A stretch of 63,218 nt of DNA, counting the filler, from Candidatus Sysuiplasma jiujiangense (GTDB taxonomy: Archaea; Thermoplasmatota; Thermoplasmata; Sysuiplasmatales; Sysuiplasmataceae): assembly GCA_019721075.1 (NCBI GenBank). It is 10 parts of 10 records of this genome, joined end to end, with 100 filler letters (N's around TTAATTAATTAA, not from the genome) between each part and the next. Parts side by side here need not be neighbours in the genome. Positions count along the whole stretch, not along the records: positions 14,881 to 21,971 come from JAHEAD010000035.1; 9 more parts are not named here. One strand, given 5' to 3'. Under the pieces are notes generated by a model. That model made no database searches. It saw nothing but the letters and a program-made list of their open reading frames with translations, and had not been told where the DNA came from. Position 1 is the stretch's first letter. Every line of letters starts with the position of its first letter. The translations under genes were made by a program, and so were the position numbers. Below are positions 1 to 63,218 of the stretch, one piece after another.

Positions 1-32
1 TTTTTCTTTATTGTCCTAAACTTTGTTCCCAT
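1..32 (-). CDS. 5' end of a small basic protein (MGTKFRTIKK...), truncated by the window edge
   Basis: ATG at 32 preceded by GAGGTGA RBS that overlaps the stop of the PKD gene. Confidence 0.4.
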   Translation of the reverse strand, partial: MGTKFRTIKK

Positions 33-36
33 TCTT

Positions 37-3000
37 TCACCTCTTCGTGTCCAGCTTGTATGTCTTGGTCTTGCCGCCGCTGGTAGCGACAACGTCTATT
101 GGTGGCTTGCGCAGTTGTATGGCTGCTATCCCGATCCCTGCCAGTGTCAGCATGATTATCAAAAAATTAGACAGGCCTCCGAAGAATGATATCAGTGTCC
201 CAAGTGTGAATGGGTTCGATGACAGGGAATTGGATACCGAGAAGGGCATCGTCATGGAATTGCTCGCAGAATTGTTGTTGAAAACAACTACCTTTATCCC
301 ATACGTTCCGGAATCAAACTGTCCCTGGTTCATTGTGAGGTTGAAGTATCCAATCTCCCCTGATGTCGAATAGGTAGAATTTATTGCTGTGGGAGAGTAC
401 ATAGTGCTGCCGATGAATGCCTCAACCGCCGTGATCCCATGCAGTGACTGCACCTTGATCGTGTAGTACGTCATTGGCCCCACTGAATGCTGCCTATAGG
501 AGAGAACGATGCTGCTGTTCGTTCCTGGTGGCAGGACGTTGATGTATTGAGTTGATGTAGAAGATGCTCCGAGACCGTCGGTGGCTGTAACTGAGATAGA
601 GTAATTCCCCGCATGCCCAAAATAGTAAAGAACCGACTGACCGGAATACGATGACCCGTTGATATCCCATGAATAGGAGAAGGTCGATGAGTCCGGCGCT
701 GTGGCAGTTGCATTCAGGGAGAGCATGGTATCAACGGGAATCTCCCTGGGAGACGTGAATGAAATGGTTGGGGCGGCGGGTATCATCCGCACTGTGAGGT
801 ACTGAGTCCAGGTTTTTCCGTTGTCGTAGGAGAAGGTTGCAATCACCGTGTTCAGTTCGTTATATATGGGGAATTTGTATGAAATATTGAGGCCAGTGAG
901 TGTTTGCCCGTTGGGGAAGGACCATGACATGTTGTATGGGCCCTGAGCATCCCAGTTCGGCTCTGCTCTGAATACAAATGCCTGTGTGATGTTCAGGCCT
1001 GACGAGTAAACGAATGAGACAGGCGGCGGTAAACTCTGTATGCTGATATTCGCGTATCCTGTTGCGCCGTTTGCGGACGTGACCGTGAATGCAACAGTGT
1101 AGTTGCCCACAGGGAACGAGTATGAAGGATCCTGCTCCAGGGAGTAATGTCCATCGCCAAATGACCAGTTATATGAATACCCTGTACCTCCAAGGACAGA
1201 TGAGGTGAACTGCACCGCCAGCGGTGCGAGACCGGATGTCTGGTTGGCGGCGATGGCCACATAAAGATCTACGCTGATCGAGAAATTTTTCGTTTGGATG
1301 TATCCGCCCTGATCAGATGCCTGTACTTCAAATGTCCTCGGACCTGATGACTCGAATACATGAGATACGTTTGTGCCGGACTCATGCTGTCCGGACGGAA
1401 ATATCCAGGATGTGGCATATGGGGGCATCCCGCCTGTTATGTTTGCATGCATGCCGAATGGCCTGGACACAATGGGAGTGCCTGACCATGAGATGGATAC
1501 CTGCGGATCTGGATAGACAGATATCAGTATCGAAGCGGATGCGTCCTTCCCGAAGGAATCTGATATCACCAGCTGAACGGTGTAATTGCCCGGCGCCTGG
1601 AAAACATAAGAAACGGTGCCGTTGTGGAATGTGTGGCCTGCGATGACCCACTCGTAAGAGTAGGGTCCAATTCCGCCGGACCCGGATGCCCGGAACTGAT
1701 CGGATACGTTGGCATCCAATGAGGTACGGGATGGAATTATGGATGCCACAGGATATGATTCCACAGTGACATCGAGAACATAGGAAGATGACTGTCCCTG
1801 TGAATCCATGACCACGAGGCGGACTGGATATATCCCCTGCTTTGCGAATGAATAGTTCAAGGAGGGTGAATCACCCGCTGCCGATCCGTTCACAAACCAG
1901 GAATATGAATATCCTGGCGTTCCGCCAGTGATTACTGCATTGAATGCATCGATAACATTTACGTCTACGTTGGGATATTCCACCGATATTGATACTCCGG
2001 GCAGTGCATTGATCCTTATCTCAATTGATGCCTCTGCCACGTTCCCGGAACCGTCAGATACCTTTACAGAAACGTTGTAATAGCCGGCAAGCGAGAAAGT
2101 GTAAACCATGTCCTGCTGGTACCCCACGTACCCTATGCCCGAAATTGACCAGGTGTAATTGTAGAATGGTGTGCCTCCTGATGTGGTGGCATTGAAATAC
2201 ACAGGTATGCCAACATCCGTTGTTGATCGTGATTCAGATACCGTGACCAGAGGCAGTGGTTCAACTGTTATATCAAGGTAGGCATATGCCTTTGATCCCT
2301 GGCTGTCCATGATGAGCAGGGAGATATTATACGGGCCGGTTTTTGGGAAAGAATACTGAAAATACAGCCCGGACGATGTGTTGACGCCATTCAGGTACCA
2401 GTAGTAGTTGTATGGTGCTGTGCCATAGGAACCGAATCCTTCCCAGTACGTGGTTGTGGAAATATCTGTTCGGTTAGACCCTTCGATGAGGGCGGATGGT
2501 TTGGCAATCACCTTGATGGTGAATGATGTGGTTGTTTTCTCTCCAAGGCTATCGGTGACAGAAAGGTTGACGGTGTACGATCCCGTATTAGGAAACTGCA
2601 GGTGAAATTCCTGGGAATAGTTCACGATCTCACTCCCCAGTGACCACGAGTAATTGAAGGGTGATGACCCCCCGGTCACCTGGGCAAATAATGTGTCGTT
2701 GATCCCCTGGTCCACTGTGGCATACTGCGCCTCTATTGTGGCCAATGGATCGGGGTTTACCACCTCATTCATGCTGTTCGATGCGGTATTGCCATTGGCA
2801 TCCGTGATTGTGAGGGATACGCTAAAGGTGCCGGAAGCGGTGAATGTGTAATTCACGTAGGGGGTCGTAAACGACCCTCCATTTACGGTCCATGAATACG
2901 TGTCGGCCCCGGTCCCGCCGGATATCGAGGCAGTGAAGTTCGCCCATGTCCCTACATCAGTGGGATTGTGGACCACATGAATCACAACCGAAGGATCAGG

Positions 3001-5292
3001 GTTTACAGTTTCCAAATATGAATACGAAGCGGTATGGCCGTCCCCGTCAGTGACTGTTACATTTACGTAGTATGATCCGGCCGAACTGAAGGAATATGAG
3101 AACGAGGCTGCGGTGGATTCCTGCACCCCGTTAATTAGCCAAGAATACGTGTCGGCCCCGGTCCCTCCGGATTCAACTGCGGAGAACGACACAGAATTGC
3201 CTACGTCGGTAGCGTTCTGCGATGATGATACGGAAACCGAAGGATTGTCATTGATCGTGACCGAGACCGTTGCACTGTATGTTACCCCAACGCTGTCCGT
3301 GATGGTAATAGTTAGCGTGTAAGATCCAGCGGAAGCGAAAGAGTAGGAGAAATCCTGGGCAGTTGAGAGTTGGCTGCCGTTCAGGGTCCAGGAGTATGAG
3401 TATGGTCCTGTCCCGCCTGACGGGCTGGAAGAGAAAGTTATACTATACCCGACATCCGCCGAACTGACTGAGGAGGATGCGGATACGATTGGATCGGAGT
3501 GAACCACCTCCGAAGCCGTGGCAGTCAATGTTTCACCTGCGCCATCTGTCACGGACAGATCCTCGGTGTATGATCCGGCCGTCAGGTCGGTGCCGAAAGC
3601 AGGGGTTGTGTACGTAGTCCCGGTACCCGTAAAGCTGTAAGTATATCCGGTGCCTGCCCCGCCCATAACTGCTGACAGGAAGAACTGCGGCACCCCAGCA
3701 TCGGTGGTGCTCACGATGGGCGGGGTGCCGGAGACGGAGATTGATCCGCCCGTGATATTCAGGGCGGACATCGAGATCCCGCCGCCCATATTTCCATTAT
3801 CGACGGCAAAGAAATACCATCCTGCCGAGAGCGTCTCTGTACCGGAATAAGCCGTAGCTCCTTCACTGACCCACGCACTGCTTCCTATTATGGAAGTCCA
3901 GTCCACCCCGTTACTGGATATGAACATGGCTCCGTTGTCGTCATATTCGCCGTTGAATGTATACGTTCCTGCGGCGAAATAGAGCACTGTAACGGCCATG
4001 TATCCTTCATCGTATGCTCTCCCTCCAGGTTCCGTGTTCAGGACGCCGAGAGAAGAGGGATATGCCACATTGGGCCGACCAAGGAAGGTCTGCCCATTGT
4101 AGCCCGGGTTTCCATAGTCATAGCCGAAGCCTCCGTCATTAAACGTTCCCGTCCACGTGGACACGTTGTTTGGGGAGGAATCCGGCATCGACAGCGGGTA
4201 GGAACTGATGTCGGAATACGGAACAGCACCCTCTGTCGGCCCTGAGGTGTATGAATATACGTAGAATACACCCGGCGTCATTGCATTGATGACGGCTGCC
4301 TGCGGATCGGGGTAAACGATCTGCGTGATCGACGTTGAATATGTATAGCCATTGGTATCTGTTACAGAGTAATCAAGGAGAAACGAACCTGCAGTGCTAA
4401 ATATGTAACTGAAGGATGATGTCGATCCTGAGGCGAGTTGTGCATCCGATGTACTGGTACCGTCATACAGCACATAAGAATATGAGGAATAGCTCCCGGT
4501 CCCTCCGGAGGTTGCCGTGCTGAAATCCACGATTTGCCCCGTATCAGACGGGTTAAGGTTGGAAGATACTGCAAGAACGAGAGGAGCATTGATATTCTGG
4601 GTGAAGGTACTGGAAGTTGCTATTTCTCCGACTGAATCCGTGATACTAACATAGAAATTATATGAAGTTGCCGACGAGGGACTTTCTGAGGTGCTGTAAG
4701 TGGATGATGTTGCCCCGCTTATTGCCGTTCCTGACCCGGATGAGCCTGTGTACCATTGGTACGTGTATGGCGAGGTCCCTCCTGAGACCGATGCCGCCAG
4801 AGTAAAGGCTTGCCCGGAATCTGCGGGATTCAAGCTTGAAGATACTGACACGGAAGGATCAGTGTATACTATGGTGGTTCCGGAATCACCTCCAACGTTC
4901 CCCCCATAACTGTCGGTTGTTGTTATGCTCCATCCGTATGATGTCCCGCTCGCAGAACCGGATGTCGACGACCATGTATAACCGAAATTCCAAGTTTTGC
5001 TCTTGTCTCCTGTTGTTGTATATGTCGTAGACTGGGTGGAAGTATATCCGTTCACGGTCAGCGTGGCGCTCACGGTTAACGGCTCAGATACTACATTAAA
5101 AGATGTACTATAACTGTAAGTTATCCCCTGACCCTCGTCAACGTATGATGTCCCCCCTGATGTCGTGGAATCCGCCAGGTACTGAATTTGTGTTCCATGC
5201 CCCACTGTAAGGGATTGGATGGCAAGCATGCCTATTCCCGATGCGATCATCATAATCGCAAAGAATATGGCAAGTATCTGCTTTCGGCTCAT
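37..5292 (-). CDS. Giant membrane-anchored surface protein with more than 12 PKD/Ig-like repeats and an inserted PA14-like domain
   Basis: 1751 aa; N-terminal signal/TM; repeated SGG-x2-PY-x-Y-x-W and G-x-Y-x-V-x-L-x-V-x-D PKD motifs; GTYTFNGEYDDNG segment; C-terminal TM and basic tail; many N-x-S/T sequons. Confidence 0.9.
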   Translation of the reverse strand: MSRKQILAIFFAIMMIASGIGMLAIQSLTVGHGTQIQYLADSTTSGGTSYVDEGQGITYSYSTSFNVVSEPLTVSATLTVNGYTSTQSTTYTTTGDKSKTWNFGYTWSSTSGSASGTSYGWSITTTDSYGGNVGGDSGTTIVYTDPSVSVSSSLNPADSGQAFTLAASVSGGTSPYTYQWYTGSSGSGTAISGATSSTYSTSESPSSATSYNFYVSITDSVGEIATSSTFTQNINAPLVLAVSSNLNPSDTGQIVDFSTATSGGTGSYSSYSYVLYDGTSTSDAQLASGSTSSFSYIFSTAGSFLLDYSVTDTNGYTYSTSITQIVYPDPQAAVINAMTPGVFYVYSYTSGPTEGAVPYSDISSYPLSMPDSSPNNVSTWTGTFNDGGFGYDYGNPGYNGQTFLGRPNVAYPSSLGVLNTEPGGRAYDEGYMAVTVLYFAAGTYTFNGEYDDNGAMFISSNGVDWTSIIGSSAWVSEGATAYSGTETLSAGWYFFAVDNGNMGGGISMSALNITGGSISVSGTPPIVSTTDAGVPQFFLSAVMGGAGTGYTYSFTGTGTTYTTPAFGTDLTAGSYTEDLSVTDGAGETLTATASEVVHSDPIVSASSSVSSADVGYSITFSSSPSGGTGPYSYSWTLNGSQLSTAQDFSYSFASAGSYTLTITITDSVGVTYSATVSVTINDNPSVSVSSSQNATDVGNSVSFSAVESGGTGADTYSWLINGVQESTAASFSYSFSSAGSYYVNVTVTDGDGHTASYSYLETVNPDPSVVIHVVHNPTDVGTWANFTASISGGTGADTYSWTVNGGSFTTPYVNYTFTASGTFSVSLTITDANGNTASNSMNEVVNPDPLATIEAQYATVDQGINDTLFAQVTGGSSPFNYSWSLGSEIVNYSQEFHLQFPNTGSYTVNLSVTDSLGEKTTTSFTIKVIAKPSALIEGSNRTDISTTTYWEGFGSYGTAPYNYYWYLNGVNTSSGLYFQYSFPKTGPYNISLLIMDSQGSKAYAYLDITVEPLPLVTVSESRSTTDVGIPVYFNATTSGGTPFYNYTWSISGIGYVGYQQDMVYTFSLAGYYNVSVKVSDGSGNVAEASIEIRINALPGVSISVEYPNVDVNVIDAFNAVITGGTPGYSYSWFVNGSAAGDSPSLNYSFAKQGIYPVRLVVMDSQGQSSSYVLDVTVESYPVASIIPSRTSLDANVSDQFRASGSGGIGPYSYEWVIAGHTFHNGTVSYVFQAPGNYTVQLVISDSFGKDASASILISVYPDPQVSISWSGTPIVSRPFGMHANITGGMPPYATSWIFPSGQHESGTNVSHVFESSGPRTFEVQASDQGGYIQTKNFSISVDLYVAIAANQTSGLAPLAVQFTSSVLGGTGYSYNWSFGDGHYSLEQDPSYSFPVGNYTVAFTVTSANGATGYANISIQSLPPPVSFVYSSGLNITQAFVFRAEPNWDAQGPYNMSWSFPNGQTLTGLNISYKFPIYNELNTVIATFSYDNGKTWTQYLTVRMIPAAPTISFTSPREIPVDTMLSLNATATAPDSSTFSYSWDINGSSYSGQSVLYYFGHAGNYSISVTATDGLGASSTSTQYINVLPPGTNSSIVLSYRQHSVGPMTYYTIKVQSLHGITAVEAFIGSTMYSPTAINSTYSTSGEIGYFNLTMNQGQFDSGTYGIKVVVFNNNSASNSMTMPFSVSNSLSSNPFTLGTLISFFGGLSNFLIIMLTLAGIGIAAIQLRKPPIDVVATSGGKTKTYKLDTKR

Positions 5293-5603
5293 GACACTGC
5301 CCCCACTATAGGCAGGTCATGCACGACCATGCCGATTATCACCATTGCGGATAGAAACAGGGCAAGGAGTGTGATGAATACGGGCAGCGCAAAAGGCCCC
5401 ATGGAGAGGGATGCAGAGGCGAAACTGCCTATGACTCCGGATATTACTCCCTCAACCACTCCGAGGATGAGGTTGAACAGCTCCGCAAGATAATAGAGGG
5501 ACATGGCGAAAAAATACAGGATGATCTGTATGACGTTGTTAATGGCGTCCAGCGGATTGAGCCATGAGATCAGGGATGGCGGGCTCACCCCATAATATGA
5601 CAT
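5289..5603 (-). CDS. Small membrane protein (amphipathic helix plus C-terminal TM), putative virion protein
   Basis: 104 aa, hydrophobic; overlaps both neighbours; resembles the two upstream genes. Confidence 0.75.
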   Translation of the reverse strand: MSYYGVSPPSLISWLNPLDAINNVIQIILYFFAMSLYYLAELFNLILGVVEGVISGVIGSFASASLSMGPFALPVFITLLALFLSAMVIIGMVVHDLPIVGAVS

Positions 5604-5881
5604 TATTCACTCACCATATCTCTGACCGGAACCGTGAAGGAGAATACCAGGTACAGCCCGACGAGTGTCATGCCGAAGGATGCAACCACGATCGTCGGCG
5701 CAAGGATGCCGTAGTTCCCCTGCCACGCCTGGAACACGGAAACGAAATCCCCGGTCACTGACTGCAGGAGGGGCACTATCAGGGTGTATTCCAGGTCCGA
5801 AAGCACGGTCTGCAGGAACCTGTACATGACCTGCAGGAATCCCCAGAGGGGCGAGGACATTATGGAGGAGGATACGGACAT
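5603..5881 (-). CDS. Small membrane protein (amphipathic helix plus C-terminal TM), putative virion protein
   Basis: 92 aa; WGFLQV..YG..P..P.RD.V pattern shared with 5893-6270; GAGGT RBS. Confidence 0.75.
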   Translation of the reverse strand: MSVSSSIMSSPLWGFLQVMYRFLQTVLSDLEYTLIVPLLQSVTGDFVSVFQAWQGNYGILAPTIVVASFGMTLVGLYLVFSFTVPVRDMVSE

Positions 5882-5892
5882 CCATGCTTACC

Positions 5893-6270
5893 TCAGACAT
5901 CGTCCTCCATGCCCACAAGATCCCTCAACGGACCGACCAGTGCAAGGATCAGGAATCCCGCAAGCAGCGCAATGCCGATTCCGAGGATGAACATCAGCGG
6001 ACCGTATACTCCGTACCCGGCCAACGAAAAACCAAATCCCTGGAACATGATGTTGATCGAGTTTGCGAACCCGGAGAATATGCTTCCGAACATTGTACCC
6101 AGTCCGGTGAGTATGACCTGGAGGAAGCCCATCATTAATCCCCAGATGCTGTTGAAAATCGTTGTGCCCAGGGAACTCGTGGCCATCGGTATGAACATCA
6201 GGGAAAGGACAGAGATTTTAAGCCTTGCCTTTCTGATGTTTTTCACATGGAATATGAGTCGATTTAACAT
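5893..6270 (-). CDS. Small membrane protein (basic N-terminus, amphipathic helix, TM, acidic tail), putative virion protein
   Basis: Start moved to ATG 6270 (MLNRLIFH, 125 aa) behind GGAGGG RBS, directly after the upstream stop. Confidence 0.75.
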   Translation of the reverse strand: MLNRLIFHVKNIRKARLKISVLSLMFIPMATSSLGTTIFNSIWGLMMGFLQVILTGLGTMFGSIFSGFANSINIMFQGFGFSLAGYGVYGPLMFILGIGIALLAGFLILALVGPLRDLVGMEDDV

Positions 6271-6271
6271 C

Positions 6272-7501
6272 TCACTTCCCTCCCTTCTTCGCTGAATCCT
6301 GCCTGTCGAACACGCCGATGTCATACCATGGGGCCACGAGTATCGCTGCCACGAAGGTAAAGATTGTACCAATCAAATATCCGGTCTGCTCTGCACTGTA
6401 AGACCCGATGATTGTCGTAAGGCCTGTGTTGCCGTATGCATGTATGCTCATGGAAATTGACGTGACATTCGACTGTATGAGGACCATCAGGTAGGTGCTC
6501 TGGTTGCCGGTCAGGTATGACGGGCTTATGCTGAAATTTGCAATGGATAGGGTTTTCAGGCTCTCATATGCAAATGGCTGAAAGCTTGACACGTTGTACC
6601 CTGTGCCCAGGGAGACGTTCGCAGGATGTGCATCGGAAGTTGCTATGGAGATTTTGGAAACAGCGAAGTTGTTCAGTTCAGCCACTGTGAGATTGGTACG
6701 GACCCATACCTGGCTTGAGTATGTGGTGACATTGCCTATGGTAGACGATGGAAAGTCAAACGTGGCAGTGCCGTTCACCTGGCCAAATGGTATTGCCCCG
6801 GATGACCCATAAACGTATGATGTAATGGACTCGGATTGCAGAACCGGTGAGTTGTCGCTTCCCGCCACGAGGGCATGACCTACGCCGGCAGAGAGGAAGA
6901 TCATGAGGAAAACTGATATGAGTGCAATGAACAGCCCAAGGAATTTCCTTGCTGCCTTGCCCGTTCCAGATTCCTTGAAATTAAGGGATTTTACCTTTGA
7001 TCCCTTCTGCCCCATGTATCCCTTCCTGTCTGACCATGCCGCATCCCATATGGCAACGAGGCCAAATATCAGGATAGACACGAGATACAGGATCGCTGCC
7101 TCATTGCCATTGTAAGCCGGAACGAGAATGTACTGGGCAAAGCCGAACTCATAGCCCAGGAATCCTCCTATCAACCCTCCAATGAAAAAGCCAGCGAACG
7201 CCCTCCAGATGAGATCCAGGATGCTTTTCCCCGGAGGCGTCAGGGTCTCGATGACAGCCCACACGACGGCTCCGAATATGATTGCAGGCGCGATTATGCC
7301 GTCATTAAAAACCACGACGTGGCCGACTATGGTATACGTGGGTTTCGCCAGCAGGCCCACAAACAGCAGCAGCGTTGCCAGAAGCCCGACAACAAGCCCC
7401 CCTATGGGCCACTTCCCAACGTGCGTGGGTATACTTTTCTTCGTCTTTGCAGAACCTTTTGCCGTATTACCGGCGCTTGAACCCTTATTTTTCTTAGCCA
7501 T
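6272..7501 (-). CDS. Multi-pass membrane protein with ectodomain (4TM-TM-ectodomain-TM)
   Basis: Start moved to ATG 7501 (MAKKNKG) after GGAGG; ~6 TM segments; ectodomain motif TATFDFP..VWVRTNLTVAEL. Confidence 0.8.
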   Translation of the reverse strand: MAKKNKGSSAGNTAKGSAKTKKSIPTHVGKWPIGGLVVGLLATLLLFVGLLAKPTYTIVGHVVVFNDGIIAPAIIFGAVVWAVIETLTPPGKSILDLIWRAFAGFFIGGLIGGFLGYEFGFAQYILVPAYNGNEAAILYLVSILIFGLVAIWDAAWSDRKGYMGQKGSKVKSLNFKESGTGKAARKFLGLFIALISVFLMIFLSAGVGHALVAGSDNSPVLQSESITSYVYGSSGAIPFGQVNGTATFDFPSSTIGNVTTYSSQVWVRTNLTVAELNNFAVSKISIATSDAHPANVSLGTGYNVSSFQPFAYESLKTLSIANFSISPSYLTGNQSTYLMVLIQSNVTSISMSIHAYGNTGLTTIIGSYSAEQTGYLIGTIFTFVAAILVAPWYDIGVFDRQDSAKKGGK

Positions 7502-7505
7502 TTCC

Positions 7506-7528
7506 GCTTCCTCCCTTACGGAGGAAGC
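7506..7528 (-). promoter_or_regulatory. Hairpin sequestering the RBS of the 6272-7501 gene
   Basis: mRNA reads GCTTCCTCC-GTAAG-GGAGGAAGC: perfect 9-bp stem with GGAGG in the 3' arm, 4 nt before the ATG. Confidence 0.5.
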
Positions 7529-7564
7529 CAAGCCCGGACTTTACGGAGGAAATTTAGTGCTTGC

Positions 7565-7664
7565 NNNNNNNNNNNNNNNNNNNNNNNNNNNNNNNNNNNN
7601 NNNNNNNNTTAATTAATTAANNNNNNNNNNNNNNNNNNNNNNNNNNNNNNNNNNNNNNNNNNNN
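7565..7664. other. Artificial contig linker (N44-TTAATTAATTAA-N44); identical linkers at 14781-14880, 21972-22071, 28840-28939, 35364-35463, 41652-41751, 47384-47483, 52851-52950, 58090-58189
   Basis: Identical 100-nt spacers with stops in all six frames; flanking contigs fall monotonically in length. Confidence 0.98.
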
Positions 7665-7665
7665 G

Positions 7666-7887
7666 GAACACCGGGACAGGCTCACACGGTTTGGCTCGGA
7701 GTACACCGAAGCCGCGATGTCTGCCGCAGGAAGACGCCTCACGGTGTTAGACACTGCAGAAGTCGAGTATGACCTTGTGCGGGACATGACGGAAGTACTC
7801 ACATCCTTCTGTGCGAGACTCTATGGCAGGCGTTCAGCCAGGAACCGTGCCAAGAAGGCGCTGGAGGCGGCAGGCAGTGCAGATTAA
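7666..7887 (+). CDS. tnpA: IS607 serine recombinase/transposase TnpA, C-terminal fragment (absent from ORF track)
   Basis: Hand translation EHRDRLTRFGSEY...DLVRDMTEVLTSFCARLYGRRSARNRAKKAL carries the IS607 DRLxRFG and SFxARLYGxRS motifs. Confidence 0.92.
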   Translation, partial: EHRDRLTRFGSEYTEAAMSAAGRRLTVLDTAEVEYDLVRDMTEVLTSFCARLYGRRSARNRAKKALEAAGSAD

Positions 7888-9154
7888 CCGTGCATACAGA
7901 ACAGAACTGAAGCCGAACAATGACCAGCGCACAATGCTGCTTAAGAGTGCGGGCACAGCGCGCTTCGCATACAACTGGGGACTTGAGAGGAAGAGAGATG
8001 CGATGGCGCTCAACAGAAAGCTCGCCGAAGACCGCACGCTGTCGGGATGCGATGACACCGACGTCAATGCAGCCCTGGACAATATGCCTGAAGTGCATTT
8101 CAATGTACCGAGCGCAATGGAACTGCACAGGGAACTCAACAGCCTCAAGAAAACAGGACTTGCATGGATGTACGAAGTGTCGAAGTGCGCACCGCAGGAG
8201 GCACTGCGCAATCTCGACGGTGCATTCGCACGCTTCTTTGACGGTGATGCCGATTTCCCGAAGTTCAAGTCAAGAAAGCACGGCTGTGGCTCTTTCAGGC
8301 TCACGGGGACAATAAATGTGTCTGGCAGTGCAATACAGCTGCCGCGCATCGGCACTGTGAGGCTGAAGGAAAGCAGCTACCTTCCGGCAGACACGCACAT
8401 ACTCAACGCAACAGTTTCCGAACAGAGCGGCAGATGGTTTGTATCGCTCGCAGTCATTGAGGAACACACAGTACCGGAGAACAGCGGCAGTATTTGCGGT
8501 GTGGACCTCGGAGTCAAAAACCTTGCCACTGTATCCGACGGCACAGTATTCGAAAACCCCAGATCACTGTCCACATACATCAGGAAACTGAAAAGGCAGC
8601 AGAGAGAGGTGTCTAGAAAAGTAAAAAGGAGTAACAGCCGCAGAAAAGCAGTGCACAGGCTGAACAGAACACACCTGAAGATATCGAACATGCGCAAGGA
8701 CGCCATACACAAGGCGACCACATGGCTGGCGAAAAACAAGTCGGCCATAGTGATTGAGGACCTGAATGCAGGCGGCATGATGTGCAATCACCGTCTTGCC
8801 GCTGCCATTTCAGACGCATCATTCGGTGAATTCAGAAGGCAGCTTGAATACAAAGCCGGATGGTACGGATCACGCATAGTCGTCGCCGACAGGTTCTATC
8901 CGTCAAGCAGGACATGCTCCGCCTGCGGGCACGTCAAACAGGAACTGAAACTGTCTGAGCGTGTATTCGAGTGCGAGATGTGCAACTCGATGATTGATCG
9001 CGACCTCAACGCCGCGATCAATCTGTCAGGGCTCGCCGCCAGTTCGGCGGAGAGTTTAAACGCCTGTTTGAGGCGGGAGGTTACAGAGCCGTGTGCTCAG
9101 TGCCCGCCTGTGATTCAGGAAATGAACACCACATCCAACGGAATAAGTGGGTAA
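7877..9154 (+). CDS. tnpB: RNA-guided endonuclease TnpB
   Basis: Likely GTG start at 7877; RFAYNWGL, PKFKSRK, RuvC-I GVDLG, RuvC-II IEDL, Zn finger CSAC..CEMC, RuvC-III DRDLNAAIN. Confidence 0.95.
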   Translation: MQINRAYRTELKPNNDQRTMLLKSAGTARFAYNWGLERKRDAMALNRKLAEDRTLSGCDDTDVNAALDNMPEVHFNVPSAMELHRELNSLKKTGLAWMYEVSKCAPQEALRNLDGAFARFFDGDADFPKFKSRKHGCGSFRLTGTINVSGSAIQLPRIGTVRLKESSYLPADTHILNATVSEQSGRWFVSLAVIEEHTVPENSGSICGVDLGVKNLATVSDGTVFENPRSLSTYIRKLKRQQREVSRKVKRSNSRRKAVHRLNRTHLKISNMRKDAIHKATTWLAKNKSAIVIEDLNAGGMMCNHRLAAAISDASFGEFRRQLEYKAGWYGSRIVVADRFYPSSRTCSACGHVKQELKLSERVFECEMCNSMIDRDLNAAINLSGLAASSAESLNACLRREVTEPCAQCPPVIQEMNTTSNGISG

Positions 9155-9391
9155 GTTTCGTGGAACGGTAAAGAGATGCATGGAGATATTCGAAAACTAC
9201 TGCGTGGTTGCTGGTGCAGTGAGGTCCGGAATAGAGGTTGCCGTTGATGTCTCGATGCCGCAAAAATAGAGACCTCGGCGGGGATGAAATAAAGCAATAT
9301 TGCATTCTTGGCAGTGTGTTTTCCGCGCCAGGTGCCACATTTCCCGCATGAGTTTCAGCGCAGAAGGAAAGTTTCCTGTTGAGAGAATGTT

Positions 9392-10954
9392 TCAGACAGC
9401 CGCAGGAGCAGTTACACTGTGCGGTGCTTTCCTTCCCGCCGAATAATAGAGAAATTCGAAGATCGAGACAAAGACGGCAATCATTACAAGATCGTAGACT
9501 ATGCCTGAATAGCGGTTGCCGGAAATCAGCAGCAGTGATGCCACAGCGACTGCTGTGGCTCCTCTCGGAAGAGATGCTTCGACAATCTGAACGACGCCTC
9601 TGTCGTTCCTGTCCGCCCTGCTTGTGAAAAGCATTGTCCTGCCCGCAAGTCCGATTATCTTTCTCAGAATCATGAATACAGCCCAGAAGAGCACGACAAA
9701 CAGGGCGCCTTCGATCAGACCGCGGTATGGGAGACCGCCTAAAATGGGAACGGACAGCGACGGCACACCGCTGTTTAAAAATCCTCCTCCGTCGTAAAGA
9801 GAGAGCAAATTCCCGTAAAACTGCATTCCGACGACAAAGAAAAAGCCTATCCGCACCATCTGCTCGAATTCTTCATGGAACATGGTCATGCCAGACAGAC
9901 CGTATTCCCTGCCGTCCGGTCCGGGAGACTGAAGCAGCCCGTTCCTCCTTTTAAGGAAGAAAAACCCGACCGCATAATTCAGAAGAAAGAGCGCAATGAG
10001 GCCGACGACCGCAGTACTGAAGCTGTCAAGTGCGAAATACGGTCCCTCAAGCTCAAGCACCTCGTACAGTATGATGGAAAAGCCGAGAAGCAGACCGTAC
10101 TGCAGCATACCCTTACTCATCTCCGCCTCCTCGTTCCCTCCCTTCTGAGTGAAAAGGGTTCGCGGGAAAAAATTGAGAATCATTACTGTGGCGATGATGA
10201 AACCTCCGGCAGTGACAATCAGCTCCATGATGTTGACGAAGTGGAAGAGAAGGTACGAGTCGAACGCATGTGACAGCGCGCTAATTCCTGATTGAAAGGT
10301 GGGTGTTGAGCCGTTTGTGCCTATGAAGAATAAAAGGAGATCCACAATGACAAGGAGCATTACGCTGTTTGCAGCAGACTCTATTGTCAGAAGCTCCGCG
10401 ATCTGGTTGTATATTCTCTCTGGTTTTCCCTCTTCGACCCTCTTCTCGCTCACCTTGAGGACATAAGGTATGACGACTGTAGCCGACGTCTCGCCCGCAA
10501 TCGCGCCGAACAGTGCGCCGTACAGCAGAGGCAGATGAAATGCGCTGAAAATGAACATGAAGATTATTGCAGAAAGAAAAATGTCCAGGAATCCCATGAG
10601 CCAGCCGTCGGCATTTCTTCTCAGCCTCCCCGCCTTTGCCTTTCTGTCACGGGCACCTATCTTCAGCCCGGCTCCGGTGAATATGATTATGAGCATGAGC
10701 TGGCTGATAAAAGGACTCGCAAAGGCAGACAGGAAGTAGATGAAATAATTTGCCTGGCCACCCGGTATTACCACGTTGGCGGAAGCTGCATTTGGTTGAA
10801 ATATGGAACCGAACGCCATTCCCGCGACTATGAGACCTATTACGAGGATTGCAATGCCCGAGTCCTTGTTGTAAACAATGTTGATCAGGAGAGAGCCAAC
10901 CAGCAGCACTCCGCCTGTGGTAAGCATAACGAGACTAACAGCAGGATAGAGCAT
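9392..10954 (-). CDS. Cation:proton antiporter family membrane protein (CPA1/NhaP-like)
   Basis: ~12 TM; IIFTGAGLKI, GETSATVVIP, IESAANS, LPRGATAVAVA motifs. Confidence 0.75.
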   Translation of the reverse strand: MLYPAVSLVMLTTGGVLLVGSLLINIVYNKDSGIAILVIGLIVAGMAFGSIFQPNAASANVVIPGGQANYFIYFLSAFASPFISQLMLIIIFTGAGLKIGARDRKAKAGRLRRNADGWLMGFLDIFLSAIIFMFIFSAFHLPLLYGALFGAIAGETSATVVIPYVLKVSEKRVEEGKPERIYNQIAELLTIESAANSVMLLVIVDLLLFFIGTNGSTPTFQSGISALSHAFDSYLLFHFVNIMELIVTAGGFIIATVMILNFFPRTLFTQKGGNEEAEMSKGMLQYGLLLGFSIILYEVLELEGPYFALDSFSTAVVGLIALFLLNYAVGFFFLKRRNGLLQSPGPDGREYGLSGMTMFHEEFEQMVRIGFFFVVGMQFYGNLLSLYDGGGFLNSGVPSLSVPILGGLPYRGLIEGALFVVLFWAVFMILRKIIGLAGRTMLFTSRADRNDRGVVQIVEASLPRGATAVAVASLLLISGNRYSGIVYDLVMIAVFVSIFEFLYYSAGRKAPHSVTAPAAV

Positions 10955-11266
10955 ACCTTATCTCCCCCTTTCCCCCGGTTTGGCGATCTGCATTTCAGTT
11001 TAAATAACTAAGCATGATAAAAAATAACGTGCTTTTCATTGTTTAGAATGAAATGGTGAATAAAAGGCTCCAGAACAGAATTTCTGGAGCGCATTTCAGT
11101 GGCGAATAGGTGGCACCTTTCGGGGGCGCATATCGAAAGCATTGCACATCCGTGAAATGACGCCGACGTTTGCCTGTTGAATTGCACCTCCAGTTTACAG
11201 TGCCGGGAAATATGATCCGTGGAGGGCAGATATGGTCGTAGGCCTGGCTATTCAGCAGTAACCGCA

Positions 11267-12307
11267 CTAGCTTTTCTGGACTCCGAAGAAATTGATCCAT
11301 GTCAGCGCGTCTATTCCAGGAGCCAGCGACCAGGTGAAAGAAGACGGGTTGATCCACGAACGGTAATACAGGACTCCGACGCTCTGGTATATGCCCACCG
11401 CAAGGTCCAGTTCAGAATACAGGTAGCTTGACTCAAAGTAATACTGTGTTCTCTGTGTAGTGTTTGTCACGCCAAAAGCTGCCTCCGTGAAATTCCACAT
11501 TTCATGGATGAGTTTCCATTCGTGAGGATTCGTGGTTGTATTGAATCCTGTTCCCTGGAACAGGCCGTCAGGATAGGAATAGATGCCGTATGGAAGGGCA
11601 AACGGTCCTGCGAAATCAGAGGGATCGGCGTAATCGGCTACCCATCCGTCATAGTAAACCGGCAACGGATTCTGAGAAGAGGACACAGTGGTCAGCGTGG
11701 AGAGAGTCGAAGGATTGATATCCACCAGATAAGGCTGGACGACCCCCTGCGTTGCTGCCTCGATAGCAGGTATCCAGTAATCCGTGATCATTGCGTCCTG
11801 TACTGCGTTTCCTATTGAGTTGAATATCGGAAGAACTATTGAGTTCTTTCCGAGACCCGTGAAGGGGGTCGAGTTCCAGTATGACATCGCAAGTTTCATG
11901 TCGTAGTATGGCATCCACGGGTTTGAACTCAGGTTTGTTATATTGGAGGGATAGTCCTGGATGCCGGAAGGAATGTATCCTGCCTCATTTTTTGCGAATG
12001 TTATACCTGAAACGTTGTTCATTGAAAGGTATTCAGACTGATTGAATGCATAGGTCAAAGTCCTTCGCACGCTCAGATTGCCAAGGAATGTCGAAACCTG
12101 GTATCCGTTGACGCTGTAGATCGTCGAAGAGGGAAAAGAATTCTTGTAACCGAGGTCTGTAAGGCCCGTAACATTTAAGATCGGGAAAGCCGAGAGGAGC
12201 ATCATACTCGCCGCCTCCGGTAAGAATGAGAGCGACACAAAGACACGAAACGGCTGATTCTGGCGACCATCTGTAGAAAAGGAAGCGCTTGTCCTGAGTT
12301 GTTTCAA
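11267..12307 (-). pseudogene. C-terminal half of an ABC oligopeptide substrate-binding protein (family 5); N-terminus missing
   Basis: NLSVRRTLTYAFN, GWVADYADPSDF and QRTQYY match the OppA/DppA C-terminal region; no signal peptide or N-terminal half before dmpA. Confidence 0.6.
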
Positions 12308-12419
12308 CCCCCTGCAACGCTGGCCGGAATTACAGTAAATTTCCTGCTTTGCCGCTCAGGTAATTTTGCCATATTCCTCTGCGAACGCAGAAAACGTACG
12401 GTCCTCATCTTCCGCTCAT

Positions 12420-13511
12420 TCAGGCACTTTTGTTTAAAATTTTCAACACCCGGTCAACTGGAATTTCTGCCGAGACATGGCCGTCCCTGCCTTCAACTGT
12501 TGTCGAGCAGAACATGGAATCCAGAACCGATTCCTCAGTTGCTTCCACTGCAGCCTGGAAAAGCGTATTCATCTTTTCCTCCGATATTTCCCGGTATTCC
12601 CTTACATCTCTCCTCTCAGCTGCCGCGGAATATACAATTTTGTTTGAAGTGGAAAAGGCGACAGATATATCGCCGCTTCCGTTTGAGGCGAATGACCCCG
12701 TTCTCGCGATCCCGAGAAACGCTCTTCTTGAAAGACGCTTAAGCTGGCGTGAAGAAAGAGGAGCGTCCGTAGCCATCACAGTCACTATGGAACCGCCATC
12801 GCGTTTATGTGCACTGAGTCCTGAATCCAGACTGCTGCCTATGTTTCGTCCTGCAATGGTCAGCTGCCATCTGCTGCCGAAGTTTGAAAGGACAAGTACG
12901 CCCAGTGTCCATGTGTGCCCGGAAAAGCGGAGGACTCGGGAAGCAGAGCCGATGCCTCCCTTGAACTGAAAGGTTGTCGTACCGGTGCCTGCTCCAACGT
13001 TTCCCAGCTCGAACTTCTCGCAGGCCGCACTGATGGCCTCGCAAGCGTGTTCGGGTCGGACGTGCATACCTCTGGAATCGTTGAGGAAAGAGTCGTCGCA
13101 CTCTGAAACTACCGGAACAACAGTGCTTTCCGTAATGCCAGCCTGCGCATTTTTTTCCAGAACGTGGCTTATCAGCCCATTAGCCACATTGTGAACGCAC
13201 ATAGTGTTTGTCAAACCGATAGGTGTCTCAAGAGAGCCGAATTCATCCAATTCCAGCGCACCGGTAAGTTCTCCGCAGCCGTTGATCGTTGACCATGCGG
13301 CAGAAGGACGGTCCTTCCAGACATTCCCCTGATGCGGCATTATCACAGTAACGCCGGTTCTTACCGGCCCTCTGCCGGGGACGAGTTTGCCTTTGCCTGA
13401 AACAAGTGTCCTGTGACCCACGGTTACACCTCTCACGTCACTGATCCTGTTGAGAGGGCCGGTTCCGAGAGCGCCGATCACAATACCCAAATCCCTGATT
13501 CTCGTCCTCAT
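12420..13511 (-). CDS. dmpA: DmpA-family L-aminopeptidase/D-esterase (peptidase P1/S58)
   Basis: RIRDLG..GPLNRISDVRGVTVGH, RTGVTVI, PVVSECDDSFLND, GAGTG, KGGIGSASR, GGSIVTVMATDAPL, NGSGD. Confidence 0.92.
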   Translation of the reverse strand: MRTRIRDLGIVIGALGTGPLNRISDVRGVTVGHRTLVSGKGKLVPGRGPVRTGVTVIMPHQGNVWKDRPSAAWSTINGCGELTGALELDEFGSLETPIGLTNTMCVHNVANGLISHVLEKNAQAGITESTVVPVVSECDDSFLNDSRGMHVRPEHACEAISAACEKFELGNVGAGTGTTTFQFKGGIGSASRVLRFSGHTWTLGVLVLSNFGSRWQLTIAGRNIGSSLDSGLSAHKRDGGSIVTVMATDAPLSSRQLKRLSRRAFLGIARTGSFASNGSGDISVAFSTSNKIVYSAAAERRDVREYREISEEKMNTLFQAAVEATEESVLDSMFCSTTVEGRDGHVSAEIPVDRVLKILNKSA

Positions 13512-13944
13512 CTGAATCCATTTCCTTGTGTAATATAGTCTCACCGATTTAACAGCACCTTCCTGATGGGCTGAGGACTTGCGGCATCTTGCCTAAACCA
13601 TTCTGTATTGTCGATTTAGAAGGGCGTCGTTGCCGTTTCTCCTATTACAAAGACAAAGATTATCAGACTCAGAGACATTCAGACAACTTGGTTTCGACAG
13701 CCCGGGAAATGGCCTGAGCTGCCCTGCGTGAAGCGAAAAGGTTCTGTATGCCCCGCACGGATTCGTTTACGGTTGCTGGCCAGGCATTATTGCATACAAA
13801 ACGTTGCATGGGTTACGGGGCCGATCGTATTACTCGTATGTGACATCTTGTATGAAAAGTCATCAAATGCGCAATTCGTGTGAATATCGGCAACCAATGC
13901 CGTAGAATGCAGAATGCCGGTGCCTGCTGGCAATGAATATTGTA

Positions 13945-14739
13945 TCACATCCTGCCTGCACTGCCTGCTTTGTTCATGAATGCAATAATGCACATGTAAA
14001 GCAGGGAGAGTGAAGGGATGAGCACGATGGTGGTGAAACTCAGCCAGATTGGCCACCCTGTTAAATAAGGAATGCCTGCATAGCAGCAGGCCGGTCTTTC
14101 CGACCATACTGAGGGGTTGATAAACGGCCACTCAAGCAGCAGCACAAGAATTCCTGCCAGTACGGTCACAGACGCCAGGTAGAGAAGCGAGGCTGCATGG
14201 CCTCCCGGTAGTTGCACTCCCATCGCTGGAGATGAACCGGACCTCCTGTTAAAATTTCCCTTAGGCCTCACCTGCGCCATTACGAATATAAGGAGGGCGA
14301 CGGCAGTCAGCAGGAGAATTGAGATAAATCCAGGAATTGCTCCGGATGCGGCCTGATCGGACAGGAGCCACCATGTGGTATAGAAGTATGACAGGAATAC
14401 CATTAAAACAGCAAAACAGGCTGTCGAGACACGCACAACAGTTTCCAGGCGATTGATACCGCCAGATCGCTTGACCGCCCAGTTGAAGCCGATTACAGTA
14501 AAGACTGCGGTCAGGGCCGATAAAATCGCAATCGCGAAAAGCAGCCACTCGGTGATAAAACGGGTAACACCGAACGAGGGAAAGAAATCGTAGTTCAGAC
14601 CCTGTCCGCGGATCGGACAAAAACATACCCGTGGAGAGTAGGTTTGTATCGAGATCAGAAGGAACAGAGAGAGGAACAACGTTAGAAACGGTATCATCAC
14701 CGTCATCGCACGCGTCACCAGGTGCTGTGCCTTCGTCAT
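13945..14739 (-). CDS. Hypothetical multi-pass membrane protein
   Basis: 264 aa with ~6 hydrophobic segments and Cys pairs in loops. Confidence 0.65.
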   Translation of the reverse strand: MTKAQHLVTRAMTVMIPFLTLFLSLFLLISIQTYSPRVCFCPIRGQGLNYDFFPSFGVTRFITEWLLFAIAILSALTAVFTVIGFNWAVKRSGGINRLETVVRVSTACFAVLMVFLSYFYTTWWLLSDQAASGAIPGFISILLLTAVALLIFVMAQVRPKGNFNRRSGSSPAMGVQLPGGHAASLLYLASVTVLAGILVLLLEWPFINPSVWSERPACCYAGIPYLTGWPIWLSFTTIVLIPSLSLLYMCIIAFMNKAGSAGRM

Positions 14740-14978
14740 TACTTTCCATCCCCATCCGCCTTATCTTTTACATCAGTCCTNNNNNNNNNNNNNNNNNNNN
14801 NNNNNNNNNNNNNNNNNNNNNNNNTTAATTAATTAANNNNNNNNNNNNNNNNNNNNNNNNNNNNNNNNNNNNNNNNNNNNGTGATACAGCAGCCACAATT
14901 CTCAAGTACTATTCAAAGCCAAGCCCCGAGTTCATCCGGAAGACCATACAGGAGAAACAGATGTTTGAGGTGAAGTGA

Positions 14979-15212
14979 TTGCAGCTTCAGGATCAGGTCA
15001 AGCCATTCACTCACCAGATTGATAATGTCATCCTTGAGGCCATTCCACCCGGAAGGAAAATTTTCGGAAGGGCACTCGCCTATCAGCTGGATATTCCTTA
15101 CAAGGTGATCCGGTACCACATCAGGGAATGCCTCTCGATAGTGGTAGAAATTACGACCCCCCACATAAACTCTGACGGCAGATCATGGAACGTCATCATA
15201 TACCGCAGATGA
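14979..15212 (+). CDS. Small winged-helix DNA-binding protein
   Basis: 77 aa; ALAYQLDIPYKVIRYHIRE HTH-like segment and beta-wing; GAGGTGA RBS; stop lies inside the 107-bp repeat. Confidence 0.6.
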   Translation: MQLQDQVKPFTHQIDNVILEAIPPGRKIFGRALAYQLDIPYKVIRYHIRECLSIVVEITTPHINSDGRSWNVIIYRR

Positions 15213-15309
15213 ATGTATATATAACCACTTGAATATATCCATTCACAGTTTCTGGGGAGGCGAGCCATCGAGCCCCAGAAACTTGGATGGCTTCTTTCCC
15301 AGGAATTAG
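15203..15309 (+). repeat. 107-bp structured direct repeat, left copy (contig 3)
   Basis: CCGCAGATGAATGTATATAT...CCCAGGAATTAG; near-identical to 19727-19833, 35464-35562 and 40000-40106. Confidence 0.95.
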
Positions 15310-15337
15310 TAATACCGTAAAACAAAGGTGAACATAA

Positions 15338-15559
15338 ATGTATGACTCAATAACAGGGATACTCATAGTAGCAGGCATAATAGTCGTATTATTCGGTTAC
15401 AAGAAATTCCCGGATATTGTACGAAGTTTTGGAAGAGCAACAGGGGAGTTCCAAAAAGGCAAAATGGAAGCACAGAAGGAACTCGACGAAATAAAGAAAT
15501 CTGTTGCTGAGCCTGCAAATGATGTCAAGAACACAGCAGCAGAAATAAAGAAAGGGTAA
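15338..15559 (+). CDS. tatA: Twin-arginine translocase subunit TatA/TatE
   Basis: N-terminal TM, FG hinge (VLFGYKKFPDIVRSFGRATGEFQKG), amphipathic helix; GGTGA RBS. Confidence 0.93.
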   Translation: MYDSITGILIVAGIIVVLFGYKKFPDIVRSFGRATGEFQKGKMEAQKELDEIKKSVAEPANDVKNTAAEIKKG

Positions 15560-15564
15560 TGTAA

Positions 15565-16344
15565 ATGGGCGAAGGCATGCTCGATGAACTGCAACCGCAT
15601 ATCTCCGAGTTGTTTCAGAGACTGAAGCACATAGGCATAGCCTTCGTCATCGTTCTTTTAACTGTATTCATGTTCAATCCACTGAAACTGACATTCGGTC
15701 TCACAGGTTCATTCACCGTTTACGTGTTCAGGCTTATTTCAGAGAATATAGGCGGCGTGAAGATAATAACGATCTCACCTTTTGAGTCGCTTTTTACGGA
15801 TCTGTTTCTTGGAGTTGTGATATCAGTCATGATATTGCTTCCTTATATTCTCTATAATGTGTTTGCTTTCATCATTCCGGGAATGTCAAAAAGGGAGAAG
15901 CGGCTCCTCAAATTATCCCTTATTCCCGGAACCATCATGTTCATCGTTGGAATGTCGTTTGCATGGTATCTCCTGATACCTCTGATGTTCCATTTTACAG
16001 CAATCCTGGATCCGGCAATGGGCGTTGAACCAACCGTATCTGCACAGAAGCTGATTGGTCTCTTATTGACAATCATATTTTCTCTGGGTCTCGTGTTTGA
16101 GATGCCACTGATAATCTCTGCACTCGTTTATCTCGGCATAGTTGATGTTCAGTTCCTAAAGGCGAAATGGAGGTATGCGGTTGCAGGTTCATTCATAGCC
16201 GCATGGATCATATCACCGGGTGCGACTGGTGGTCTCATAGAAACTGCAATGGGATTGATATTTTCAGGCTTGTACTTTTCTGGTATATATCTCGGAAAGT
16301 TCATGGAAGTACGAAAAAGGAGTTATGTGTATGTGGAAGCATAA
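15565..16344 (+). CDS. tatC: Twin-arginine translocase subunit TatC
   Basis: 259 aa, 6 TM; HISELFQRL, SPFE, FIIPGMSKREKR, GLVFEMP, WRYAV..IAAWIISPG; directly follows tatA. Confidence 0.93.
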   Translation: MGEGMLDELQPHISELFQRLKHIGIAFVIVLLTVFMFNPLKLTFGLTGSFTVYVFRLISENIGGVKIITISPFESLFTDLFLGVVISVMILLPYILYNVFAFIIPGMSKREKRLLKLSLIPGTIMFIVGMSFAWYLLIPLMFHFTAILDPAMGVEPTVSAQKLIGLLLTIIFSLGLVFEMPLIISALVYLGIVDVQFLKAKWRYAVAGSFIAAWIISPGATGGLIETAMGLIFSGLYFSGIYLGKFMEVRKRSYVYVEA

Positions 16345-18100
16345 AGAATCGAAGTGGTTGGTACGTGGTGGTCGCAAGGTTAGATGTTATCTCTGTGGAA
16401 AGAAGATTCTCGCAAAGGGTGACCTGTTTCTTTTCCATCAAGACACAGGGTATTATTCGCACCAGTCCTGCATGACGGAAAGCACCACGCTAAGTGGAAA
16501 TGAAAGACGAAGGGCAGTCAAGAAGATAGCCGTTGGGGCTGCCGTTGTCGGTGCCATAGCTGCAGGTGCTGGGAAATTCATCGACATTTCCTCACAGTCG
16601 AAGGGATCAAATTCACCTGATACGCAGACCATACTGACCTCACAGGGGTTGATACTACCTGCACTTACATCCGATCCTGCGAATCCTGTTGCAGGTCAAA
16701 TGTGGTATCGATCAGATGCAGGTGTTACGGCGCATTATGATTCAATTCAGAATAGAGTTGTGTATTCATCTGAAATCAACAATGGCAATGTTAATGTTAC
16801 ATCTAAAGGAATTGTTAACGGTTTATCTGTATTGCCCAACGATGGCACTGGTGGTTTCGGGCCGGGTTCATTACAGGCAGACGGATCACTGACGCAGACA
16901 TCAGGGATACAGGAAGCTGTGAATTATATATATAATTCTGGCACTACTATTAATGGTAATGGTGGAAAATCACTGTTAACTGACGCAATTTATCTGGATG
17001 GTGATGTATTTGAGATAGATGCCCCAATTACAATCTCGGCTGCTCCGTCAGGTGTTTATGGGCCGAATCTGACAGTCAGAGGACGGGGAATACAGAATAC
17101 TATTCTAAACTTCAATTTTGATAACGAATGGGGAATTACTATATCTCCAGATAATTCATACGGTATGTTTTCTTTTGAGGGATTTTCTCCAAATGCAGGA
17201 GCAGGATACACGCCAAACGGTTGGCTAAATGCGGATTGGTCGGGGTCAAGCAATGCAGGACAAACAAACATGATATTAAAAGACATAAATGTTTACCCTG
17301 CAACATGGTCTGTAAATTCGATGGTGCTTAAGGCAATGGCATACGTTCTCCTGCTCAATGTATGGGATACGACAAAATCGTCTGACACTGGGCCAGTTCT
17401 TGCAAACGAACTAAATCAATGGATAGGTGGCGTGTCATATCAACCAATCAACTTGACAAATACGAGCATTGGCACATTTGTTACAGAATTAGATGGATTG
17501 CAGTCTTGCCCAGTCAGTGTAACTTATGGAACAGTCCTTTTAAGTGTTAGGAACTGCATGGGATTTGTTTTTACGATAGGAGCAGCAACAATGACAAATC
17601 TGTATCTGGAAAATGTAGAATATGGAACATTGTCAGGGTCAGCCTTAATCAGTGCATCATCTGCTTCAACCATTAACATGATAACCATAAAAGGGTTATT
17701 CACAAGCACAACACAGACCAAATCATTGTTAGATACCACGAATTTAACTGTTTTAAAACTATCCGCTGAAGGTGTAAATCCATCATCCGGCACACTGACG
17801 CTTCCATCTGTTTCCATATCTGCAAATCCACCTGTAAGTGGAACAGTTTATCAAAATACCAATCCATATGACATAGAAATAGACCTGCCAGTATATGCAA
17901 CAACATCTGGAACAGCAGGATACGTTACGATAGCAAAGGGTTCAACAGATACGCCAACTGCAATAAGCAACCAGTATGTGAGTGGAGATACATCTTCAAC
18001 ATCAACACAGATAATCAGGTTAAGAGTTCCAGCAGGATGGTATTATTCATTCACAGGATCAGGTGTAACATTTGCAACAGCTACGCCATTTGCAGAGTGA
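16325..18100 (+). CDS. Twin-arginine signal protein: Zn finger, RR-TM, fibre-like neck, predicted beta-helix (tailspike/pectate-lyase-like), C-terminal tip
   Basis: CYLC..HQSC; ERRRAVKKIAVGAAVVGAIAAG; SDPANPVAGQMWYRSD; TSGIQEAVN..IYLDGDVFEIDAPITI..LTVRGRGIQNTIL resembles a beta-helix cap; overlaps the tatC stop. Confidence 0.8.
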   Translation: MCMWKHKESKWLVRGGRKVRCYLCGKKILAKGDLFLFHQDTGYYSHQSCMTESTTLSGNERRRAVKKIAVGAAVVGAIAAGAGKFIDISSQSKGSNSPDTQTILTSQGLILPALTSDPANPVAGQMWYRSDAGVTAHYDSIQNRVVYSSEINNGNVNVTSKGIVNGLSVLPNDGTGGFGPGSLQADGSLTQTSGIQEAVNYIYNSGTTINGNGGKSLLTDAIYLDGDVFEIDAPITISAAPSGVYGPNLTVRGRGIQNTILNFNFDNEWGITISPDNSYGMFSFEGFSPNAGAGYTPNGWLNADWSGSSNAGQTNMILKDINVYPATWSVNSMVLKAMAYVLLLNVWDTTKSSDTGPVLANELNQWIGGVSYQPINLTNTSIGTFVTELDGLQSCPVSVTYGTVLLSVRNCMGFVFTIGAATMTNLYLENVEYGTLSGSALISASSASTINMITIKGLFTSTTQTKSLLDTTNLTVLKLSAEGVNPSSGTLTLPSVSISANPPVSGTVYQNTNPYDIEIDLPVYATTSGTAGYVTIAKGSTDTPTAISNQYVSGDTSSTSTQIIRLRVPAGWYYSFTGSGVTFATATPFAE

Positions 18101-18105
18101 TTGAA

Positions 18106-18624
18106 ATGAAAATTAAATGTCCTGTAGCACTGTGTGAATGGGAAGGCAAAACCCATCAATTTCATAAACATATCGAGGAATACAAAATCACATGGAAAAA
18201 TGTCATGGACAGTGGATTTCCGAGATCAGAATCACATGAAAGATGGGCAAACTATTTCTTCAAAGAAATCTGGAATGATCCAAATCTGCCTGAAAAAGTA
18301 AAATGGACAAACATTGCAGTTGCCTACGTGAATCAGATCAAGAATCAAAGCAAGATGGCACAGCACAAGGGAAAGTTATCCCCTGATGGTTCCGACAAAA
18401 TAGAGATGCATGATGGCAAGGTATTCATGAATGGGCAGGAATACTCACCTGATGAATTCTCAAAGATAATGCCCGGAATCAAGGTTCCACAGGGGCAGAA
18501 GCCACCGTTTGAGACCGTCAAGGACATTTCAGGTGATTTGAGGATCACGCATGAAGGAAAAGATTACACAATTGAAGAGTTCAGGAAGCTGCAGCGAGAG
18601 AAATTGGAGATGCTGAAAAAATGA
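18106..18624 (+). CDS. C2H2 zinc-finger-like cytoplasmic protein
   Basis: Start moved to ATG 18106 (MKIKCPVALC..HQFHKH) after GAGTGA; conserved in the second copy. Confidence 0.75.
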   Translation: MKIKCPVALCEWEGKTHQFHKHIEEYKITWKNVMDSGFPRSESHERWANYFFKEIWNDPNLPEKVKWTNIAVAYVNQIKNQSKMAQHKGKLSPDGSDKIEMHDGKVFMNGQEYSPDEFSKIMPGIKVPQGQKPPFETVKDISGDLRITHEGKDYTIEEFRKLQREKLEMLKK

Positions 18625-19736
18625 AGATGAGGCTGCTTGTGGTTCCGATACTTTTCCTTCTGTTTGTGGGAATGATTGCGGTACCGCAAGCGAATGCCTC
18701 AACGCCTCCTTCGGTGCATTTTGATTCGAGTCCGATCACTACATGGTACAACGAGACACCTTATGAATATCCAGCATCAATATCGGCACCGTATAACTGG
18801 ACTCTCAAGACGAATGCATCCCTGCACATGACAGGTGGCAATACGGTGAATGACACGGCAGCACAGACCGTGTTTGGCATTCTTTCAACAGGCAGCTACT
18901 GGGTCAATCTTTCGATTACTTATCACAATGCCACCAACGTAACCACATTGCTGACCTACCAGAATTTCACGTTGACAATCCTCAACAAGCCTTACATATA
19001 TTCAACTCCCGAAACCTTCTTCTATCAGGATTCCACCTATAACTACACCTATGAGATCAATCAGGGAAACATCACCAACTATTCTTCCGGATTCACGTTG
19101 AACAAGACTGCCCATACGCTGTCTGAGTATCTGTCTGGAACCTCATATTCTTTCTTTATTACGGTTTCAGATAAGAATGGAACATATACACAATACTGGG
19201 GGGCCAGCACGAACAGTACATACAGTTATTCTTTCACCGCAAATCTTAGTGGAACCGCAGTAAGTGTCAAATCGATGATCACAGATATTGGGGTAAACAA
19301 CACGAGCCTTCTTATGGATTCAGGTCCGGTCCTATCCGTTCCCCGCACCTCCTATTCATACTCGTTCGTTATCATGAGCCCAACAGTGTATTCTATCTCG
19401 ACATCCTCCGCACTTGCGCCTAATGTTACTCTTTCTTTCAATCTTCTGGCACCCGGGTCTTATAATGTCTTCATGATCAGCAATGTGTCTGGAACAACCA
19501 TAGTGCTCAACAACGTCAGCTCTACAGGGACAGTCAACATAACCTACGATCCGGCCACGATGCCACTGGACCCTGTATTCGAGGTTTCGCCTTCCATCGC
19601 TGCGCCTCCTCCATACCAACCTGTGCAGCCCAATCCTCCAATGAATTTCTTCCCCGCGTATGTCTTCTATATCCTCCTTGCAGCGTCGGCAGCAGGTGTG
19701 GCTGTCGGTATATACATCATGATTCGCCGCAGATGA
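18621..19736 (+). CDS. Sec-exported, C-terminally anchored surface glycoprotein
   Basis: Signal peptide ending ANA; S/T/Y/N-rich with many sequons; Pro-rich linker; TM followed by RRR; stop lies inside the repeat. Confidence 0.85.
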   Translation: MKMRLLVVPILFLLFVGMIAVPQANASTPPSVHFDSSPITTWYNETPYEYPASISAPYNWTLKTNASLHMTGGNTVNDTAAQTVFGILSTGSYWVNLSITYHNATNVTTLLTYQNFTLTILNKPYIYSTPETFFYQDSTYNYTYEINQGNITNYSSGFTLNKTAHTLSEYLSGTSYSFFITVSDKNGTYTQYWGASTNSTYSYSFTANLSGTAVSVKSMITDIGVNNTSLLMDSGPVLSVPRTSYSYSFVIMSPTVYSISTSSALAPNVTLSFNLLAPGSYNVFMISNVSGTTIVLNNVSSTGTVNITYDPATMPLDPVFEVSPSIAAPPPYQPVQPNPPMNFFPAYVFYILLAASAAGVAVGIYIMIRRR

Positions 19737-19833
19737 ATGTATATATAACCCATTGAATATATCCATTCACAGTTTCTGGGGAAGTGAGCTATCGAGCCCC
19801 AGAAACTTGGATGGCTTCTTTCCCAGGAATTAG
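19727..19833 (+). repeat. 107-bp structured direct repeat, right copy (contig 3)
   Basis: Differs from 15203-15309 at only a few positions, in the spacer and hairpin loop. Confidence 0.95.
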
Positions 19834-19852
19834 GAAAAATGGAGGGATAATC

Positions 19853-19925
19853 TCTCAAGGAATCGGCTTTCTGATGTTACATTCCAGTGGCTCGGACAGG
19901 CGATCTCCCTGTTGGATTCCTGAGA
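19853..19925 (+). promoter_or_regulatory. Predicted branched structured leader ending 2 nt before the ATG of the 387-aa gene (also 40126-40198)
   Basis: TCTCA(A)GGAATC pairs with GATTCCTGAGA and encloses GACAGG/CCTGTT; conserved in both copies. Confidence 0.45.
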
Positions 19926-19926
19926 C

Positions 19927-21090
19927 ATGAAAACAAACACAAGACTTTGGGTAATAATAATAGGCTTGCTTATTGTCTTCGCAGGTGCATTTGGTATCCT
20001 CGTCATTGGCGGGGAAGCTGCGCAGGCAAAAAGCAACGGCGGTTTGAACGTAGTAAAGGACTATAACGTTGGAAATGAGGTATCCGAGATTTGGGGCCTT
20101 AATACGACAGCGCACACATGGAAGCAGGCGACCCTTACGGGAGCAGGAACAGACGCCATAACGGCGACATTCCCCGTGAAGTTCACGGTCGACCGGGTCA
20201 TAATAATGACCGACAACTCATCGCAATCCGTGTATGATCTCTTGGTGAAGAGTGCGTATTATGAGTACACCGACCTGACAAGTTCCGGCGGAAAGATAAC
20301 GAACCTGTACCAGTATTTCGGCCAGTATGTCAACGACTCCGGCACGACCTCGATAAGCGACAAGGGCATAACAGGATATGCGTTGAACTTCTCGCTCTAC
20401 GGTCCGAGCACGGATCTCTTTGGCCATAACCCGGCTGTCAACCTTCTACAACTATTCGCATCTCCATGGTCCGGAACGGCACAGTACCAGCTGGAAGTCA
20501 ACTCATCCGTGAATGCAACAACGGCATTCAGCTTCACCTTCACCCAGTACTTCGAGTCATCAGTGAGCTTCAACCTCGTGGATCTCGTCAGCTATTTCAT
20601 GCTTGCCTTCCTCCTGCTGGGAACGCTCTTCCTGTGGTACGCCACGCCTGAGCACTACGGCGATGAGGAAGAAAGATCAGCAGCGAAGCAGGCCCGGAAC
20701 GAGCTTCCGCTTGCAATCATAATCGGTGCGGTAGGCCTGTTCATCTTCGCGGTCGTCGGTGAGATGGGAAACATATCTCCGCTCTTCGGCTATGGCGGTG
20801 CAACGATGGGCCTGCTCGTTGGAGGATTGCTCACATTCGCGTACACTGCAGTCGCCACAAGGCAGAAATACCACTATACGGCGTTCGTATTCCTGGTTGG
20901 CGAGGCTCTGGGCATACTCCTTAACATACTGGTGCCTGATGGAACAATCTACGCGAACTATGCCGCATCGGCGAACGTCCTTGGATCTCTCCTTGGATGG
21001 TACGTTGTGGTATTCGCGCTCTTCCTGACCGTCATCGGCGTGCTGAACACGAAGAGGTACAAGCTGCGTCCAAGAGAGCACAGGGAGTGA
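19927..21090 (+). CDS. Multi-pass membrane protein with ectodomain (TM-ectodomain-TM-4TM), putative major envelope protein
   Basis: 387 aa; near-identical to 40200-41363; same architecture and motifs as 51560-52729. Confidence 0.85.
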   Translation: MKTNTRLWVIIIGLLIVFAGAFGILVIGGEAAQAKSNGGLNVVKDYNVGNEVSEIWGLNTTAHTWKQATLTGAGTDAITATFPVKFTVDRVIIMTDNSSQSVYDLLVKSAYYEYTDLTSSGGKITNLYQYFGQYVNDSGTTSISDKGITGYALNFSLYGPSTDLFGHNPAVNLLQLFASPWSGTAQYQLEVNSSVNATTAFSFTFTQYFESSVSFNLVDLVSYFMLAFLLLGTLFLWYATPEHYGDEEERSAAKQARNELPLAIIIGAVGLFIFAVVGEMGNISPLFGYGGATMGLLVGGLLTFAYTAVATRQKYHYTAFVFLVGEALGILLNILVPDGTIYANYAASANVLGSLLGWYVVVFALFLTVIGVLNTKRYKLRPREHRE

Positions 21091-21095
21091 TCTGA

Positions 21096-21413
21096 TTGGC
21101 AGATGAGGAAGAGGAAGTATCTTCTGGCTTCGAGCTGACGACAGACGAGATTTTCATTCTCGTAGCCGTCGTGCTTGCGGCAGCTGTCTTCCTCGCCTTA
21201 TATCTGGACCAGCAGGCAGTTGCGGGAATCGGTGTCGGGATCGTCTCGGGTTTCGCATCCCCTATCACCGCGTTCTTCAACGGCATAGCGCAGGCAATAT
21301 CCGCGTTCTTCAACTGGATAAGCCATGCGCTGTCGAGCCTGTGGGTCCTGAAGGCCCGGTTGTATATGACCGTGCTTTCAACCAAAAAAATTTATCTTTT
21401 TGTCATGAGGTGA
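21096..21413 (+). CDS. Small membrane protein (acidic N-terminus, TM, amphipathic helix), putative virion protein
   Basis: TTG start after GGAGTGA; GIGVGIVSGF resembles GTIGLGFISAV in 50804-51184. Confidence 0.75.
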   Translation: MADEEEEVSSGFELTTDEIFILVAVVLAAAVFLALYLDQQAVAGIGVGIVSGFASPITAFFNGIAQAISAFFNWISHALSSLWVLKARLYMTVLSTKKIYLFVMR

Positions 21414-21417
21414 AAAT

Positions 21418-21705
21418 ATTTTAGCACCTAAGCCAAAGGGTTCTTCCGTTGCGGCGGAACTCATTCTTTATATTATCCTTGCAGTCATCATTATCGCAAT
21501 CGTATATGCCATCGTCTTTGACTCGTCGGCACTCGGCCCGGTTGGCATTGGAGTCGCAGGATCCTTCGGCTCGATATTCTCGTCATTTGCCAATGGCATC
21601 TCGACCGTGATAGAAGGCATTGTCCATGCAATCGTCAATGCTATAACGGGCGCCCTGAGTTCAACCGGCTCTTACCTTTACAAGCACACGATAGGAGCGC
21701 TCTGA
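21418..21705 (+). CDS. Small membrane protein paralogous to 21096-21413; no canonical start (absent from ORF track)
   Basis: Open frame (I)LAPKPKGSSVAAELILYIILAVIIIAIVYAIVFDSSALGPVGIGVAGSFGSIF...HTIGAL*; GAGGTGA RBS at 21407-21413; TGATG overlap with the next gene. Confidence 0.75.
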   Translation: MLAPKPKGSSVAAELILYIILAVIIIAIVYAIVFDSSALGPVGIGVAGSFGSIFSSFANGISTVIEGIVHAIVNAITGALSSTGSYLYKHTIGAL

Positions 21706-21932
21706 TGCGCCCGATATCATTCCTCATAGGCCTCTTCCTTCTCCTCTTCATCGGCTATGAGCTGCTCACGGGAAACAGGATTCAGGAGATCATGTTTCTC
21801 GCTGTCGCAGGAAATTTCATATCGGCAGGCTACTTCAAGGTGAGCACCACCTATACGATCCTCTTCTTCGTTCTGCTCATTTTCGCAACGTTTTCTCTCC
21901 TCTACGGACTCGGATCAAGTGATGAAAAGTGA
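21705..21932 (+). CDS. Small two-TM protein
   Basis: 75 aa; aligns by eye with 50569-50799. Confidence 0.75.
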   Translation: MRPISFLIGLFLLLFIGYELLTGNRIQEIMFLAVAGNFISAGYFKVSTTYTILFFVLLIFATFSLLYGLGSSDEK

Positions 21933-22072
21933 AGAAGTCTGAGCACCGTGAGGAGGAACGCAGGCGGGCCANNNNNNNNNNNNNNNNNNNNNNNNNNNNN
22001 NNNNNNNNNNNNNNNTTAATTAATTAANNNNNNNNNNNNNNNNNNNNNNNNNNNNNNNNNNNNNNNNNNNNG

Positions 22073-23134
22073 ATAACGGAACAGGCCATAAACAGCACGA
22101 ACCATGGCATAATCCTGAACCCCATCAGCCAGCCGGGGAATTTGATACCGGGGCAGAATGCAACATGGCTTCTGGATCCGGAATTCAGGAACGGAACTCT
22201 CCTGACGCCATCGCAGATACAGAATTCAACCTTCCAGTTCATCATAACAAATTCATCGGGTTTCTTCCTGCCAGAAATCATCAACCACACAGTGGATCAG
22301 GGATACCTCAGGGTTACATTTTTGCCAACAGTCAACGGGTCGATGACGTTCGCCATGAAGGAAACGTTCGGCAACAACTCAGGGTCCTATTCTTATCAGG
22401 TAAATGTTATCCCGATCACACCAGTTTCGGTAGGCCTCCAGGAAAGTGTCAGCGTTCCATCAGTAATCCAGGTCAATAATGCCACCGTCGGGACCATCAC
22501 GTTCTCGCTCATTTCCGGTGGGTCTGTGGGTCTTGCGCCGACGTCCTCCCAGACGGATGCCCTGATAGCCAATACGTCGGTGGAGCTCCTGTACCATGGA
22601 TCATTCGCCGCAGTCATACTGCCGTACTATGACGGGGCGGGAGTGGCGGCATTCTCCGTGAATATCTCCTCAGTGGGAACCGGATACTCGATCCTGGTCA
22701 TAACCCATTCCACCAATATCTCGGGGCAGGCAGTCCGCTTCACAGGTACATCCCAGGAATTCACTGTCTCCACACAGTCGCCGTCAAACCCGCCCCAGCC
22801 CATAACGAGCCTGAGCATCGAGAAATTCCTCACCAGCCCTGCGGCAATCGCCCTGGAATTCATTGCCACCATCATAGGCCTCCTGGCATGGCTCGTCCCC
22901 AAGGCGGACGCAAAGAAGGAGAAGGAGAAGGAGGACCTGAACCAGGCTGAGATAGTGGTTGAGGGCGGCATCGCACTGAAGATCCTGGGCGGCATTCCCC
23001 TCTCGACGCCCGAACAGGCATGGTGGAATGCAATTCCTGAGGATACCCGGAAAGGCTTGATGAGGGAGGGGACGGCAGGCAAGAGGACCCTGTTCCCCAA
23101 ACCAAAGATAAAGGCAGAAAAGAAGGTTGATTGA
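22073..23134 (+). CDS. C-terminal part of a large membrane-anchored surface protein (5' truncated)
   Basis: Frame open from the contig start; beta-rich and sequon-rich; TM followed by a charged cytoplasmic tail. Confidence 0.8.
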   Translation: MTEQAINSTNHGIILNPISQPGNLIPGQNATWLLDPEFRNGTLLTPSQIQNSTFQFIITNSSGFFLPEIINHTVDQGYLRVTFLPTVNGSMTFAMKETFGNNSGSYSYQVNVIPITPVSVGLQESVSVPSVIQVNNATVGTITFSLISGGSVGLAPTSSQTDALIANTSVELLYHGSFAAVILPYYDGAGVAAFSVNISSVGTGYSILVITHSTNISGQAVRFTGTSQEFTVSTQSPSNPPQPITSLSIEKFLTSPAAIALEFIATIIGLLAWLVPKADAKKEKEKEDLNQAEIVVEGGIALKILGGIPLSTPEQAWWNAIPEDTRKGLMREGTAGKRTLFPKPKIKAEKKVD

Positions 23135-23806
23135 ATGAGAAAAAGCATGAAAATATTTGGATTGGCCATTGTGATAGCATTCGTGTCGGCCGCAGCTGCG
23201 GCAATGACGGCTCATACGGGAGTGGAGACGGGACCGGCAGCAGTCCAGGCAATGCCTGATGTGGCAGGGAACCTGACTAACGGTACGGACCCGGCATACT
23301 CGGAGATAAACATGTACATCTTCGCCGAGGATCCGGGCCTGCAGCTGTACATCACTGCGGAGCCCGGAGTGGTGGCGCCCATGCTCACGACCTTTTCCGC
23401 GACGCTGCATGCCCCCGGGAACAGTTCATGGTATGTCACGGACAGCGCCCTCAACGGGGGAAGCACCGTGCTCGACAGCGGGACATTCTCATACGTCACG
23501 ACGATCACGCTCCAGGGCACGAACTCCGGAGTTGCCAACTTTACTTTCCACATCACCTCCGGATCCCTTGGCCATGCCATGGCATTCTCATACCTCCTGG
23601 AGTTCATGTCTCCCACCACGTATATCAGCTACGAGCACCAGAAGACCGTGGCTCCGGGGGAGCTGACGTATGGGCAGGGAGGTGAGATAGCCGCGGGAGG
23701 CATAGTTCTGGGCCTTGGCCTCCTGAGGCTCTTCCTGCCGGTGATGCGCAGGAAGATACAGAAGGACAACAAGAAAGAGGGGATGGTGCTGCTTGCCTCA
23801 AACTGA
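23135..23806 (+). CDS. Signal peptide, ectodomain and C-terminal TM protein
   Basis: 223 aa; homologous to 49921-50568 (LEFMSPTTYISY vs IQVVTLTQYINY before the TM and basic tail). Confidence 0.8.
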   Translation: MRKSMKIFGLAIVIAFVSAAAAAMTAHTGVETGPAAVQAMPDVAGNLTNGTDPAYSEINMYIFAEDPGLQLYITAEPGVVAPMLTTFSATLHAPGNSSWYVTDSALNGGSTVLDSGTFSYVTTITLQGTNSGVANFTFHITSGSLGHAMAFSYLLEFMSPTTYISYEHQKTVAPGELTYGQGGEIAAGGIVLGLGLLRLFLPVMRRKIQKDNKKEGMVLLASN

Positions 23807-25016
23807 GGACGAGAAGAACGAGCAGATGAACCCGGACGAGGGAGGGCCTTTCCGCCTGGGAAAGCTCATAGGCACAAATAAAAGGGAAGTCACGCCGGAT
23901 GCCACCAAGCTCACGATAGTCAACATTGAGGACACAGCCGGATACGGCGCAAGATTCAGGGACTGGTTCCTGCGGAACAACGGGCCGGCGACCCTTCTCA
24001 TAATGCTGGTCGTGATCATATCCTACGTCGTCCCCTCAGAGTATTTTCCCCAGGCGACGGAGCTGGTGTTCGGGATGGTCCTCATGGCCATAGTGCTCGC
24101 CCTCATCTCCGCATACGAATATGAGAGGAGGCAGGACAGGCACCACAACATCTTCGTGGACCAGATCAGGATCAAGCTGAAGGAGACGGTTGTGGCAAGG
24201 GAGAAGACCAAGGAGGGTGGCGTGGAGACCAAGGTGATAGTCCCCAAGATCACGGAACGGAGGATCTACCTGGCGAAGGACTACATGTTCGAGGGAAAGA
24301 AAGGCGACCCGTACAGGATAGAGAAGTACAACTGCCAGATTGTGGGGGAGTTCGGGAAGATCATCGACGTTTCATACGTGGACGAGACCGGAAGGATACT
24401 GATCGGAGAAGGGGAAGGCGACATCCCCTCAGGCCTCATAGTCAAGATAGCATACCCGTCAAGGACGGAGCTGTCAGAGGAAGTGAAGAAGGCCGAGAAG
24501 CTCAGGAAGGAGGGCGGCATCCCGGAGAAGGAGTTCCTTGAGTTCAAGGGGGCGGTGGACCAGTACAACCTGTGGAGGGATCAGGTCATAGAGAAGGCCA
24601 CCAAGCATGGGATCTCCATGATTGACATCGATGCGATGAACAGGAAGCAGAGATCATTCTTCGTTGCCCTTGCGAAGGACTCCGTCAGCTACTGGCGGGG
24701 AGAGGCGCAGGACCCGGTTTCGCTCCAGGAGTACAAACAAATGGATCCGTCCATCCTGATGCCGAAGCTCCTCAATATCATCAGGGATCAAAACGACTAC
24801 AGGGCAGACAAGCTGGACTACATGATCAACAGGGAATCCGATAAGATAGAGGCAGAGATCGGGGCCACGTTCAACATCGCAAGGATGGATGGCCGCAGCA
24901 AGGAGGCGGTTGAGCAGTTCCTGGTTGAGCAGAGAAAGGCCCTCGTGTCAGTCCAGAGCAAGACCGAAAAGGAAATGGAGGAAGAGGTAAATGGCCGAGG
25001 AGAAGACACAGAATAA
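23793..25016 (+). CDS. Two-TM protein with large charged cytoplasmic domain
   Basis: 407 aa; same position and architecture as 48706-49878. Confidence 0.8.
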   Translation: MPQTEDEKNEQMNPDEGGPFRLGKLIGTNKREVTPDATKLTIVNIEDTAGYGARFRDWFLRNNGPATLLIMLVVIISYVVPSEYFPQATELVFGMVLMAIVLALISAYEYERRQDRHHNIFVDQIRIKLKETVVAREKTKEGGVETKVIVPKITERRIYLAKDYMFEGKKGDPYRIEKYNCQIVGEFGKIIDVSYVDETGRILIGEGEGDIPSGLIVKIAYPSRTELSEEVKKAEKLRKEGGIPEKEFLEFKGAVDQYNLWRDQVIEKATKHGISMIDIDAMNRKQRSFFVALAKDSVSYWRGEAQDPVSLQEYKQMDPSILMPKLLNIIRDQNDYRADKLDYMINRESDKIEAEIGATFNIARMDGRSKEAVEQFLVEQRKALVSVQSKTEKEMEEEVNGRGEDTE

Positions 25017-25437
25017 GGCACCCCCGTCACTGGTCCCCGAGGTGAAGAGGAAGATCATGGCCATCCTGGTTGGATCGGGCATGGATCCCGCTTTGGTGGA
25101 TATCATAAGCGTCATGGACCCATTCAAGATCCAGCTGTTCATAGGCCTGTACCAGGCATACTCGAGCATGCCTGACTACGTCCGGAAGAGGGCAGAGGAG
25201 ATCCTCAACATTGACATGGCCGATCCGCACATCAAGAAGCTCCTTGAGGATGATGTCAACAGGGGAGCGTGGGACAGGGAAAAATACCTGGACTGGGCAT
25301 CCGGATTCTACCGGAAGGTTCTGGTCATGAGGTTCGTTAAGACTGCAATGCATGAGTACATGAACACCCTCGCATCCTCCCAGGAGAGGGCGAGTTTAAT
25401 CCTGACCACTCAGCCGGATAAGGTGAGGATAGCATGA
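24991..25437 (+). CDS. Hypothetical protein
   Basis: 148 aa; GAGGT RBS; overlaps both neighbours. Confidence 0.7.
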   Translation: MAEEKTQNKAPPSLVPEVKRKIMAILVGSGMDPALVDIISVMDPFKIQLFIGLYQAYSSMPDYVRKRAEEILNIDMADPHIKKLLEDDVNRGAWDREKYLDWASGFYRKVLVMRFVKTAMHEYMNTLASSQERASLILTTQPDKVRIA

Positions 25438-25847
25438 TTCCTGGCGACCAGTTCATCGACCCGAACCAGCAGGAGGCACTGCGAAGAAGGGCTGCCTGTT
25501 TCGACTTCATGGTCGAGAACGCCAGGAGGGGATCCGGTATCCATGTCTGGGACGCCCAGGTCCTTGCGACCCTGGTATCCATCCTGTACAGATCGCTTCC
25601 GGTGAAGAATACGTCCCCCCGGGAGATAGGCGAGAGATTTGAGGAGGACTGGTATGCATACCGGCGCAGGGTCGACGACCTCTCCACAGACGGGAAGATA
25701 AGCAGGGACGAGTATGCCTTCAGGGTGTGGTCCGAGACCGCAGATTTCATAGAACGATGCACGACATTCATGAATGACACGCTCTTCGTCCGCCTCGAGA
25801 AGAGGAAGAAGGAGCCCACGGTGGGGGCGGCCTATGAGCCAAAGTGA
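25434..25847 (+). CDS. Hypothetical protein
   Basis: 137 aa; ATGA coupling; GGTGAGG RBS. Confidence 0.7.
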   Translation: MIPGDQFIDPNQQEALRRRAACFDFMVENARRGSGIHVWDAQVLATLVSILYRSLPVKNTSPREIGERFEEDWYAYRRRVDDLSTDGKISRDEYAFRVWSETADFIERCTTFMNDTLFVRLEKRKKEPTVGAAYEPK

Positions 25848-26718
25848 TGACTACGTCCTCCCCGGCTTCATGACCCTGGACAGGGCGGGGGAAGGTGGCC
25901 ACAATGCGATCCTGATGGGGGCTCCGGGGCAGGGAAAAACTTCCATCCTGCAGTACCTTTCCACCCTGGCAGTCCAGGGCAGGGACGTCTACGGCAATAG
26001 GAGGGAACCTCAGGCCGGGATATGGAGGGCAAGGCGCCATGACAAGTATCTCGAGTTCTTCGCCCTTGGAATAGGCAAGCTGATGCTCCCTGCAGGATCG
26101 TCATACACCCTGCAGAAGATCTATGCCGGAAACAGGATCGAGGAGATATCCGTCGACGACCTGGAGGATGCGGGGCTCGAGTATGCATTTTACGGCAGCC
26201 CGCAGGACGTGGTCGATAGCCTGGAGGTCGGGAAGATCCTCTGCATACTCTTTCCAGGCACAAGCATAGAGGAGACCAAATTTTACGCAGAGCTCTTCCA
26301 GGCCCTGGTCAACCGGAAGTCCCAGGAATGGGTGCACATGGCCATTGACGAGGCGGGGGACATCCTGGCGCCATACAATACGGATTCATACCGGATTCAG
26401 AAGCTCTTCATCGATTCGGTGGCTGATTTCAGGAAAACGGGCATCAACTCGGAATTCTCCTGCCATTCCTATACGGACCTGGACTACAGGATCCTCCCGA
26501 AACTGCCGTACCACATCTACAAGAGGGGAGCGAAGAGGATGCCCGCAGAGACCAAGAAGCTGAAGCAGGAGACAATCAACAGGACGGAGATCAGTGAGGC
26601 CTGGTTCACCACCGGGCCATTTTTCGACAAGCTGATTTTCCCGGAGATGAAGACCGAGGCGAAGCTGGACTTCAAGCTGCAGACCGTATCGAGGACCATG
26701 ACGGTGGAGACGGAATGA
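25834..26718 (+). CDS. P-loop ATPase, FtsK/HerA-superfamily-like (putative packaging or extrusion ATPase)
   Basis: Start moved to ATG 25834; Walker A GAPGQGKT, Walker B HMAIDE, downstream FRKTG arginine-finger-like motif. Confidence 0.8.
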   Translation: MSQSDDYVLPGFMTLDRAGEGGHNAILMGAPGQGKTSILQYLSTLAVQGRDVYGNRREPQAGIWRARRHDKYLEFFALGIGKLMLPAGSSYTLQKIYAGNRIEEISVDDLEDAGLEYAFYGSPQDVVDSLEVGKILCILFPGTSIEETKFYAELFQALVNRKSQEWVHMAIDEAGDILAPYNTDSYRIQKLFIDSVADFRKTGINSEFSCHSYTDLDYRILPKLPYHIYKRGAKRMPAETKKLKQETINRTEISEAWFTTGPFFDKLIFPEMKTEAKLDFKLQTVSRTMTVETE

Positions 26719-27347
26719 TCTACGCCCTTTATGCCCGTGTCAGCCACGACGACAACGTCCAGGATCCGGAAGTGCAGCTTGAGCCTATGAGGGAATACCT
26801 GAGGAAGAAGAGCATCAGCTGGAGGGAATACATAGATCTCGAGACGGGCAGGACCATCGAGAGGGAAGGATACCGGAAGGCCATGGCAGAGATCGAGGAA
26901 TGGGACACGTTCATGGTGTTCCTCCCCGACCGGCTGACAAGGGAGGGCCCGGAGAGAGGCATAACCGAGGTGACGAGGATCCTCGACGAAGGGAAGGCAT
27001 TCCAGATCTTCATGGGCGGCATCATTATCCAGGACAGGATGACCGCAATAACCCGAATGACACTCAGGACCTTGTTCACGATGGCAGCCTTTGAATCTGA
27101 CATCATTTCCGAGCGTACACGGGCGGGCCTCGACAAGCAGAGGGCGACCATAAGGGAACAGGGCTATACAATCAGCAAGAGGTCCGGGAAAAGGATCGTA
27201 GGACTGGGAAGAAGCCCCACAGTCAGCATAAAAATAGAGGATATCCTCCGGCTGAGGGACCAGGGCAAGTCGCTGTCGCAGATTGCAGCCGAGCTGGGCA
27301 GCAAGAAGTCAACCATTCACTCTATTTTGAAACGATCCTTCCGCTGA
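26715..27347 (+). CDS. Small serine recombinase (resolvase/invertase) with C-terminal HTH
   Basis: YARVS, Q, DRLTR, AAFESDIISERTRAGL, GR, GKSLSQIAAELG. Confidence 0.92.
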   Translation: MIYALYARVSHDDNVQDPEVQLEPMREYLRKKSISWREYIDLETGRTIEREGYRKAMAEIEEWDTFMVFLPDRLTREGPERGITEVTRILDEGKAFQIFMGGIIIQDRMTAITRMTLRTLFTMAAFESDIISERTRAGLDKQRATIREQGYTISKRSGKRIVGLGRSPTVSIKIEDILRLRDQGKSLSQIAAELGSKKSTIHSILKRSFR

Positions 27348-27352
27348 CCGGA

Positions 27353-27388
27353 TTACATGCATTACACATGTTACACATATTACATGGC
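27353..27388. repeat. Four tandem 9-bp units starting TTACA
   Basis: TTACATGCA TTACACATG TTACACATA TTACATGGC, immediately after the recombinase stop. Confidence 0.75.
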
Positions 27389-27757
27389 TGCTTGCCGCCA
27401 TGATTGCCCTTTTCATTCCCGGCGCTCCCGCAGCCGCCGAAGCAGCTTTCTATATATTCTTTCCCGATGGTTTTTTTGAAAATTTTCAGGCCAAATCGAA
27501 CGAAGGCGCACGCTTGGCGGACGACGCCCCATTCCCATGTGATGCCCATACCGCATTATTGCGGCTCTGCGGCGTTCACGGCTGCCTGGCATCGCCCGGA
27601 GTTCCGGACCCCCTTCCCCCGGATTTTTGGATCCATGCGATATTAATAAAGTAACATGATTTAGGGGGGGCGGGGGTCGAAAAAAAGACGAATTTCGGAA
27701 TGCCCCGGCATCAGGGAGATCAGGAATATTTTTAGTATGCGATCGCATGAATAAGCC

Positions 27758-28093
27758 ATGGCAGCAGAGTTCAGGAGCAGGGGGAAGGGAAGCGCAAGGA
27801 AGGTATACCCGGTGAGTGCACCGGCGCCAAGGCTGGCAAGGAGCACAGACCCGAAATGGATACAGGCATCGGACAACCCGAAGCACAACGGGTACGTCCG
27901 GGAATACATGATGGACCATTACGGGCCTGAGGCATTCACCGAATCGGGCACCATAAGGATGGACTACCTGGAGAAGGCGATCCAGGAGACCCATGACAGG
28001 CATGAGATTACATGGGAGAAGAGGCTCGTAAGGGCCCGCACCCTGAAGAACATCAGCCGTGAAAAGGGCAAAGAGGCATCGGCTGCGACCTGA
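27758..28093 (+). CDS. Fusellovirus VP2-like DNA-binding virion protein with N-terminal extension
   Basis: KWIQ..GYVREYMMDHYGPEAFTESGTIRMDYLEKAI..RARTLK matches SSV1 VP2 as recalled from memory (KWVQ..GRVHRYLMRLYGKRAFTKDGDIKASYLDKAI..LAKRLK). Confidence 0.75.
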   Translation: MAAEFRSRGKGSARKVYPVSAPAPRLARSTDPKWIQASDNPKHNGYVREYMMDHYGPEAFTESGTIRMDYLEKAIQETHDRHEITWEKRLVRARTLKNISREKGKEASAAT

Positions 28094-28272
28094 TTCATCA
28101 ATCGCCGAATTTTTTCCCCTGAGCTCAGCTGAGATCTCACACTCGAGGGCCTGAGATCTCGGATATTAATTATGGAAGTGGTTCCCAACAGAAGCCGCTC
28201 CGCCGGTGATTCGGCATTTGACGGTTATACTGTGACATGGATTATGGCCACAATTTGGATCCACGTCATGTA

Positions 28273-28300
28273 TAATTCATGAGATTAATCACGTGAATTA
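28273..28300. promoter_or_regulatory. 28-bp imperfect palindrome, candidate recombinase or repressor site
   Basis: TAATTCATGAGATTAATCACGTGAATTA; 12 of 14 positions symmetric. Confidence 0.4.
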
Positions 28301-28699
28301 AAAATTTATTTCTCCGGATGGTCTGCCGCTGCGTGTTTCAGCAGTTTAACGGGACGAGAAAAAAATGTTCAAGCTGCTTCTTGGATCCTCCTGTTCACGA
28401 CATACCTGGTTTTGTATAGAAATTCCAATATCTGTTCACAGTTCAGCCCATATGTTCACGAAATTGACGGTTTGTTCATACACTGTGTCAAGATGGAATT
28501 AAAATCCATCTTCATAGCAGTTCGCTCCTGTTATATAAAGATTAGTGGAACAATCTTCCATGATACTATACTTTTGTTCCGTCATCTATTTTATACCGAA
28601 AAGGCAGGTAATATTCTATGGCAAACCCTTTCAAACAAGGCTTAAATCAAATTATAAGAGGTCAGGATAAAAATAAAATTGAAAATTTTTAAGAAATGA

Positions 28700-28789
28700 T
28701 TACTTCTTTTTCCCGTTCACTTTCACACGCACAGGGACAAGAACGACCATCGTTCTGTCTCGTCTTTTCTTGCTGATTCGTTTGTTCAT
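28700..28789 (-). CDS. Possible 29-aa basic peptide (MNKRISKKRRDRTMVVLVPVRVKVNGKKK)
   Basis: GGAGGG RBS followed by ATG; very short. Confidence 0.35.
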   Translation of the reverse strand: MNKRISKKRRDRTMVVLVPVRVKVNGKKK

Positions 28790-29220
28790 CACTTCCCTCC
28801 ATTGTTCTTTATAAGTTTCTGCAGGCGTTTGCGTTTTGCNNNNNNNNNNNNNNNNNNNNNNNNNNNNNNNNNNNNNNNNNNNNTTAATTAATTAANNNNN
28901 NNNNNNNNNNNNNNNNNNNNNNNNNNNNNNNNNNNNNNNCGGAGAGGACATGTCTTTTTGATCGAAAAATGTACCGGTCACTGACTTTGTTCTGCAACTG
29001 GCGGTTTCAAATATAAGATCCTCAAATCTTTATGACCCGTTGTGGCAGCAGACGGAGGAGATGAGAACACCTGTCGTCTGACAACTGTCAGCTGATTCAA
29101 AACACTTAAGTAACCATTAGAGAATGTCAAATACGGGATGCACTTGCAACATTCATTAGCGCTATTGCCCGCTCGTTTAATTTTTGACTCGCCCGATAAA
29201 GCGCGGGAGGAGGGTGGTAA

Positions 29221-31101
29221 ATGATCCCTGATTCCGAGCTCTTCTTTCAGTTTGGAATCATAATGCTGCTCGCATTTATCGGCGCGGGAATAGCCTCGAG
29301 GCTGGGACAGTCGGTAATACTCGGATACATAGCTGTCGGAGCGCTCATAGGACCATTCATCAGATTCACTCTGTTTGGCCACACTTATACGGGGCTCATA
29401 CAGAACACGGAGCTGCTGAGTTACTTCGCAAAGATGGGTCTTGTTCTTCTGCTGTTCTTCGTCGGGCTCGAATTTTCCATAAGCAAACTTAAGAAAACAA
29501 AAACCGCCGCCACGATACTTGCCGTATTTAATCTTGCCGTGGATATGTTCTTTGGAGTTGTCATAGGCACATATATGCGCTGGCCGTTAGAGGACGTATT
29601 CTTTCTCGCAGCGATTGTCGCCACCGGCTCGTCTGCAGTCGCGGCAAAGGGCATAATGGAGATTGGAAAGCTTTCGGCCCCTGAAACAGAATTCATAATA
29701 GGCATGAGCGTCGTCGAGGATTTCATTGCAATGCTTCTGCTGACCATTGCGGGCGGTTTAATGACCAGGACTTCAGGAGGTCCTTCAAGCATCTGGCAAC
29801 TGATGTCTTTCGTGGGCTTATTTTACCTCTTCTTCGTCATACTGGCGGTGATAGTCGTGCCACGTGTCCTCAGGCACATAGAGGTCATAAAGAACGACGA
29901 AATGTTCATACTGTTTGCACTGGGGATAGTGTTCATATCCGTAGCACTTGCCGATGCGCTTTATGTGGAATCACTGATTGGGGCATTTTTCATCGGAATG
30001 GTATTCGCCGAAACATCCATGACAGAAAGACTTAAGGAAAAGCTCATGTCAATGAGAGATGCATTTGTTGCGATATTCTTCATTTACTTCGGGATGCTGA
30101 TAGATCCGGCTATCCTTATGCAGGTTGTTCCGCTGCTTCTTCTTGCCGTACCGATGATGCTTATGAGTGACATAATACTCACTTCCTGCATCGCAATGCT
30201 GATCGGTTTTCCGTCAAAACATGCGTTTTTCGTCGGGGCATCCTCCGCATTCAGAGGTGCAGAATCACTGCTCTTCGCAAGCGTGGGAGGAAGCGCCATG
30301 GGCGTAAAGTATTCAAGACAGCTGTATGCAATTGCCGGTCCCTTTTCTCTGATCATGGATTTAATTGCGCTACCGGTATTGAAGAAATCTTCACGCCTGA
30401 CTTCCAGGCTGGCCGCAATTGTGCCTGAATATATGCGATTCACCTCATCTCTGATCTCCAGAACATTTTCCAAACTCGTCATGCCGCAGTCTCTTCAGAT
30501 TTATGGCAATGCAAAGAGGACCACGCTTCCTCTGTGGTCTTTCATAATCTCATCAGCCATTGCCATATTTTTTTCTTATCCGCTGCGTCTCATCCCCATG
30601 GCGGTCGCAGGGCTATCGGCCTTTCTCTCGGTATCCATACTCAAAAAAGATTTGCATTCATCCATCAACCTCATCAATTACGCAAACATTGGAGTAACTG
30701 GTGGCAGTTCATCTGAAATACTGTCTCTGATAATGAAACTCGTATCGGGTCTTCTCATTTCGGTTATTTCAGTCATAGGAGTCGCGGCTTTCTACATTCC
30801 ACTTGGCCTCATCCCTATTTCTCTTTACGTCCTCTACATGATGAAAACGATGAATACTTCATACAAAAAATTGATACCAAAAATGAGAATGCCGTACCCA
30901 AACAGAGCAACGTTTTCAGGCAGTGTTGCTGATATCCGGAGAGACAACAGTTTTGTAAAATATCCGGCAGGCAACAGCAGCACTGTAACCAGGGCAGGGA
31001 AACTGCCTGGCGCCAACTACGCATTCCTTAAATTGAAAAAAGGGGCTAAAGAAGCCAAAAACGGTTTTGAAGACGGCATCTATCCTCCTGGACTGAAATG
31101 A
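29221..31101 (+). CDS. Cation:proton antiporter, CPA2/Kef-type, with C-terminal membrane extension
   Basis: LGYIAVGALIGP, GLVLLLFFVGLEFS, SSAVAAK, VVEDF, GAFFIG, RDAFVAIFFIYFGMLID. Confidence 0.9.
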   Translation: MIPDSELFFQFGIIMLLAFIGAGIASRLGQSVILGYIAVGALIGPFIRFTLFGHTYTGLIQNTELLSYFAKMGLVLLLFFVGLEFSISKLKKTKTAATILAVFNLAVDMFFGVVIGTYMRWPLEDVFFLAAIVATGSSAVAAKGIMEIGKLSAPETEFIIGMSVVEDFIAMLLLTIAGGLMTRTSGGPSSIWQLMSFVGLFYLFFVILAVIVVPRVLRHIEVIKNDEMFILFALGIVFISVALADALYVESLIGAFFIGMVFAETSMTERLKEKLMSMRDAFVAIFFIYFGMLIDPAILMQVVPLLLLAVPMMLMSDIILTSCIAMLIGFPSKHAFFVGASSAFRGAESLLFASVGGSAMGVKYSRQLYAIAGPFSLIMDLIALPVLKKSSRLTSRLAAIVPEYMRFTSSLISRTFSKLVMPQSLQIYGNAKRTTLPLWSFIISSAIAIFFSYPLRLIPMAVAGLSAFLSVSILKKDLHSSINLINYANIGVTGGSSSEILSLIMKLVSGLLISVISVIGVAAFYIPLGLIPISLYVLYMMKTMNTSYKKLIPKMRMPYPNRATFSGSVADIRRDNSFVKYPAGNSSTVTRAGKLPGANYAFLKLKKGAKEAKNGFEDGIYPPGLK

Positions 31102-31104
31102 AAC

Positions 31105-31356
31105 TCAGTGCGCAACCAGTCCTTTGCCGATGCCCTTGGCCGCAGCCGCAACGGCCGCACCTATTCCGCCTCCACCCGCACCTCCGGCGAGCGCGTTCTT
31201 TACTGCGCTCACAACGGTATACCCGTGGGTCGTTGCGGGTATGTGCTGTAGCGCAATTGCGAGACCTGCAGGATGGCCTGCTGCCACGGACGCGACACCC
31301 AGTCCTACTGCCCCTGCTGCTGCTCCTATTGCTGCAGCTGCTGCTATTCCTATCAT
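31105..31356 (-). CDS. Small Ala/Gly-rich hydrophobic protein
   Basis: 83 aa, convergent with the antiporter; composition is more protein-like than the overlapping frames. Confidence 0.5.
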   Translation of the reverse strand: MIGIAAAAAIGAAAGAVGLGVASVAAGHPAGLAIALQHIPATTHGYTVVSAVKNALAGGAGGGGIGAAVAAAAKGIGKGLVAH

Positions 31357-31433
31357 AATGGCAATACTGTTCAGGATTGCTTATAAGCTTAATTTGACGA
31401 TTATCGAATGCCTCAGGAGTATCCTGCCAAAAC

Positions 31434-31784
31434 TTATGGCAGGGTTCTTTTTTCTTCTGTGGACATCCACGTTGCAAGATCACAGAGTATTTTTCTAAGC
31501 TCTATGCCCCTGTCTGTCAACATGTATTCAACAGTCGGAGGGGAAAAGGGTCTTACAGTTCGCTCGAGAACACCTATCTTTTCCATCTGACTGAGCCGAT
31601 CTGAAAGGCAGGCTGAGCTTATCCCGGTGACCATTCTCTTCAGTTCATTAAATCTTGCAGAACGCTTAAGCCCAAGAGCATATACCAACGGCATTGTCCA
31701 CTTCTTGCCTATCTGGTTGTAAACCGCTGTGAAATCCCTGCATTCTCTGATTTGTGCTTCTTCTTCCTGCTGATTTTGATACAT
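31434..31784 (-). CDS. HxlR-family winged-helix transcriptional regulator
   Basis: IGKKWTMPLV..RFNELKRMVTGIS..LSDRL..PPTVEYMLTDRG; start moved to ATG 31784. Confidence 0.9.
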   Translation of the reverse strand: MYQNQQEEEAQIRECRDFTAVYNQIGKKWTMPLVYALGLKRSARFNELKRMVTGISSACLSDRLSQMEKIGVLERTVRPFSPPTVEYMLTDRGIELRKILCDLATWMSTEEKRTLP

Positions 31785-32063
31785 ACTTAGGTAAGAATTA
31801 CAACCTTCTCTATTTAATCTGCATGTCACTGGCCACATTACAGCTGTATCGAGTTCCTTACGGTCACGCAATGGCAATAGCGCAGGATACCACCAAATTG
31901 TGCCGATCCGGCGCCATACTTCCGGATGACTGTTCTCAACCTGCATATATCCGCGGTAATAGAGAATTGGAACTGAAAGGGTTTATGGAAGGCAACACTG
32001 GGATGCCAGTACGAAGCAGTCTGTGTAACGGCAAGCCGTTGCTGCAAAACTTCTAGCACTAAT

Positions 32064-34977
<2,914 letters not shown>

Positions 34978-35463
34978 TGGCTATCGGCTCTGCACACGTC
35001 CAGACTGCAATTGACTGGCATCACGAACCGCTATACCTGCCTTCCACAGGCATAGGGCCTCTCCACTTCCTCGGTGAAGTTACTCGCCGAGTGCACGCGC
35101 CTTAATATTACGTCGATTCGACTTATTAAACCTTCCCGAGTCATTAACGCTGCATCCATTAACGAAGAAGAGCGGCTGACAGGGGATCATTCAATATTTT
35201 GTCTTTGACGATTGAGGGCTTACGGTCGAAGTTGTTCCCCTTCTATATACCTTTCGGAACACTTCAGAACCTCCGAAGCCGATTTGAAGTTTGATGGTTC
35301 AGCCTGTTGTTATCTTGGGCTCCTGAGAGTTTGAGAAGGAATCTGCCGCGTATGCCATACGCTNNNNNNNNNNNNNNNNNNNNNNNNNNNNNNNNNNNNN
35401 NNNNNNNTTAATTAATTAANNNNNNNNNNNNNNNNNNNNNNNNNNNNNNNNNNNNNNNNNNNN

Positions 35464-35562
35464 GAATGTATATATAACCACTTGAATATATCCATTCACA
35501 GTTTCTGGGGAGGCGAGCCATCGAGCCCCAGAAACTTGGATGGCTTCTTTCCCAGGAATTAG
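35464..35562 (+). repeat. 107-bp direct repeat, left copy (first 8 nt cut by the contig start)
   Basis: Identical to 15211-15309. Confidence 0.95.
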
Positions 35563-35590
35563 GAATACCGTAAAACAAAGGTGAACATTA

Positions 35591-35812
35591 ATGTATGACT
35601 CAATAACGGGGATACTGATAGTAGCAGGCATAATAGTCGTATTATTCGGTTACAAGAAATTTCCGGATATCGTACGAAGTTTTGGAAGAGCAACAGGCGA
35701 GTTCCAGAAAGGCAAAATGGAAGCACAGAAGGAACTCGATGAAATAAAGAAATCTGTTGCTGAGCCTGCAACTGATGTCAAGAACACAGTAGCAGAAATA
35801 AAGAAAGGGTAA
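35591..35812 (+). CDS. tatA: Twin-arginine translocase subunit TatA/TatE
   Basis: Two amino-acid differences from 15338-15559. Confidence 0.93.
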   Translation: MYDSITGILIVAGIIVVLFGYKKFPDIVRSFGRATGEFQKGKMEAQKELDEIKKSVAEPATDVKNTVAEIKKG

Positions 35813-35817
35813 TATAA

Positions 35818-36597
35818 ATGGGCGAAGGCATCCTTGATGAACTGCAACCACATCTCTCCGAGTTGTTTCGGAGATTGAAGCACATAGGCATTGCCTTCGT
35901 CATCGTTCTTTTAACAGTGTTCATGTTCAATCCACTGAAACTCACATTCGGTCTCACAGGTTCATTCACGGTTTATGCGTTCAACCTTATCTCAAAGAAT
36001 ATCGGAGGTGTGAAGATCATAACGATCTCGCCTTTTGAGGCACTTTTCACTGATCTCTTTCTCGGTGTTGTGATATCCATCATGATATTGCTTCCTTATA
36101 TTCTCTATAATACCATCGCATTTATTCTTCCTGGGATGTCAAAAAGGGAGAAGCGTCTCTTGAAGATATCTCTTATACCAGGAACCATCATGTTCATTGT
36201 TGGAATGTCGTTCGCATGGTATCTCCTGATACCGCTGATGTTCCATTTTACAGCAATTCTGGATCCGGCAATGGGCGTTCAGCCGACTGTATCTGCACAG
36301 AAGCTGATCGGTCTCCTGCTGACAATCATATTTTCACTTGGTCTCGTGTTTGAGATGCCACTGATAATTTCTGCACTCGTTTATCTCGGCATTGTAGATG
36401 TTCAGTTTCTCAGGGCAAAATGGAGATACGCAGTTGCAGGCTCATTCATAGCTGCATGGATAATATCACCGGGTGCAACTGGTGGCTTGATCGAGACGGC
36501 AATGGGATTGATATTTTCAGGCTTGTACTTTTCCGGTATATATCTCGGAAAGTTCATGGAAGTAAGAAAAAGGAGTTATGTGTATGTGGAAGCATAA
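35818..36597 (+). CDS. tatC: Twin-arginine translocase subunit TatC
   Basis: Same length and motifs as 15565-16344. Confidence 0.93.
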   Translation: MGEGILDELQPHLSELFRRLKHIGIAFVIVLLTVFMFNPLKLTFGLTGSFTVYAFNLISKNIGGVKIITISPFEALFTDLFLGVVISIMILLPYILYNTIAFILPGMSKREKRLLKISLIPGTIMFIVGMSFAWYLLIPLMFHFTAILDPAMGVQPTVSAQKLIGLLLTIIFSLGLVFEMPLIISALVYLGIVDVQFLRAKWRYAVAGSFIAAWIISPGATGGLIETAMGLIFSGLYFSGIYLGKFMEVRKRSYVYVEA

Positions 36598-38371
36598 AGA
36601 ATCGAAGTGGTTGGTAAGAGGAGGAAGGAAAGTCCGATGTTATCTATGTGGAAAGAAGATTCTCACAAAGGGTGATCTTTTCCTTTTCAATCAGGTCACA
36701 GGGTATTATTCCCATCAGTCCTGTCAGGCTGAAAGCACCACTATAAGCGGAAATGAAAGACGAAGGGCAGTCAAGAAGATAGCCGTTGGGGCTGCTGTTG
36801 TCGGTGCCATAGCTGCTGGTGCAGGAAAATTCCTCGATGTTTCTTCTCAATCGAAGAATTCTCCTGCTGCACAGACAATCCTGACATCACAGGGACTGAT
36901 ACCACCTGCATTGACTTCCGATCCTGCCAATCCTGTTCCCGGACAGATATGGTACAGATCGGATGCAGGAGTTGAAGCTCATTTCGATGGCGTTCAGAAT
37001 CGTGTTGTCTATTCATCTGAAATCAATGATGGCAATGTCAATGTCACATCTAAAGGGATAGTAAACGGTCTATCTGTATTGCCGAACGATGGAAAAGGTG
37101 GCTTCGGCCCTGACACAACAAAAGGTGCAACGGCACCTGGGCAGTATGGAAGCCCGTACACGAAGACATCGGGAATACAACCAGCGGTAAATTATATATA
37201 CAACTCGGGTACTACTACTAACGGTAATGGAGGGAAATCATTGCTCGTTGGCTCAATTTGTCTGGATGGGGATGTTTTTGAGATAGATGCTCCAATTACA
37301 ATTCCTGCTGCTCCGTCAGGCACGTATGGTCCTAACCTAACAATAAAAGGACGTGGCTTGCAGAATACCATTTTAAATTTCAATTTTGACAGCGAATGGG
37401 GAATTACTATATCTTCGGATAATTCGTATGGCATGTTTTCTTTTGAGGGATTTTCTCCGGATGCAGGATCGGGATACACGCCAAATGGTTGGTTAAATGC
37501 AGATTGGTCTGGCTCGAGTAATGCAGGCCAATCAAACATGATATTAAAAGACATAAATGTCTACCCTGCAACATGGGCAACAAATTCGATGGTACTTAAA
37601 TCGATGGCATACGTACTTTTGCTTAATGTGTGGGATACTACCAATTCATCTAACACCGGGCCAGTCCTCGCAAGCGAACTAAATCAATGGATAGGTGGTG
37701 TGTCATATCAACCAATCAACCTAACCAACACTTCCATTGGCACATTTGTCACAGAATTAGACGGATTGCAATCTTGCCCAGTCAGTGTCACTTTTGGAAC
37801 AGTTCTACTAAGTGTTAGAAACTGTATGGGATTTGTTTTTACGATAGGAGCAGCAACAATGACCAATCTGTATCTGGAAAATGTGCATTATGGTTCACTG
37901 TCAGGTTCAGCCCTGATCAGTGCAACGTCTGCTTCCACTATCAACATGATCACCATAAAAGGATTATACACAAACACAACACAGACCAAATCATTGTTAG
38001 ATACCACGAATTTAACTGTGCTAAAACTATCTGCTGAAGGTGTAAATCCATCATCCGGTACACTGACACTCCCATCCGTTTCCATACCCACAAACCCTCC
38101 AGTCTCCGGCACAGCGTACCAGAACACCAATCCCTACGATATACGCCTCAAGATACCAGTGACGTACTCACCGACATCGTCAGCGGCAGCGACACTGGCA
38201 ACTGGAACATCCACAAGTTCTACAGTGACAACCTCCACGAAGGTATCATATCCGGCGGGAATTACTACTGGAATTATTGAAACCTATGAAATGGTAGTGA
38301 AAGCAGGACAATATTTTAAGCTCGTAGTGACGAATGCAACCATCGGAACGGTGGAAGTTCAGGCAGCGTGA
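36578..38371 (+). CDS. Twin-arginine tailspike-like beta-helix protein, allele 2 with a different C-terminal tip
   Basis: Colinear with 16325-18100 up to YQNTNPYDI, then strongly divergent. Confidence 0.8.
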   Translation: MCMWKHKESKWLVRGGRKVRCYLCGKKILTKGDLFLFNQVTGYYSHQSCQAESTTISGNERRRAVKKIAVGAAVVGAIAAGAGKFLDVSSQSKNSPAAQTILTSQGLIPPALTSDPANPVPGQIWYRSDAGVEAHFDGVQNRVVYSSEINDGNVNVTSKGIVNGLSVLPNDGKGGFGPDTTKGATAPGQYGSPYTKTSGIQPAVNYIYNSGTTTNGNGGKSLLVGSICLDGDVFEIDAPITIPAAPSGTYGPNLTIKGRGLQNTILNFNFDSEWGITISSDNSYGMFSFEGFSPDAGSGYTPNGWLNADWSGSSNAGQSNMILKDINVYPATWATNSMVLKSMAYVLLLNVWDTTNSSNTGPVLASELNQWIGGVSYQPINLTNTSIGTFVTELDGLQSCPVSVTFGTVLLSVRNCMGFVFTIGAATMTNLYLENVHYGSLSGSALISATSASTINMITIKGLYTNTTQTKSLLDTTNLTVLKLSAEGVNPSSGTLTLPSVSIPTNPPVSGTAYQNTNPYDIRLKIPVTYSPTSSAAATLATGTSTSSTVTTSTKVSYPAGITTGIIETYEMVVKAGQYFKLVVTNATIGTVEVQAA

Positions 38372-38375
38372 TAAT

Positions 38376-38897
38376 ACGAAAATCAAATGCCCCGTTGCAC
38401 TCTGCGGATGGGAAGGCAAAACCCACGATTTCTGGAAGCACATAGAAGACTACAAGACCACATGGAAAGATGTTATGGACAGTGGATTTCCGAGGTCGGA
38501 ATCGCATGAAAGATGGGCATCCTATTTCTTTCCTAAAATCTGGAACAATCCTGATCTGCCTGAAAAGGTAAGATGGACAAACATTGCAGTTGCCTACGTG
38601 AGTCAAATGAAGAATCAAAGCAAGATGGCACAGCACAAGGGAAAGAAACTCTCTCCCGATGGTTCTGACAAGATAGAAATGCATGACGGCAAGATCATGA
38701 TGAACGGGCAGGAATACTCGCCTGATGAATTTGCGAAGGTAATGCCCGGAATCAAGGTTCCACAGGGGCAGAAGCCTCCGTTTGAGACTATCAAGGATAT
38801 TTCAGGTGATTTACGGATCACCCATGAAGGGAAAGAATATACTGTTGAAGAGTTCAGGAAGTTGCAGAGAGAGAAATTGGAGATGCTGAAGAAATGA
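38376..38897 (+). CDS. C2H2 zinc-finger-like protein, allele 2 (ACG at the ATG position)
   Basis: (T)KIKCPVALC; homologous to 18106-18624 throughout. Confidence 0.7.
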   Translation, partial: TKIKCPVALCGWEGKTHDFWKHIEDYKTTWKDVMDSGFPRSESHERWASYFFPKIWNNPDLPEKVRWTNIAVAYVSQMKNQSKMAQHKGKKLSPDGSDKIEMHDGKIMMNGQEYSPDEFAKVMPGIKVPQGQKPPFETIKDISGDLRITHEGKEYTVEEFRKLQREKLEMLKK

Positions 38898-40009
38898 GGA
38901 TGAGGCTGCTTGTGGTTCCGATGCTTTTCCTTTTACTGATGGGAATGATTGTAGTACCGCAAGCGAATGCCTCGACACCTCCTTCTGTGCATTTCAACAG
39001 CAGTCCGATCACTACATGGTATAACCAGACTCCGTATGAGTATGCGGCATCCATATCGGAACCGTATAACTGGACTCTCAAGACAAACGCATCCATGCAC
39101 ATGTCAGGTGGCAATACGGTGAATGATACGAAAGCACAGACCGTGTTTGGCATCCTTTCAACAGGTAGCTACTGGGTCAATCTTTCTATCTCATACCATA
39201 ATGCTACCAATGTAACCACATTGCTGATCTACCAGAATTTCACGTTGACAATCCTCAATAAGCCCTACATATATTCCACACCTGAAACCTTCTTCTATCA
39301 GGATTCTACCTATAACTACACCTATGAGATCAACCAGGGGAACATCACCAACTATTCTTCAGGATTCACGTTGAACAAGACTGCACATACGCTGTCTGAA
39401 TATCTATCTGGAACTTCGTATTCTTTCTTTATCACCGTATCGGATAAGAACGGAACATATACACAATACTGGGGGGCCAGCACGAACAGTACATACAGTT
39501 ATTCTTTCACCGCAAATCTTAGTGGAACCGTAGTAAGTGTCAAATCGATGATCACAGATATTGGGGTAAACAACACAAGCCTTCTTATGGATTCATATTC
39601 GGTCCTGTCGGTCCCTCGTACCTCCTATTCATACTCGTTCGTTATCATGAGCCCAACAGTGTATTCTATCTCGACTTCCTCCGCACTTGCACCTAATGTT
39701 ACCCTTTCTTTCAACCTTCTGGCCCCCGGGTCTTATAACGTCTTCATGATCAGCAATGTGTCTGGAACAACCATAGTGCTCAACAACGTCAGCTCTACAG
39801 GGACAGTCAACATAACCTACGATCCTGCCACCATGCCGCTGGACCCTGTATTCGAGGTTTCGCCTTCCATCGCTCCGCCTCCTCCATACCACCCTGTGCA
39901 GCCCACTCCTCCGATGAATTTCTTCCCCGCCTATGTCTTCTATATCCTCCTTGCAACGTCGGCATCTGGTGTTGCTGCCGGTGTATACATCATGATTCGC
40001 CGCAGATGA
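38894..40009 (+). CDS. Sec-exported, C-terminally anchored surface glycoprotein, allele 2
   Basis: 371 aa, colinear with 18621-19736. Confidence 0.85.
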   Translation: MRMRLLVVPMLFLLLMGMIVVPQANASTPPSVHFNSSPITTWYNQTPYEYAASISEPYNWTLKTNASMHMSGGNTVNDTKAQTVFGILSTGSYWVNLSISYHNATNVTTLLIYQNFTLTILNKPYIYSTPETFFYQDSTYNYTYEINQGNITNYSSGFTLNKTAHTLSEYLSGTSYSFFITVSDKNGTYTQYWGASTNSTYSYSFTANLSGTVVSVKSMITDIGVNNTSLLMDSYSVLSVPRTSYSYSFVIMSPTVYSISTSSALAPNVTLSFNLLAPGSYNVFMISNVSGTTIVLNNVSSTGTVNITYDPATMPLDPVFEVSPSIAPPPPYHPVQPTPPMNFFPAYVFYILLATSASGVAAGVYIMIRRR

Positions 40010-40106
40010 ATGTATATATAACCCCTTGAATATATCCATTCACAGTTTCTGGGGAAGCGAGCCATCGAGCCCCAGAAACTTGGATGGCTTCTTTCCCAGG
40101 AATTAG
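40000..40106 (+). repeat. 107-bp direct repeat, right copy (contig 6)
   Basis: Near-identical to the other three copies. Confidence 0.95.
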
Positions 40107-40199
40107 GAAAAATGGAGGGATAATCTCTCAAGGAATCGGCTCTCTGATGTTACATTCCAGTGGCTCGGACAGGCGATCTCCCTGTTGGATTCCTGAGAC

Positions 40200-41363
40200 A
40201 TGAAAACAAACACAAGACTTTGGGTAATAATAATAGGCTTGCTTATTGTCTTCGCAGGTGCATTTGGTATCCTCGTCATTGGCGGGGAAGCTGCGCAGGC
40301 AAAAAGCAACGGCGGTTTGAACGTAGTAAAGGACTATAACGTTGGAAATGAGGTATCCGAGATTTGGGGCCTCAATACGACAGCGCACACATGGAAGCAG
40401 GCGACCCTCACGGGAGCAGGGACAGATGCCATAACGGCGACATTCCCCGTGAAGTTCACGGTCGATCGGGTCATAATAATGACCGACAATGCCTCTCAAT
40501 CCGTGTATGATCTCCTGGTAAAGAGTGCGTATTATGAGTACACCGACCTGACAAGTTCCGGCGGAAAGATAACGAACCTGTACCAGTATTTCGGCCAGTA
40601 TGTCAACGACTCCGGCACGACCTCGATAAGCGACAAGGGCATAACAGGATATGCACTGAACTTCTCGCTCTACGGTCCGAGCACGGATCTCTTTGGCCAT
40701 AACCCGGCTGTCAACCTTCTACAGCTATTCGCATCCCCATGGTCCGGAACGGCACAGTACCAGCTGCAAGTCAATTCAACGGTAAATGCAACAACGGCAT
40801 TCAGCTTCACCTTTACGCAATACTTTGAATCATCCGTGAGCTTCAACCTCGTGGATCTCGTCAGCTATTTCATGCTTGCCTTCCTCCTGCTGGGAACGCT
40901 CTTCCTGTGGTACGCCACACCTGAGCACTACGGCGATGAGGAAGAAAGATCAGCAGCAAAGCAGGCTCGGAATGAGCTTCCGCTTGCAATCATAATAGGT
41001 GCGGTAGGCCTGTTCATCTTCGCGGTAGTCGGTGAGATGGGAAACATATCTCCGCTCTTCGGCTACGGCGGTGCAACGATGGGCCTGCTCGTTGGAGGAT
41101 TGCTCACATTCGCCTACACGGCAGTCGCCACAAGGCAGAAATACCACTACACGGCGTTCGTCTTCCTGGTTGGCGAGGCTCTGGGCATACTCCTCAACAT
41201 ACTGGTGCCTGATGGAACAATCTACGCGAACTATGCCGCATCGGCGAACGTCCTTGGATCTCTCCTTGGATGGTACGTTGTGGTATTCGCCCTATTCGTG
41301 ACGGTCATCGGCGTGCTGAACACGAAGAGGTACAAGCTGCGTCCAAGAGAGCACAGGGAGTGA
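40200..41363 (+). CDS. Multi-pass membrane protein with ectodomain, allele 2
   Basis: About four amino-acid differences from 19927-21090. Confidence 0.85.
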   Translation: MKTNTRLWVIIIGLLIVFAGAFGILVIGGEAAQAKSNGGLNVVKDYNVGNEVSEIWGLNTTAHTWKQATLTGAGTDAITATFPVKFTVDRVIIMTDNASQSVYDLLVKSAYYEYTDLTSSGGKITNLYQYFGQYVNDSGTTSISDKGITGYALNFSLYGPSTDLFGHNPAVNLLQLFASPWSGTAQYQLQVNSTVNATTAFSFTFTQYFESSVSFNLVDLVSYFMLAFLLLGTLFLWYATPEHYGDEEERSAAKQARNELPLAIIIGAVGLFIFAVVGEMGNISPLFGYGGATMGLLVGGLLTFAYTAVATRQKYHYTAFVFLVGEALGILLNILVPDGTIYANYAASANVLGSLLGWYVVVFALFVTVIGVLNTKRYKLRPREHRE

Positions 41364-41368
41364 TCTGA

Positions 41369-41651
41369 TTGGCAGATGAGGAAGAGGAAGTATCTTCGGG
41401 CTTCGAGCTGACGACAGACGAGATTTTCATTCTCGTAGCCGTCGTGCTTGCGGCAGCTGTCTTCCTCGCCTTATACCTGGACCAGCAGGCAGTTGCGGGA
41501 ATCGGTGTGGGGATCGTCTCTGGCTTCGCATCCCCTATCACCGCGTTCTTCAACGGCATAGCACAGGCAATATCCTCGTTCTTCAACTGGATAAGCCATG
41601 CGCTGTCGAACCTGTGGGTCCTGAAGGCCCGGTTATATATGATCGTGCTTT
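41369..41651 (+). CDS. Small TM/amphipathic protein, allele 2 (3' truncated)
   Basis: Matches 21096-21413. Confidence 0.75.
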
Positions 41652-41751
41652 NNNNNNNNNNNNNNNNNNNNNNNNNNNNNNNNNNNNNNNNNNNNTTAAT
41701 TAATTAANNNNNNNNNNNNNNNNNNNNNNNNNNNNNNNNNNNNNNNNNNNN

Positions 41752-41925
41752 TTCGCTAATCAAGGAGATGCATGACGGTTTCGATGCTGCAAATAAGAAA
41801 TTTGCGGAGCATGACAGGAAATTCGATTCGCTAATCAAGGAGATGCATGACGGTTTCGATGCTGCAAATAAGAAATTTGCGGAGCATGACAGGAAATTCG
41901 ATTCGCTAATCAAGGAGATGCATGA
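41752..41925 (+). repeat. 75-bp in-frame tandem repeat (at least 2.3 copies)
   Basis: Units start at 41752, 41827 and 41902 and encode SLIKEMHDGFDAANKKFAEHDRKFD. Confidence 0.92.
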
Positions 41926-42319
41926 TGGCTTTGCGGTCGCCAGCAAGGAACGGAGTTCCCTGGGAAATACACTTGGCAAGCTAATCGAGAACAGGGTTGC
42001 AGACAGGGTCGAGGACTTTGCCGAAAAGAGAGGCTGGAAAATATCCTCACGAACAGTGAGTGAAGGCGAAGAAGTGGATCTGATGGTTCGCGACGGCCTC
42101 AAATTTTTCGTTGAAACGAAATCACATGCGGATAGAGACGCACTCGAGCAGACACTCAGAAAGGCGAAGAAGCTGAAGATGCCGGGGATTCTCGTCGGTG
42201 AGAGGATGGACAGGGGTGTTGTCAAAGAGGCGAAACTGAAAAATCTCCTCTGTCTGAATCTTAGGGAATTCAGGAACGCCCTTGAATCTGGGAAGATTGA
42301 AAGATTCCTCTCAAAGTGA
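41752..42319 (+). CDS. Coiled-coil repeat protein with C-terminal PD-(D/E)xK-like domain (5' truncated)
   Basis: 25-aa repeats followed by GKLIE..EVDLMV..FFVETK. Confidence 0.75.
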
Positions 42320-42517
42320 TGACGCTTTTGCTCCTGAAATTCACTGGCAACGGCGATATCCTGTAATGCCGTGCACATTGCAGCCTATTCAAACCTGTCT
42401 TCCAGCAGGTTCCTGATTCCTGTCTAAACCGAAACAGCTTTCATTTTCCAGCCAAAAAGCAGATCTATGTGGCATAAAATTTAGTATACCAACTGCATTT
42501 TCAGCCAATTTCGGTTA

Positions 42518-43393
42518 GTGGAGGAATACGTCACGGTGAACGGTGTCGGAGCGGTCCAAAATAGGTTTTCCGAATTCTGTGAATCAACCGAGTCGCCCAA
42601 TATGTTCGCGGCTTTTGATTCATTCAAATCAAAGCCGGCAGGAATTTCGCTCGTTATCCCGGCATATAATGAAGCGGACAGAATAGGAAATGCTCTAGAC
42701 GCCTACCTGCAGGTACTGCAGTCCATTGGCCTCCCCTATGAAGTAAATGTAATAATGGACGGAACTGACAATACACCTGAAATTGTTGCCCGCTATTCGG
42801 AGAGAGGTGTTCTGGGTTACAGGCATAGTGCCAAACTGGGAAAGGGAGGCGCGATCATTGAAGGGCTGAAGAAGGCCAGTTACAATGTCACCGGCTATGT
42901 TGACGCGGATGGCAGTCTTTCGCCCGAGAGCCTGAAGACGATGCTTCGTTATGTGAATGATTACGACTGCGTTGTAGGTTCAAGATGGATAGATGGCAGC
43001 AGGTGGAACAGGGAGGAACCCGTCCCAAACAGGATTGCAAGCAGACTGTTCAATGTGCTTGTTCGCGGCCTGCTTGGCCTTCCCCTGCGTGATACCCAGT
43101 GCGGAGCCAAGCTATTCAGGACAGAGATAGTCGGCGAACTGCTTTCGAAGACAGTTGTTACAAACAGAACTTTCGATATCGCAATACTTTATCATGCGTG
43201 GAGAGGCGGCAAACGCATCGTTGAAGTTCCCGTGACCTGGACGCATGATGACCGGACGAGAATGCCGATTTTGCGCGTCATACCAATAATGTTTGTCACT
43301 CTCGTCGGTGTAAGACTGATGAACCTGCCTGTGAGAAAATACATTCCGAGAATCGTAATTGATTTTTTCATAAGGAAATATGCCAGCGACTGA
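42518..43393 (+). CDS. Glycosyltransferase family 2 (dolichyl-phosphate hexosyltransferase-like)
   Basis: SLVIPAYNEA, GKGGAI, YVDADG, VVGSRW, DTQCGAKLF, EVPVTW. Confidence 0.92.
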   Translation: MEEYVTVNGVGAVQNRFSEFCESTESPNMFAAFDSFKSKPAGISLVIPAYNEADRIGNALDAYLQVLQSIGLPYEVNVIMDGTDNTPEIVARYSERGVLGYRHSAKLGKGGAIIEGLKKASYNVTGYVDADGSLSPESLKTMLRYVNDYDCVVGSRWIDGSRWNREEPVPNRIASRLFNVLVRGLLGLPLRDTQCGAKLFRTEIVGELLSKTVVTNRTFDIAILYHAWRGGKRIVEVPVTWTHDDRTRMPILRVIPIMFVTLVGVRLMNLPVRKYIPRIVIDFFIRKYASD

Positions 43394-43481
43394 AGAGTGG
43401 TAAAATTTATTTAGCAACTCTCGGAATATCCCTGGTCTGCGGTCCTGAGGAAGCCGCCTGCAATAAGGAGAAAGTCTGATA

Positions 43482-44882
43482 ATGGCGAAGATCGTTTCCA
43501 GAAAGACTGCTGCCCTTGCAGTTGCTGTCATAGCCGTTTCTGCAGGTATCCTGGCGGCTGTTGCGCTTGGAAACTCAAACCGTCAGGCATACAAGTACGG
43601 ACCTTCCCCATCGGAACCGTTTCCGGCACTCTGGCAGATGAACACTTCAGGCGCACCGTATCTGCAGAGCCTCCTTTCGGACAATACGTTATTCACAATC
43701 ATCTATGAATCCAATAGCACGCAATCCCTCTCCTCCGGTGCCGATACTGTTCACTGGAACGTCGTGGCACTGTCAGAGTACGGCGGTGCTGCCAGGTGGA
43801 ACAGATCTGTGGTAGTAAGTGAGGAAGGAAACATAAATCCGCAGCTGTCATGGATTCCGGGGAACTTAGTGCTCTCCGGTTACGGATCGTCCGTTACGGT
43901 TAACGGCATTCAGGAAGTGAACGGTTCATCTATTTTTGTGATTGAGTTCAATGCATCAGCCGGAAGCATTGATGGAATAGCTGTCAGGCATATGCCGCCG
44001 GAGTTCGGCATCACGGGCTATCTCATGTTTGCCGGGAATGCCTTGATTTATTCCTTTACCGGTTACGGGAGCGATTACCTTGCCGCAGGATCCATTCCGT
44101 TCTCCAGCGGAGCCGTAGCGGGTTGGTACAGGAATCTGACCGTAACGCCTTCTTCATACAGTGACGGCAGCCTGGCATTTGCAGACAGCAAATTCACTGT
44201 CCTGGCAGCATGGAACGTTATTGCACTCAATACAGACACTGGTGCAACCGTATCCTCCGTACCTTATTCAGCCGTTGGCGCTGATCAAATCAATATTGTC
44301 AACGGCAAACTTATCGGCGGAACGCTCTATTTCATTTCTGAATTCAGCAGTTCTGCCGGTCGCACAGATCTCAATCTCAAAGGGTTGAATCTCGCAACTG
44401 CCAGTATTGACCTGAATGTCACCGTCGGCCATATTGCGGTTCCCAGTTTTCCCGTCTCTGTCCGTGCGATCGGCAACATGCTTATAGCTCCGGTCTTTCC
44501 AGGTCTTACGTACTACGTGCTGAGCTTGACAGGCTCTCTTCTATGGAGCAGCATGCAGGTATCGCAGCGCTTCAACGGTGTGAATGTGAATCTCGGTATT
44601 CCGCAGCTTGCGCTTGCGTCCGGTGAATGGCTGCTCGAACAGTCAGTCAGGACGAATTCAGGTAACAGGAGCGTCACGGGTACAATGGTTGTCTTTCAGG
44701 CTGTCAACGCTTCGGACGGTCAACTCGAATGGAGCAGTTCTTTTACCTACTACTATCCTGTGACTTCTCTCCAGTTCTATCCCCCTGACGAATTTGGACC
44801 CCCGGAGGTGCTGCCGACTGCTTCAGACGGCGCTTATTTCGCATATGACTGGGGAAACAATATCGGCGTTGCAGCCGGCTGA
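43482..44882 (+). CDS. N-terminally anchored extracellular protein, probable PQQ-like beta-propeller
   Basis: Signal/TM; repeated ALxxxTG..LxW motifs (ALNTDTG, LSLTGSLLW, AVNASDGQLEW). Confidence 0.7.
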   Translation: MAKIVSRKTAALAVAVIAVSAGILAAVALGNSNRQAYKYGPSPSEPFPALWQMNTSGAPYLQSLLSDNTLFTIIYESNSTQSLSSGADTVHWNVVALSEYGGAARWNRSVVVSEEGNINPQLSWIPGNLVLSGYGSSVTVNGIQEVNGSSIFVIEFNASAGSIDGIAVRHMPPEFGITGYLMFAGNALIYSFTGYGSDYLAAGSIPFSSGAVAGWYRNLTVTPSSYSDGSLAFADSKFTVLAAWNVIALNTDTGATVSSVPYSAVGADQINIVNGKLIGGTLYFISEFSSSAGRTDLNLKGLNLATASIDLNVTVGHIAVPSFPVSVRAIGNMLIAPVFPGLTYYVLSLTGSLLWSSMQVSQRFNGVNVNLGIPQLALASGEWLLEQSVRTNSGNRSVTGTMVVFQAVNASDGQLEWSSSFTYYYPVTSLQFYPPDEFGPPEVLPTASDGAYFAYDWGNNIGVAAG

Positions 44883-45039
44883 CCGTGCGCATGCAGCGCT
44901 AAATGTTCTCAGTGGTTTCAAAGGGTTGTTCGAAAGAAAACGGCTTCCTGTATTGCCATTACTGCGGTTACGATGCACTGTATGATGCCGTTGCTCATTG
45001 AGGTAACTTTTTATCCCTGATTGGAGTAAAAACTCAAGC

Positions 45040-45507
45040 ATGGAAATCCATCTCCAGCGGAGACCAGGCGGCAGGCCAGTCACCACGAAGACAAATCCGC
45101 ATCAGCAGCTCACTCAGAAAATCGCACCAGAATATCATCCGAAGATACTTGATTTTGCCCGGTCGCTTGCCCATGTGGTTTCAGTGCGGAGCATGATTTC
45201 CGTTCCCGGAGCTGTCGGATTCATACTGGAACCAGAATTTGCGCATGGCCCGCCCGAAAGCTTCATGATAGGCACAGAATTCGCGCATCTTCATCCATTA
45301 TATGACGGCAGCATGCATATGATGCTCCCGGACCATGCTGCCGAATCTGTGATTGCCCATGAATGGGGCGAAGTCCATCCGATGGCGTTGAAGGGATATA
45401 TCCCGCACAACGCAGTGATGGTCTATGCTCCTAGAAACGGGGCTGAGCTCCAGACCGTGATTTCGCTGCTGAATATGTCATATGCCTTTGCATCCGGTGC
45501 ACTTTAA
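45040..45507 (+). CDS. Luciferase-like/DUF5519 family protein
   Basis: PHQQLTQ, SVPGA, EFAHLHPLYDGSMH, WGEVHP, VYAPRN..EL. Confidence 0.75.
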   Translation: MEIHLQRRPGGRPVTTKTNPHQQLTQKIAPEYHPKILDFARSLAHVVSVRSMISVPGAVGFILEPEFAHGPPESFMIGTEFAHLHPLYDGSMHMMLPDHAAESVIAHEWGEVHPMALKGYIPHNAVMVYAPRNGAELQTVISLLNMSYAFASGAL

Positions 45508-45685
45508 GGTGTGCGCATACCACAACAGGCTTAAGCACTGTTTATTGTGGCAGCAGTTTGGCACTCAGAGAACTCATGGGAAGTCCCCTTCCTGATGTGA
45601 CACGGCGGATTCTACAGCCATCCGGATCCGGCTTATCGCTGTTATAATGGAAATGTATAAATCGGTCACAAGACCCTTATCAGGC

Positions 45686-46021
45686 ATGAACTCGTTACAG
45701 ACATTACAGGCAATCACAGAGAAAATCAATAAAGATCCGAGAGCAAGGAAAGACCTTCAGGGCTGGAATACTGTTTTCCAGTTCAATATTGAGGAGGGAG
45801 CAAGATATTTCCTTTCCATCGCCGAGGACGGCAGCGCCCGTGTTGAGGAAGGGGAACATCCGTCAGCGGAAACAAAGCTTTCTTCAAAGGAAGAGGTTAT
45901 GGAGAACATTCTCACCGGGAAGCTTAACGCCATAAGTGCTTTCATGACCGGCAAGCTGAAGGTTTCGGGAAACATCGGGAAGGCGCAGGAACTTGTTTCG
46001 GTGCTCGATCAGCTGAGCTGA
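45686..46021 (+). CDS. SCP2 sterol/lipid-binding domain protein
   Basis: GKLNAISAFMTGKLKVSGN motif. Confidence 0.88.
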   Translation: MNSLQTLQAITEKINKDPRARKDLQGWNTVFQFNIEEGARYFLSIAEDGSARVEEGEHPSAETKLSSKEEVMENILTGKLNAISAFMTGKLKVSGNIGKAQELVSVLDQLS

Positions 46022-46036
46022 GCGGGTTCTGGGAAC

Positions 46037-47383
46037 GTGGTGCAGATGGACAACTCCAGTGTAGCGGTGATAGGCGCCGGAGAGATGGGTCATGGAATTG
46101 CAGAGGTGTTCGCAATCGGCGGATATCGTGTTTTCCTCTGCGACGTGGATAGGAAATACCTCGACAATGCCGTTCGGAGGATAGGCGAAAGCCTGGAAAA
46201 ACTCTCCGCGAAAGGCAGCATAAAGGAAAAGGCTTCGGATGTCGCCGCGAGAATTTCAGTGCACACATCCATTAAGGAGGCAGTGTCGGCTGCCCACCTG
46301 ATTATAGAGGCCGTGCCCGAAAAGGAGGACCTGAAGGCTTCGGTCCTGAAAGAGGCTGAAAAATTCGCGCCTTCCGGCGCGATAATCGCAAGCAACACAT
46401 CGAACATACGCATTACGACGCTTGCCGGCAATCTTGCAGACAGCTCAAGGATGGCGGGCATGCATTTTTTCAATCCGCCTGTTGTAATGAAGCTCGTTGA
46501 GGTGGTCAGGGGTGAGAGCACATCCGATGCTGTCGTAGAAGAAGTGCTGTCAATGCTGAAAAAGCTCGGAAAGACACCGGTTCTGGTTCGCAGGGATACG
46601 CCCGGTTTCATTGTCAATAGAATTAATGCTGCGGACCTTCTGTTCTTCGGTCTGCTTCAGGACAAGGGCGTTGCCACTCCTGAGGAGATCGATGCGTTCG
46701 GCAGGGCGCAGGGTTTGCCTATGGGCCCGTATGAGCTGCTTGACTTCGTCGGCATCGACATAGTCAAGAATTCGCTCGATTATTATGCGGCCGAGCTTTC
46801 ACCGGACTACGGGAAATGCCATGTCTACAATGATCTCTATGCAAAGAAAATGCTGGGCAAAAAAACAGGCAGAGGCTTCTACGACTGGTCTTCGGGTAGG
46901 CCCCGTATCGACAGCTCCAAGGCAACAGACAGAGTGCCGCTCATCGATCTGTTCTCTCTGGAAATAAATGAGGCAGTGAAGCTGCTTGAGGAGGGTGTCG
47001 CATCCCCGGATGAGATCGAGACTGCCGTGAAACTTGGAATGAACAGGCCTTTCGGACCAATCTCGGTTGCAAAGAGTCTTTCGAATGCGGAGGTCAGGGA
47101 ATCGCTTGAAAAACTCTCTTCCACATTCGGCATCGGCATTTTCAAACCCGCCCGATCGATTCAGGAGGGAAAACTGCGGGAGGCAATAGCGGGAAGAATC
47201 CGTGCTTCGAAGGATGAGGCACCGGCCAGGAACACTGCGGAGAGCGGGACATCGCACCCTGCAGATGAAGGCGGCAAGGTCAGGGTCAGCAGGCAGGGAA
47301 AGGTAGCTGTTATCTCGATAGACAATCCGCGGCACAACACACTCGACGCCGAGGTGCTCGCAGGAATGGAGGAGGCCGTCGAT
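46037..47383 (+). CDS. 3-hydroxyacyl-CoA dehydrogenase fused to enoyl-CoA hydratase (3' truncated)
   Basis: GAGEMGHGIA, IEAVPE, ASNTS, GMHFFNP, PGFIVNR, PMGP, LGKKTGRGFY; crotonase start VAVISIDNP..NTL. Confidence 0.93.
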
Positions 47384-47483
47384 NNNNNNNNNNNNNNNNN
47401 NNNNNNNNNNNNNNNNNNNNNNNNNNNTTAATTAATTAANNNNNNNNNNNNNNNNNNNNNNNNNNNNNNNNNNNNNNNNNNNN

Positions 47484-48722
47484 CAACTCCTTGTCGGGTA
47501 TCATCTGGAACTCTATTCCGGCGGTTTCCGCAACGTCAGAAATCATCTGCATGAAATCAATATCGATTTCGAGCGGGATGGTAACATCACGTTCTGTCTC
47601 ATAGAAAGAGAAAGGCAAGTCAGAAGCCGCTTCGGTCAGAACTTTTTCCTCTATTTTCTCAGTTCCATTATACCGCTGAACCTTCATATAGTGCTGCACG
47701 CCGTCTTTGTAGGTCGTCATTACACAGGTTTTTTTGTTTTCCAGCTCAGGATCCTCTTTGTCTGCTCCGAGTTCAACCCGTGCGATGGAAAATTTCCTTG
47801 CATATTGCTGCAATGCGGATGAAAACCTTGAGGCTATGGTTCCTGTTCTATTTGACTCGGCTGTGCTCTTTCCCATTTCATCGGCTACCAGGGTAATGGA
47901 AGCGGAGAAATTTTCTTCCGTTTTTCGGACATCGTCCCGCCAGACCATGAACTCAAAAATCGATGGTGCTGCTCTTTGGGTGAAGAGGTCGGAGAGTTTT
48001 GTTATGTGGTAAATATGCAGAAAATCATCACGGTTTACAGGCAGAGTCGTATATATCCAGTTGCGGAAATCAACAGCGATTTTCATAATTTGTTTTGCGA
48101 GTGTTGATTTTCCTGTTCCCTGCAATCCTTTTATGTATGCATCTGAGTAAAAAGAACCGCCGGACTGTACCAGAAATTCCCTGTATGTCCACGTGGAAAA
48201 GGTTAATGTGGGTGCAGATCGTTCCTGGCCTGTAATCGAAAACCTCGCATAAGCCTCTGGAAATCCCTCAAGTACTCTTTTGTCCATCATGGCGGATGCA
48301 AGCTGCGCGGGTTGCCTGTATGTTATTTCCTGCATTTCCCGTATTGCAGGCATGATCACTTTGTCGATAAACAACTTGTAAAGATTTTCATTTTTCAGGA
48401 TTTCGAGAAGTTCGGTTTCCATTTCCTCAGGGGTCTTGAAATACTTGTTTCCATTGGCTTTGTCTTTATGTATGGGGTCTATGTAAAAAATGGAATCTGG
48501 CGGCATTTCTGTGCACCTGCGGGTTCCGACATTGCGGATAAAGGCTTTGATAACACTTGGTTGCCAGTACCTGTACCACAGGTCAAGCTTCTGGGCTGAT
48601 CCGGCAATTACGGGATGCAAAGTCAGGGAACCGGAAGGCAAGCCTCCGCCATCGTAATGCCTGTTCCCGAGTATGGCGATGCTCTTGTATTCGTCTATAT
48701 CCTTTTTATCGTTCCCTGACAT
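47484..48722 (-). CDS. P-loop ATPase (FtsK/HerA/Zot-like) with long N-terminal extension (3' truncated)
   Basis: Walker A GLQGTGKS, IYTTLP, Walker B ITLVADE, YARKF. Confidence 0.8.
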
Positions 48723-49878
48723 TTATTAACCCCTTTTTGTCCGGTGGCTGTGAAGCCATTTCTGCAGGCTTTCTGAGAAAAGCTTCAAGCTCTCTCAACT
48801 GGTCCGCACCTATGGTGAGTTTTCCTGCAAACACGCTGATAAATTCCGTGAATGCGTTGTTGTATACCCATGGCAACGCAGATTCGAGTGCCAACCCCGT
48901 TATAATCGTGCGAGCCGCTTGGTCTGCGACACTTGAAAGATTGGAAGCGGTGAACAGAGAAGGGTCTTTCATTCTCTCCAACCGTTTTATATTGTGGTAA
49001 TCCTCTGCAAGTGCCACGCCTATGACAAATCTTTTAGTGTATTTCCCGAAATTCTCAAGATTCAGGTATATGGGAGAGTGTTTCAGGCGTTCCACTTCAT
49101 CCGATGCCTCGGTGAGCAGTTCCACACCAAGCTGGAATTTCCTGTTGATTTCCAAAATCTCTTTATGTTCCGGCAGTCCCGTATTCTTCTTTTCCAGCTT
49201 CTTAATGAACTTATCCCATTTTTTTGAGATTTTGGCGAACTTTTCAGATACCGCTTTAACCAGAATGAGCGATGCAAGCCCGGGAATGGGATCGCCTTGC
49301 ACATACCATTTGTGGGGCCTCACTGCACCGATATATGCTGATCTCTTGGTGTTTCTGTCCGTTTCCCGCAGGCATTGCACTAACTGAACCCCTTTGTATG
49401 ATTCGTCATATTTGTTTCCCGTCTTTATGAGCGATTCGGGATAATCCCATATTGATATCGATGTATGCTCTGCCCTCATGTCGTCATATTGTATCTGCTC
49501 GTCCTCGTCATGCGGGTCTATCTTTACGCCTCTTGTGATACGGTGTCCCTCAACCTCAAATACCGCTATGCGTGCCTTGTCTTTCCGTTCCAGCAGGAAT
49601 ACAATAACACAAGCAAAAAATAAACCAATTGTAATTAGTGCCAAAATTACCTGTTCCGTAGTATTGACATTCTTGGCATTTTCCCCCGTGTAGATCAGGA
49701 AGAAAATAAACCCTACGAATAACAGGAACGTTTTCCATCCACCGTTTTTAAGCCCTGTGTAGAAGTCATGCCAGGCTTCGCCCAGTGTCCCCGTAATAGT
49801 TATGTTTACTTTTTCCTCCTTGGTCTTGGTTTTCCGCTCTACGAGTTCCACGGGCACTTGTGAAGCTGAGTCAGTCAT
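48706..49878 (-). CDS. Two-TM protein with large cytoplasmic domain
   Basis: 390 aa; counterpart of 23793-25016. Confidence 0.8.
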   Translation of the reverse strand: MTDSASQVPVELVERKTKTKEEKVNITITGTLGEAWHDFYTGLKNGGWKTFLLFVGFIFFLIYTGENAKNVNTTEQVILALITIGLFFACVIVFLLERKDKARIAVFEVEGHRITRGVKIDPHDEDEQIQYDDMRAEHTSISIWDYPESLIKTGNKYDESYKGVQLVQCLRETDRNTKRSAYIGAVRPHKWYVQGDPIPGLASLILVKAVSEKFAKISKKWDKFIKKLEKKNTGLPEHKEILEINRKFQLGVELLTEASDEVERLKHSPIYLNLENFGKYTKRFVIGVALAEDYHNIKRLERMKDPSLFTASNLSSVADQAARTIITGLALESALPWVYNNAFTEFISVFAGKLTIGADQLRELEAFLRKPAEMASQPPDKKGLINVRER

Positions 49879-49920
49879 TTGTACCGCCTTCCGTTTTTCT
49901 GGACATATGAAGATGTTTCA

Positions 49921-50568
49921 TTATTTCATCCTCTCCGTTTCCTTTTCATAGGGATCATCCTCCATGGGCAATCCCTGCTTGCGTTTCCATGCCCTGTAAA
50001 ATCCTCTGATAGGCTTTACCGTAAGGACAATGGTTATTCCAAGTATCAATCCGCCTACCATGATTTCTTCCCATGGCGGCAGCGGATTGGTAACGATCAC
50101 CGTGCCTTTCTTTGCATTGGCGTAATTGATGTACTGCGTTAATGTTACAACTTGGATGGAAAATATCTCAGTCCTTGATTTTCCGATCACCGATGAGGAT
50201 ATGGTAACTATGAGATCATAAGACCCTGTTGGCAAAGTTGTATTAAAGACATCGGAGACATAAGAACCACCGGAGTGATTCCCGAAGCTTGCAGACAGCA
50301 ATATTGCATTGCCGTTTGAAACCTGTATTGTGGAATTGCCTCTTGACTGCACATACATAGATACAAACTGAGGCAGTACAGAAGTAAAATTGGCATAGGG
50401 ATAGGCGAAACCGAAGCCTGAATATGCAGGGCCAGCAGGAACCTTATCGGGATTTCCAGCTATATAAGCACTCATCCCGTATTCAGGCCCACTAGCCGCA
50501 TGTGAAACTGGAATTGCCAATCCGCCAACAATCAGGATCCCGAATACGATTAACCATGCTGATTTCAC
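49921..50568 (-). CDS. Signal peptide, ectodomain and C-terminal TM protein
   Basis: 215 aa; counterpart of 23135-23806. Confidence 0.8.
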   Translation of the reverse strand: MKSAWLIVFGILIVGGLAIPVSHAASGPEYGMSAYIAGNPDKVPAGPAYSGFGFAYPYANFTSVLPQFVSMYVQSRGNSTIQVSNGNAILLSASFGNHSGGSYVSDVFNTTLPTGSYDLIVTISSSVIGKSRTEIFSIQVVTLTQYINYANAKKGTVIVTNPLPPWEEIMVGGLILGITIVLTVKPIRGFYRAWKRKQGLPMEDDPYEKETERMK

Positions 50569-50799
50569 TCAATCACCCGCCATGAGACCATAGACCATTA
50601 CCATAGCAGCAATTATAAAGGCAACGATTGTAATCATTGACGCCAATGCCGCGGTATTCGAGTAATTGAAAAATGTCGCTATTGAAATTACCGTTCCCTC
50701 AAACAAGCCTGGTTCGGTGTACTGGAAGAACCCGCTGATATAAGCCCAGAAGAAATATACCAGTAAGCCTAATCCCGCTAGAAAAATAAAGAATTTCAG
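50569..50799 (-). CDS. Small two-TM protein, probable CTG start (absent from ORF track)
   Basis: (L)KFFIFLAGLGLLVYFFWAYISGFFQY..GTVISIATFFNYSNT..VYGLMAGD*; fills the gap exactly and aligns with 21705-21932. Confidence 0.75.
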   Translation of the reverse strand: MKFFIFLAGLGLLVYFFWAYISGFFQYTEPGLFEGTVISIATFFNYSNTAALASMITIVAFIIAAMVMVYGLMAGD

Positions 50800-50803
50800 A
50801 AGC

Positions 50804-51184
50804 TCACGCCCCTGAGATCTGCATGTAAATTATATGAGGGGCAATGTACAGGGATGTAAGCCATTTCCAGAAGTTCTGGAATGCATTTGATAGGCCGGTT
50901 CCTCCTGATGTCGCAGCCGAGGTTAAGCCTGTTCCAATAGTCGTAAACGCACCATTTATGAGATTTGTAAAGCCTGTGGTTATGGCTCCGCCTATGGCAT
51001 AAACAGCATTGGTCATGACTGTCGGAATTGAGGAAAAAAACCCTACAACTGCGGATATGAAACCTAATCCTATGGTTCCGATCTGGCTTCTGAACAGAAT
51101 AAAAGCGATTACGACCGATGCAACAAGAATTATAATCATGGCGGGGAACAGCAGGGATGTTGCCGCTGCCGTATCATTTGCCAT
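50804..51184 (-). CDS. Small TM plus long amphipathic helix protein, putative virion protein
   Basis: 126 aa; resembles 21096-21413 and 21418-21705. Confidence 0.75.
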   Translation of the reverse strand: MANDTAAATSLLFPAMIIILVASVVIAFILFRSQIGTIGLGFISAVVGFFSSIPTVMTNAVYAIGGAITTGFTNLINGAFTTIGTGLTSAATSGGTGLSNAFQNFWKWLTSLYIAPHIIYMQISGA

Positions 51185-51206
51185 GAGCTTTCTTTTCAGA
51201 AAATCC

Positions 51207-51407
51207 CTAATCGTATTTCCTCTCCCCCTTGTTTCTTTTCTTCCGGTAAGTTCTTGGCTTTGTATTAGGAGATTTGCCGTTAAATCCCCAGCCGTGTGAG
51301 GGCCTCATACGTTTGCCCTCTCTCTGGTCCGGGCTCATGTTTTTCCATTTTTTTGAGCCTTTGAGAGCATTCTTCCGGTCTGCCTTTCTCTGTTTTGCAG
51401 AGGTCAT
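51207..51407 (-). CDS. Small very basic protein, putative nucleic-acid-binding virion protein
   Basis: 66 aa, K/R-rich; ATGA-coupled to the upstream gene. Confidence 0.7.
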   Translation of the reverse strand: MTSAKQRKADRKNALKGSKKWKNMSPDQREGKRMRPSHGWGFNGKSPNTKPRTYRKKRNKGERKYD

Positions 51408-51532
51408 TTGTATCGCCTCTTTTCCTTTTTCTTGCGTTTGACTCTGCCAAGGTACTTTACTATTACCCTGTATCTTCTGCCGTCTTTATTAACTGTCTGT
51501 ATGACAGTTGATCCCTTTTCCGGTTCTACCAT
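51404..51532 (-). CDS. 42-aa basic protein (MVEPEKGSTVIQTVNKDGRRYRVIVKYLGRVKRKKKEKRRYK)
   Basis: GGTGA RBS; ATGA overlap with the next gene; below the ORF-track size cut-off. Confidence 0.65.
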   Translation of the reverse strand: MVEPEKGSTVIQTVNKDGRRYRVIVKYLGRVKRKKKEKRRYK

Positions 51533-51559
51533 TTCAATCACCTAAAAAAAAGGGTGGGG

Positions 51560-52729
51560 TTAGAATAATCCCGTGCTCTCGTTGAACTTGCTGTGCTTTA
51601 GTGCTGCAAATCCGCCTGCGATAAGGATTACCGAGAACAGTAAAACCAATCCGGCTACGATCTGCCCTGCGAAGCTGTACCCGGATATTGCCGCCACTGG
51701 TGAAAGGAACGGAAATACGGAACTTGCTATCACAGCGATTATTAGGCCAACAACGCCAGCAAGGAACTGGTATCCAAGGTCCCCTTTATTTTCCTGCATG
51801 CCGTATATGTATACGCCAGCCGCAAAGCCGAGGAACGCGACATACGGTAAGCCGGATGAAACGAAAGGCAGAGAAGCCCCTCCAAACAGCACTATGGCAT
51901 ATATCAGACCGCCTGCTACCAATCCCAGGACTGCACCGGACACTTCCCTCTTCTTGAGAGTGTACTCAGCGGAACCGCTCAGTCTCGGGAATGATATAGC
52001 TGCAAGGAATATGATGAGCACGCCAGCAAGTACGCCTATGTACGAATAATTGTCAAGCAGGTTGAGCTTGAATGGGTACTGTGCGTAGGATGTTACAGTG
52101 AGTGAACCGCTGCCAGTTACTTTAGCTCCTGTTGCGTTTTTATTGCCAACTGAAAGGTGCATCACATACATGACTTCGTTGTTCAGCCCTGCCATGCTGT
52201 TGAACAGATTAAATGGCTCGGATGTGTTCAGGTTATTGACAGTGCTTGAATATAGAGTTACATTATTTGTAACGTCAGTTACAGCCTTATCTCCGAATGC
52301 ATTATTGCTTGTTGAGTTGTGGAAGGTTCCCAGCATGAAGTATGCCGATGAGAGATTCACCGCTCCAGCAGTACCGGATGTGGCACTTCCCTTGATATTC
52401 GTTGTAAAGAAAAACAATGCCTGTTCCAGCAAATGCTGCACGTTCAAAGATGAATTGCCCGATGCAAGTATGATTTCAGTTGTTCCATACGGTATTGTTA
52501 TTGTTGCTACATGGCTAGTGCTCCAACTCACTGTCAATATATTCCAGTCTGACCCGTTCCAGGCTTCGCCGACATGATACATGCTCTGAAAATATGTATC
52601 TCCGCTAAGTCCAGAACTTGAATTTATGTTTGCTCCCTCTGACTGCACTACGGCAAAATAGCCGTAGGAAAAGATTACAGCGATGAGGATCGCAATTACC
52701 CCTAAAATTGTTCGATTCCTATGTTCCAA
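51560..52729 (-). CDS. Multi-pass membrane protein with ectodomain (TM-ectodomain-TM-4TM)
   Basis: TTG at 52729 after GGAGGT; aligns with 19927-21090 (SSLNVQHLL vs SSQSVYDLL; FGDKAVT vs ISDKGIT; FNLF vs VNLL). Confidence 0.85.
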   Translation of the reverse strand: MEHRNRTILGVIAILIAVIFSYGYFAVVQSEGANINSSSGLSGDTYFQSMYHVGEAWNGSDWNILTVSWSTSHVATITIPYGTTEIILASGNSSLNVQHLLEQALFFFTTNIKGSATSGTAGAVNLSSAYFMLGTFHNSTSNNAFGDKAVTDVTNNVTLYSSTVNNLNTSEPFNLFNSMAGLNNEVMYVMHLSVGNKNATGAKVTGSGSLTVTSYAQYPFKLNLLDNYSYIGVLAGVLIIFLAAISFPRLSGSAEYTLKKREVSGAVLGLVAGGLIYAIVLFGGASLPFVSSGLPYVAFLGFAAGVYIYGMQENKGDLGYQFLAGVVGLIIAVIASSVFPFLSPVAAISGYSFAGQIVAGLVLLFSVILIAGGFAALKHSKFNESTGLF

Positions 52730-52950
52730 ATAGATAACCTCCAAGGTTATTTATTCAAAAACCCGAATGTGGTATTTAAAACATTATGTGAAAAATAAGA
52801 AGTTGGATATATATATATCTATCTCAACTTTAAGATTAAATTAAATTCGTNNNNNNNNNNNNNNNNNNNNNNNNNNNNNNNNNNNNNNNNNNNNTTAATT
52901 AATTAANNNNNNNNNNNNNNNNNNNNNNNNNNNNNNNNNNNNNNNNNNNN

Positions 52951-53720
52951 ACCTTTCTCATGTCCACCCCTGCCTTCAGAAGCCTGGTTGCACAGTAATG
53001 CCTCAGGGCATGGGCATGGAGCTGCGGGACGTTTGCCGCCTTTCCCGCTTCCTTGATGTGCTGCCTCACGGGTGCAGCTTTCATCCTTCCGTAGTCTGCA
53101 GTCCAGAGCGCTTTCGGGTCTGAGGGCTGCCTGAATTCCCTTACGTACCGGTCAGCCATGTCCATTGTTGTGGGCGACAATGCAACGAACCGGTCCTTTT
53201 CCTTCTTGCTTGACCATATCTTGTATCCCTTTTCCCTCCTGTCCTCGATGTTCATCTTCAGGAGCTCCGATATCCTCATGCCCCCCTCCGCAAGCACCCG
53301 TATCATCAGAGCTGTCCTGAACCACTTTCTTTCGTGTTCCGGCTGCTTGAGGTAGTCCCTGATACTCTCGTTGAATTTCAGGCTGCATGTCCTCAGGATC
53401 TCCCGGTACTGGTCATCGGTGGGAAACCATGGATCCGAACTGGGTTCCCTGCTGAAATGAGGAAGACTGACTTCCTGGTTCGTGAATTTTGCCCATTTCG
53501 CCAGATCGGCCATTTCGCTTCTCAGGCTGACCTTCTTTTTCGCGTGTTCAAGCTGTTCTGCGCAGTACTCATAGACCCATACCTCGTCAATGTTGAACAC
53601 GTCCAGGCCTTTCCTTGACAGGGTCCTTATCCTCCTCACGGCCCTGTCCATGGTTTCCACAGAGTATTCCGGGAGCAGGCGTACCCTGAAAGTCCTGAGT
53701 TCGCTGTTCAGGTCCTTCAA
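52951..53720 (-). CDS. Tyrosine recombinase/integrase (3' truncated)
   Basis: GGMRISELL, K..KDR, LHAHALRHYCATRLL..GVD. Confidence 0.92.
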
Positions 53721-54118
53721 TTCTTCACCCCCTTCCAGGCCGGCAGGAACCCTCCGGCGTTCTTGTTGTATTTGTAGCCATGTTGTTCCAGTTCCTTTGC
53801 AAGATCCGCAAACCCCTCCTTAAGGAACTTGCGTGGCTTCAGTTTTCCGTTGTCGTCCACCAGGTCCCATTTCGCCATTATCTCAGTGATGCTGCTGTCA
53901 GGCGCAGGCTTGCCGCCGGATGCCTGGTTTCCGTTTCCCGTCCTTTCAGCTGTGCCACTGTCCTGGATTTCCTTCCTGGTGAATCCCCATGGCTCCTTGG
54001 CATCCTCGAAAAGCCACTCCTGGTAGTCCCTGTCCACGGTTCCGTGCTTCTCCTTCAATGCTTCCCTGATCTTGTCCAGCTTCTCCATTTCCCTTTTCAG
54101 CCACTCATCAAAATTCAT
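53717..54118 (-). CDS. Hypothetical viral protein
   Basis: 133 aa; overlap-coupled at both ends. Confidence 0.7.
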   Translation of the reverse strand: MNFDEWLKREMEKLDKIREALKEKHGTVDRDYQEWLFEDAKEPWGFTRKEIQDSGTAERTGNGNQASGGKPAPDSSITEIMAKWDLVDDNGKLKPRKFLKEGFADLAKELEQHGYKYNKNAGGFLPAWKGVKN

Positions 54119-54312
54119 GCAAAGTCCTCCAGTTTCATTGTTGTTTTTACTACTTGTTCCCTCTTGGCGGATTCTTCCCTCATGATCTGCCCGACCATTG
54201 AGAGAAATTCCATCCTCCTCTTCCTGATCCAGGGAAGATTTGACGCATATGGCGGTATCTCGTCCAGGCCAAGCCGATCAAGCGCCTTCTGGCAGGCCTC
54301 CTCCATATTCAT
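54115..54312 (-). CDS. Hypothetical viral protein
   Basis: 65 aa; ATGA coupling; GGAGG RBS. Confidence 0.65.
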   Translation of the reverse strand: MNMEEACQKALDRLGLDEIPPYASNLPWIRKRRMEFLSMVGQIMREESAKREQVVKTTMKLEDFA

Positions 54313-54569
54313 GAAACAGCCTCCGCCATCTTCTGCCTCAGTTTCATGTCATCCACCCGCAGCCTGTTCAGCTCCTCAGTATTCCGTTCTATCCTTCGCA
54401 GGCACGTCCTCTCATGTCGCCTCAGGGCCTTGATCTGTGTGGTTTCGTACAACAGGTCATTCCGGATTCTGATCAGCTCGTCCCTGTCTCTCTCAATCTT
54501 CCGCTCCAGGGTTTTTATCAGCTTGGGCTGGAACCTGAGCCTGTTCATGATCCTGTAATCAGGCCTCAA
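54309..54569 (-). CDS. Basic coiled-coil protein
   Basis: 86 aa; heptad pattern. Confidence 0.65.
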   Translation of the reverse strand: MRPDYRIMNRLRFQPKLIKTLERKIERDRDELIRIRNDLLYETTQIKALRRHERTCLRRIERNTEELNRLRVDDMKLRQKMAEAVS

Positions 54570-55081
54570 CTTTCATTCACTCCGAAATACTGCCTTGCAA
54601 TCTTCATGTAATCCTGCAGCTGCCGGTAATCATCCGGGTTCGTCTCAGGATTCATGGCACCCTTGACCAGTGAGTTGAATTTCTCCCTGACCTGCTGGAA
54701 ATTGAGCGGTCTAGTGTTGAACCCCATGAACACGGCCCACTTGGGCACTTCGATAAATTCCAGCGCCCTGAAGCCCTGTATCAGCTGGCCAAAATCAAAT
54801 ACTCCCCTCTCCGCCAGCCTTGCAAGGTCCACGATACCATTTACAAGGACTATGAGGATATCCTTCTGCTGCGGTATGCTTATGCCGAAGTACTGCGCCC
54901 TGCTCCTGCTGTACTCGAACCTGTACACATTCCCCTTGTAAGAGAATTTCACGTATGCAGATGCATCATTCCTGCCTGTGCTTGTGCCATGGTCGAAATC
55001 TATTGCACCCAGCCGTTTTACCGCATTCTCCAGCTTCTTCATTGCCGAGGAGGTATCTGTCTTGAACGTCAGAGTATTCAT
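54566..55081 (-). CDS. Viral protein with degenerate C-terminal J-domain-like region
   Basis: W..MGF....FQQVREKFNSLVK..NPE..PDDYRQLQDY..ARQYF follows the J-domain pattern but lacks HPD. Confidence 0.6.
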   Translation of the reverse strand: MNTLTFKTDTSSAMKKLENAVKRLGAIDFDHGTSTGRNDASAYVKFSYKGNVYRFEYSRSRAQYFGISIPQQKDILIVLVNGIVDLARLAERGVFDFGQLIQGFRALEFIEVPKWAVFMGFNTRPLNFQQVREKFNSLVKGAMNPETNPDDYRQLQDYMKIARQYFGVNES

Positions 55082-55389
55082 CAGTACCCCTCCTTACCAT
55101 TTCCCATCTTCTTTACCCAAAAAACAAAATCATCAGAATACCCTTTCCTGATCCACTCCAGCGCGTACCGGAAATGGTCAGCCATTTCCTTGAATGGCCT
55201 GAACGACTCATGGAAATCAAGTCCGTCGAGGATCTTGTTTGTGCATTTCCTGCAGTATGAGACGCCATGCCAGTCGATGATGGGGAAATCAAAGGCAGGC
55301 TTCCGCTGGTGGCATTCCTTGCATTTCACAGGCTCGAAGGTAAAATAGAGGGCTTTTGCTATCTGGCGAATCGTGTATTTTCGGCTCAT
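55081..55389 (-). CDS. Zn-ribbon protein (CKEC..CRKC)
   Basis: Two CxxC motifs; coupled to neighbours. Confidence 0.65.
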   Translation of the reverse strand: MSRKYTIRQIAKALYFTFEPVKCKECHQRKPAFDFPIIDWHGVSYCRKCTNKILDGLDFHESFRPFKEMADHFRYALEWIRKGYSDDFVFWVKKMGNGKEGY

Positions 55390-55580
55390 TGGGACCACTC
55401 CTTCTTTTCTGCCACGAGCAAGCCCGGTTCACTTTTCAAGGTCCTTGTTATGCCCGCAGAGACCAGGGACGGAATCTTCTCAAGCCATTCATTGGCTGCC
55501 TTCCTTGGATCATCACTGGCTGAAATCATCTCACCTACCTTCTTACCATCATAGAGTATGAAGTATCCGTAGAATTTCAT
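55386..55580 (-). CDS. Hypothetical viral protein
   Basis: Likely ATG at 55580 (MKFYGYF); coupled. Confidence 0.6.
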   Translation of the reverse strand: MKFYGYFILYDGKKVGEMISASDDPRKAANEWLEKIPSLVSAGITRTLKSEPGLLVAEKKEWSQ

Positions 55581-55708
55581 CGGAACCCCCACGATTCAAA
55601 ATTTTCACATTCGCAATCGTCCGCCAAACAGGGTTCATCCCTCTCCCCTGTATCTGATCCATAATGCAAGCTATAAGGGTGTCCACACAAACATATTGGA
55701 GACCACAT
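55577..55708 (-). CDS. 43-aa Cys/His-rich metal-binding protein (absent from ORF track)
   Basis: MWSPICLCGHPYSLHYGSDTGERDEPCLADDCECENFESWGFR; coupled at both ends. Confidence 0.6.
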   Translation of the reverse strand: MWSPICLCGHPYSLHYGSDTGERDEPCLADDCECENFESWGFR

Positions 55709-55932
55709 CAGAACCCCTCCCCTGAAACTGACCAGATAATTATGGCATCGTGGCCCCTTTTCTTATGGTAATTTACATGAGGGCCCGAATGGCCTTCCTC
55801 AAGATCACAGGGAAATTTCACACCCTTGAACTCCCAGTATGATGGGCATCTGTAGTCTTCCGGCGGATCGTCCCAGCTCGTGGAGTGTGCGACCCTGTCA
55901 TTGTGGTCCTGTATTGGGTTCGAGAAGCTCAT
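55708..55932 (-). CDS. Small Cys/His protein (C..C.L..GH.GPH)
   Basis: 74 aa; coupled. Confidence 0.6.
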   Translation of the reverse strand: MSFSNPIQDHNDRVAHSTSWDDPPEDYRCPSYWEFKGVKFPCDLEEGHSGPHVNYHKKRGHDAIIIWSVSGEGF

Positions 55933-56117
55933 GCCTTCATCTCCTCCTCATTGATCACATGGCCACAGCTTTTGCAGAAGAGCATTATCCTCATGGCACC
56001 ATATCTGTGCGGCTCGTTCCTGCAGTCGCAGGAGCATTCAACACCGGTACAGAGATCATTGCACAACCGGATCAGCCTCCTCATAATATCCTGGTGTGGC
56101 ATCCGCCTTCTCGGCAA
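55929..56117 (-). CDS. Small Cys-rich protein
   Basis: 62 aa or shorter; several CxC/CxxC motifs. Confidence 0.55.
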   Translation of the reverse strand: MPRRRMPHQDIMRRLIRLCNDLCTGVECSCDCRNEPHRYGAMRIMLFCKSCGHVINEEEMKA

Positions 56118-56346
56118 GTTCCTTGCACTCCTTCTGAAAGGCAGCTATTTTATCATCCTCGTACACGGCAGTTGTCAGGGTCTTCTCGTAAACCACCACC
56201 AGGGTCGGTGCCTCGAGGAACGCAATCCTGAACGTGTAGGATACATACACGTTCGTATCCTTCCTGCTGTATGCTGAATGGACCTTTGACCTGGATCCTT
56301 CAAGGCGGTCCATGAATTCCTCGAAATCGAAAAGAACCTCTTTCAT
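56056..56346 (-). CDS. Hypothetical viral protein
   Basis: Start moved to ATG 56346 after GGAGGTG. Confidence 0.65.
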   Translation of the reverse strand: MKEVLFDFEEFMDRLEGSRSKVHSAYSRKDTNVYVSYTFRIAFLEAPTLVVVYEKTLTTAVYEDDKIAAFQKECKELAEKADATPGYYEEADPVVQ

Positions 56347-56624
56347 GGAAACACCTCCGGAACTGCTTCTATGTCCATTATGGCCGGCTTTCCTGGGAAC
56401 CACTTCTCCCAGTCTTCCAACAGCGATTGGAGCCTCGTGGCAGCCAAACAGTAGGCGTCATGAAGGTAAGGGTTCACACCCAGCCCATTCATCATGATAA
56501 CCTGCCTGCACTGCCAGGCTTCCTCCCGGGCTTTCTGTATGTCGGATCGAAGGGATGCCATGAAGTCTACGATCAGCAGCTCATTCTTGTGGTCCATGTT
56601 GTATCCAAGGTCTGTACCGATCAT
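56343..56624 (-). CDS. Hypothetical viral protein
   Basis: 93 aa; coupled. Confidence 0.6.
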   Translation of the reverse strand: MIGTDLGYNMDHKNELLIVDFMASLRSDIQKAREEAWQCRQVIMMNGLGVNPYLHDAYCLAATRLQSLLEDWEKWFPGKPAIMDIEAVPEVFP

Positions 56625-56625
56625 T

Positions 56626-56874
56626 TCACAAAACCCCTTCTTTGCCTTCCGGCTCCACAGCCCCGAGGTCTGCCCTCATTCGTGTAACGGTCCTCCCAAT
56701 TGCATGCTCTTTTATGGCCACACGATCCGGGTCATCCTGGTCCTTGACTTTCTCGATGGATCGTATTACTCTTGCAGTGACGGGATCCAGGTCCCGGAAC
56801 TCCTTGTAGGATCGGTGCGTATCCCTATTCTCGTACATTATGGAGGCCCCCTGTAGAATGTCCTCATTGCGCAC
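56626..56874 (-). CDS. Hypothetical viral protein
   Basis: 82 aa; GGAGG RBS. Confidence 0.6.
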   Translation of the reverse strand: MRNEDILQGASIMYENRDTHRSYKEFRDLDPVTARVIRSIEKVKDQDDPDRVAIKEHAIGRTVTRMRADLGAVEPEGKEGVL

Positions 56875-57511
56875 CCTCCCCCGTTATTTCCACAACTACC
56901 CTTGTCCTGTCCGGCAGCTTCCGGACTTCCATGGTGATTGTCTTTCCCTTTCCGGCGTGGTATATCTCTTCCTTGACTGTTTCGGAGATGAGCTTCTTCT
57001 GGGTGTCGTAATACCCTTCGAAACATGATACCTCAACCCTTGATTTCAGGATCCCTAGATTGGGAGCGGGAGGGCTCGGGGATTTCTCCTTCTCTACCGT
57101 GATCTCCTTTGTCTCGTTGGCCTGCTCTTCAATGGATCGTATTACCCCGGCATCCTCTGTTTCACGTCCCGCAGATGCCTTGACGGCAGCCGCCCTGACG
57201 GCCATGATGGCTCCCACGTGGTAGGACACGCTCGAGCTTGCCATGCCCAGGATCTTCGATATCTCCCTGTTAGTCTTTCCTTCACCGAGCAGCTTTGCAA
57301 TTTCTTCCCTGGTCTTTCCCTGTTTCTTGGGGAACTTGACCGTCAGTTCCTTCTTCTGTATGGACGGTGTAGAACATTCGCATTCCTGGCAGAATTTGGT
57401 AAAAAATCTATGGCCGTCCTTGGTGTTGGTGTGCTTCACCAGATCACCGCTGGCCATTATGTCATGGCCGCAATTTGCGCACTTTTCTATCTCAAGTGCA
57501 TTGGAGATCAT
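56864..57511 (-). CDS. Zn-binding plus HTH DNA-binding protein
   Basis: CANCGH..CQECEC, then EEIAKLLGEGKTNREISKILGMASSSVSYHV. Confidence 0.75.
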   Translation of the reverse strand: MISNALEIEKCANCGHDIMASGDLVKHTNTKDGHRFFTKFCQECECSTPSIQKKELTVKFPKKQGKTREEIAKLLGEGKTNREISKILGMASSSVSYHVGAIMAVRAAAVKASAGRETEDAGVIRSIEEQANETKEITVEKEKSPSPPAPNLGILKSRVEVSCFEGYYDTQKKLISETVKEEIYHAGKGKTITMEVRKLPDRTRVVVEITGEGAQ

Positions 57512-57657
57512 GCTTCAACCTCCTTCTGGCGGTGCTCCTCTAGCAGCTTTGAAACTACGTCATCAAAAGAGTCAAGTTCCATCGCATGCTTGGCATGCTT
57601 TAGGAGAGCGTAGTTCTCGACGCTCACCTTCACAACCTTTCCATTTGTAGTTGTCAT
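57508..57657 (-). CDS. 49-aa ribbon-helix-helix-like regulator (absent from ORF track)
   Basis: MTTTNGKVVKVSVENYALLKHAKHAMELDSFDDVVSKLLEEHRQKEVEA; GGTGA RBS; ATGA coupling. Confidence 0.75.
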   Translation of the reverse strand: MTTTNGKVVKVSVENYALLKHAKHAMELDSFDDVVSKLLEEHRQKEVEA

Positions 57658-57776
57658 TCCATTCACCATTTGTCAATTACCAAATAGAGAACTCGTGGAT
57701 GTATTAAAGGTTACTCATTAGTTAAATGACTAATATGAACATGCCTATATGTAAATAGTTATTTAGTCAATAGCAG
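57658..57776. promoter_or_regulatory. AT-rich divergent promoter region with operator-like palindrome ATTAGT-N6-ACTAAT (57717-57734)
   Basis: Lies between the divergent RHH and wHTH genes. Confidence 0.55.
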
Positions 57777-58089
57777 ATGGACGTCTTAGACTTCAGATAT
57801 GCCAAATCAGTGATTCTGAAACTACTTGAAAAAGATACATTCATGAAATCAGAACTATTTAAGATAGTATCTAGCAATCAGACACTTGACAAGCTTCTAG
57901 ACGCATTAGAAAAGGATGGGTATGTAACAAAAATATCCTCCAATTATGGTAGACGCACTTATTCTATCTCACTTACAGACAAAGGAAGAACTGTAGCCGA
58001 ACAGCTGAAGAAGGCGGAGGAGGCGGCCAGTGGCATCGTGATCCATGAGGATGAGGGGAGAATAGAGATATCCAACGTTCCGGAGGAGT
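57777..58089 (+). CDS. Winged-helix (MarR/HxlR-like) repressor (3' truncated)
   Basis: TLDKLLDALEKDGYV..ISLTDKGRTVAEQL. Confidence 0.8.
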
Positions 58090-58190
58090 NNNNNNNNNNN
58101 NNNNNNNNNNNNNNNNNNNNNNNNNNNNNNNNNTTAATTAATTAANNNNNNNNNNNNNNNNNNNNNNNNNNNNNNNNNNNNNNNNNNNNC

Positions 58191-60015
58191 CACCCTGAAC
58201 GACAACTTCGCTGTCTTCGGCGCCACCGGTTCGGGCAAGAGCACCCTGCTCTCCCTCATTGCTGCAACGCTCATACGCAGGGGAAGGCCGGTGCTCATCA
58301 TCGACCCGCACAGCGATCTGGTCAGGAAGACGCTTTCCCTCATTCCCAGTCAAGCGACGGACGGCAGTGTCATCTATGTCGACGCGGTCAAATCGCCGGT
58401 GGGGCTGAACCCCTTCGAAATCTTCCGCCAGATAGCCTACAGGGACCAGCTCTCCTCCCTTGTAACAGAGTCCATAGGCCATGTCGTCAGAAGTGCATAC
58501 GGACCGGAGTTCTGGGGTCCCCGCCTTGACTTCCTTCTCAAGGGAGTGCTCGATGCCGTTGCGCCGCTCAGTGAGACAAACTACGCAGACGTTCTTGAAC
58601 TCCTTTCCAATCCCTTTGCAACAAGGGAGGTTGCCGAAACCTGTCCCGATGCAGCGACAAAGGATTTCCTTCTCCACTCCTTTCCGAAGGCAAGGGAAGA
58701 ATGGTGGATGCCAATCAGGGACAAGGTCGGCAGGATTGTGCTGGATGCCGAATCAAGAAGGATTCTCTGCCAGCGCAAGAACAACATAAATCTTGGCGAT
58801 GCAATCGCATCAGGCAAGTCACTCTTCGTTGACATAGACATGAGCAGGATTGGAGAAACCACCTCCTCCCTCCTCGGTTCAATGATACTGTCGATGTACT
58901 GGGTTGTAGCATGCGCACAGAAATGCGGAACGACAGTAATCATAGACGAGGCGCATCGCTTCCCGCCCAGGCTGATTGAACAGATTGCATCGCAGGGAAG
59001 GAAATTCGGCGTCAGTATCATGGTGGCGAGCCAGAGCCCGTCCTCATTCAGCAGGGAGTTCCTCGGCGCAATGGGTTCCAACTTCAGGAACAGGATATCC
59101 TTCCAGCTCGGCGAGGTCGATTCGGCAACAGCTGCAAGCCTTGTCGGCAACGTGGATAAAGAGGAGATTGAATGGCTGGAAAGAATGCATGCTGTCGCCA
59201 ACTTCTCAGGCAATGTCACTCTGCTTGACATGGATATCGTATTCTGGGACAAGCGCCTGTGCGATGATGCAACCAGGCTGACTGCACAGACCTATCCCTC
59301 CGTCGACGACGCCCTTCCCTCACCGATGGCTTCAATGGAGAACCAGCTCTTCGACATACTCCAGATAGCCGGCATGGCGGAAACGCTCGGCAAGCAGTCG
59401 CTCAGCGGCCTCCAGGAGACGGGCGTCTTCCAGCTCTTCCCCTACGGCATGCAGGAAATGGCGGCGCTCGTGGAGAATGCAAGGTCTCTCGGCCTCATAC
59501 AGAAGGCACATCTGAAACTTTCACAGAAGGGATGGAACGAGCTCTACAGGCTGCAGGGAGGAATGATGGCAGGTGGTGACGAGCACAGGAGCATGGTGCT
59601 CAAGGTGAAGAAGGCGCTCGACACAATGGGCATGCTGACTTGCATTACAAGGCAGCGCCCCGGCCAGGAACAGCCCGATCTGCTTGCAAAGACGGCGGGC
59701 GGCATTGTCTCCAGCCTCTTCTATTTCGAGGTCGAGGTTGCAACGAAATACCAGCTCGACAAAAGGAGAAAGAAGGTGGAAAGGGCTGAAAGGGCAGGTG
59801 CTATCCCCGTGTTCGTTTTCGGAGAGAAGGGGCCAGTTCTGTCCGCACTGAAGAAGGGCGAGTTCCCGACATCCCTGTTCCTGCACCTTGTTGGCGAAAG
59901 GCTCATGTCATTCAGCCGCTCAGAGTGGTCACCGCTGTCAGAAGCAAAAGATATTGTTGAGCTGTCACGCAACCTGGAGTCGGACATCACGGGACCAACC
60001 AGGAAAGAATTGTAA
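58191..60015 (+). CDS. HerA/VirD4-VirB4-like ATPase with C-terminal wHTH and PD-(D/E)xK-like domain (5' truncated)
   Basis: Frame open from the contig start: FGATGSGKST, LIIDPH, IIDEAH, QGRKFG, VASQ; C-terminal EH..QPDLL..FEVE. Confidence 0.85.
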
Positions 60016-60704
60016 AAGACTGCAAGGAGTGAATAATTTCATGTCGCATCTACCGAACATGAGATGCTGAAGTGTAGAGTTGGCAAAGACTCAGGGCGAT
60101 TTCTATATGACATCGGCAATACAAATCCATCGGATTCTGTCAAACATCTCAAGCGATGTTGCAATATCTGCCTAAAAGATTCAACTGAGTCCTAAGCAAT
60201 GCCCAATAATGCAGCCAACTGCAATCTGTTCTACAAACGATCATTGTATTCTGGGAGGTGGCATAATTTGCGATTACACTTTCTGGATACTGAGCTTTTA
60301 ATGTCAGCGGATGCGCTAATACGTCGCATCAACTTCGTGCAATTATTTCGGCACAAAGATCCATTCATTATCTGTGCTCCTTCGACATTCCTATAATTGA
60401 GGACACTATCAAAAAGACTAAGAGTAACCTTCAGAGAGAGAGTTGTTGCATTTCTTGAAGAAGAAGGCAATGAACCAGACCTTCATTGTAATGACCACAT
60501 ATCAGGAAGACTCAAACAGAAATAGTGCGGAAGAATGGTAAAGGATAATGTGAATACAGAATCCGTGGCCTGCTGAGCGCCAGAGCAGCATTAGACTTAT
60601 TTTAATACCATTTGAAACTGGAAAATCGACCTCATTTTCGCAGACGAAATGTCACGGATTGGCCACTGCAAGCATAAAGCCGATGATTCTAAATCTTTAC
60701 TCGC

Positions 60705-62240
60705 CTATGCTTTTATCTTGAGATCCTCTAAGATTATCTGTGCTGCATTGTGTCCAGGGGCACCTTTGACGCCACCGCCGGGATGTGTTCCCGCGCCGCA
60801 AATATATAGCGAGTTTATTGGTGTTCTGTAATGTGCCCACCCAACCAATGGTCTGAATGAAAGCATCTGATTCAAAGTCTGGTCCAGATGGGTAACGTTT
60901 CCTTCTGTGAAACCAAATGTTTTTTCAAGGTCAAGCGGCGAAAGGGCATCAATATGCGTTATAGACTTCCTGACGCCTGGACAGTAATTTTCCAGAACGT
61001 TCAGTGCCCGTTCAAGCGCAATCGGTTTCAGATCTTCCCATTTACCCTCACGCAGAACATAGGGATTGTATTTTGAAATTATACTCAGAGTATGCATGCC
61101 TGCTGGCGCCATTGTATTATCCCAAGCCGTCTGTGAAAAAATGCTTAAGGGCGGTTCATCTGGTATTCGACCCCATCGGCTATCATCATATGCTTTCTGT
61201 CCGTAATCTATTGAAGGGTTAATATCAGTCAACGCCTTTTGCTGATCGGCCACGACAGCAGATGGAAGTGCTTTGAAGTTCAGATGAGAATTGAGAACAA
61301 GATTTATTTTGAAGGAAGTGCCGTACGCTCTCAAACTTTCTGTCTTTCTTACAAAATCGTCCTCCAGATGATCTTCACCGACGAGTTTGAGAAAAGTAGT
61401 TTTCGGATCTGCATTCGAAACGACAATCTTGGAGGTAAGTTTCTTGCCAGTTTTCAGTTCGATGCCGGTTGCCTTGCCTTTCTCAATGATGATATTTTTT
61501 ACCTCCGCGTCAGTAATTACTGTGCCACCATGCGCTCGGAAGTACGATGCAAGTGCTTTGGTTACCGCTCCAGTGCCTCCAATTGCACAATGATATCCGC
61601 GCTTCCCTAGCGCCATCGCCATTATATAGGAAGTGCCGACGGTATCCGGCCCCATGCTTGTATTGAGAACACCATTCATCACGAGTGCACCTTTCACCTC
61701 ATCAGATTCGAAATGTTCATTTAGCAGATCTGCCGCACTCGTCATCAGTATTTCCCTTACAACATCCTCAAATTCACTGCCTTCGAAAAAGGAAGTCAGA
61801 TCGTTAAGTGACGGAGGTGGCGCAAGCAGTAGCGGCTCCACTGTTTCGGCAAAATTTCTGAGATATTCCGAGAATCTTGGAAATTCTCGTGCATCATTTT
61901 TGGAGAACTTCTCCATGCTCTTTGCTGTCTTCTCATCGGAAAGATAAGTGAAAAGATGTTTGCCGCTTGGAAAAGGGGCGAAATTCTGCGGATCCACAGG
62001 TTTCAGAGACAAACCGTGTTTTACGAGTTCCAGATCTGTAATGATTTTGTCCATCACTCCTGGAACATAACTTGCACGGGAAATTTTGATGCCCTGCCAG
62101 AGTTCTTCAGTAACGGCGGCACCGCCTATTATGTTCCTTCGCTCAACAATGCAGACTTTGAGTCCTGCCTTGGCCAAGTAACATCCACAGGTCAGACCAT
62201 TATGTCCTGATCCTATAATTATGGCATCGTAGTCTGTCAT
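60705..62240 (-). CDS. FAD-dependent oxidoreductase, phytoene dehydrogenase-like
   Basis: IGSGHNGL, GGAAVTEE, VVSNADP, SPLDLE, LYICGAGTHPGGGV.GAPGHNAA. Confidence 0.92.
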   Translation of the reverse strand: MTDYDAIIIGSGHNGLTCGCYLAKAGLKVCIVERRNIIGGAAVTEELWQGIKISRASYVPGVMDKIITDLELVKHGLSLKPVDPQNFAPFPSGKHLFTYLSDEKTAKSMEKFSKNDAREFPRFSEYLRNFAETVEPLLLAPPPSLNDLTSFFEGSEFEDVVREILMTSAADLLNEHFESDEVKGALVMNGVLNTSMGPDTVGTSYIMAMALGKRGYHCAIGGTGAVTKALASYFRAHGGTVITDAEVKNIIIEKGKATGIELKTGKKLTSKIVVSNADPKTTFLKLVGEDHLEDDFVRKTESLRAYGTSFKINLVLNSHLNFKALPSAVVADQQKALTDINPSIDYGQKAYDDSRWGRIPDEPPLSIFSQTAWDNTMAPAGMHTLSIISKYNPYVLREGKWEDLKPIALERALNVLENYCPGVRKSITHIDALSPLDLEKTFGFTEGNVTHLDQTLNQMLSFRPLVGWAHYRTPINSLYICGAGTHPGGGVKGAPGHNAAQIILEDLKIKA

Positions 62241-62403
62241 AATCGCGTTTAATGCATCCTATTATTAAATTCTTCTTTTTTCCAGAATCTTGTCCATTGT
62301 TGACTAAGTTGTTCAACTAATGCCTATGTGTTAGGGCAAAATTCCACACATAACGCATTTCCATTATGAGACTGAAAAAGGTTAAATCCCATAATCCGCA
62401 TGA

Positions 62404-63216
62404 ATGATGCGAATGACGCAATTGCAGGATCCTGTTAAAGAAGCAGAGAGAGTAATTGAGCATGCGTCACGCCAGAACATTGATCTAAAATTGATAGGTG
62501 GACTGGCTGTGTATTTCAGATGTCCTTCCGCAAGATCCGGTCAATTGAGCAGACACTATGTGGACCTGGATTTTGTCTGCTCCAGAAGTCAAGGTGCGAA
62601 ACTTAAAGATTTTTTTATTTCTTTGGGTTACAAACCTAGAGAAGTCTTCAACGCACTTCAGGGTGATAGAAGGCTGATATACAATGATCTGAACAATTCC
62701 CGGAGAGTTGATATTTTTCTTGACGTTTTTGAAATGTGTCATAAACTTGATTTCAGCAAAAGACTTTCTGTTGACAGAGATTCCTACACGATTCCCATAG
62801 CCGACCTTCTACTTACAAAGCTGCAGATTATTGAATATAATGCGAAGGACATGAATGACATGGCCTGCATTTTCTTGGACCATGATATCTCTGATACTGA
62901 TGACGGAAATCATGTGAACGGCGGCTATATCTCTGAAATTTGTGCCGAACAATGGGGATTGTACAAAACTGTTACAACCAATCTGTCCAACCTCAAAGCG
63001 CATGTTTCGGCTATGAACGTAGATACAGGCTCGAAGAAGTTGGTCATAGATAGGATCGATAAGCTGACAGGGCTTATCGAGAGCAGGCCAAAAAGCCTGA
63101 AATGGAAGATGCGCGCTAGAGTCGGAGAAAAGGTGAAGTGGTATGAACTTCCAGAAATGGATAAAGAAGTTGTAGACTCGGGCGTTATGACAACCAAACA
63201 GAAAACTGAGAATTGA
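62404..63216 (+). CDS. Nucleotidyltransferase-fold protein
   Basis: LIGGLAV..YVDLDF..VDIF..DLLLTKLQI..KD..D. Confidence 0.75.
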   Translation: MMRMTQLQDPVKEAERVIEHASRQNIDLKLIGGLAVYFRCPSARSGQLSRHYVDLDFVCSRSQGAKLKDFFISLGYKPREVFNALQGDRRLIYNDLNNSRRVDIFLDVFEMCHKLDFSKRLSVDRDSYTIPIADLLLTKLQIIEYNAKDMNDMACIFLDHDISDTDDGNHVNGGYISEICAEQWGLYKTVTTNLSNLKAHVSAMNVDTGSKKLVIDRIDKLTGLIESRPKSLKWKMRARVGEKVKWYELPEMDKEVVDSGVMTTKQKTEN

Positions 63217-63218
63217 GA

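Follow-up and report, generated by a model that had tools for sequence, protein, structure and literature searches.

The 107-nt direct repeat that brackets a block of tat and tailspike-like genes in contig C29 is probably a duplicated composite promoter/leader cassette for two envelope operons, at which the block between the copies would be exchanged as a module by homologous recombination. Homologous exchange at a regulatory repeat, in the manner of the PeSL (promoter-early stem-loop) cassettes of T4-type phages, is the best reading of the data, and site-specific mobility of the block is unproven. The carrier is a circular virus- or plasmid-like element of an acid-mine Thermoplasmata archaeon, and a single population contains three or more forms of the accessory module.

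Copies of the repeat and their settings

The window, which is the whole stretch of 63,218 nt analysed here, was made up of 10 contigs of one MAG joined by N44-TTAATTAATTAA-N44 linkers. The repeat was found in C29 (14881-21971 of the window) and C33 (35464-41651); the two "alleles" do not lie on one molecule, as the sequence-only reading had it, but on these separate contigs of one MAG. A repeat search returned one family of four copies, at the positions already noted: copies a (15203..15309) and b (19727..19833) of C29 and copies a (35464..35562; C33:1-102) and b (40000..40106) of C33, all on the + strand and spaced 4524 and 4544 nt apart. With 15190-15312 as the reference, identity was 91% for 19714-19836, 93% for 39987-40109 and 82% for 35443-35565, where it was lowered by Ns; this last copy is incomplete because C33 begins within the repeat. 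The two C29 copies differ at 5 columns of a 105-column core and both start with CCGCAGATGA. They also supply the terminal RR-stop of two genes, as had been proposed, with AGA-TGA completing ..IIYRR* (14979-15212) and ..IMIRRR* (18621-19736).

Seven full-length matches were obtained by nhmmer in 2.29 Mb (E 6e-35 to 2e-30), and the next-best matches had E values of at least 0.27, which places the repeat far beyond chance. All seven were confined to C29, C33, C43 and C14, four variants of a virus/plasmid-like circular element of ~23 kb. A covariance model searched against 190,097 bases of related loci gave no further repeat at E < 0.01 except antisense overlaps. The repeat is present in two copies per genome and is not a dispersed family, which counts against the best reading. 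Each copy sits between a stop codon and the start of the following gene, 29 nt before tatA, 13-19 nt before a 1061-aa gene and 93 nt before a 387-aa gene.

Mis-joining of contigs from co-assembled strains would also produce repeat pairs, and the MAG contains many short contigs that, like C33 at its start, terminate in or close to the repeat. However, C29, C33 (copy b) and C43 hold internal copies with unique flanks, the copies differ by SNPs, and all 30 bins of C29 were covered by Logan contigs from 4 runs of 3 studies. The winged-helix gene before the block and the leader of the 387-aa gene after it are also found with both cargo types. An assembly artefact is hardly credible on these grounds.

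Promoter-like and stem-loop parts of the repeat

In its sequence, the repeat has the anatomy of a promoter plus leader, an alternative that had already been named in the sequence-only reading. The 13-10-13 inverted repeat with a varying spacer described there (15210..15245, unstranded) was recovered: its arms, TGAATGTATATAT (15210-15222) and ATATATCCATTCA (15233-15245), are complementary at 12/13 positions, and three positions of the 10-nt spacer vary across the seven copies. Within this palindrome, a candidate operator, lies the TATA-like box TATATATAA (15216-15224), which spans -32..-24 relative to the base of the stem-loop. An AT-rich TATA-like box at -35..-24 from the first paired hairpin base was present in 5/5 lineages (C29-type, C14, C44, L009 and G335), and similar AT boxes were seen upstream of host tRNA genes. 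A leader on tatA is suggested, because GGTGA stands 8 nt ahead of its ATG. The 387-aa gene has an extra leader (19834..19926, +), present only in b copies, which in C14, C44 and L009 is conserved and shows partial covariation.

In the proposed cassette, the final Arg and stop codons of the preceding gene would be followed by a TATA-type promoter within the palindrome, which a dimeric DNA-binding protein may use as its operator. At the expected transcription start, about 27-30 nt downstream, a stem-loop able to fold in two ways would form the 5' part of the transcript. Two such copies would put two neighbouring envelope/membrane operons under one control, the accessory module and the conserved core module starting with the 387-aa gene. 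The candidate operator-binding protein is the 77-aa winged-helix protein encoded just upstream (14979..15212, +), the last Arg codon and TGA of which lie inside copy a. This protein had no Pfam match, but its AF2 model (mean pLDDT 77.1, H-E-H-H-E-E topology) was best matched in Foldseek by archaeal and MarR/PadR-type winged-helix regulators (3r0a_A, TMq 0.70, prob 1.00, E 1e-2). Similarity among the small winged-helix proteins of different lineages is marginal; BLASTP was significant only mutually among C29, C43 and C14, and between C44 and G335 at 5e-4.

The stem-loop (15247..15307, +) is bistable in prediction. Segment 1 (15247-15257) forms a perfect 11-bp hairpin with segment 2 (15273-15283) or, including G-U pairs, a hairpin of roughly 22 bp with segment 3 (15286-15307). 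The + strand RNA of copy a folded at -38.8 kcal/mol with a z of -5.34 (z -2.20 for the - strand). For the short hairpin, 98.7% of 77 cells were paired and 6/11 pairs were changed on both sides, across what are effectively only four independent lineages; 0/500 shuffles matched these values and slid alignments gave 21-68%. The long hairpin takes the same form in C29, C14, C44 and L009 (z from -3.4 to -4.7), while G335 has a different, simple hairpin. On the sequence-based alignment, in which MAFFT put the 3' arm of C44 and L009 in the wrong place, 84.4% of 154 cells were paired and 4/22 pairs were changed on both sides. Of 500 shuffles, 5 and 28 reached the observed values, and sliding by +1 left 64.8% of cells paired, so that support for the long hairpin on this alignment is modest.

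The three segments, one forward and two reverse, might instead be copies of a protein-binding site that co-evolve with their DNA-binding protein and form no RNA structure. The short hairpin has only Watson-Crick pairs in all lineages, for which a DNA palindrome would give an equal result, and lineage-specific changes strike all three segments together. However, all 5 substitutions by which segment 3 of C29 departs from the perfect complement of segment 1 are C>T or A>G, so that G-U pairing with segment 1 is kept throughout (5/5), and L009 has 6-7 G-U pairs. The long fold is also strand-specific, not being formed by the C29 minus strand, and the loop motif GCCNTCRAG conserved between the arms is not required by sites acting in DNA, an explanation that seems quite improbable. 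A terminator-promoter joint, in which the palindrome and GC hairpin form or stabilise the RNA 3' end of the upstream gene and the true downstream promoter is the AATTAG-rich right end giving leaderless or short-leader mRNAs, is more plausible than this, though as a whole still rather unlikely. Consistent with such a joint, pyrimidine-rich runs follow the stem-loops (GGCTTCTTTCCC in C29, TTTTCGCTGTTCT in L009 and CTTTCTCG in C44), the plain hairpin of G335 begins 7 nt past a stop codon, and AATTAGTAATA lies about 26-34 nt ahead of the tatA ATG. In an excerpted account of PeSL stem-loops, these are terminators (PMC2839356). It is opposed by the much stronger TATA-like box kept at a constant 27-30 nt ahead of the hairpin in all five lineages, by the GGTGA before tatA with the leader that it suggests, and by the long conserved leader kept after the hairpin in 387-like genes. 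C29-type copies also lack a run of at least five T directly after the hairpin. The stem-loops and the pyrimidine-rich run could, instead of or in addition to their place in a promoter/leader cassette, end upstream transcripts.

The accessory module and its carrier

The cargo of C29 begins with tatA (15338..15559, +; 73 aa; PF02416, E 6.6e-11) and tatC (15565..16344, +; 259 aa; PF00902, E 7.6e-42). The TatA is 55% identical to host TatA over 44 aa; the TatC matches the host's own TatC (C4) with 35% identity over 185 aa, and another Thermoplasmata genome, G112, has a second TatC that matches it with 46% identity over 229 aa. The 591-aa tailspike-like protein (16325..18100, +) has an N-terminus with a CxxC..HxxC region, an invariant RR-x-AVKK motif and a hydrophobic stretch, followed by a variable beta-helix body and a beta-sandwich end. 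Among its 114 relatives the first ~200 aa are conserved and the middle is variable. Its AF2 model (mean pLDDT 64.7) is beta-rich at 220-590, and all 10 Foldseek matches at E <= 0.001 were phage tailspike/depolymerase chains, with low TM scores of 0.19-0.33. Next come a 195-aa protein (18037..18624, +) and a 371-aa protein (18621..19736, +), whose last Arg and stop lie in copy b; it carries a signal peptide, numerous N-x-S/T sequons and a membrane anchor at the C-terminus. The cargo of C33 (35591..40009, +) comprises tatA (35591-35812), tatC (35818-36597), a 597-aa gene (36578-38371), a 187-aa gene (38334-38897) and a 371-aa gene (38894-40009), and is followed by the 387-aa gene (40200..41363, +).

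The interior of the block is more AT-rich and more diverged than the sequence downstream, in agreement with the sequence-only reading (GC 0.37-0.53 per 150 nt vs 0.51-0.57 for 19981-21330; C29/C33 identity 52-96% vs 91-99%). Identity between C29 and C33 peaks beside the repeats and declines towards the middle, and contigs from other runs carry other sequence in place of 16860-17817 in the 591-aa gene.

Relatives with alternative cargo and relatives without cargo, the absence of both of which was to refute the module idea, were found. In C43 the order is the same winged-helix gene, the repeat, one 1061-aa glycoprotein gene, the repeat and the start of the 387-aa gene; in C14 the cargo is a 980-aa gene, and the upstream repeat copy is partial, with only its 25-40-nt promoter part. 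In C44, L009 and the G335 provirus a small winged-helix-type gene is immediately followed by the 387-like gene, so this cargo-free order holds in 3/3 more distant relatives with a readable upstream region. Removal of the block, which had been expected to leave the winged-helix gene, one repeat and the 387-aa gene, would recreate an order that exists in relatives, and the module appears to be a gain relative to the more distant of them. The chromosome of G112 also holds the tatA-tatC-591-371 operon as a unit, as the second Tat locus of that genome; the 371-like protein there is 33% identical over 357 aa, and no counterpart of the 195-aa gene lies between the 591-like and 371-like genes. Because of the alternative cargo, the cargo-free relatives and the G112 operon, the block is regarded as an accessory module that is acquired and exchanged as one unit. 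This part of the earlier proposal of an insertable or excisable module stands. There is no fixed att-like site, since the upstream copy of C14 is only the 25-40-nt promoter part. The right-hand boundary was misplaced: homology of C29 and C43 stops at the right end of copy a, but on the right cargo-type variation stops about 170-400 nt inside the last cargo gene rather than at the repeat. The C-terminal 137 aa of this gene's product are common to all three cargo types, and over its last ~137 aa the 371-aa protein shares 49-54% identity with the C-terminal ends of the 980-aa (C14) and 1061-aa (C43) proteins.

The core module begins with the 387-aa multi-pass membrane protein (19927..21090, +), and the order 387-aa protein, small TM proteins, giant protein, ~200-aa protein, ~400-aa protein and ATPase is common to the G335 provirus and C14. 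The latter, a circle of about 23 kb, encodes a fusellovirus VP2-family protein (PF25632, E 3.7e-17), two tyrosine integrases and an ATPase with 23% identity (E 3e-7) to a protein of Pyrococcus abyssi virus 1 (PAV1). It resembles archaeal spindle-shaped and pleomorphic viruses and plasmids in its circularity and in these proteins. It differs in the 387-aa family of 12 proteins, which had no match in the phage and plasmid collections searched; no major capsid protein was recognised in the carrier element.

Possible routes of exchange

If the 107-nt repeats were att-, lox- or integron-like recombination sites, the 4.5-kb block would move as a circle. The enzyme could be a 221-aa tyrosine recombinase, whose gene just upstream of the winged-helix gene is the recombinase gene nearest to the repeat, or a serine recombinase on the related contig C31. 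The former is full-length in C14 (PF00589, E 6.3e-11); C29 holds only its 3' end (14883..14981, +; about 32 codons and the stop), the remainder being on C51, which contig-end overlaps join to both C29 and C43 (tblastx: C29 3-101 vs C14 15529-15431, 67% over 33 aa; C51 61-600 vs C14 15434-15973, 73% over 180 aa). This gene adjoins the winged-helix gene in C14, C51 and L009, and serine recombinases occur in related elements (a 222-aa ORF of the G335 provirus, and C31, which is related to C14). Direct repeats flanking alternative cargo and the existence of cargo-free relatives fit as well, and the conserved arms and variable spacer of the palindrome are reminiscent of tyrosine-recombinase core sites. 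Integron cassettes (attI/attC, IntI) likewise have a recombinase gene beside a slot, with varied cargo between repeated hairpin-forming sites. However, tyrosine recombinases need matching overlap regions, and the spacers of the two copies of C29 differ (CAC vs CAT); the spacer of 10 nt also exceeds the usual 6-8 nt. The duplicated segment is 107 nt in C29, C33 and C43 but in C14 measures about 25-40 nt, variation ends on the right inside a gene, and L009 has the same recombinase/winged-helix pair yet no cargo. Two active direct sites should readily delete the block, yet it was assembled at high depth (contig depths are rough). Most integron cassettes lack a promoter and depend on a shared one, while each unit here would bring its own. 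The recombinases first put forward (26715-27347 and 52951-53720) lie on other contigs, C31 and C37, and the contig with the latter had no tblastx match at E <= 1e-10 to the element as represented by C14. Taken with the points in its favour, site-specific movement is unlikely.

Under homologous exchange, the preferred reading, the cassette would provide homology on the left, and the common C-terminal anchor plus the cassette on the right, so that recombination, as at the PeSL cassettes of T4-type phages, could replace the module by another, remove it or put it back. At two variable sites all four combinations occur among the copies, across a and b positions, and we infer from such reticulate SNPs, from the C29/C43 homology limit at copy a and from the C29/C33 identity peaks beside the repeats that recombination is ongoing. 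Logan contigs, built from words too short to span a 107-nt repeat, gave no empty-site or circle junction. According to excerpts of two studies (PMC2839356, Arbiol et al. 2010; PMC4122927, Comeau et al. 2014), PeSLs are repeated intergenic motifs that, like the present repeat, begin at the stop codon of the upstream gene, carry a host-type promoter and a stable stem-loop, and reach to just short of the ribosome-binding site and start of the gene that follows. In these excerpts they also bracket variable non-core genes, with replacements between close relatives mapping to the motif, and recombination of two copies would yield a circle of one copy plus cargo. As far as these accounts go, the differences are that the promoter here is predicted to be of archaeal TATA type rather than sigma-70, that there are two copies per ~23-kb genome rather than about 50 in hyperplastic regions, that the stem-loop is covarying, stands after the promoter and can adopt a second fold, and that the variable block has one of its edges within a gene. 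PeSL systems have minicircles and promoter/terminator activity (PMC2839356, PMC4122927), which for the present repeat are predictions.

The promoter-bearing intergenic repeats of halovirus HF2 were compared by description, from an excerpt of Russ, Pfeiffer & Dyall-Smith 2021 (PMC8707807). They are 29-58 bp long, promoter-tested and located in a 77-kb tailed virus, and in that excerpt are not described as flanking a swappable module; the term 'stem-loop' had 0 occurrences in the PMC8707807 text. Like the repeat of C29, they are near-identical intergenic repeats of an archaeal virus, carrying a TATA box and transcription start, and the two copies of class II drive late morphogenesis genes (PMC8707807, as excerpted).

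Contig make-up of the window and layout of the repeat

The 63-kb window was found to consist of ten stretches, each identical to one contig (C27-C29, C31-C33 and C35-C38) of the 55-contig, 2.29-Mb MAG. The stretches are separated by N44-TTAATTAATTAA-N44 linkers at 7565-7664, 14781-14880, 21972-22071, 28840-28939, 35364-35463, 41652-41751, 47384-47483, 52851-52950 and 58090-58189. Since the contigs are placed end to end, features which seem to be repeated within the window sit on different contigs. The locus discussed here lies on contig C29 (14881-21971), and contig C33 (35464-41651) carries what the sequence-only reading took for an allele of it. The positions which that reading assigned to the repeat were correct, and the copy at 35464 is short because C33 starts within the repeat. 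However, C29 and C33 are separate contigs and not parts of one molecule, and "alleles" in such windows should be taken with caution as co-assembled strain variants. At the start of C35 (41752-41976), three tandem 75-nt units were observed, two of them identical and the third 60% identical, which probably encode a repeated peptide.

Seven full copies of the repeat were detected by nhmmer in the whole genome (E 6e-35 to 2e-30; next match E >= 0.27). Two copies each are located on C29, C33 and C43, and one on C14, where a repeat fragment of 25-40 nt (stop, TATA part and spacer) also lies upstream of a 980-aa gene. The left and right copies on C29 (15203-15309 and 19727-19833) differ in 5 columns over a 105-column core. 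As had been noticed from the sequence, both of them supply the terminal Arg codon and TGA of the preceding gene, and a 13-10-13 inverted repeat was found in which three spacer positions vary among copies; compared with the downstream gene, the block between the copies (the cargo) also has a higher AT content and shows greater divergence between C29 and C33. All seven copies start with the AGA-TGA of the preceding gene and end 13-93 nt upstream of the next start codon.

The palindrome half-site, allowing up to two mismatches, gave 97 matches genome-wide versus 46-62 in shuffled sequences. The same scan returned no extra paired site in the element contigs, so there was no sign of a wider regulon. 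A hairpin covariance model found no additional copies in 190 kb of related loci, and a scan for the hairpin pattern (GTTTCTGGGG..CCCCAGAAACTTGG) gave zero matches in both viral and metagenome contigs. A T.AATGTATACAT motif similar to the palindrome arm occurs in five copies, on both strands, at C20 11640-11822; another element may use them as iterons or as an operator array.

A putative promoter and leader RNA in the repeat

Within the palindrome, TATATATAA follows the stop codon, and a stem-loop begins 27-30 nt downstream of it. An AT-rich box is present at -35 to -24 relative to the hairpin base in all five lineages examined, and it is similar to the boxes upstream of host tRNA genes. Judged from sequence, the putative promoter in the repeat would be of the archaeal type rather than the sigma-70 type.

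The stem-loop is an 11-bp hairpin, which is kept through double changes in C44 (a contig of the same MAG) and in L009 (a Thermoplasmata MAG contig). Pairing was retained in 98.7% of 77 cells, and both sides were changed in 6 of the 11 pairs; none of 500 shuffles was as good, and slid versions reached 21-68%. In an alternative fold, the same 5' arm pairs with a third segment and forms a longer hairpin, which is the minimum-energy fold in C29, C14, C44 and L009 (z -3.4 to -4.7). G-U pairs are part of the longer hairpin, and the opposite strand does not form it. Since its support from the MAFFT alignment is modest, this long fold of the leader is considered only likely. No curated Rfam 15 family matches at the repeats; one sub-threshold match in C29 (sR41, 18.5 bits versus 54) lies outside them. 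A small, testable RNA element of about 60 nt can be proposed, in which one arm would have two alternative partners with covariation across four lineages, at the head of the envelope operons of an uncultured virus group.

The carrier element and the probable exchange of its cargo

The ends of C14 are identical over 99 nt, therefore the contig was taken as a circle of about 23 kb. It carries genes for two tyrosine integrases (406 and 221 aa), a fusellovirus VP2-family protein (PF25632, E 3.7e-17), an ATPase matching a Pyrococcus abyssi virus 1 (PAV1) protein, a 1595-aa protein and several small membrane proteins. C14 seems to stand for a so far undescribed group of viruses or plasmids of acid-mine Thermoplasmata. 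Close variants of this type of element are represented in pieces by contigs C29, C33, C43, C49 and C51, which are joined through overlaps at the contig ends. Contig C31 (22072-28839), which holds the serine recombinase pointed out by the sequence-only reading, has 10 tblastx segments in common with C14 and therefore belongs to a related element. Parts of C29 were found in 20 sequencing runs from seven studies of mine drainage, tailings and sediment, four of which were compared with C29, all as Logan contigs. Among the 15 joints listed for these runs, none skips from 15309 to 19833; as Logan contigs do not reach across a 107-nt repeat, this result has no bearing on excision, circles or empty sites. 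In at least one mine-drainage sample (run X1) the carrier is, by a rough measure, extremely abundant; the summed contig word depth over 14881-21971 was about 9,000-26,000, a rough figure which gives no copy number. The MAG also contains a CRISPR array (C1, about 10890-12070; 36-nt repeat, 16 repeats), and its 16 spacers gave no match of at least 20 nt to any contig outside the array, element contigs included.

The gene order is the same throughout: a small recombinase, a winged-helix gene of 65-77 aa, the repeat, the cargo, the repeat again, the gene of a 387-aa membrane protein and the remaining core module. No Pfam match was obtained for the 77-aa protein; its predicted structure is a winged helix which matches archaeal and MarR/PadR-type regulators. 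In C29 and C33 the cargo comprises tatA, tatC, a 591/597-aa gene, a 195/187-aa gene and a gene for a 371-aa sequon-rich anchored protein. In C43 a single 1061-aa gene lies between the same two repeats, with the same winged-helix gene on the left (94% DNA identity) and the same 387 leader on the right. The cargo of C14 is the 980-aa gene, a related one. A tandem array with both cargo types on one molecule was ruled out, because each has a winged-helix gene before it and a 387 leader after it. Over their last 137 or so residues, the 371-, 980- and 1061-aa proteins share 49-54% identity, thus the three cargo types have a membrane-anchor end in common. On the reverse strand of C14 (7935-8035), no in-frame ATG is present near the signal peptide of the 980-aa gene, and a 7-codon ORF (MKSEIME) in another frame lies immediately upstream; the start of this gene is tentative, or there may be a frameshift.

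Cargo-free relatives were also identified. In C44, L009 and a provirus within the complete genome G335, the leader and a 387-like gene come immediately after a small winged-helix-type gene; the 387-like loci on C36, which starts 106 nt before the gene, and on C25 are left out of this count. The G335 provirus and C14 share the synteny of the downstream core, and in the provirus the ATPase is followed by a serine-recombinase-like ORF of 222 aa. The small winged-helix proteins are only weakly similar across lineages, so their equivalence was based mainly on position and predicted fold. These three relatives are too distant for placing junctions. The proposal that the block is an insertable module is supported in an evolutionary sense, as other cargo forms and cargo-free relatives exist. 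A protein-guided locus search for the 387-aa family found one locus in the genome contigs (L009), one irrelevant weak locus in the viral contigs (34% over 42 aa), and 167 pattern stretches with no relatives in the metagenome contigs, and the family had no match in the phage and plasmid collections. None of nine other genomes of the same order has a 387-like gene. Within a sample of 400 genomes of the same class, one (G335) has a 387-like gene and two have a 591-like gene, and the absence holds for those searched.

How the cargo may be exchanged was considered from the boundaries of homology. Between C29 and C43, homology stops at the right end of the left repeat copy and picks up again about 170 nt before the right copy; the right boundary, 170-400 nt before that copy, falls within the last cargo gene. 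Between C29 and C33, identity drops from 99% at the left copy to 52-62% midway through the block and recovers to 93-96% near the right copy. All four combinations of two variable sites are found among the copies when upstream and downstream ones are taken together. These patterns would be consistent with gene conversion or homologous exchange through the repeat and the common anchor end. A fixed site of the att or integron type is the alternative, and a candidate recombinase for it, the 221-aa PF00589 protein, adjoins the locus. A matching crossover region at both ends was not found in the contigs compared, within one contig the two copies have different palindrome spacers, and the duplicated length varies by variant, from 107 nt to about 25-40 nt in C14. 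The best reading of the repeat is that of a duplicated promoter-leader cassette, which would also provide homology for recombination.

The Tat module, the 591-aa protein and comparison with known systems

The two Tat genes of the cargo belong to the TatA/E family (PF02416, E 6.6e-11, 41.7 bits versus a cut-off of 21) and the TatC family (PF00902, E 7.6e-42, 143.9 bits versus 25.1). The MAG has its own TatC on C4, only 35% identical to the TatC of the element. The module also occurs as a unit in G112, a genome from a different Thermoplasmata family, at L037 8527-13015, with tatA, tatC, a 729-aa 591-like gene and a 430-aa 371-like gene. This is the second TatC locus of that genome; it lies amid ordinary chromosomal and housekeeping genes, without long flanking repeats, and is 46% identical to the element in tatC and 33% in the 371-like gene. 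The Tat module may be a cellular export unit for surface proteins that was captured by the element, or the reverse. A secretion system and its likely substrate would travel as one module, a concrete case of a virus-like element bringing its own export route for a folded spike. No description of a virus-encoded Tat system was found in our literature search; if the reading is true, the module would be the first virus-borne Tat translocase in that search.

The 591-aa family has 114 members, with the first 200 residues nearly invariant and the body highly variable. As a possible twin-arginine signal, 14 aligned relatives have N59, R61, R62, A64, V65, K66 and K67 without exception, with a hydrophobic stretch after them; a Cys/His region precedes the RR motif, which is located some 60 residues into the protein. 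The body was predicted as a beta-helix (mean pLDDT 64.7). Foldseek gave 10 matches at E <= 0.001, all of them phage tailspike or depolymerase chains, with probabilities of 0.96-1.00 but TM scores of only 0.19-0.33. Contigs of other runs have an unrelated sequence of similar length (about 995 letters) instead of 16860-17817, with many replacement joints at 16917-16927 and 17817-17855. The middle of the gene encodes a hypervariable body domain, which is flanked by conserved parts on both sides, the N-terminal third and the C-terminal ends. Alignment with viral contigs gave two weak, motif-only loci.

In the way it would work, the locus comes closest to the PeSL cassette of T4-type phages. PeSLs are reported to begin at the upstream stop codon, carry a promoter and a stem-loop and finish before the next gene start; they are concentrated near variable genes, bring about replacements and give rise to mini-circles (PMC2839356, PMC4122927). 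The motif described here likewise extends from the upstream stop codon to just short of the next RBS and start codon, and its 107-nt fold contains a stable stem-loop (z -5.34). However, PeSLs occur in many copies in the hyperplastic regions of T4-type phages, whereas here the carrier is archaeal, each variant has two copies and C14 a single full one. Promoter-bearing intergenic repeats are described for the archaeal virus HF2 (PMC8707807). Unlike PeSLs and the HF2 repeats, this locus has a predicted archaeal promoter and only two copies, a covarying and apparently bistable leader, one boundary inside a gene, and a Tat translocase in the cargo.

In the proposed mechanism, a portable promoter-plus-leader cassette of an archaeal virus would express any gene placed behind it and double as a crossover point for swapping host-recognition modules, and the complete TatA and TatC export system would move together with the tailspike-like protein between cell chromosomes and the virus-like element. 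The joint reading, a PeSL principle in an archaeal virus with a new bistable 5' leader RNA and a private Tat system among the swapped modules, is put forward only tentatively and is rather unlikely to hold in all its parts. If it were true, promoter/stem-loop repeats as recombination points would not be peculiar to T4-type phages, and an archaeal mobile element would exchange surface and host-recognition genes by the same solution.

Among the other contigs of the MAG, C41 (4335 nt) has a 91-nt terminal overlap and is probably a small circular plasmid or virus. The 10.9-kb contig C24 (L036; 37.8% GC) has ends that are inverted copies of each other and is possibly a linear element; its genes include a relative of the 591-aa protein, matching in the body and the C-terminal part (E 6.7e-39).

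Follow-up and report, generated by a model that had tools for sequence, protein, structure and literature searches.

An order-conserved membrane-protein and ATPase module on integrative elements of Thermoplasmata

The window, i.e. the whole stretch of 63,218 nt that was analysed, consists of 10 small contigs of a MAG (55 contigs, 2.29 Mb) with N spacers between them; for such small pieces, linkage is not provable by binning. The gene series considered here lies on contig 8 (window 47484-52850, G000:C36). The GC content of the element was 0.44-0.45, compared to ~0.50 in the large contigs. All ORFs named for this series in the initial annotation were found on the minus strand, so that the series is genuine. 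Six of the nine ORFs of the module encode membrane proteins and two of the nine encode very basic proteins. The features are as follows:

51560-52744, minus strand: A8, 394 aa, a homologue of the A proteins found on contigs 3 and 6, C14 and C44
51404-51541, minus strand: B8a, basic ORF of 45 aa, pI 10.6, gene status uncertain
51207-51407, minus strand: B8b, 66 aa with 23 K+R, pI 11.4
50804-51184, minus strand: C8, small hydrophobic protein of 126 aa, TM segment(s) at the N-terminus, tail rich in Gly/Thr/Ala
~50569-50802, minus strand: D8, small hydrophobic ORF of about 72-77 aa with 2 TM
49921-50568, minus strand: E8, type-I membrane protein of 215 aa, homologous to E4, C14-E and G335-E
48706-49878, minus strand: F8, 390 aa, TM 46-68 and 73-100, charged cytoplasmic domain of ~290 aa
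47484-48722, minus strand: G8, N-terminal 413 aa of an ATPase of ~660 aa, the gene being cut by the contig end

Hydrophobic segments of A8 were located at residues 9-35 and, four in number, within 229-385, and 11 N-x-S/T sequons were counted. Based on the AF2 model (pLDDT 65.8), A8 is predicted to comprise an N-terminal TM helix, a sequon-rich beta-sandwich ectodomain (~46-226) and a C-terminal membrane bundle of four to five helices. The modelled ectodomain is closest to carbohydrate-binding modules (Z 8.5, rmsd 3.3, 128 residues), with a Z at the level that the tool terms "common". No family match for A8 was obtained in Pfam, PHROGs or NCBIfam. Its homology to the other A proteins was seen in both searches (phmmer 1e-16; hhalign prob 99.2 over 336 columns to the type-I A family).

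B8a lies within a stretch of contig 8 that is hypervariable between strains (51213-51673). B8b is a candidate DNA-binding or condensing protein. Since 21 of the 29 strain differences listed at 51243-51363 fall on third codon positions of B8b, this ORF looks coding; a variant with a 133-nt deletion (51242-51376) was seen in this region in one run. C8 is placed like C3 and the C protein of C14, a correspondence of position and topology only (hhalign prob 13). The full-length 2-TM form of D8 has no ATG, GTG or TTG start, and the sole canonical start, TTG at 50706, leads to 45 aa with one TM; D8 resembles D3 (75 aa) in position and topology, without sequence support from hhalign. E8 shows a signal-like N-terminus, an ectodomain with 4 sequons, a TM at 166-187 and a short basic tail, and was matched to the type-I E proteins (hhalign prob 94.1 over 167 columns, phmmer 2.7e-4). 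The F8 gene lies directly upstream of the G8 ATPase gene and overlaps it. A search for relatives of F8 yielded 2 clusters in 5.8 billion, namely F8 itself and a 97% variant, and homology of F8 with F4 found no support (BLASTP E 0.008, hhalign prob 0.9-7.9). One weak language-model lead (0.78) connects F8 to a Saleviricota-labelled cluster.

The ATPase continues on another contig, C20, where the continuation showed 83% identity to residues 483-564 of a full-length homologue. The protein comprises a helical N-domain, a RecA-like core with Walker A/B and, on C20, a C-terminal double zinc ribbon. The G8 model (pLDDT 70.9) is closest to RecA, KaiC, RadA and DnaB folds, the top Foldseek hits being RecA, KaiC and RadA; no PHROG match and no tblastn match among phages or plasmids was obtained. 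As the G8 gene runs on into C20, the element therefore has a size of at least 21 kb (C36 + C20). C20 further carries genes for a serine recombinase, a primase-like protein, methyltransferases and an EarA-like regulator.

Divergent versions of the module recur within the MAG, as had been proposed: A-type genes were found on six contigs (C14, C29, C33, C44, C25 and C36), and genes of the contig-1 type on C27, C17 and C19. The related series in the window are as follows:

19927-21932, plus strand: contig-3 half of the type-I series, with A3 (19927-21090), C3 (21096-21413) and D3 (21705-21932)
22072-27347, plus strand: contig-4 half of the type-I series, with the C-terminus of a giant surface protein X (to 23134), E4 (23135-23806), F4 (23793-25016), h (24991-25437), i (25434-25847), the PAV1-ORF375-type ATPase G4 (25774-26718) and a serine recombinase (26715-27347)
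37-7531, minus strand: contig-1 (type-III) series, with A1 (6272-7531; 5 TM, ectodomain, TM), C1 (5893-6372), D1 (5603-5881), a 4-TM protein (5289-5603) and a 1751-aa PKD-repeat surface protein (37-5292)

Contig 6 carries a near-identical copy of the contig-3 half, with A at about 40200-41363. The initial annotation had described the series of contig 8 as being repeated in split form over 19927-21932 and 23135-26718. It is indeed present on contigs 3 and 4, but demonstrable homology to contig 8 is confined to A and E, and the equivalence of F, C and D between the types is one of position and topology only. For the proposed permuted version at 5289-7501, the four membrane ORFs exist (5289-7531), but hhalign detected no sequence homology, and the likeness of the contig-1 series is one of architecture only. 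The assignment of contigs 3 (or 6) and 4 to one element type fits, as the complete order was found on C14 and in the complete Thermoplasmata genome G335. Altogether, the gene order is kept in C14, C31, G335 and G372. C14 comprises the whole series together with two tyrosine integrases, a Holliday-junction-resolvase-like gene and a 980-aa surface protein with a weak CarboxypepD_reg match. Glycosylated surface proteins, among them giants with PKD repeats, predominate in the modules, and on contigs 3 and 6 a TatA/TatC pair of their own adjoins the module.

The module was found on elements bearing integrases or recombinases. Neither the A protein nor the contig-8 ATPase was detected in the nine other genomes of the order, including three of the genus. 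A sample of 400 other genomes of the class contained the A family once, and in that genome it lies within an island that is bounded by an integrase and placed at a tRNA gene. In G335, the relative is an island of ~25.3 kb; its tyrosine integrase adjoins tRNA-Asp, and each end carries a copy of a 13-bp direct repeat. These findings agree with the earlier view that the module is not fixed chromosomal DNA. One could argue that ordinary chromosomal DNA, e.g. a cell-surface or pilus-like cluster, gains a mobile look from the fragmented assembly, and the small size of the MAG pieces with their unprovable linkage would fit. However, the absence of the module from the nine genomes of the order, the island context of the one relative among the sampled genomes of the class, the linked recombinase, primase-like and methyltransferase genes and the lack of any pilus or archaellum family in the Pfam and NCBIfam searches of the module bring this explanation close to refutation, and it is regarded as highly improbable. 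The contig-8 stretch is almost certainly part of a mobile genetic element. Near-identical copies of contig 8 were present in 19 runs from 8 studies of mine tailings, mine drainage and sediment, a run being counted if it contained at least half of the sampled words of the contig; this points to persistence of the element in nature. IMG/VR contained no relative for four queries, and none of the 15 CRISPR spacers of the MAG matches any of the elements; the latter comparison had been proposed as a check and gave no support for a virus.

The module is probably a particle or transfer apparatus. In agreement with the initial annotation, no HK97 or jelly-roll capsid, terminase or portal was found in Pfam or PHROGs (contig 8, C20, C14), and the capsid, terminase and portal families were also without match in NCBIfam. 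The same holds true for the systems named earlier as a potential refutation: VirB4/TrbE, VirD4/TraG, HerA and Ced families gave no match in Pfam, nor in NCBIfam (29 module proteins), and the module thus resembles neither conjugation, Ced nor pilus families of these two databases. The words 'virus', 'enveloped' and 'budding' had been deduced rather than observed, and neither a capsid nor a fusogen of hallmark type was identified.

A comparison with known viruses showed parallels mainly in layout. PAV1 (Pyrococcus abyssi virus 1), for which the candidate family 'Osirisviridae' was proposed in a preprint (PMC12934983), encodes small membrane proteins, TM-anchored lectin-domain giants and two small proteins, with ORF137 ahead of the ORF375 ATPase; the core of PAV1-like spindle-shaped viruses is stated to include two lectin-domain proteins with TM anchors (PMC12934983). 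The ATPases of contig 4, C14 and G335 are true homologues of PAV1 ORF375 and of tn2-8p/p12-10p (type-I ATPase versus ORF375 4.5e-15, versus phrog_22963 8e-24 to 9e-26). This is the one link to a virus, but the ORF375 ATPase sits in a block (ORF137-375-898) that PAV1 shares with the non-viral plasmids pTN2, pP12-1 and pIRI48. Apart from ORF375, no PAV1 protein matches. The small hydrophobic proteins, E and F lack profile similarity to the major capsid protein ORF121 and its neighbours. ORF121 gave no phmmer match at E up to 1, and the highest hhalign prob, 24.9 across 23 columns, was obtained with the 4-TM protein of contig 1 (<1 to C8 and D8). For ORF676 and ORF678 there is no sequence match. 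The contig-8 ATPase shares the P-loop region only (hhalign prob 87 over 56 columns around Walker A between the G8 and ORF375 families), and judged by these alignments full-length homology of G8 to the ORF375/tn2-8p family (phrog_22963) is not apparent.

The layout of HRPV-1 (Pleolipoviridae) is likewise similar, with the internal membrane protein VP3 (2 TM), the spike or fusogen VP4 of V-shaped fold (signal peptide to TM), ORF5 (2 TM), ORF6 (signal peptide to TM), ORF7 (N-terminal TM) and then the NTPase VP8 (~340 aa), while VP4 with ~520 aa is longer than E8 with 215 aa. Profile comparison with VP3, VP4, ORF6 and ORF7 gave an hhalign prob of at most 2.1 for the small hydrophobic proteins, E and F. 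The values for VP4 against the E families (at most 0.4) come from a single reference sequence and sequence profiles only, and those for VP3 against the C and D families (at most 2.1) concern short hydrophobic proteins, which are poor profile targets. VP8 aligned with the P-loop surroundings of the contig-8 ATPase family (prob 51, 105 columns) and of the ORF375-type family (prob 34, 65 columns). The profile comparison with viral structural proteins suggested earlier thus yielded nothing from HRPV-1 or PAV1. Pleolipovirus-like proviruses, non-lytic and integrase-bearing, are reported for Methanomassiliicoccales and Archaeoglobi in the available text of PMC10919331.

We tentatively prefer the reading, somewhat short of an even chance, that the module encodes a true virion. 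The virus would be an archaeal one that contains a membrane, does not lyse its host and has a pleomorphic or spindle-like shape, and the elements would represent the proviruses or episomes of a virus group that has not been described. The particle-like composition speaks for it, i.e. membrane and very basic ORFs, the carbohydrate-binding-module- or lectin-like ectodomain of A and the layout parallel to PAV1 and HRPV-1; the missing capsid or fusogen hallmark, the occurrence of the PAV1-type ATPase in plasmids and the similar pT26-2 family, for which no virions are known, speak against it. As to the mechanism, the module would build a membrane-bounded particle, in which the DNA of the element would leave the cell without lysis and enter a new host. 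Recognition of glycans on the recipient would fall to A, E and the giant surface proteins, all of them glycosylated. The shell or matrix would consist of C and D as abundant small hydrophobic proteins, and the DNA would be condensed by the basic proteins. F would anchor the zinc-ribbon ATPase at the membrane, where the ATPase would load or translocate the DNA.

The pT26-2 plasmid family, a non-viral analogue with the same architecture, was missing from the comparisons of the initial annotation. As far as described in the available parts of PMC2926602 and PMC6972569, this family comprises integrative plasmids of 17-38 kb in which a block of 12 genes is conserved, TM helices being present in 9 of the products. 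Carbohydrate-binding domains, a serine recombinase and an integrase also occur, and the gene immediately upstream of the ATPase encodes a TM/coiled-coil protein; virions are given there as not known, and the authors, who liken the plasmids to pR1SE, suggest that a novel system for DNA/protein transfer is encoded. The family includes the integrated copies TKV2, TKV3 and MMPV1, and its seven core genes are t26-5p, 6p, 7p, 11p, 13p, 14p and 15p. Compared by description alone, it shares with the present elements the integrative form (~20-38 kb), a syntenic core of mostly TM proteins, large surface proteins of carbohydrate-binding type, a P-loop ATPase with a TM/coiled-coil protein upstream of it, a serine recombinase or integrase, the orphan state of all core proteins and a nature that may be that of a plasmid transfer system or of a viral remnant. 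For pR1SE, the vesicle-transferred plasmid of Halorubrum lacusprofundi, many genes for membrane proteins of the transfer vesicles are described, and its organisational likeness to pT26-2 is named by the authors of the pT26-2 work (PMC6972569); here it was compared by description only.

Accordingly, the elements could also be non-viral integrative plasmids with the module as a DNA (or protein) transfer device, a Thermoplasmata counterpart of the pT26-2 core or of pR1SE, an explanation nearly as probable as the virus. Surface adhesins would provide cell-cell or vesicle-cell contact, and F together with the ATPase would serve as the pump that moves DNA through the membrane. Besides the described architecture, this is favoured by the position of F (2 TM and cytoplasmic domain), which is encoded upstream of the ATPase, either adjacent to it or at a distance of a few genes, with the serine recombinase following, by the type-I ATPase family being common to pTN2-type plasmids, by the lack of a capsid hallmark in the three databases and by the weak CarboxypepD_reg match on C14, a domain also noted for t26-5p in the accessible text of PMC2926602. 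However, the likeness to pT26-2 is known from architecture descriptions alone, and the available text of PMC6972569 limits that family to other host classes (Thermococcales and Methanococcales), with core proteins without outside similarity. It also reports the pT26-2 ATPase as HerA/VirB4-like, whereas the contig-8 model is RecA-like (nearest RecA, KaiC, DnaB) with C-terminal zinc ribbons, and the small 2-TM and very basic proteins would fit a packaged particle equally.

The predominance of glycosylated surface proteins, the PKD-repeat giants included, and the adjoining TatA/TatC pair would also suit a module of accessory cargo rather than of transfer or virion functions, in which surface or adhesion proteins and a chaperoning ATPase change the host cell surface (attachment, biofilm, element exclusion); for integrated pT26-2 copies, a benefit of the core modules for the host is considered possible in the available text of PMC6972569. 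This is unlikely, since the module is the one part whose order is conserved across elements with differing replication and integration genes, and it therefore behaves as a core function of the element itself. The basic proteins and the ATPase with zinc ribbons of DNA-binding type suit DNA handling instead.

Altogether, a loose and almost unannotated group of integrative elements shares a module of membrane proteins and an ATPase in the order lectin-like A, small hydrophobic C and D, in some cases a giant adhesin X, type-I E, bitopic F, ATPase and serine recombinase. The contig-8 element is rare and one of a genuine orphan family of mobile elements of a Thermoplasmata archaeon in acid-mine habitats. 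It may be a virus, and it may equally be a plasmid with its own transfer machinery.

The window comprises ten small contigs with N spacers, rather than a single molecule, from a metagenome-assembled genome (MAG) of 55 contigs and 2.29 Mb (completeness 97%, contamination 1.8%). Contig 8 (47484-52850; C36 of the source assembly G000) has a length of 5,367 nt and a GC content of 0.448, and the regions regarded as parallel to it lie on contigs 3 (C29), 4 (C31) and 1 (C27). All ORFs of the gene series described for contig 8 in the initial annotation were found, on the minus strand and tightly spaced.

Genes of the contig 8 series (letters denote module positions)
51560-52744, minus: A8, N-terminal TM helix, about 190 aa with 9 of the 11 N-x-S/T sequons, four long hydrophobic segments
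51404-51541, minus: basic ORF B8a, 45 aa, pI 10.6, uncertain gene
51207-51407, minus: basic ORF B8b, 66 aa, pI 11.4
50804-51184, minus: C8
about 50569-50802, minus: D8, small 2-TM ORF with no ATG, GTG or TTG start that takes in the first TM helix
49921-50568, minus: E8, signal-like N-terminus, ectodomain, TM helix
48706-49878, minus: F8, two TM helices followed by about 290 charged residues
47484-48722, minus: G8, ATPase with Walker A motif, truncated at the contig end

None of the seven non-ATPase proteins matched a family in Pfam, PHROGs or NCBIfam, and G8 gave sub-threshold AAA matches only. A comparison with public runs revealed a divergent variant of 51213-51673 in other samples. Since 21 of the 29 listed strain differences at 51243-51363 fall on third codon positions of the 66-aa basic ORF, this ORF looks like a genuine gene. 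The stretch 51213-51673, which covers the basic-protein genes, is hypervariable between strains: one run contained two variants (depth 71 and 7.9) with 64 differences in 461 nt, and another contained a form with a 133-nt deletion (51242-51376).

For A8, a model of moderate confidence (pLDDT 65.8) was obtained from a 15-sequence alignment, comprising a TM helix, a beta-sandwich at residues 57-222 and five helices. The sandwich most resembled carbohydrate-binding modules and surface proteins that bind glycans (Z 8.5, rmsd 3.3 A over 128 residues), and the BFVD matches were tail-fibre and CBM-type domains with E values around 1e-3. Since Z values of about 8 are common according to the tool, the modelled fold is taken as a lead towards a carbohydrate-binding-like ectodomain.

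A phmmer search of all assembly ORFs located A-type proteins on C36, C25 (frameshifted), C44, C29, C33 and C14, and the contig-1-type protein on C27, C17 and C19. The complete gene order was found at three places, namely on C14 and in the genomes G335 and G372. In G335, a complete Thermoplasmata genome, it lies inside an island of about 25.3 kb, whose edges are marked by a 13-bp direct repeat with one copy forming the 3' end of tRNA-Asp beside a tyrosine integrase.

Genes of C14 (23 kb)
Series, in order: adhesin (980 aa), A, C, 73-aa protein, D, giant surface protein X (1,595 aa), E, F, two small proteins, ATPase
Further genes: two tyrosine integrases, Holliday-junction-resolvase-like protein, wHTH regulators

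The equation of contig 8 with the series of contigs 3 and 4, which together with C14 and G335 is called type I, held at the sequence level for A (prob 99.2, 336 columns) and E (prob 94.1, 167 columns), whereas C, D and F were matched by position and topology only. The supposed permuted version on contig 1 (type III) showed no sequence homology to the other series (prob 22 or less) and was rejected as a homologue at this level. On C17 and C19, however, type III has surroundings like those of the other series, with a giant PKD adhesin, a signal-peptide-ectodomain-TM protein, a 2-TM protein with a cytoplasmic part and a zinc-ribbon ATPase, whose zinc-ribbon region matches the contig 8 ATPase family (prob 96). 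Furthermore, a basic protein with a common N-terminal motif links G372, C14 and C17/C19, and integrase, resolvase-like and wHTH genes, besides the ATPase, are common to C14 and the genome G296, although their membrane proteins differ. Based on the shared context, the zinc-ribbon match and these backbone genes, it is reasonable to speak of three divergent members of one group as a statement about a network, but not in terms of gene-by-gene homology.

Several observations were made on the related contigs. The basic-protein family (C17 5182-6590, C19 3304-5414, G372:C33 3724-4620, C14 601-915) is arranged in tandem on C17 and C19 and ties contig-1-type to type I elements. On C25, the A-type gene runs in two frames (1061-2292), reflecting a frameshift or an assembly error, and is accompanied by a 2-TM protein resembling F (436 aa), an orphan of 490 aa in the place of the ATPase and a giant surface protein exceeding 991 aa. 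Two different proteins of C14 (17044-17940 and 18878-19861) share an identical C-terminus of 20 residues, pointing to recent duplication or recombination within this element. On contig 3, a pair of TatA-like (73 aa) and TatC-like (259 aa) genes (15338-16344) lies shortly before the membrane module, and a copy of the pair is present on contig 6 (about 35591-36597), which is likewise a small element-type contig; the chromosome has a distant Tat pair of its own on C4 (TatC 6e-33), and the pair of contigs 3 and 6 may represent an element-borne Tat translocase. Outside the window, the element-like C24 (10.9 kb, GC 0.378) encodes a small ATPase with a Walker A motif, three small paralogues anchored by C-terminal TM segments, and a protein related (1e-12) to a 591-aa beta-rich protein of contigs 3 and 6; it is possibly a different virus.

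The ATPases of the two series differ in their affiliation. The contig 8 family was represented by 2 clusters in a word-index search and by 12 representatives among 1.84 billion, and combines a helical N-domain, Walker A and B motifs and two C-terminal CPxC zinc ribbons. In the PDB, its AF2 model (pLDDT 70.9) was closest to RecA, KaiC and RadA, and in BFVD to DnaB-like helicases; its profile matched PDB sequences at the P-loop level only (best E 0.023). The type I ATPase clearly belongs to the PAV1 ORF375 family (phrog_22963; tblastn, phmmer), to which the contig 8 ATPase could be aligned only around the Walker A motif. The plasmids pTN2, pP12-1 and pIRI48 encode ATPases that are just as close to the type I ATPase as that of the virus PAV1, and ORF375 itself lies in a block (ORF137-375-898) common to PAV1 and these three plasmids. 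Soler et al. 2010 (PMC2926602) described the family as viral/plasmid-specific. Since it is common to a virus and plasmids, it marks a mobile element and not a virion.

That the module is not fixed chromosomal DNA was supported, as neither the A protein nor the contig 8 ATPase occurred in any of the 9 other genomes of the order. In a sample of 400 further genomes from the class, with the top four candidates scored per genome, the A family was detected in G335 only; among 5.8 billion it formed 11 clusters. Convincing matches to the ORF375-type ATPase were obtained for G335, G372, G147 (which contains a decayed remnant), G182, G296, G061 and G176. Contig 8 itself occurred in near-identical form in 19 public runs, which stem from 8 studies on mine tailings, mine drainage and sediments, and contigs in these assemblies extend past both of its ends. 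The element group is abundant in one host population. Apart from a 97% variant, no relative of F8 was found; in the Protein Atlas, F8 had a weak lead (0.78) and A8 no usable match. Two queries of JGI metagenome contigs for relatives with flanking DNA found none, and one query of GTDB genome contigs returned a single 3.1 kb fragment from a Thermoplasmata MAG.

A homologue of G8 comprises 663 aa and is 92% identical. The missing C-terminus of G8 is encoded at the start of C20 (15.6 kb, GC 0.437; 83% identity to residues 483-564 of the full-length homologue), and a public-run loose end past contig 8 carries on the G8 reading frame.

Genes of C20
Adjoining the ATPase end: serine recombinase
Further genes: primase-like P-loop protein, two DNA methyltransferases, restriction-endonuclease-like protein
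Regulation: EarA-like regulator
Open at the far contig end: surface protein of more than 1,033 aa

Since C20 completes the ATPase gene, the element has a size of at least 21 kb. The ends of C36 and C20 showed no overlap, and a 30-nt loose end beyond 52848 from one public run matched nothing in the assembly. The join is supported across the ATPase gene only, and the order from the end of C20 to C36, and hence circularity, is a guess. At the start of contig 9 (52899-53720), a tyrosine-recombinase gene cut at the edge precedes small ORFs of the kind usual on mobile elements; this contig may be the integration end of one such element.

The initial annotation had proposed an undescribed family of enveloped viruses. 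The gene layout indeed mirrors PAV1 and HRPV-1, but profile searches gave no link to the structural proteins of either virus. The presence of basic proteins and of small 2-TM proteins with the size of capsid proteins likewise speaks for a virus, but no viral hallmark protein was recognised. No family of a known conjugation system was matched in Pfam or NCBIfam, which favors a virus; against it, four IMG/VR queries found no relatives with flanking DNA, and 0 of the 15 spacers in the sole CRISPR array detected in the MAG (C1, about 10,890-12,010; 16 repeats of 36 nt) matched any assembly contig beyond chance matches of 13-17 nt. Moreover, the pT26-2 plasmid family, compared from the papers' descriptions, has the same module architecture and an interpretation just as unsettled; its authors suggest that it encodes a new kind of DNA/protein transfer system and draw a parallel to pR1SE, a plasmid carried in vesicles (PMC6972569, PMC2926602). 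On balance, the module is probably a particle or transfer apparatus. Within this reading, a true virus is slightly the more likely option, though at less than even odds, and a plasmid transfer device follows closely.

A broader proposal, tentative as a whole, is that the elements are true viruses of acidophilic Thermoplasmata, non-lytic and membrane-containing, and represent a new family. Small 2-TM proteins, a polytopic lectin-like glycoprotein and giant adhesins would make up the virion, and the zinc-ribbon RecA-like ATPase would load it. If so, the elements would form an evolutionary bridge among spindle viruses of the PAV1 type, plasmids of the pTN2/pT26-2 type and pleolipovirus-like proviruses, and at least three deeply divergent lineages would coexist as a swarm in one host population.

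To our knowledge, hardly any mobile elements of acid-mine Thermoplasmata have been characterised, and no virus isolate. The kind of element is known, namely integrative archaeal elements with an orphan core of membrane proteins and an ATPase. In the literature searched, which did not extend to the methanogen-virus compendium of Medvedeva et al. 2023, no prior description of the module in Thermoplasmata was found, and the lineage, its proteins and its host group appear new; the supplementary tables of that compendium may bear on whether related Thermoplasmatota proviruses have already received names. Altogether, a coherent and almost wholly unannotated element group is defined, adding a third archaeal lineage to the question raised by pT26-2, PAV1/pTN2 and pR1SE, namely whether membrane-protein and ATPase modules serve virions, vesicle transfer or a new type of secretion. 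For particle proteomics, and for following transitions between plasmids and viruses, the A, E and ATPase proteins provide concrete handles.
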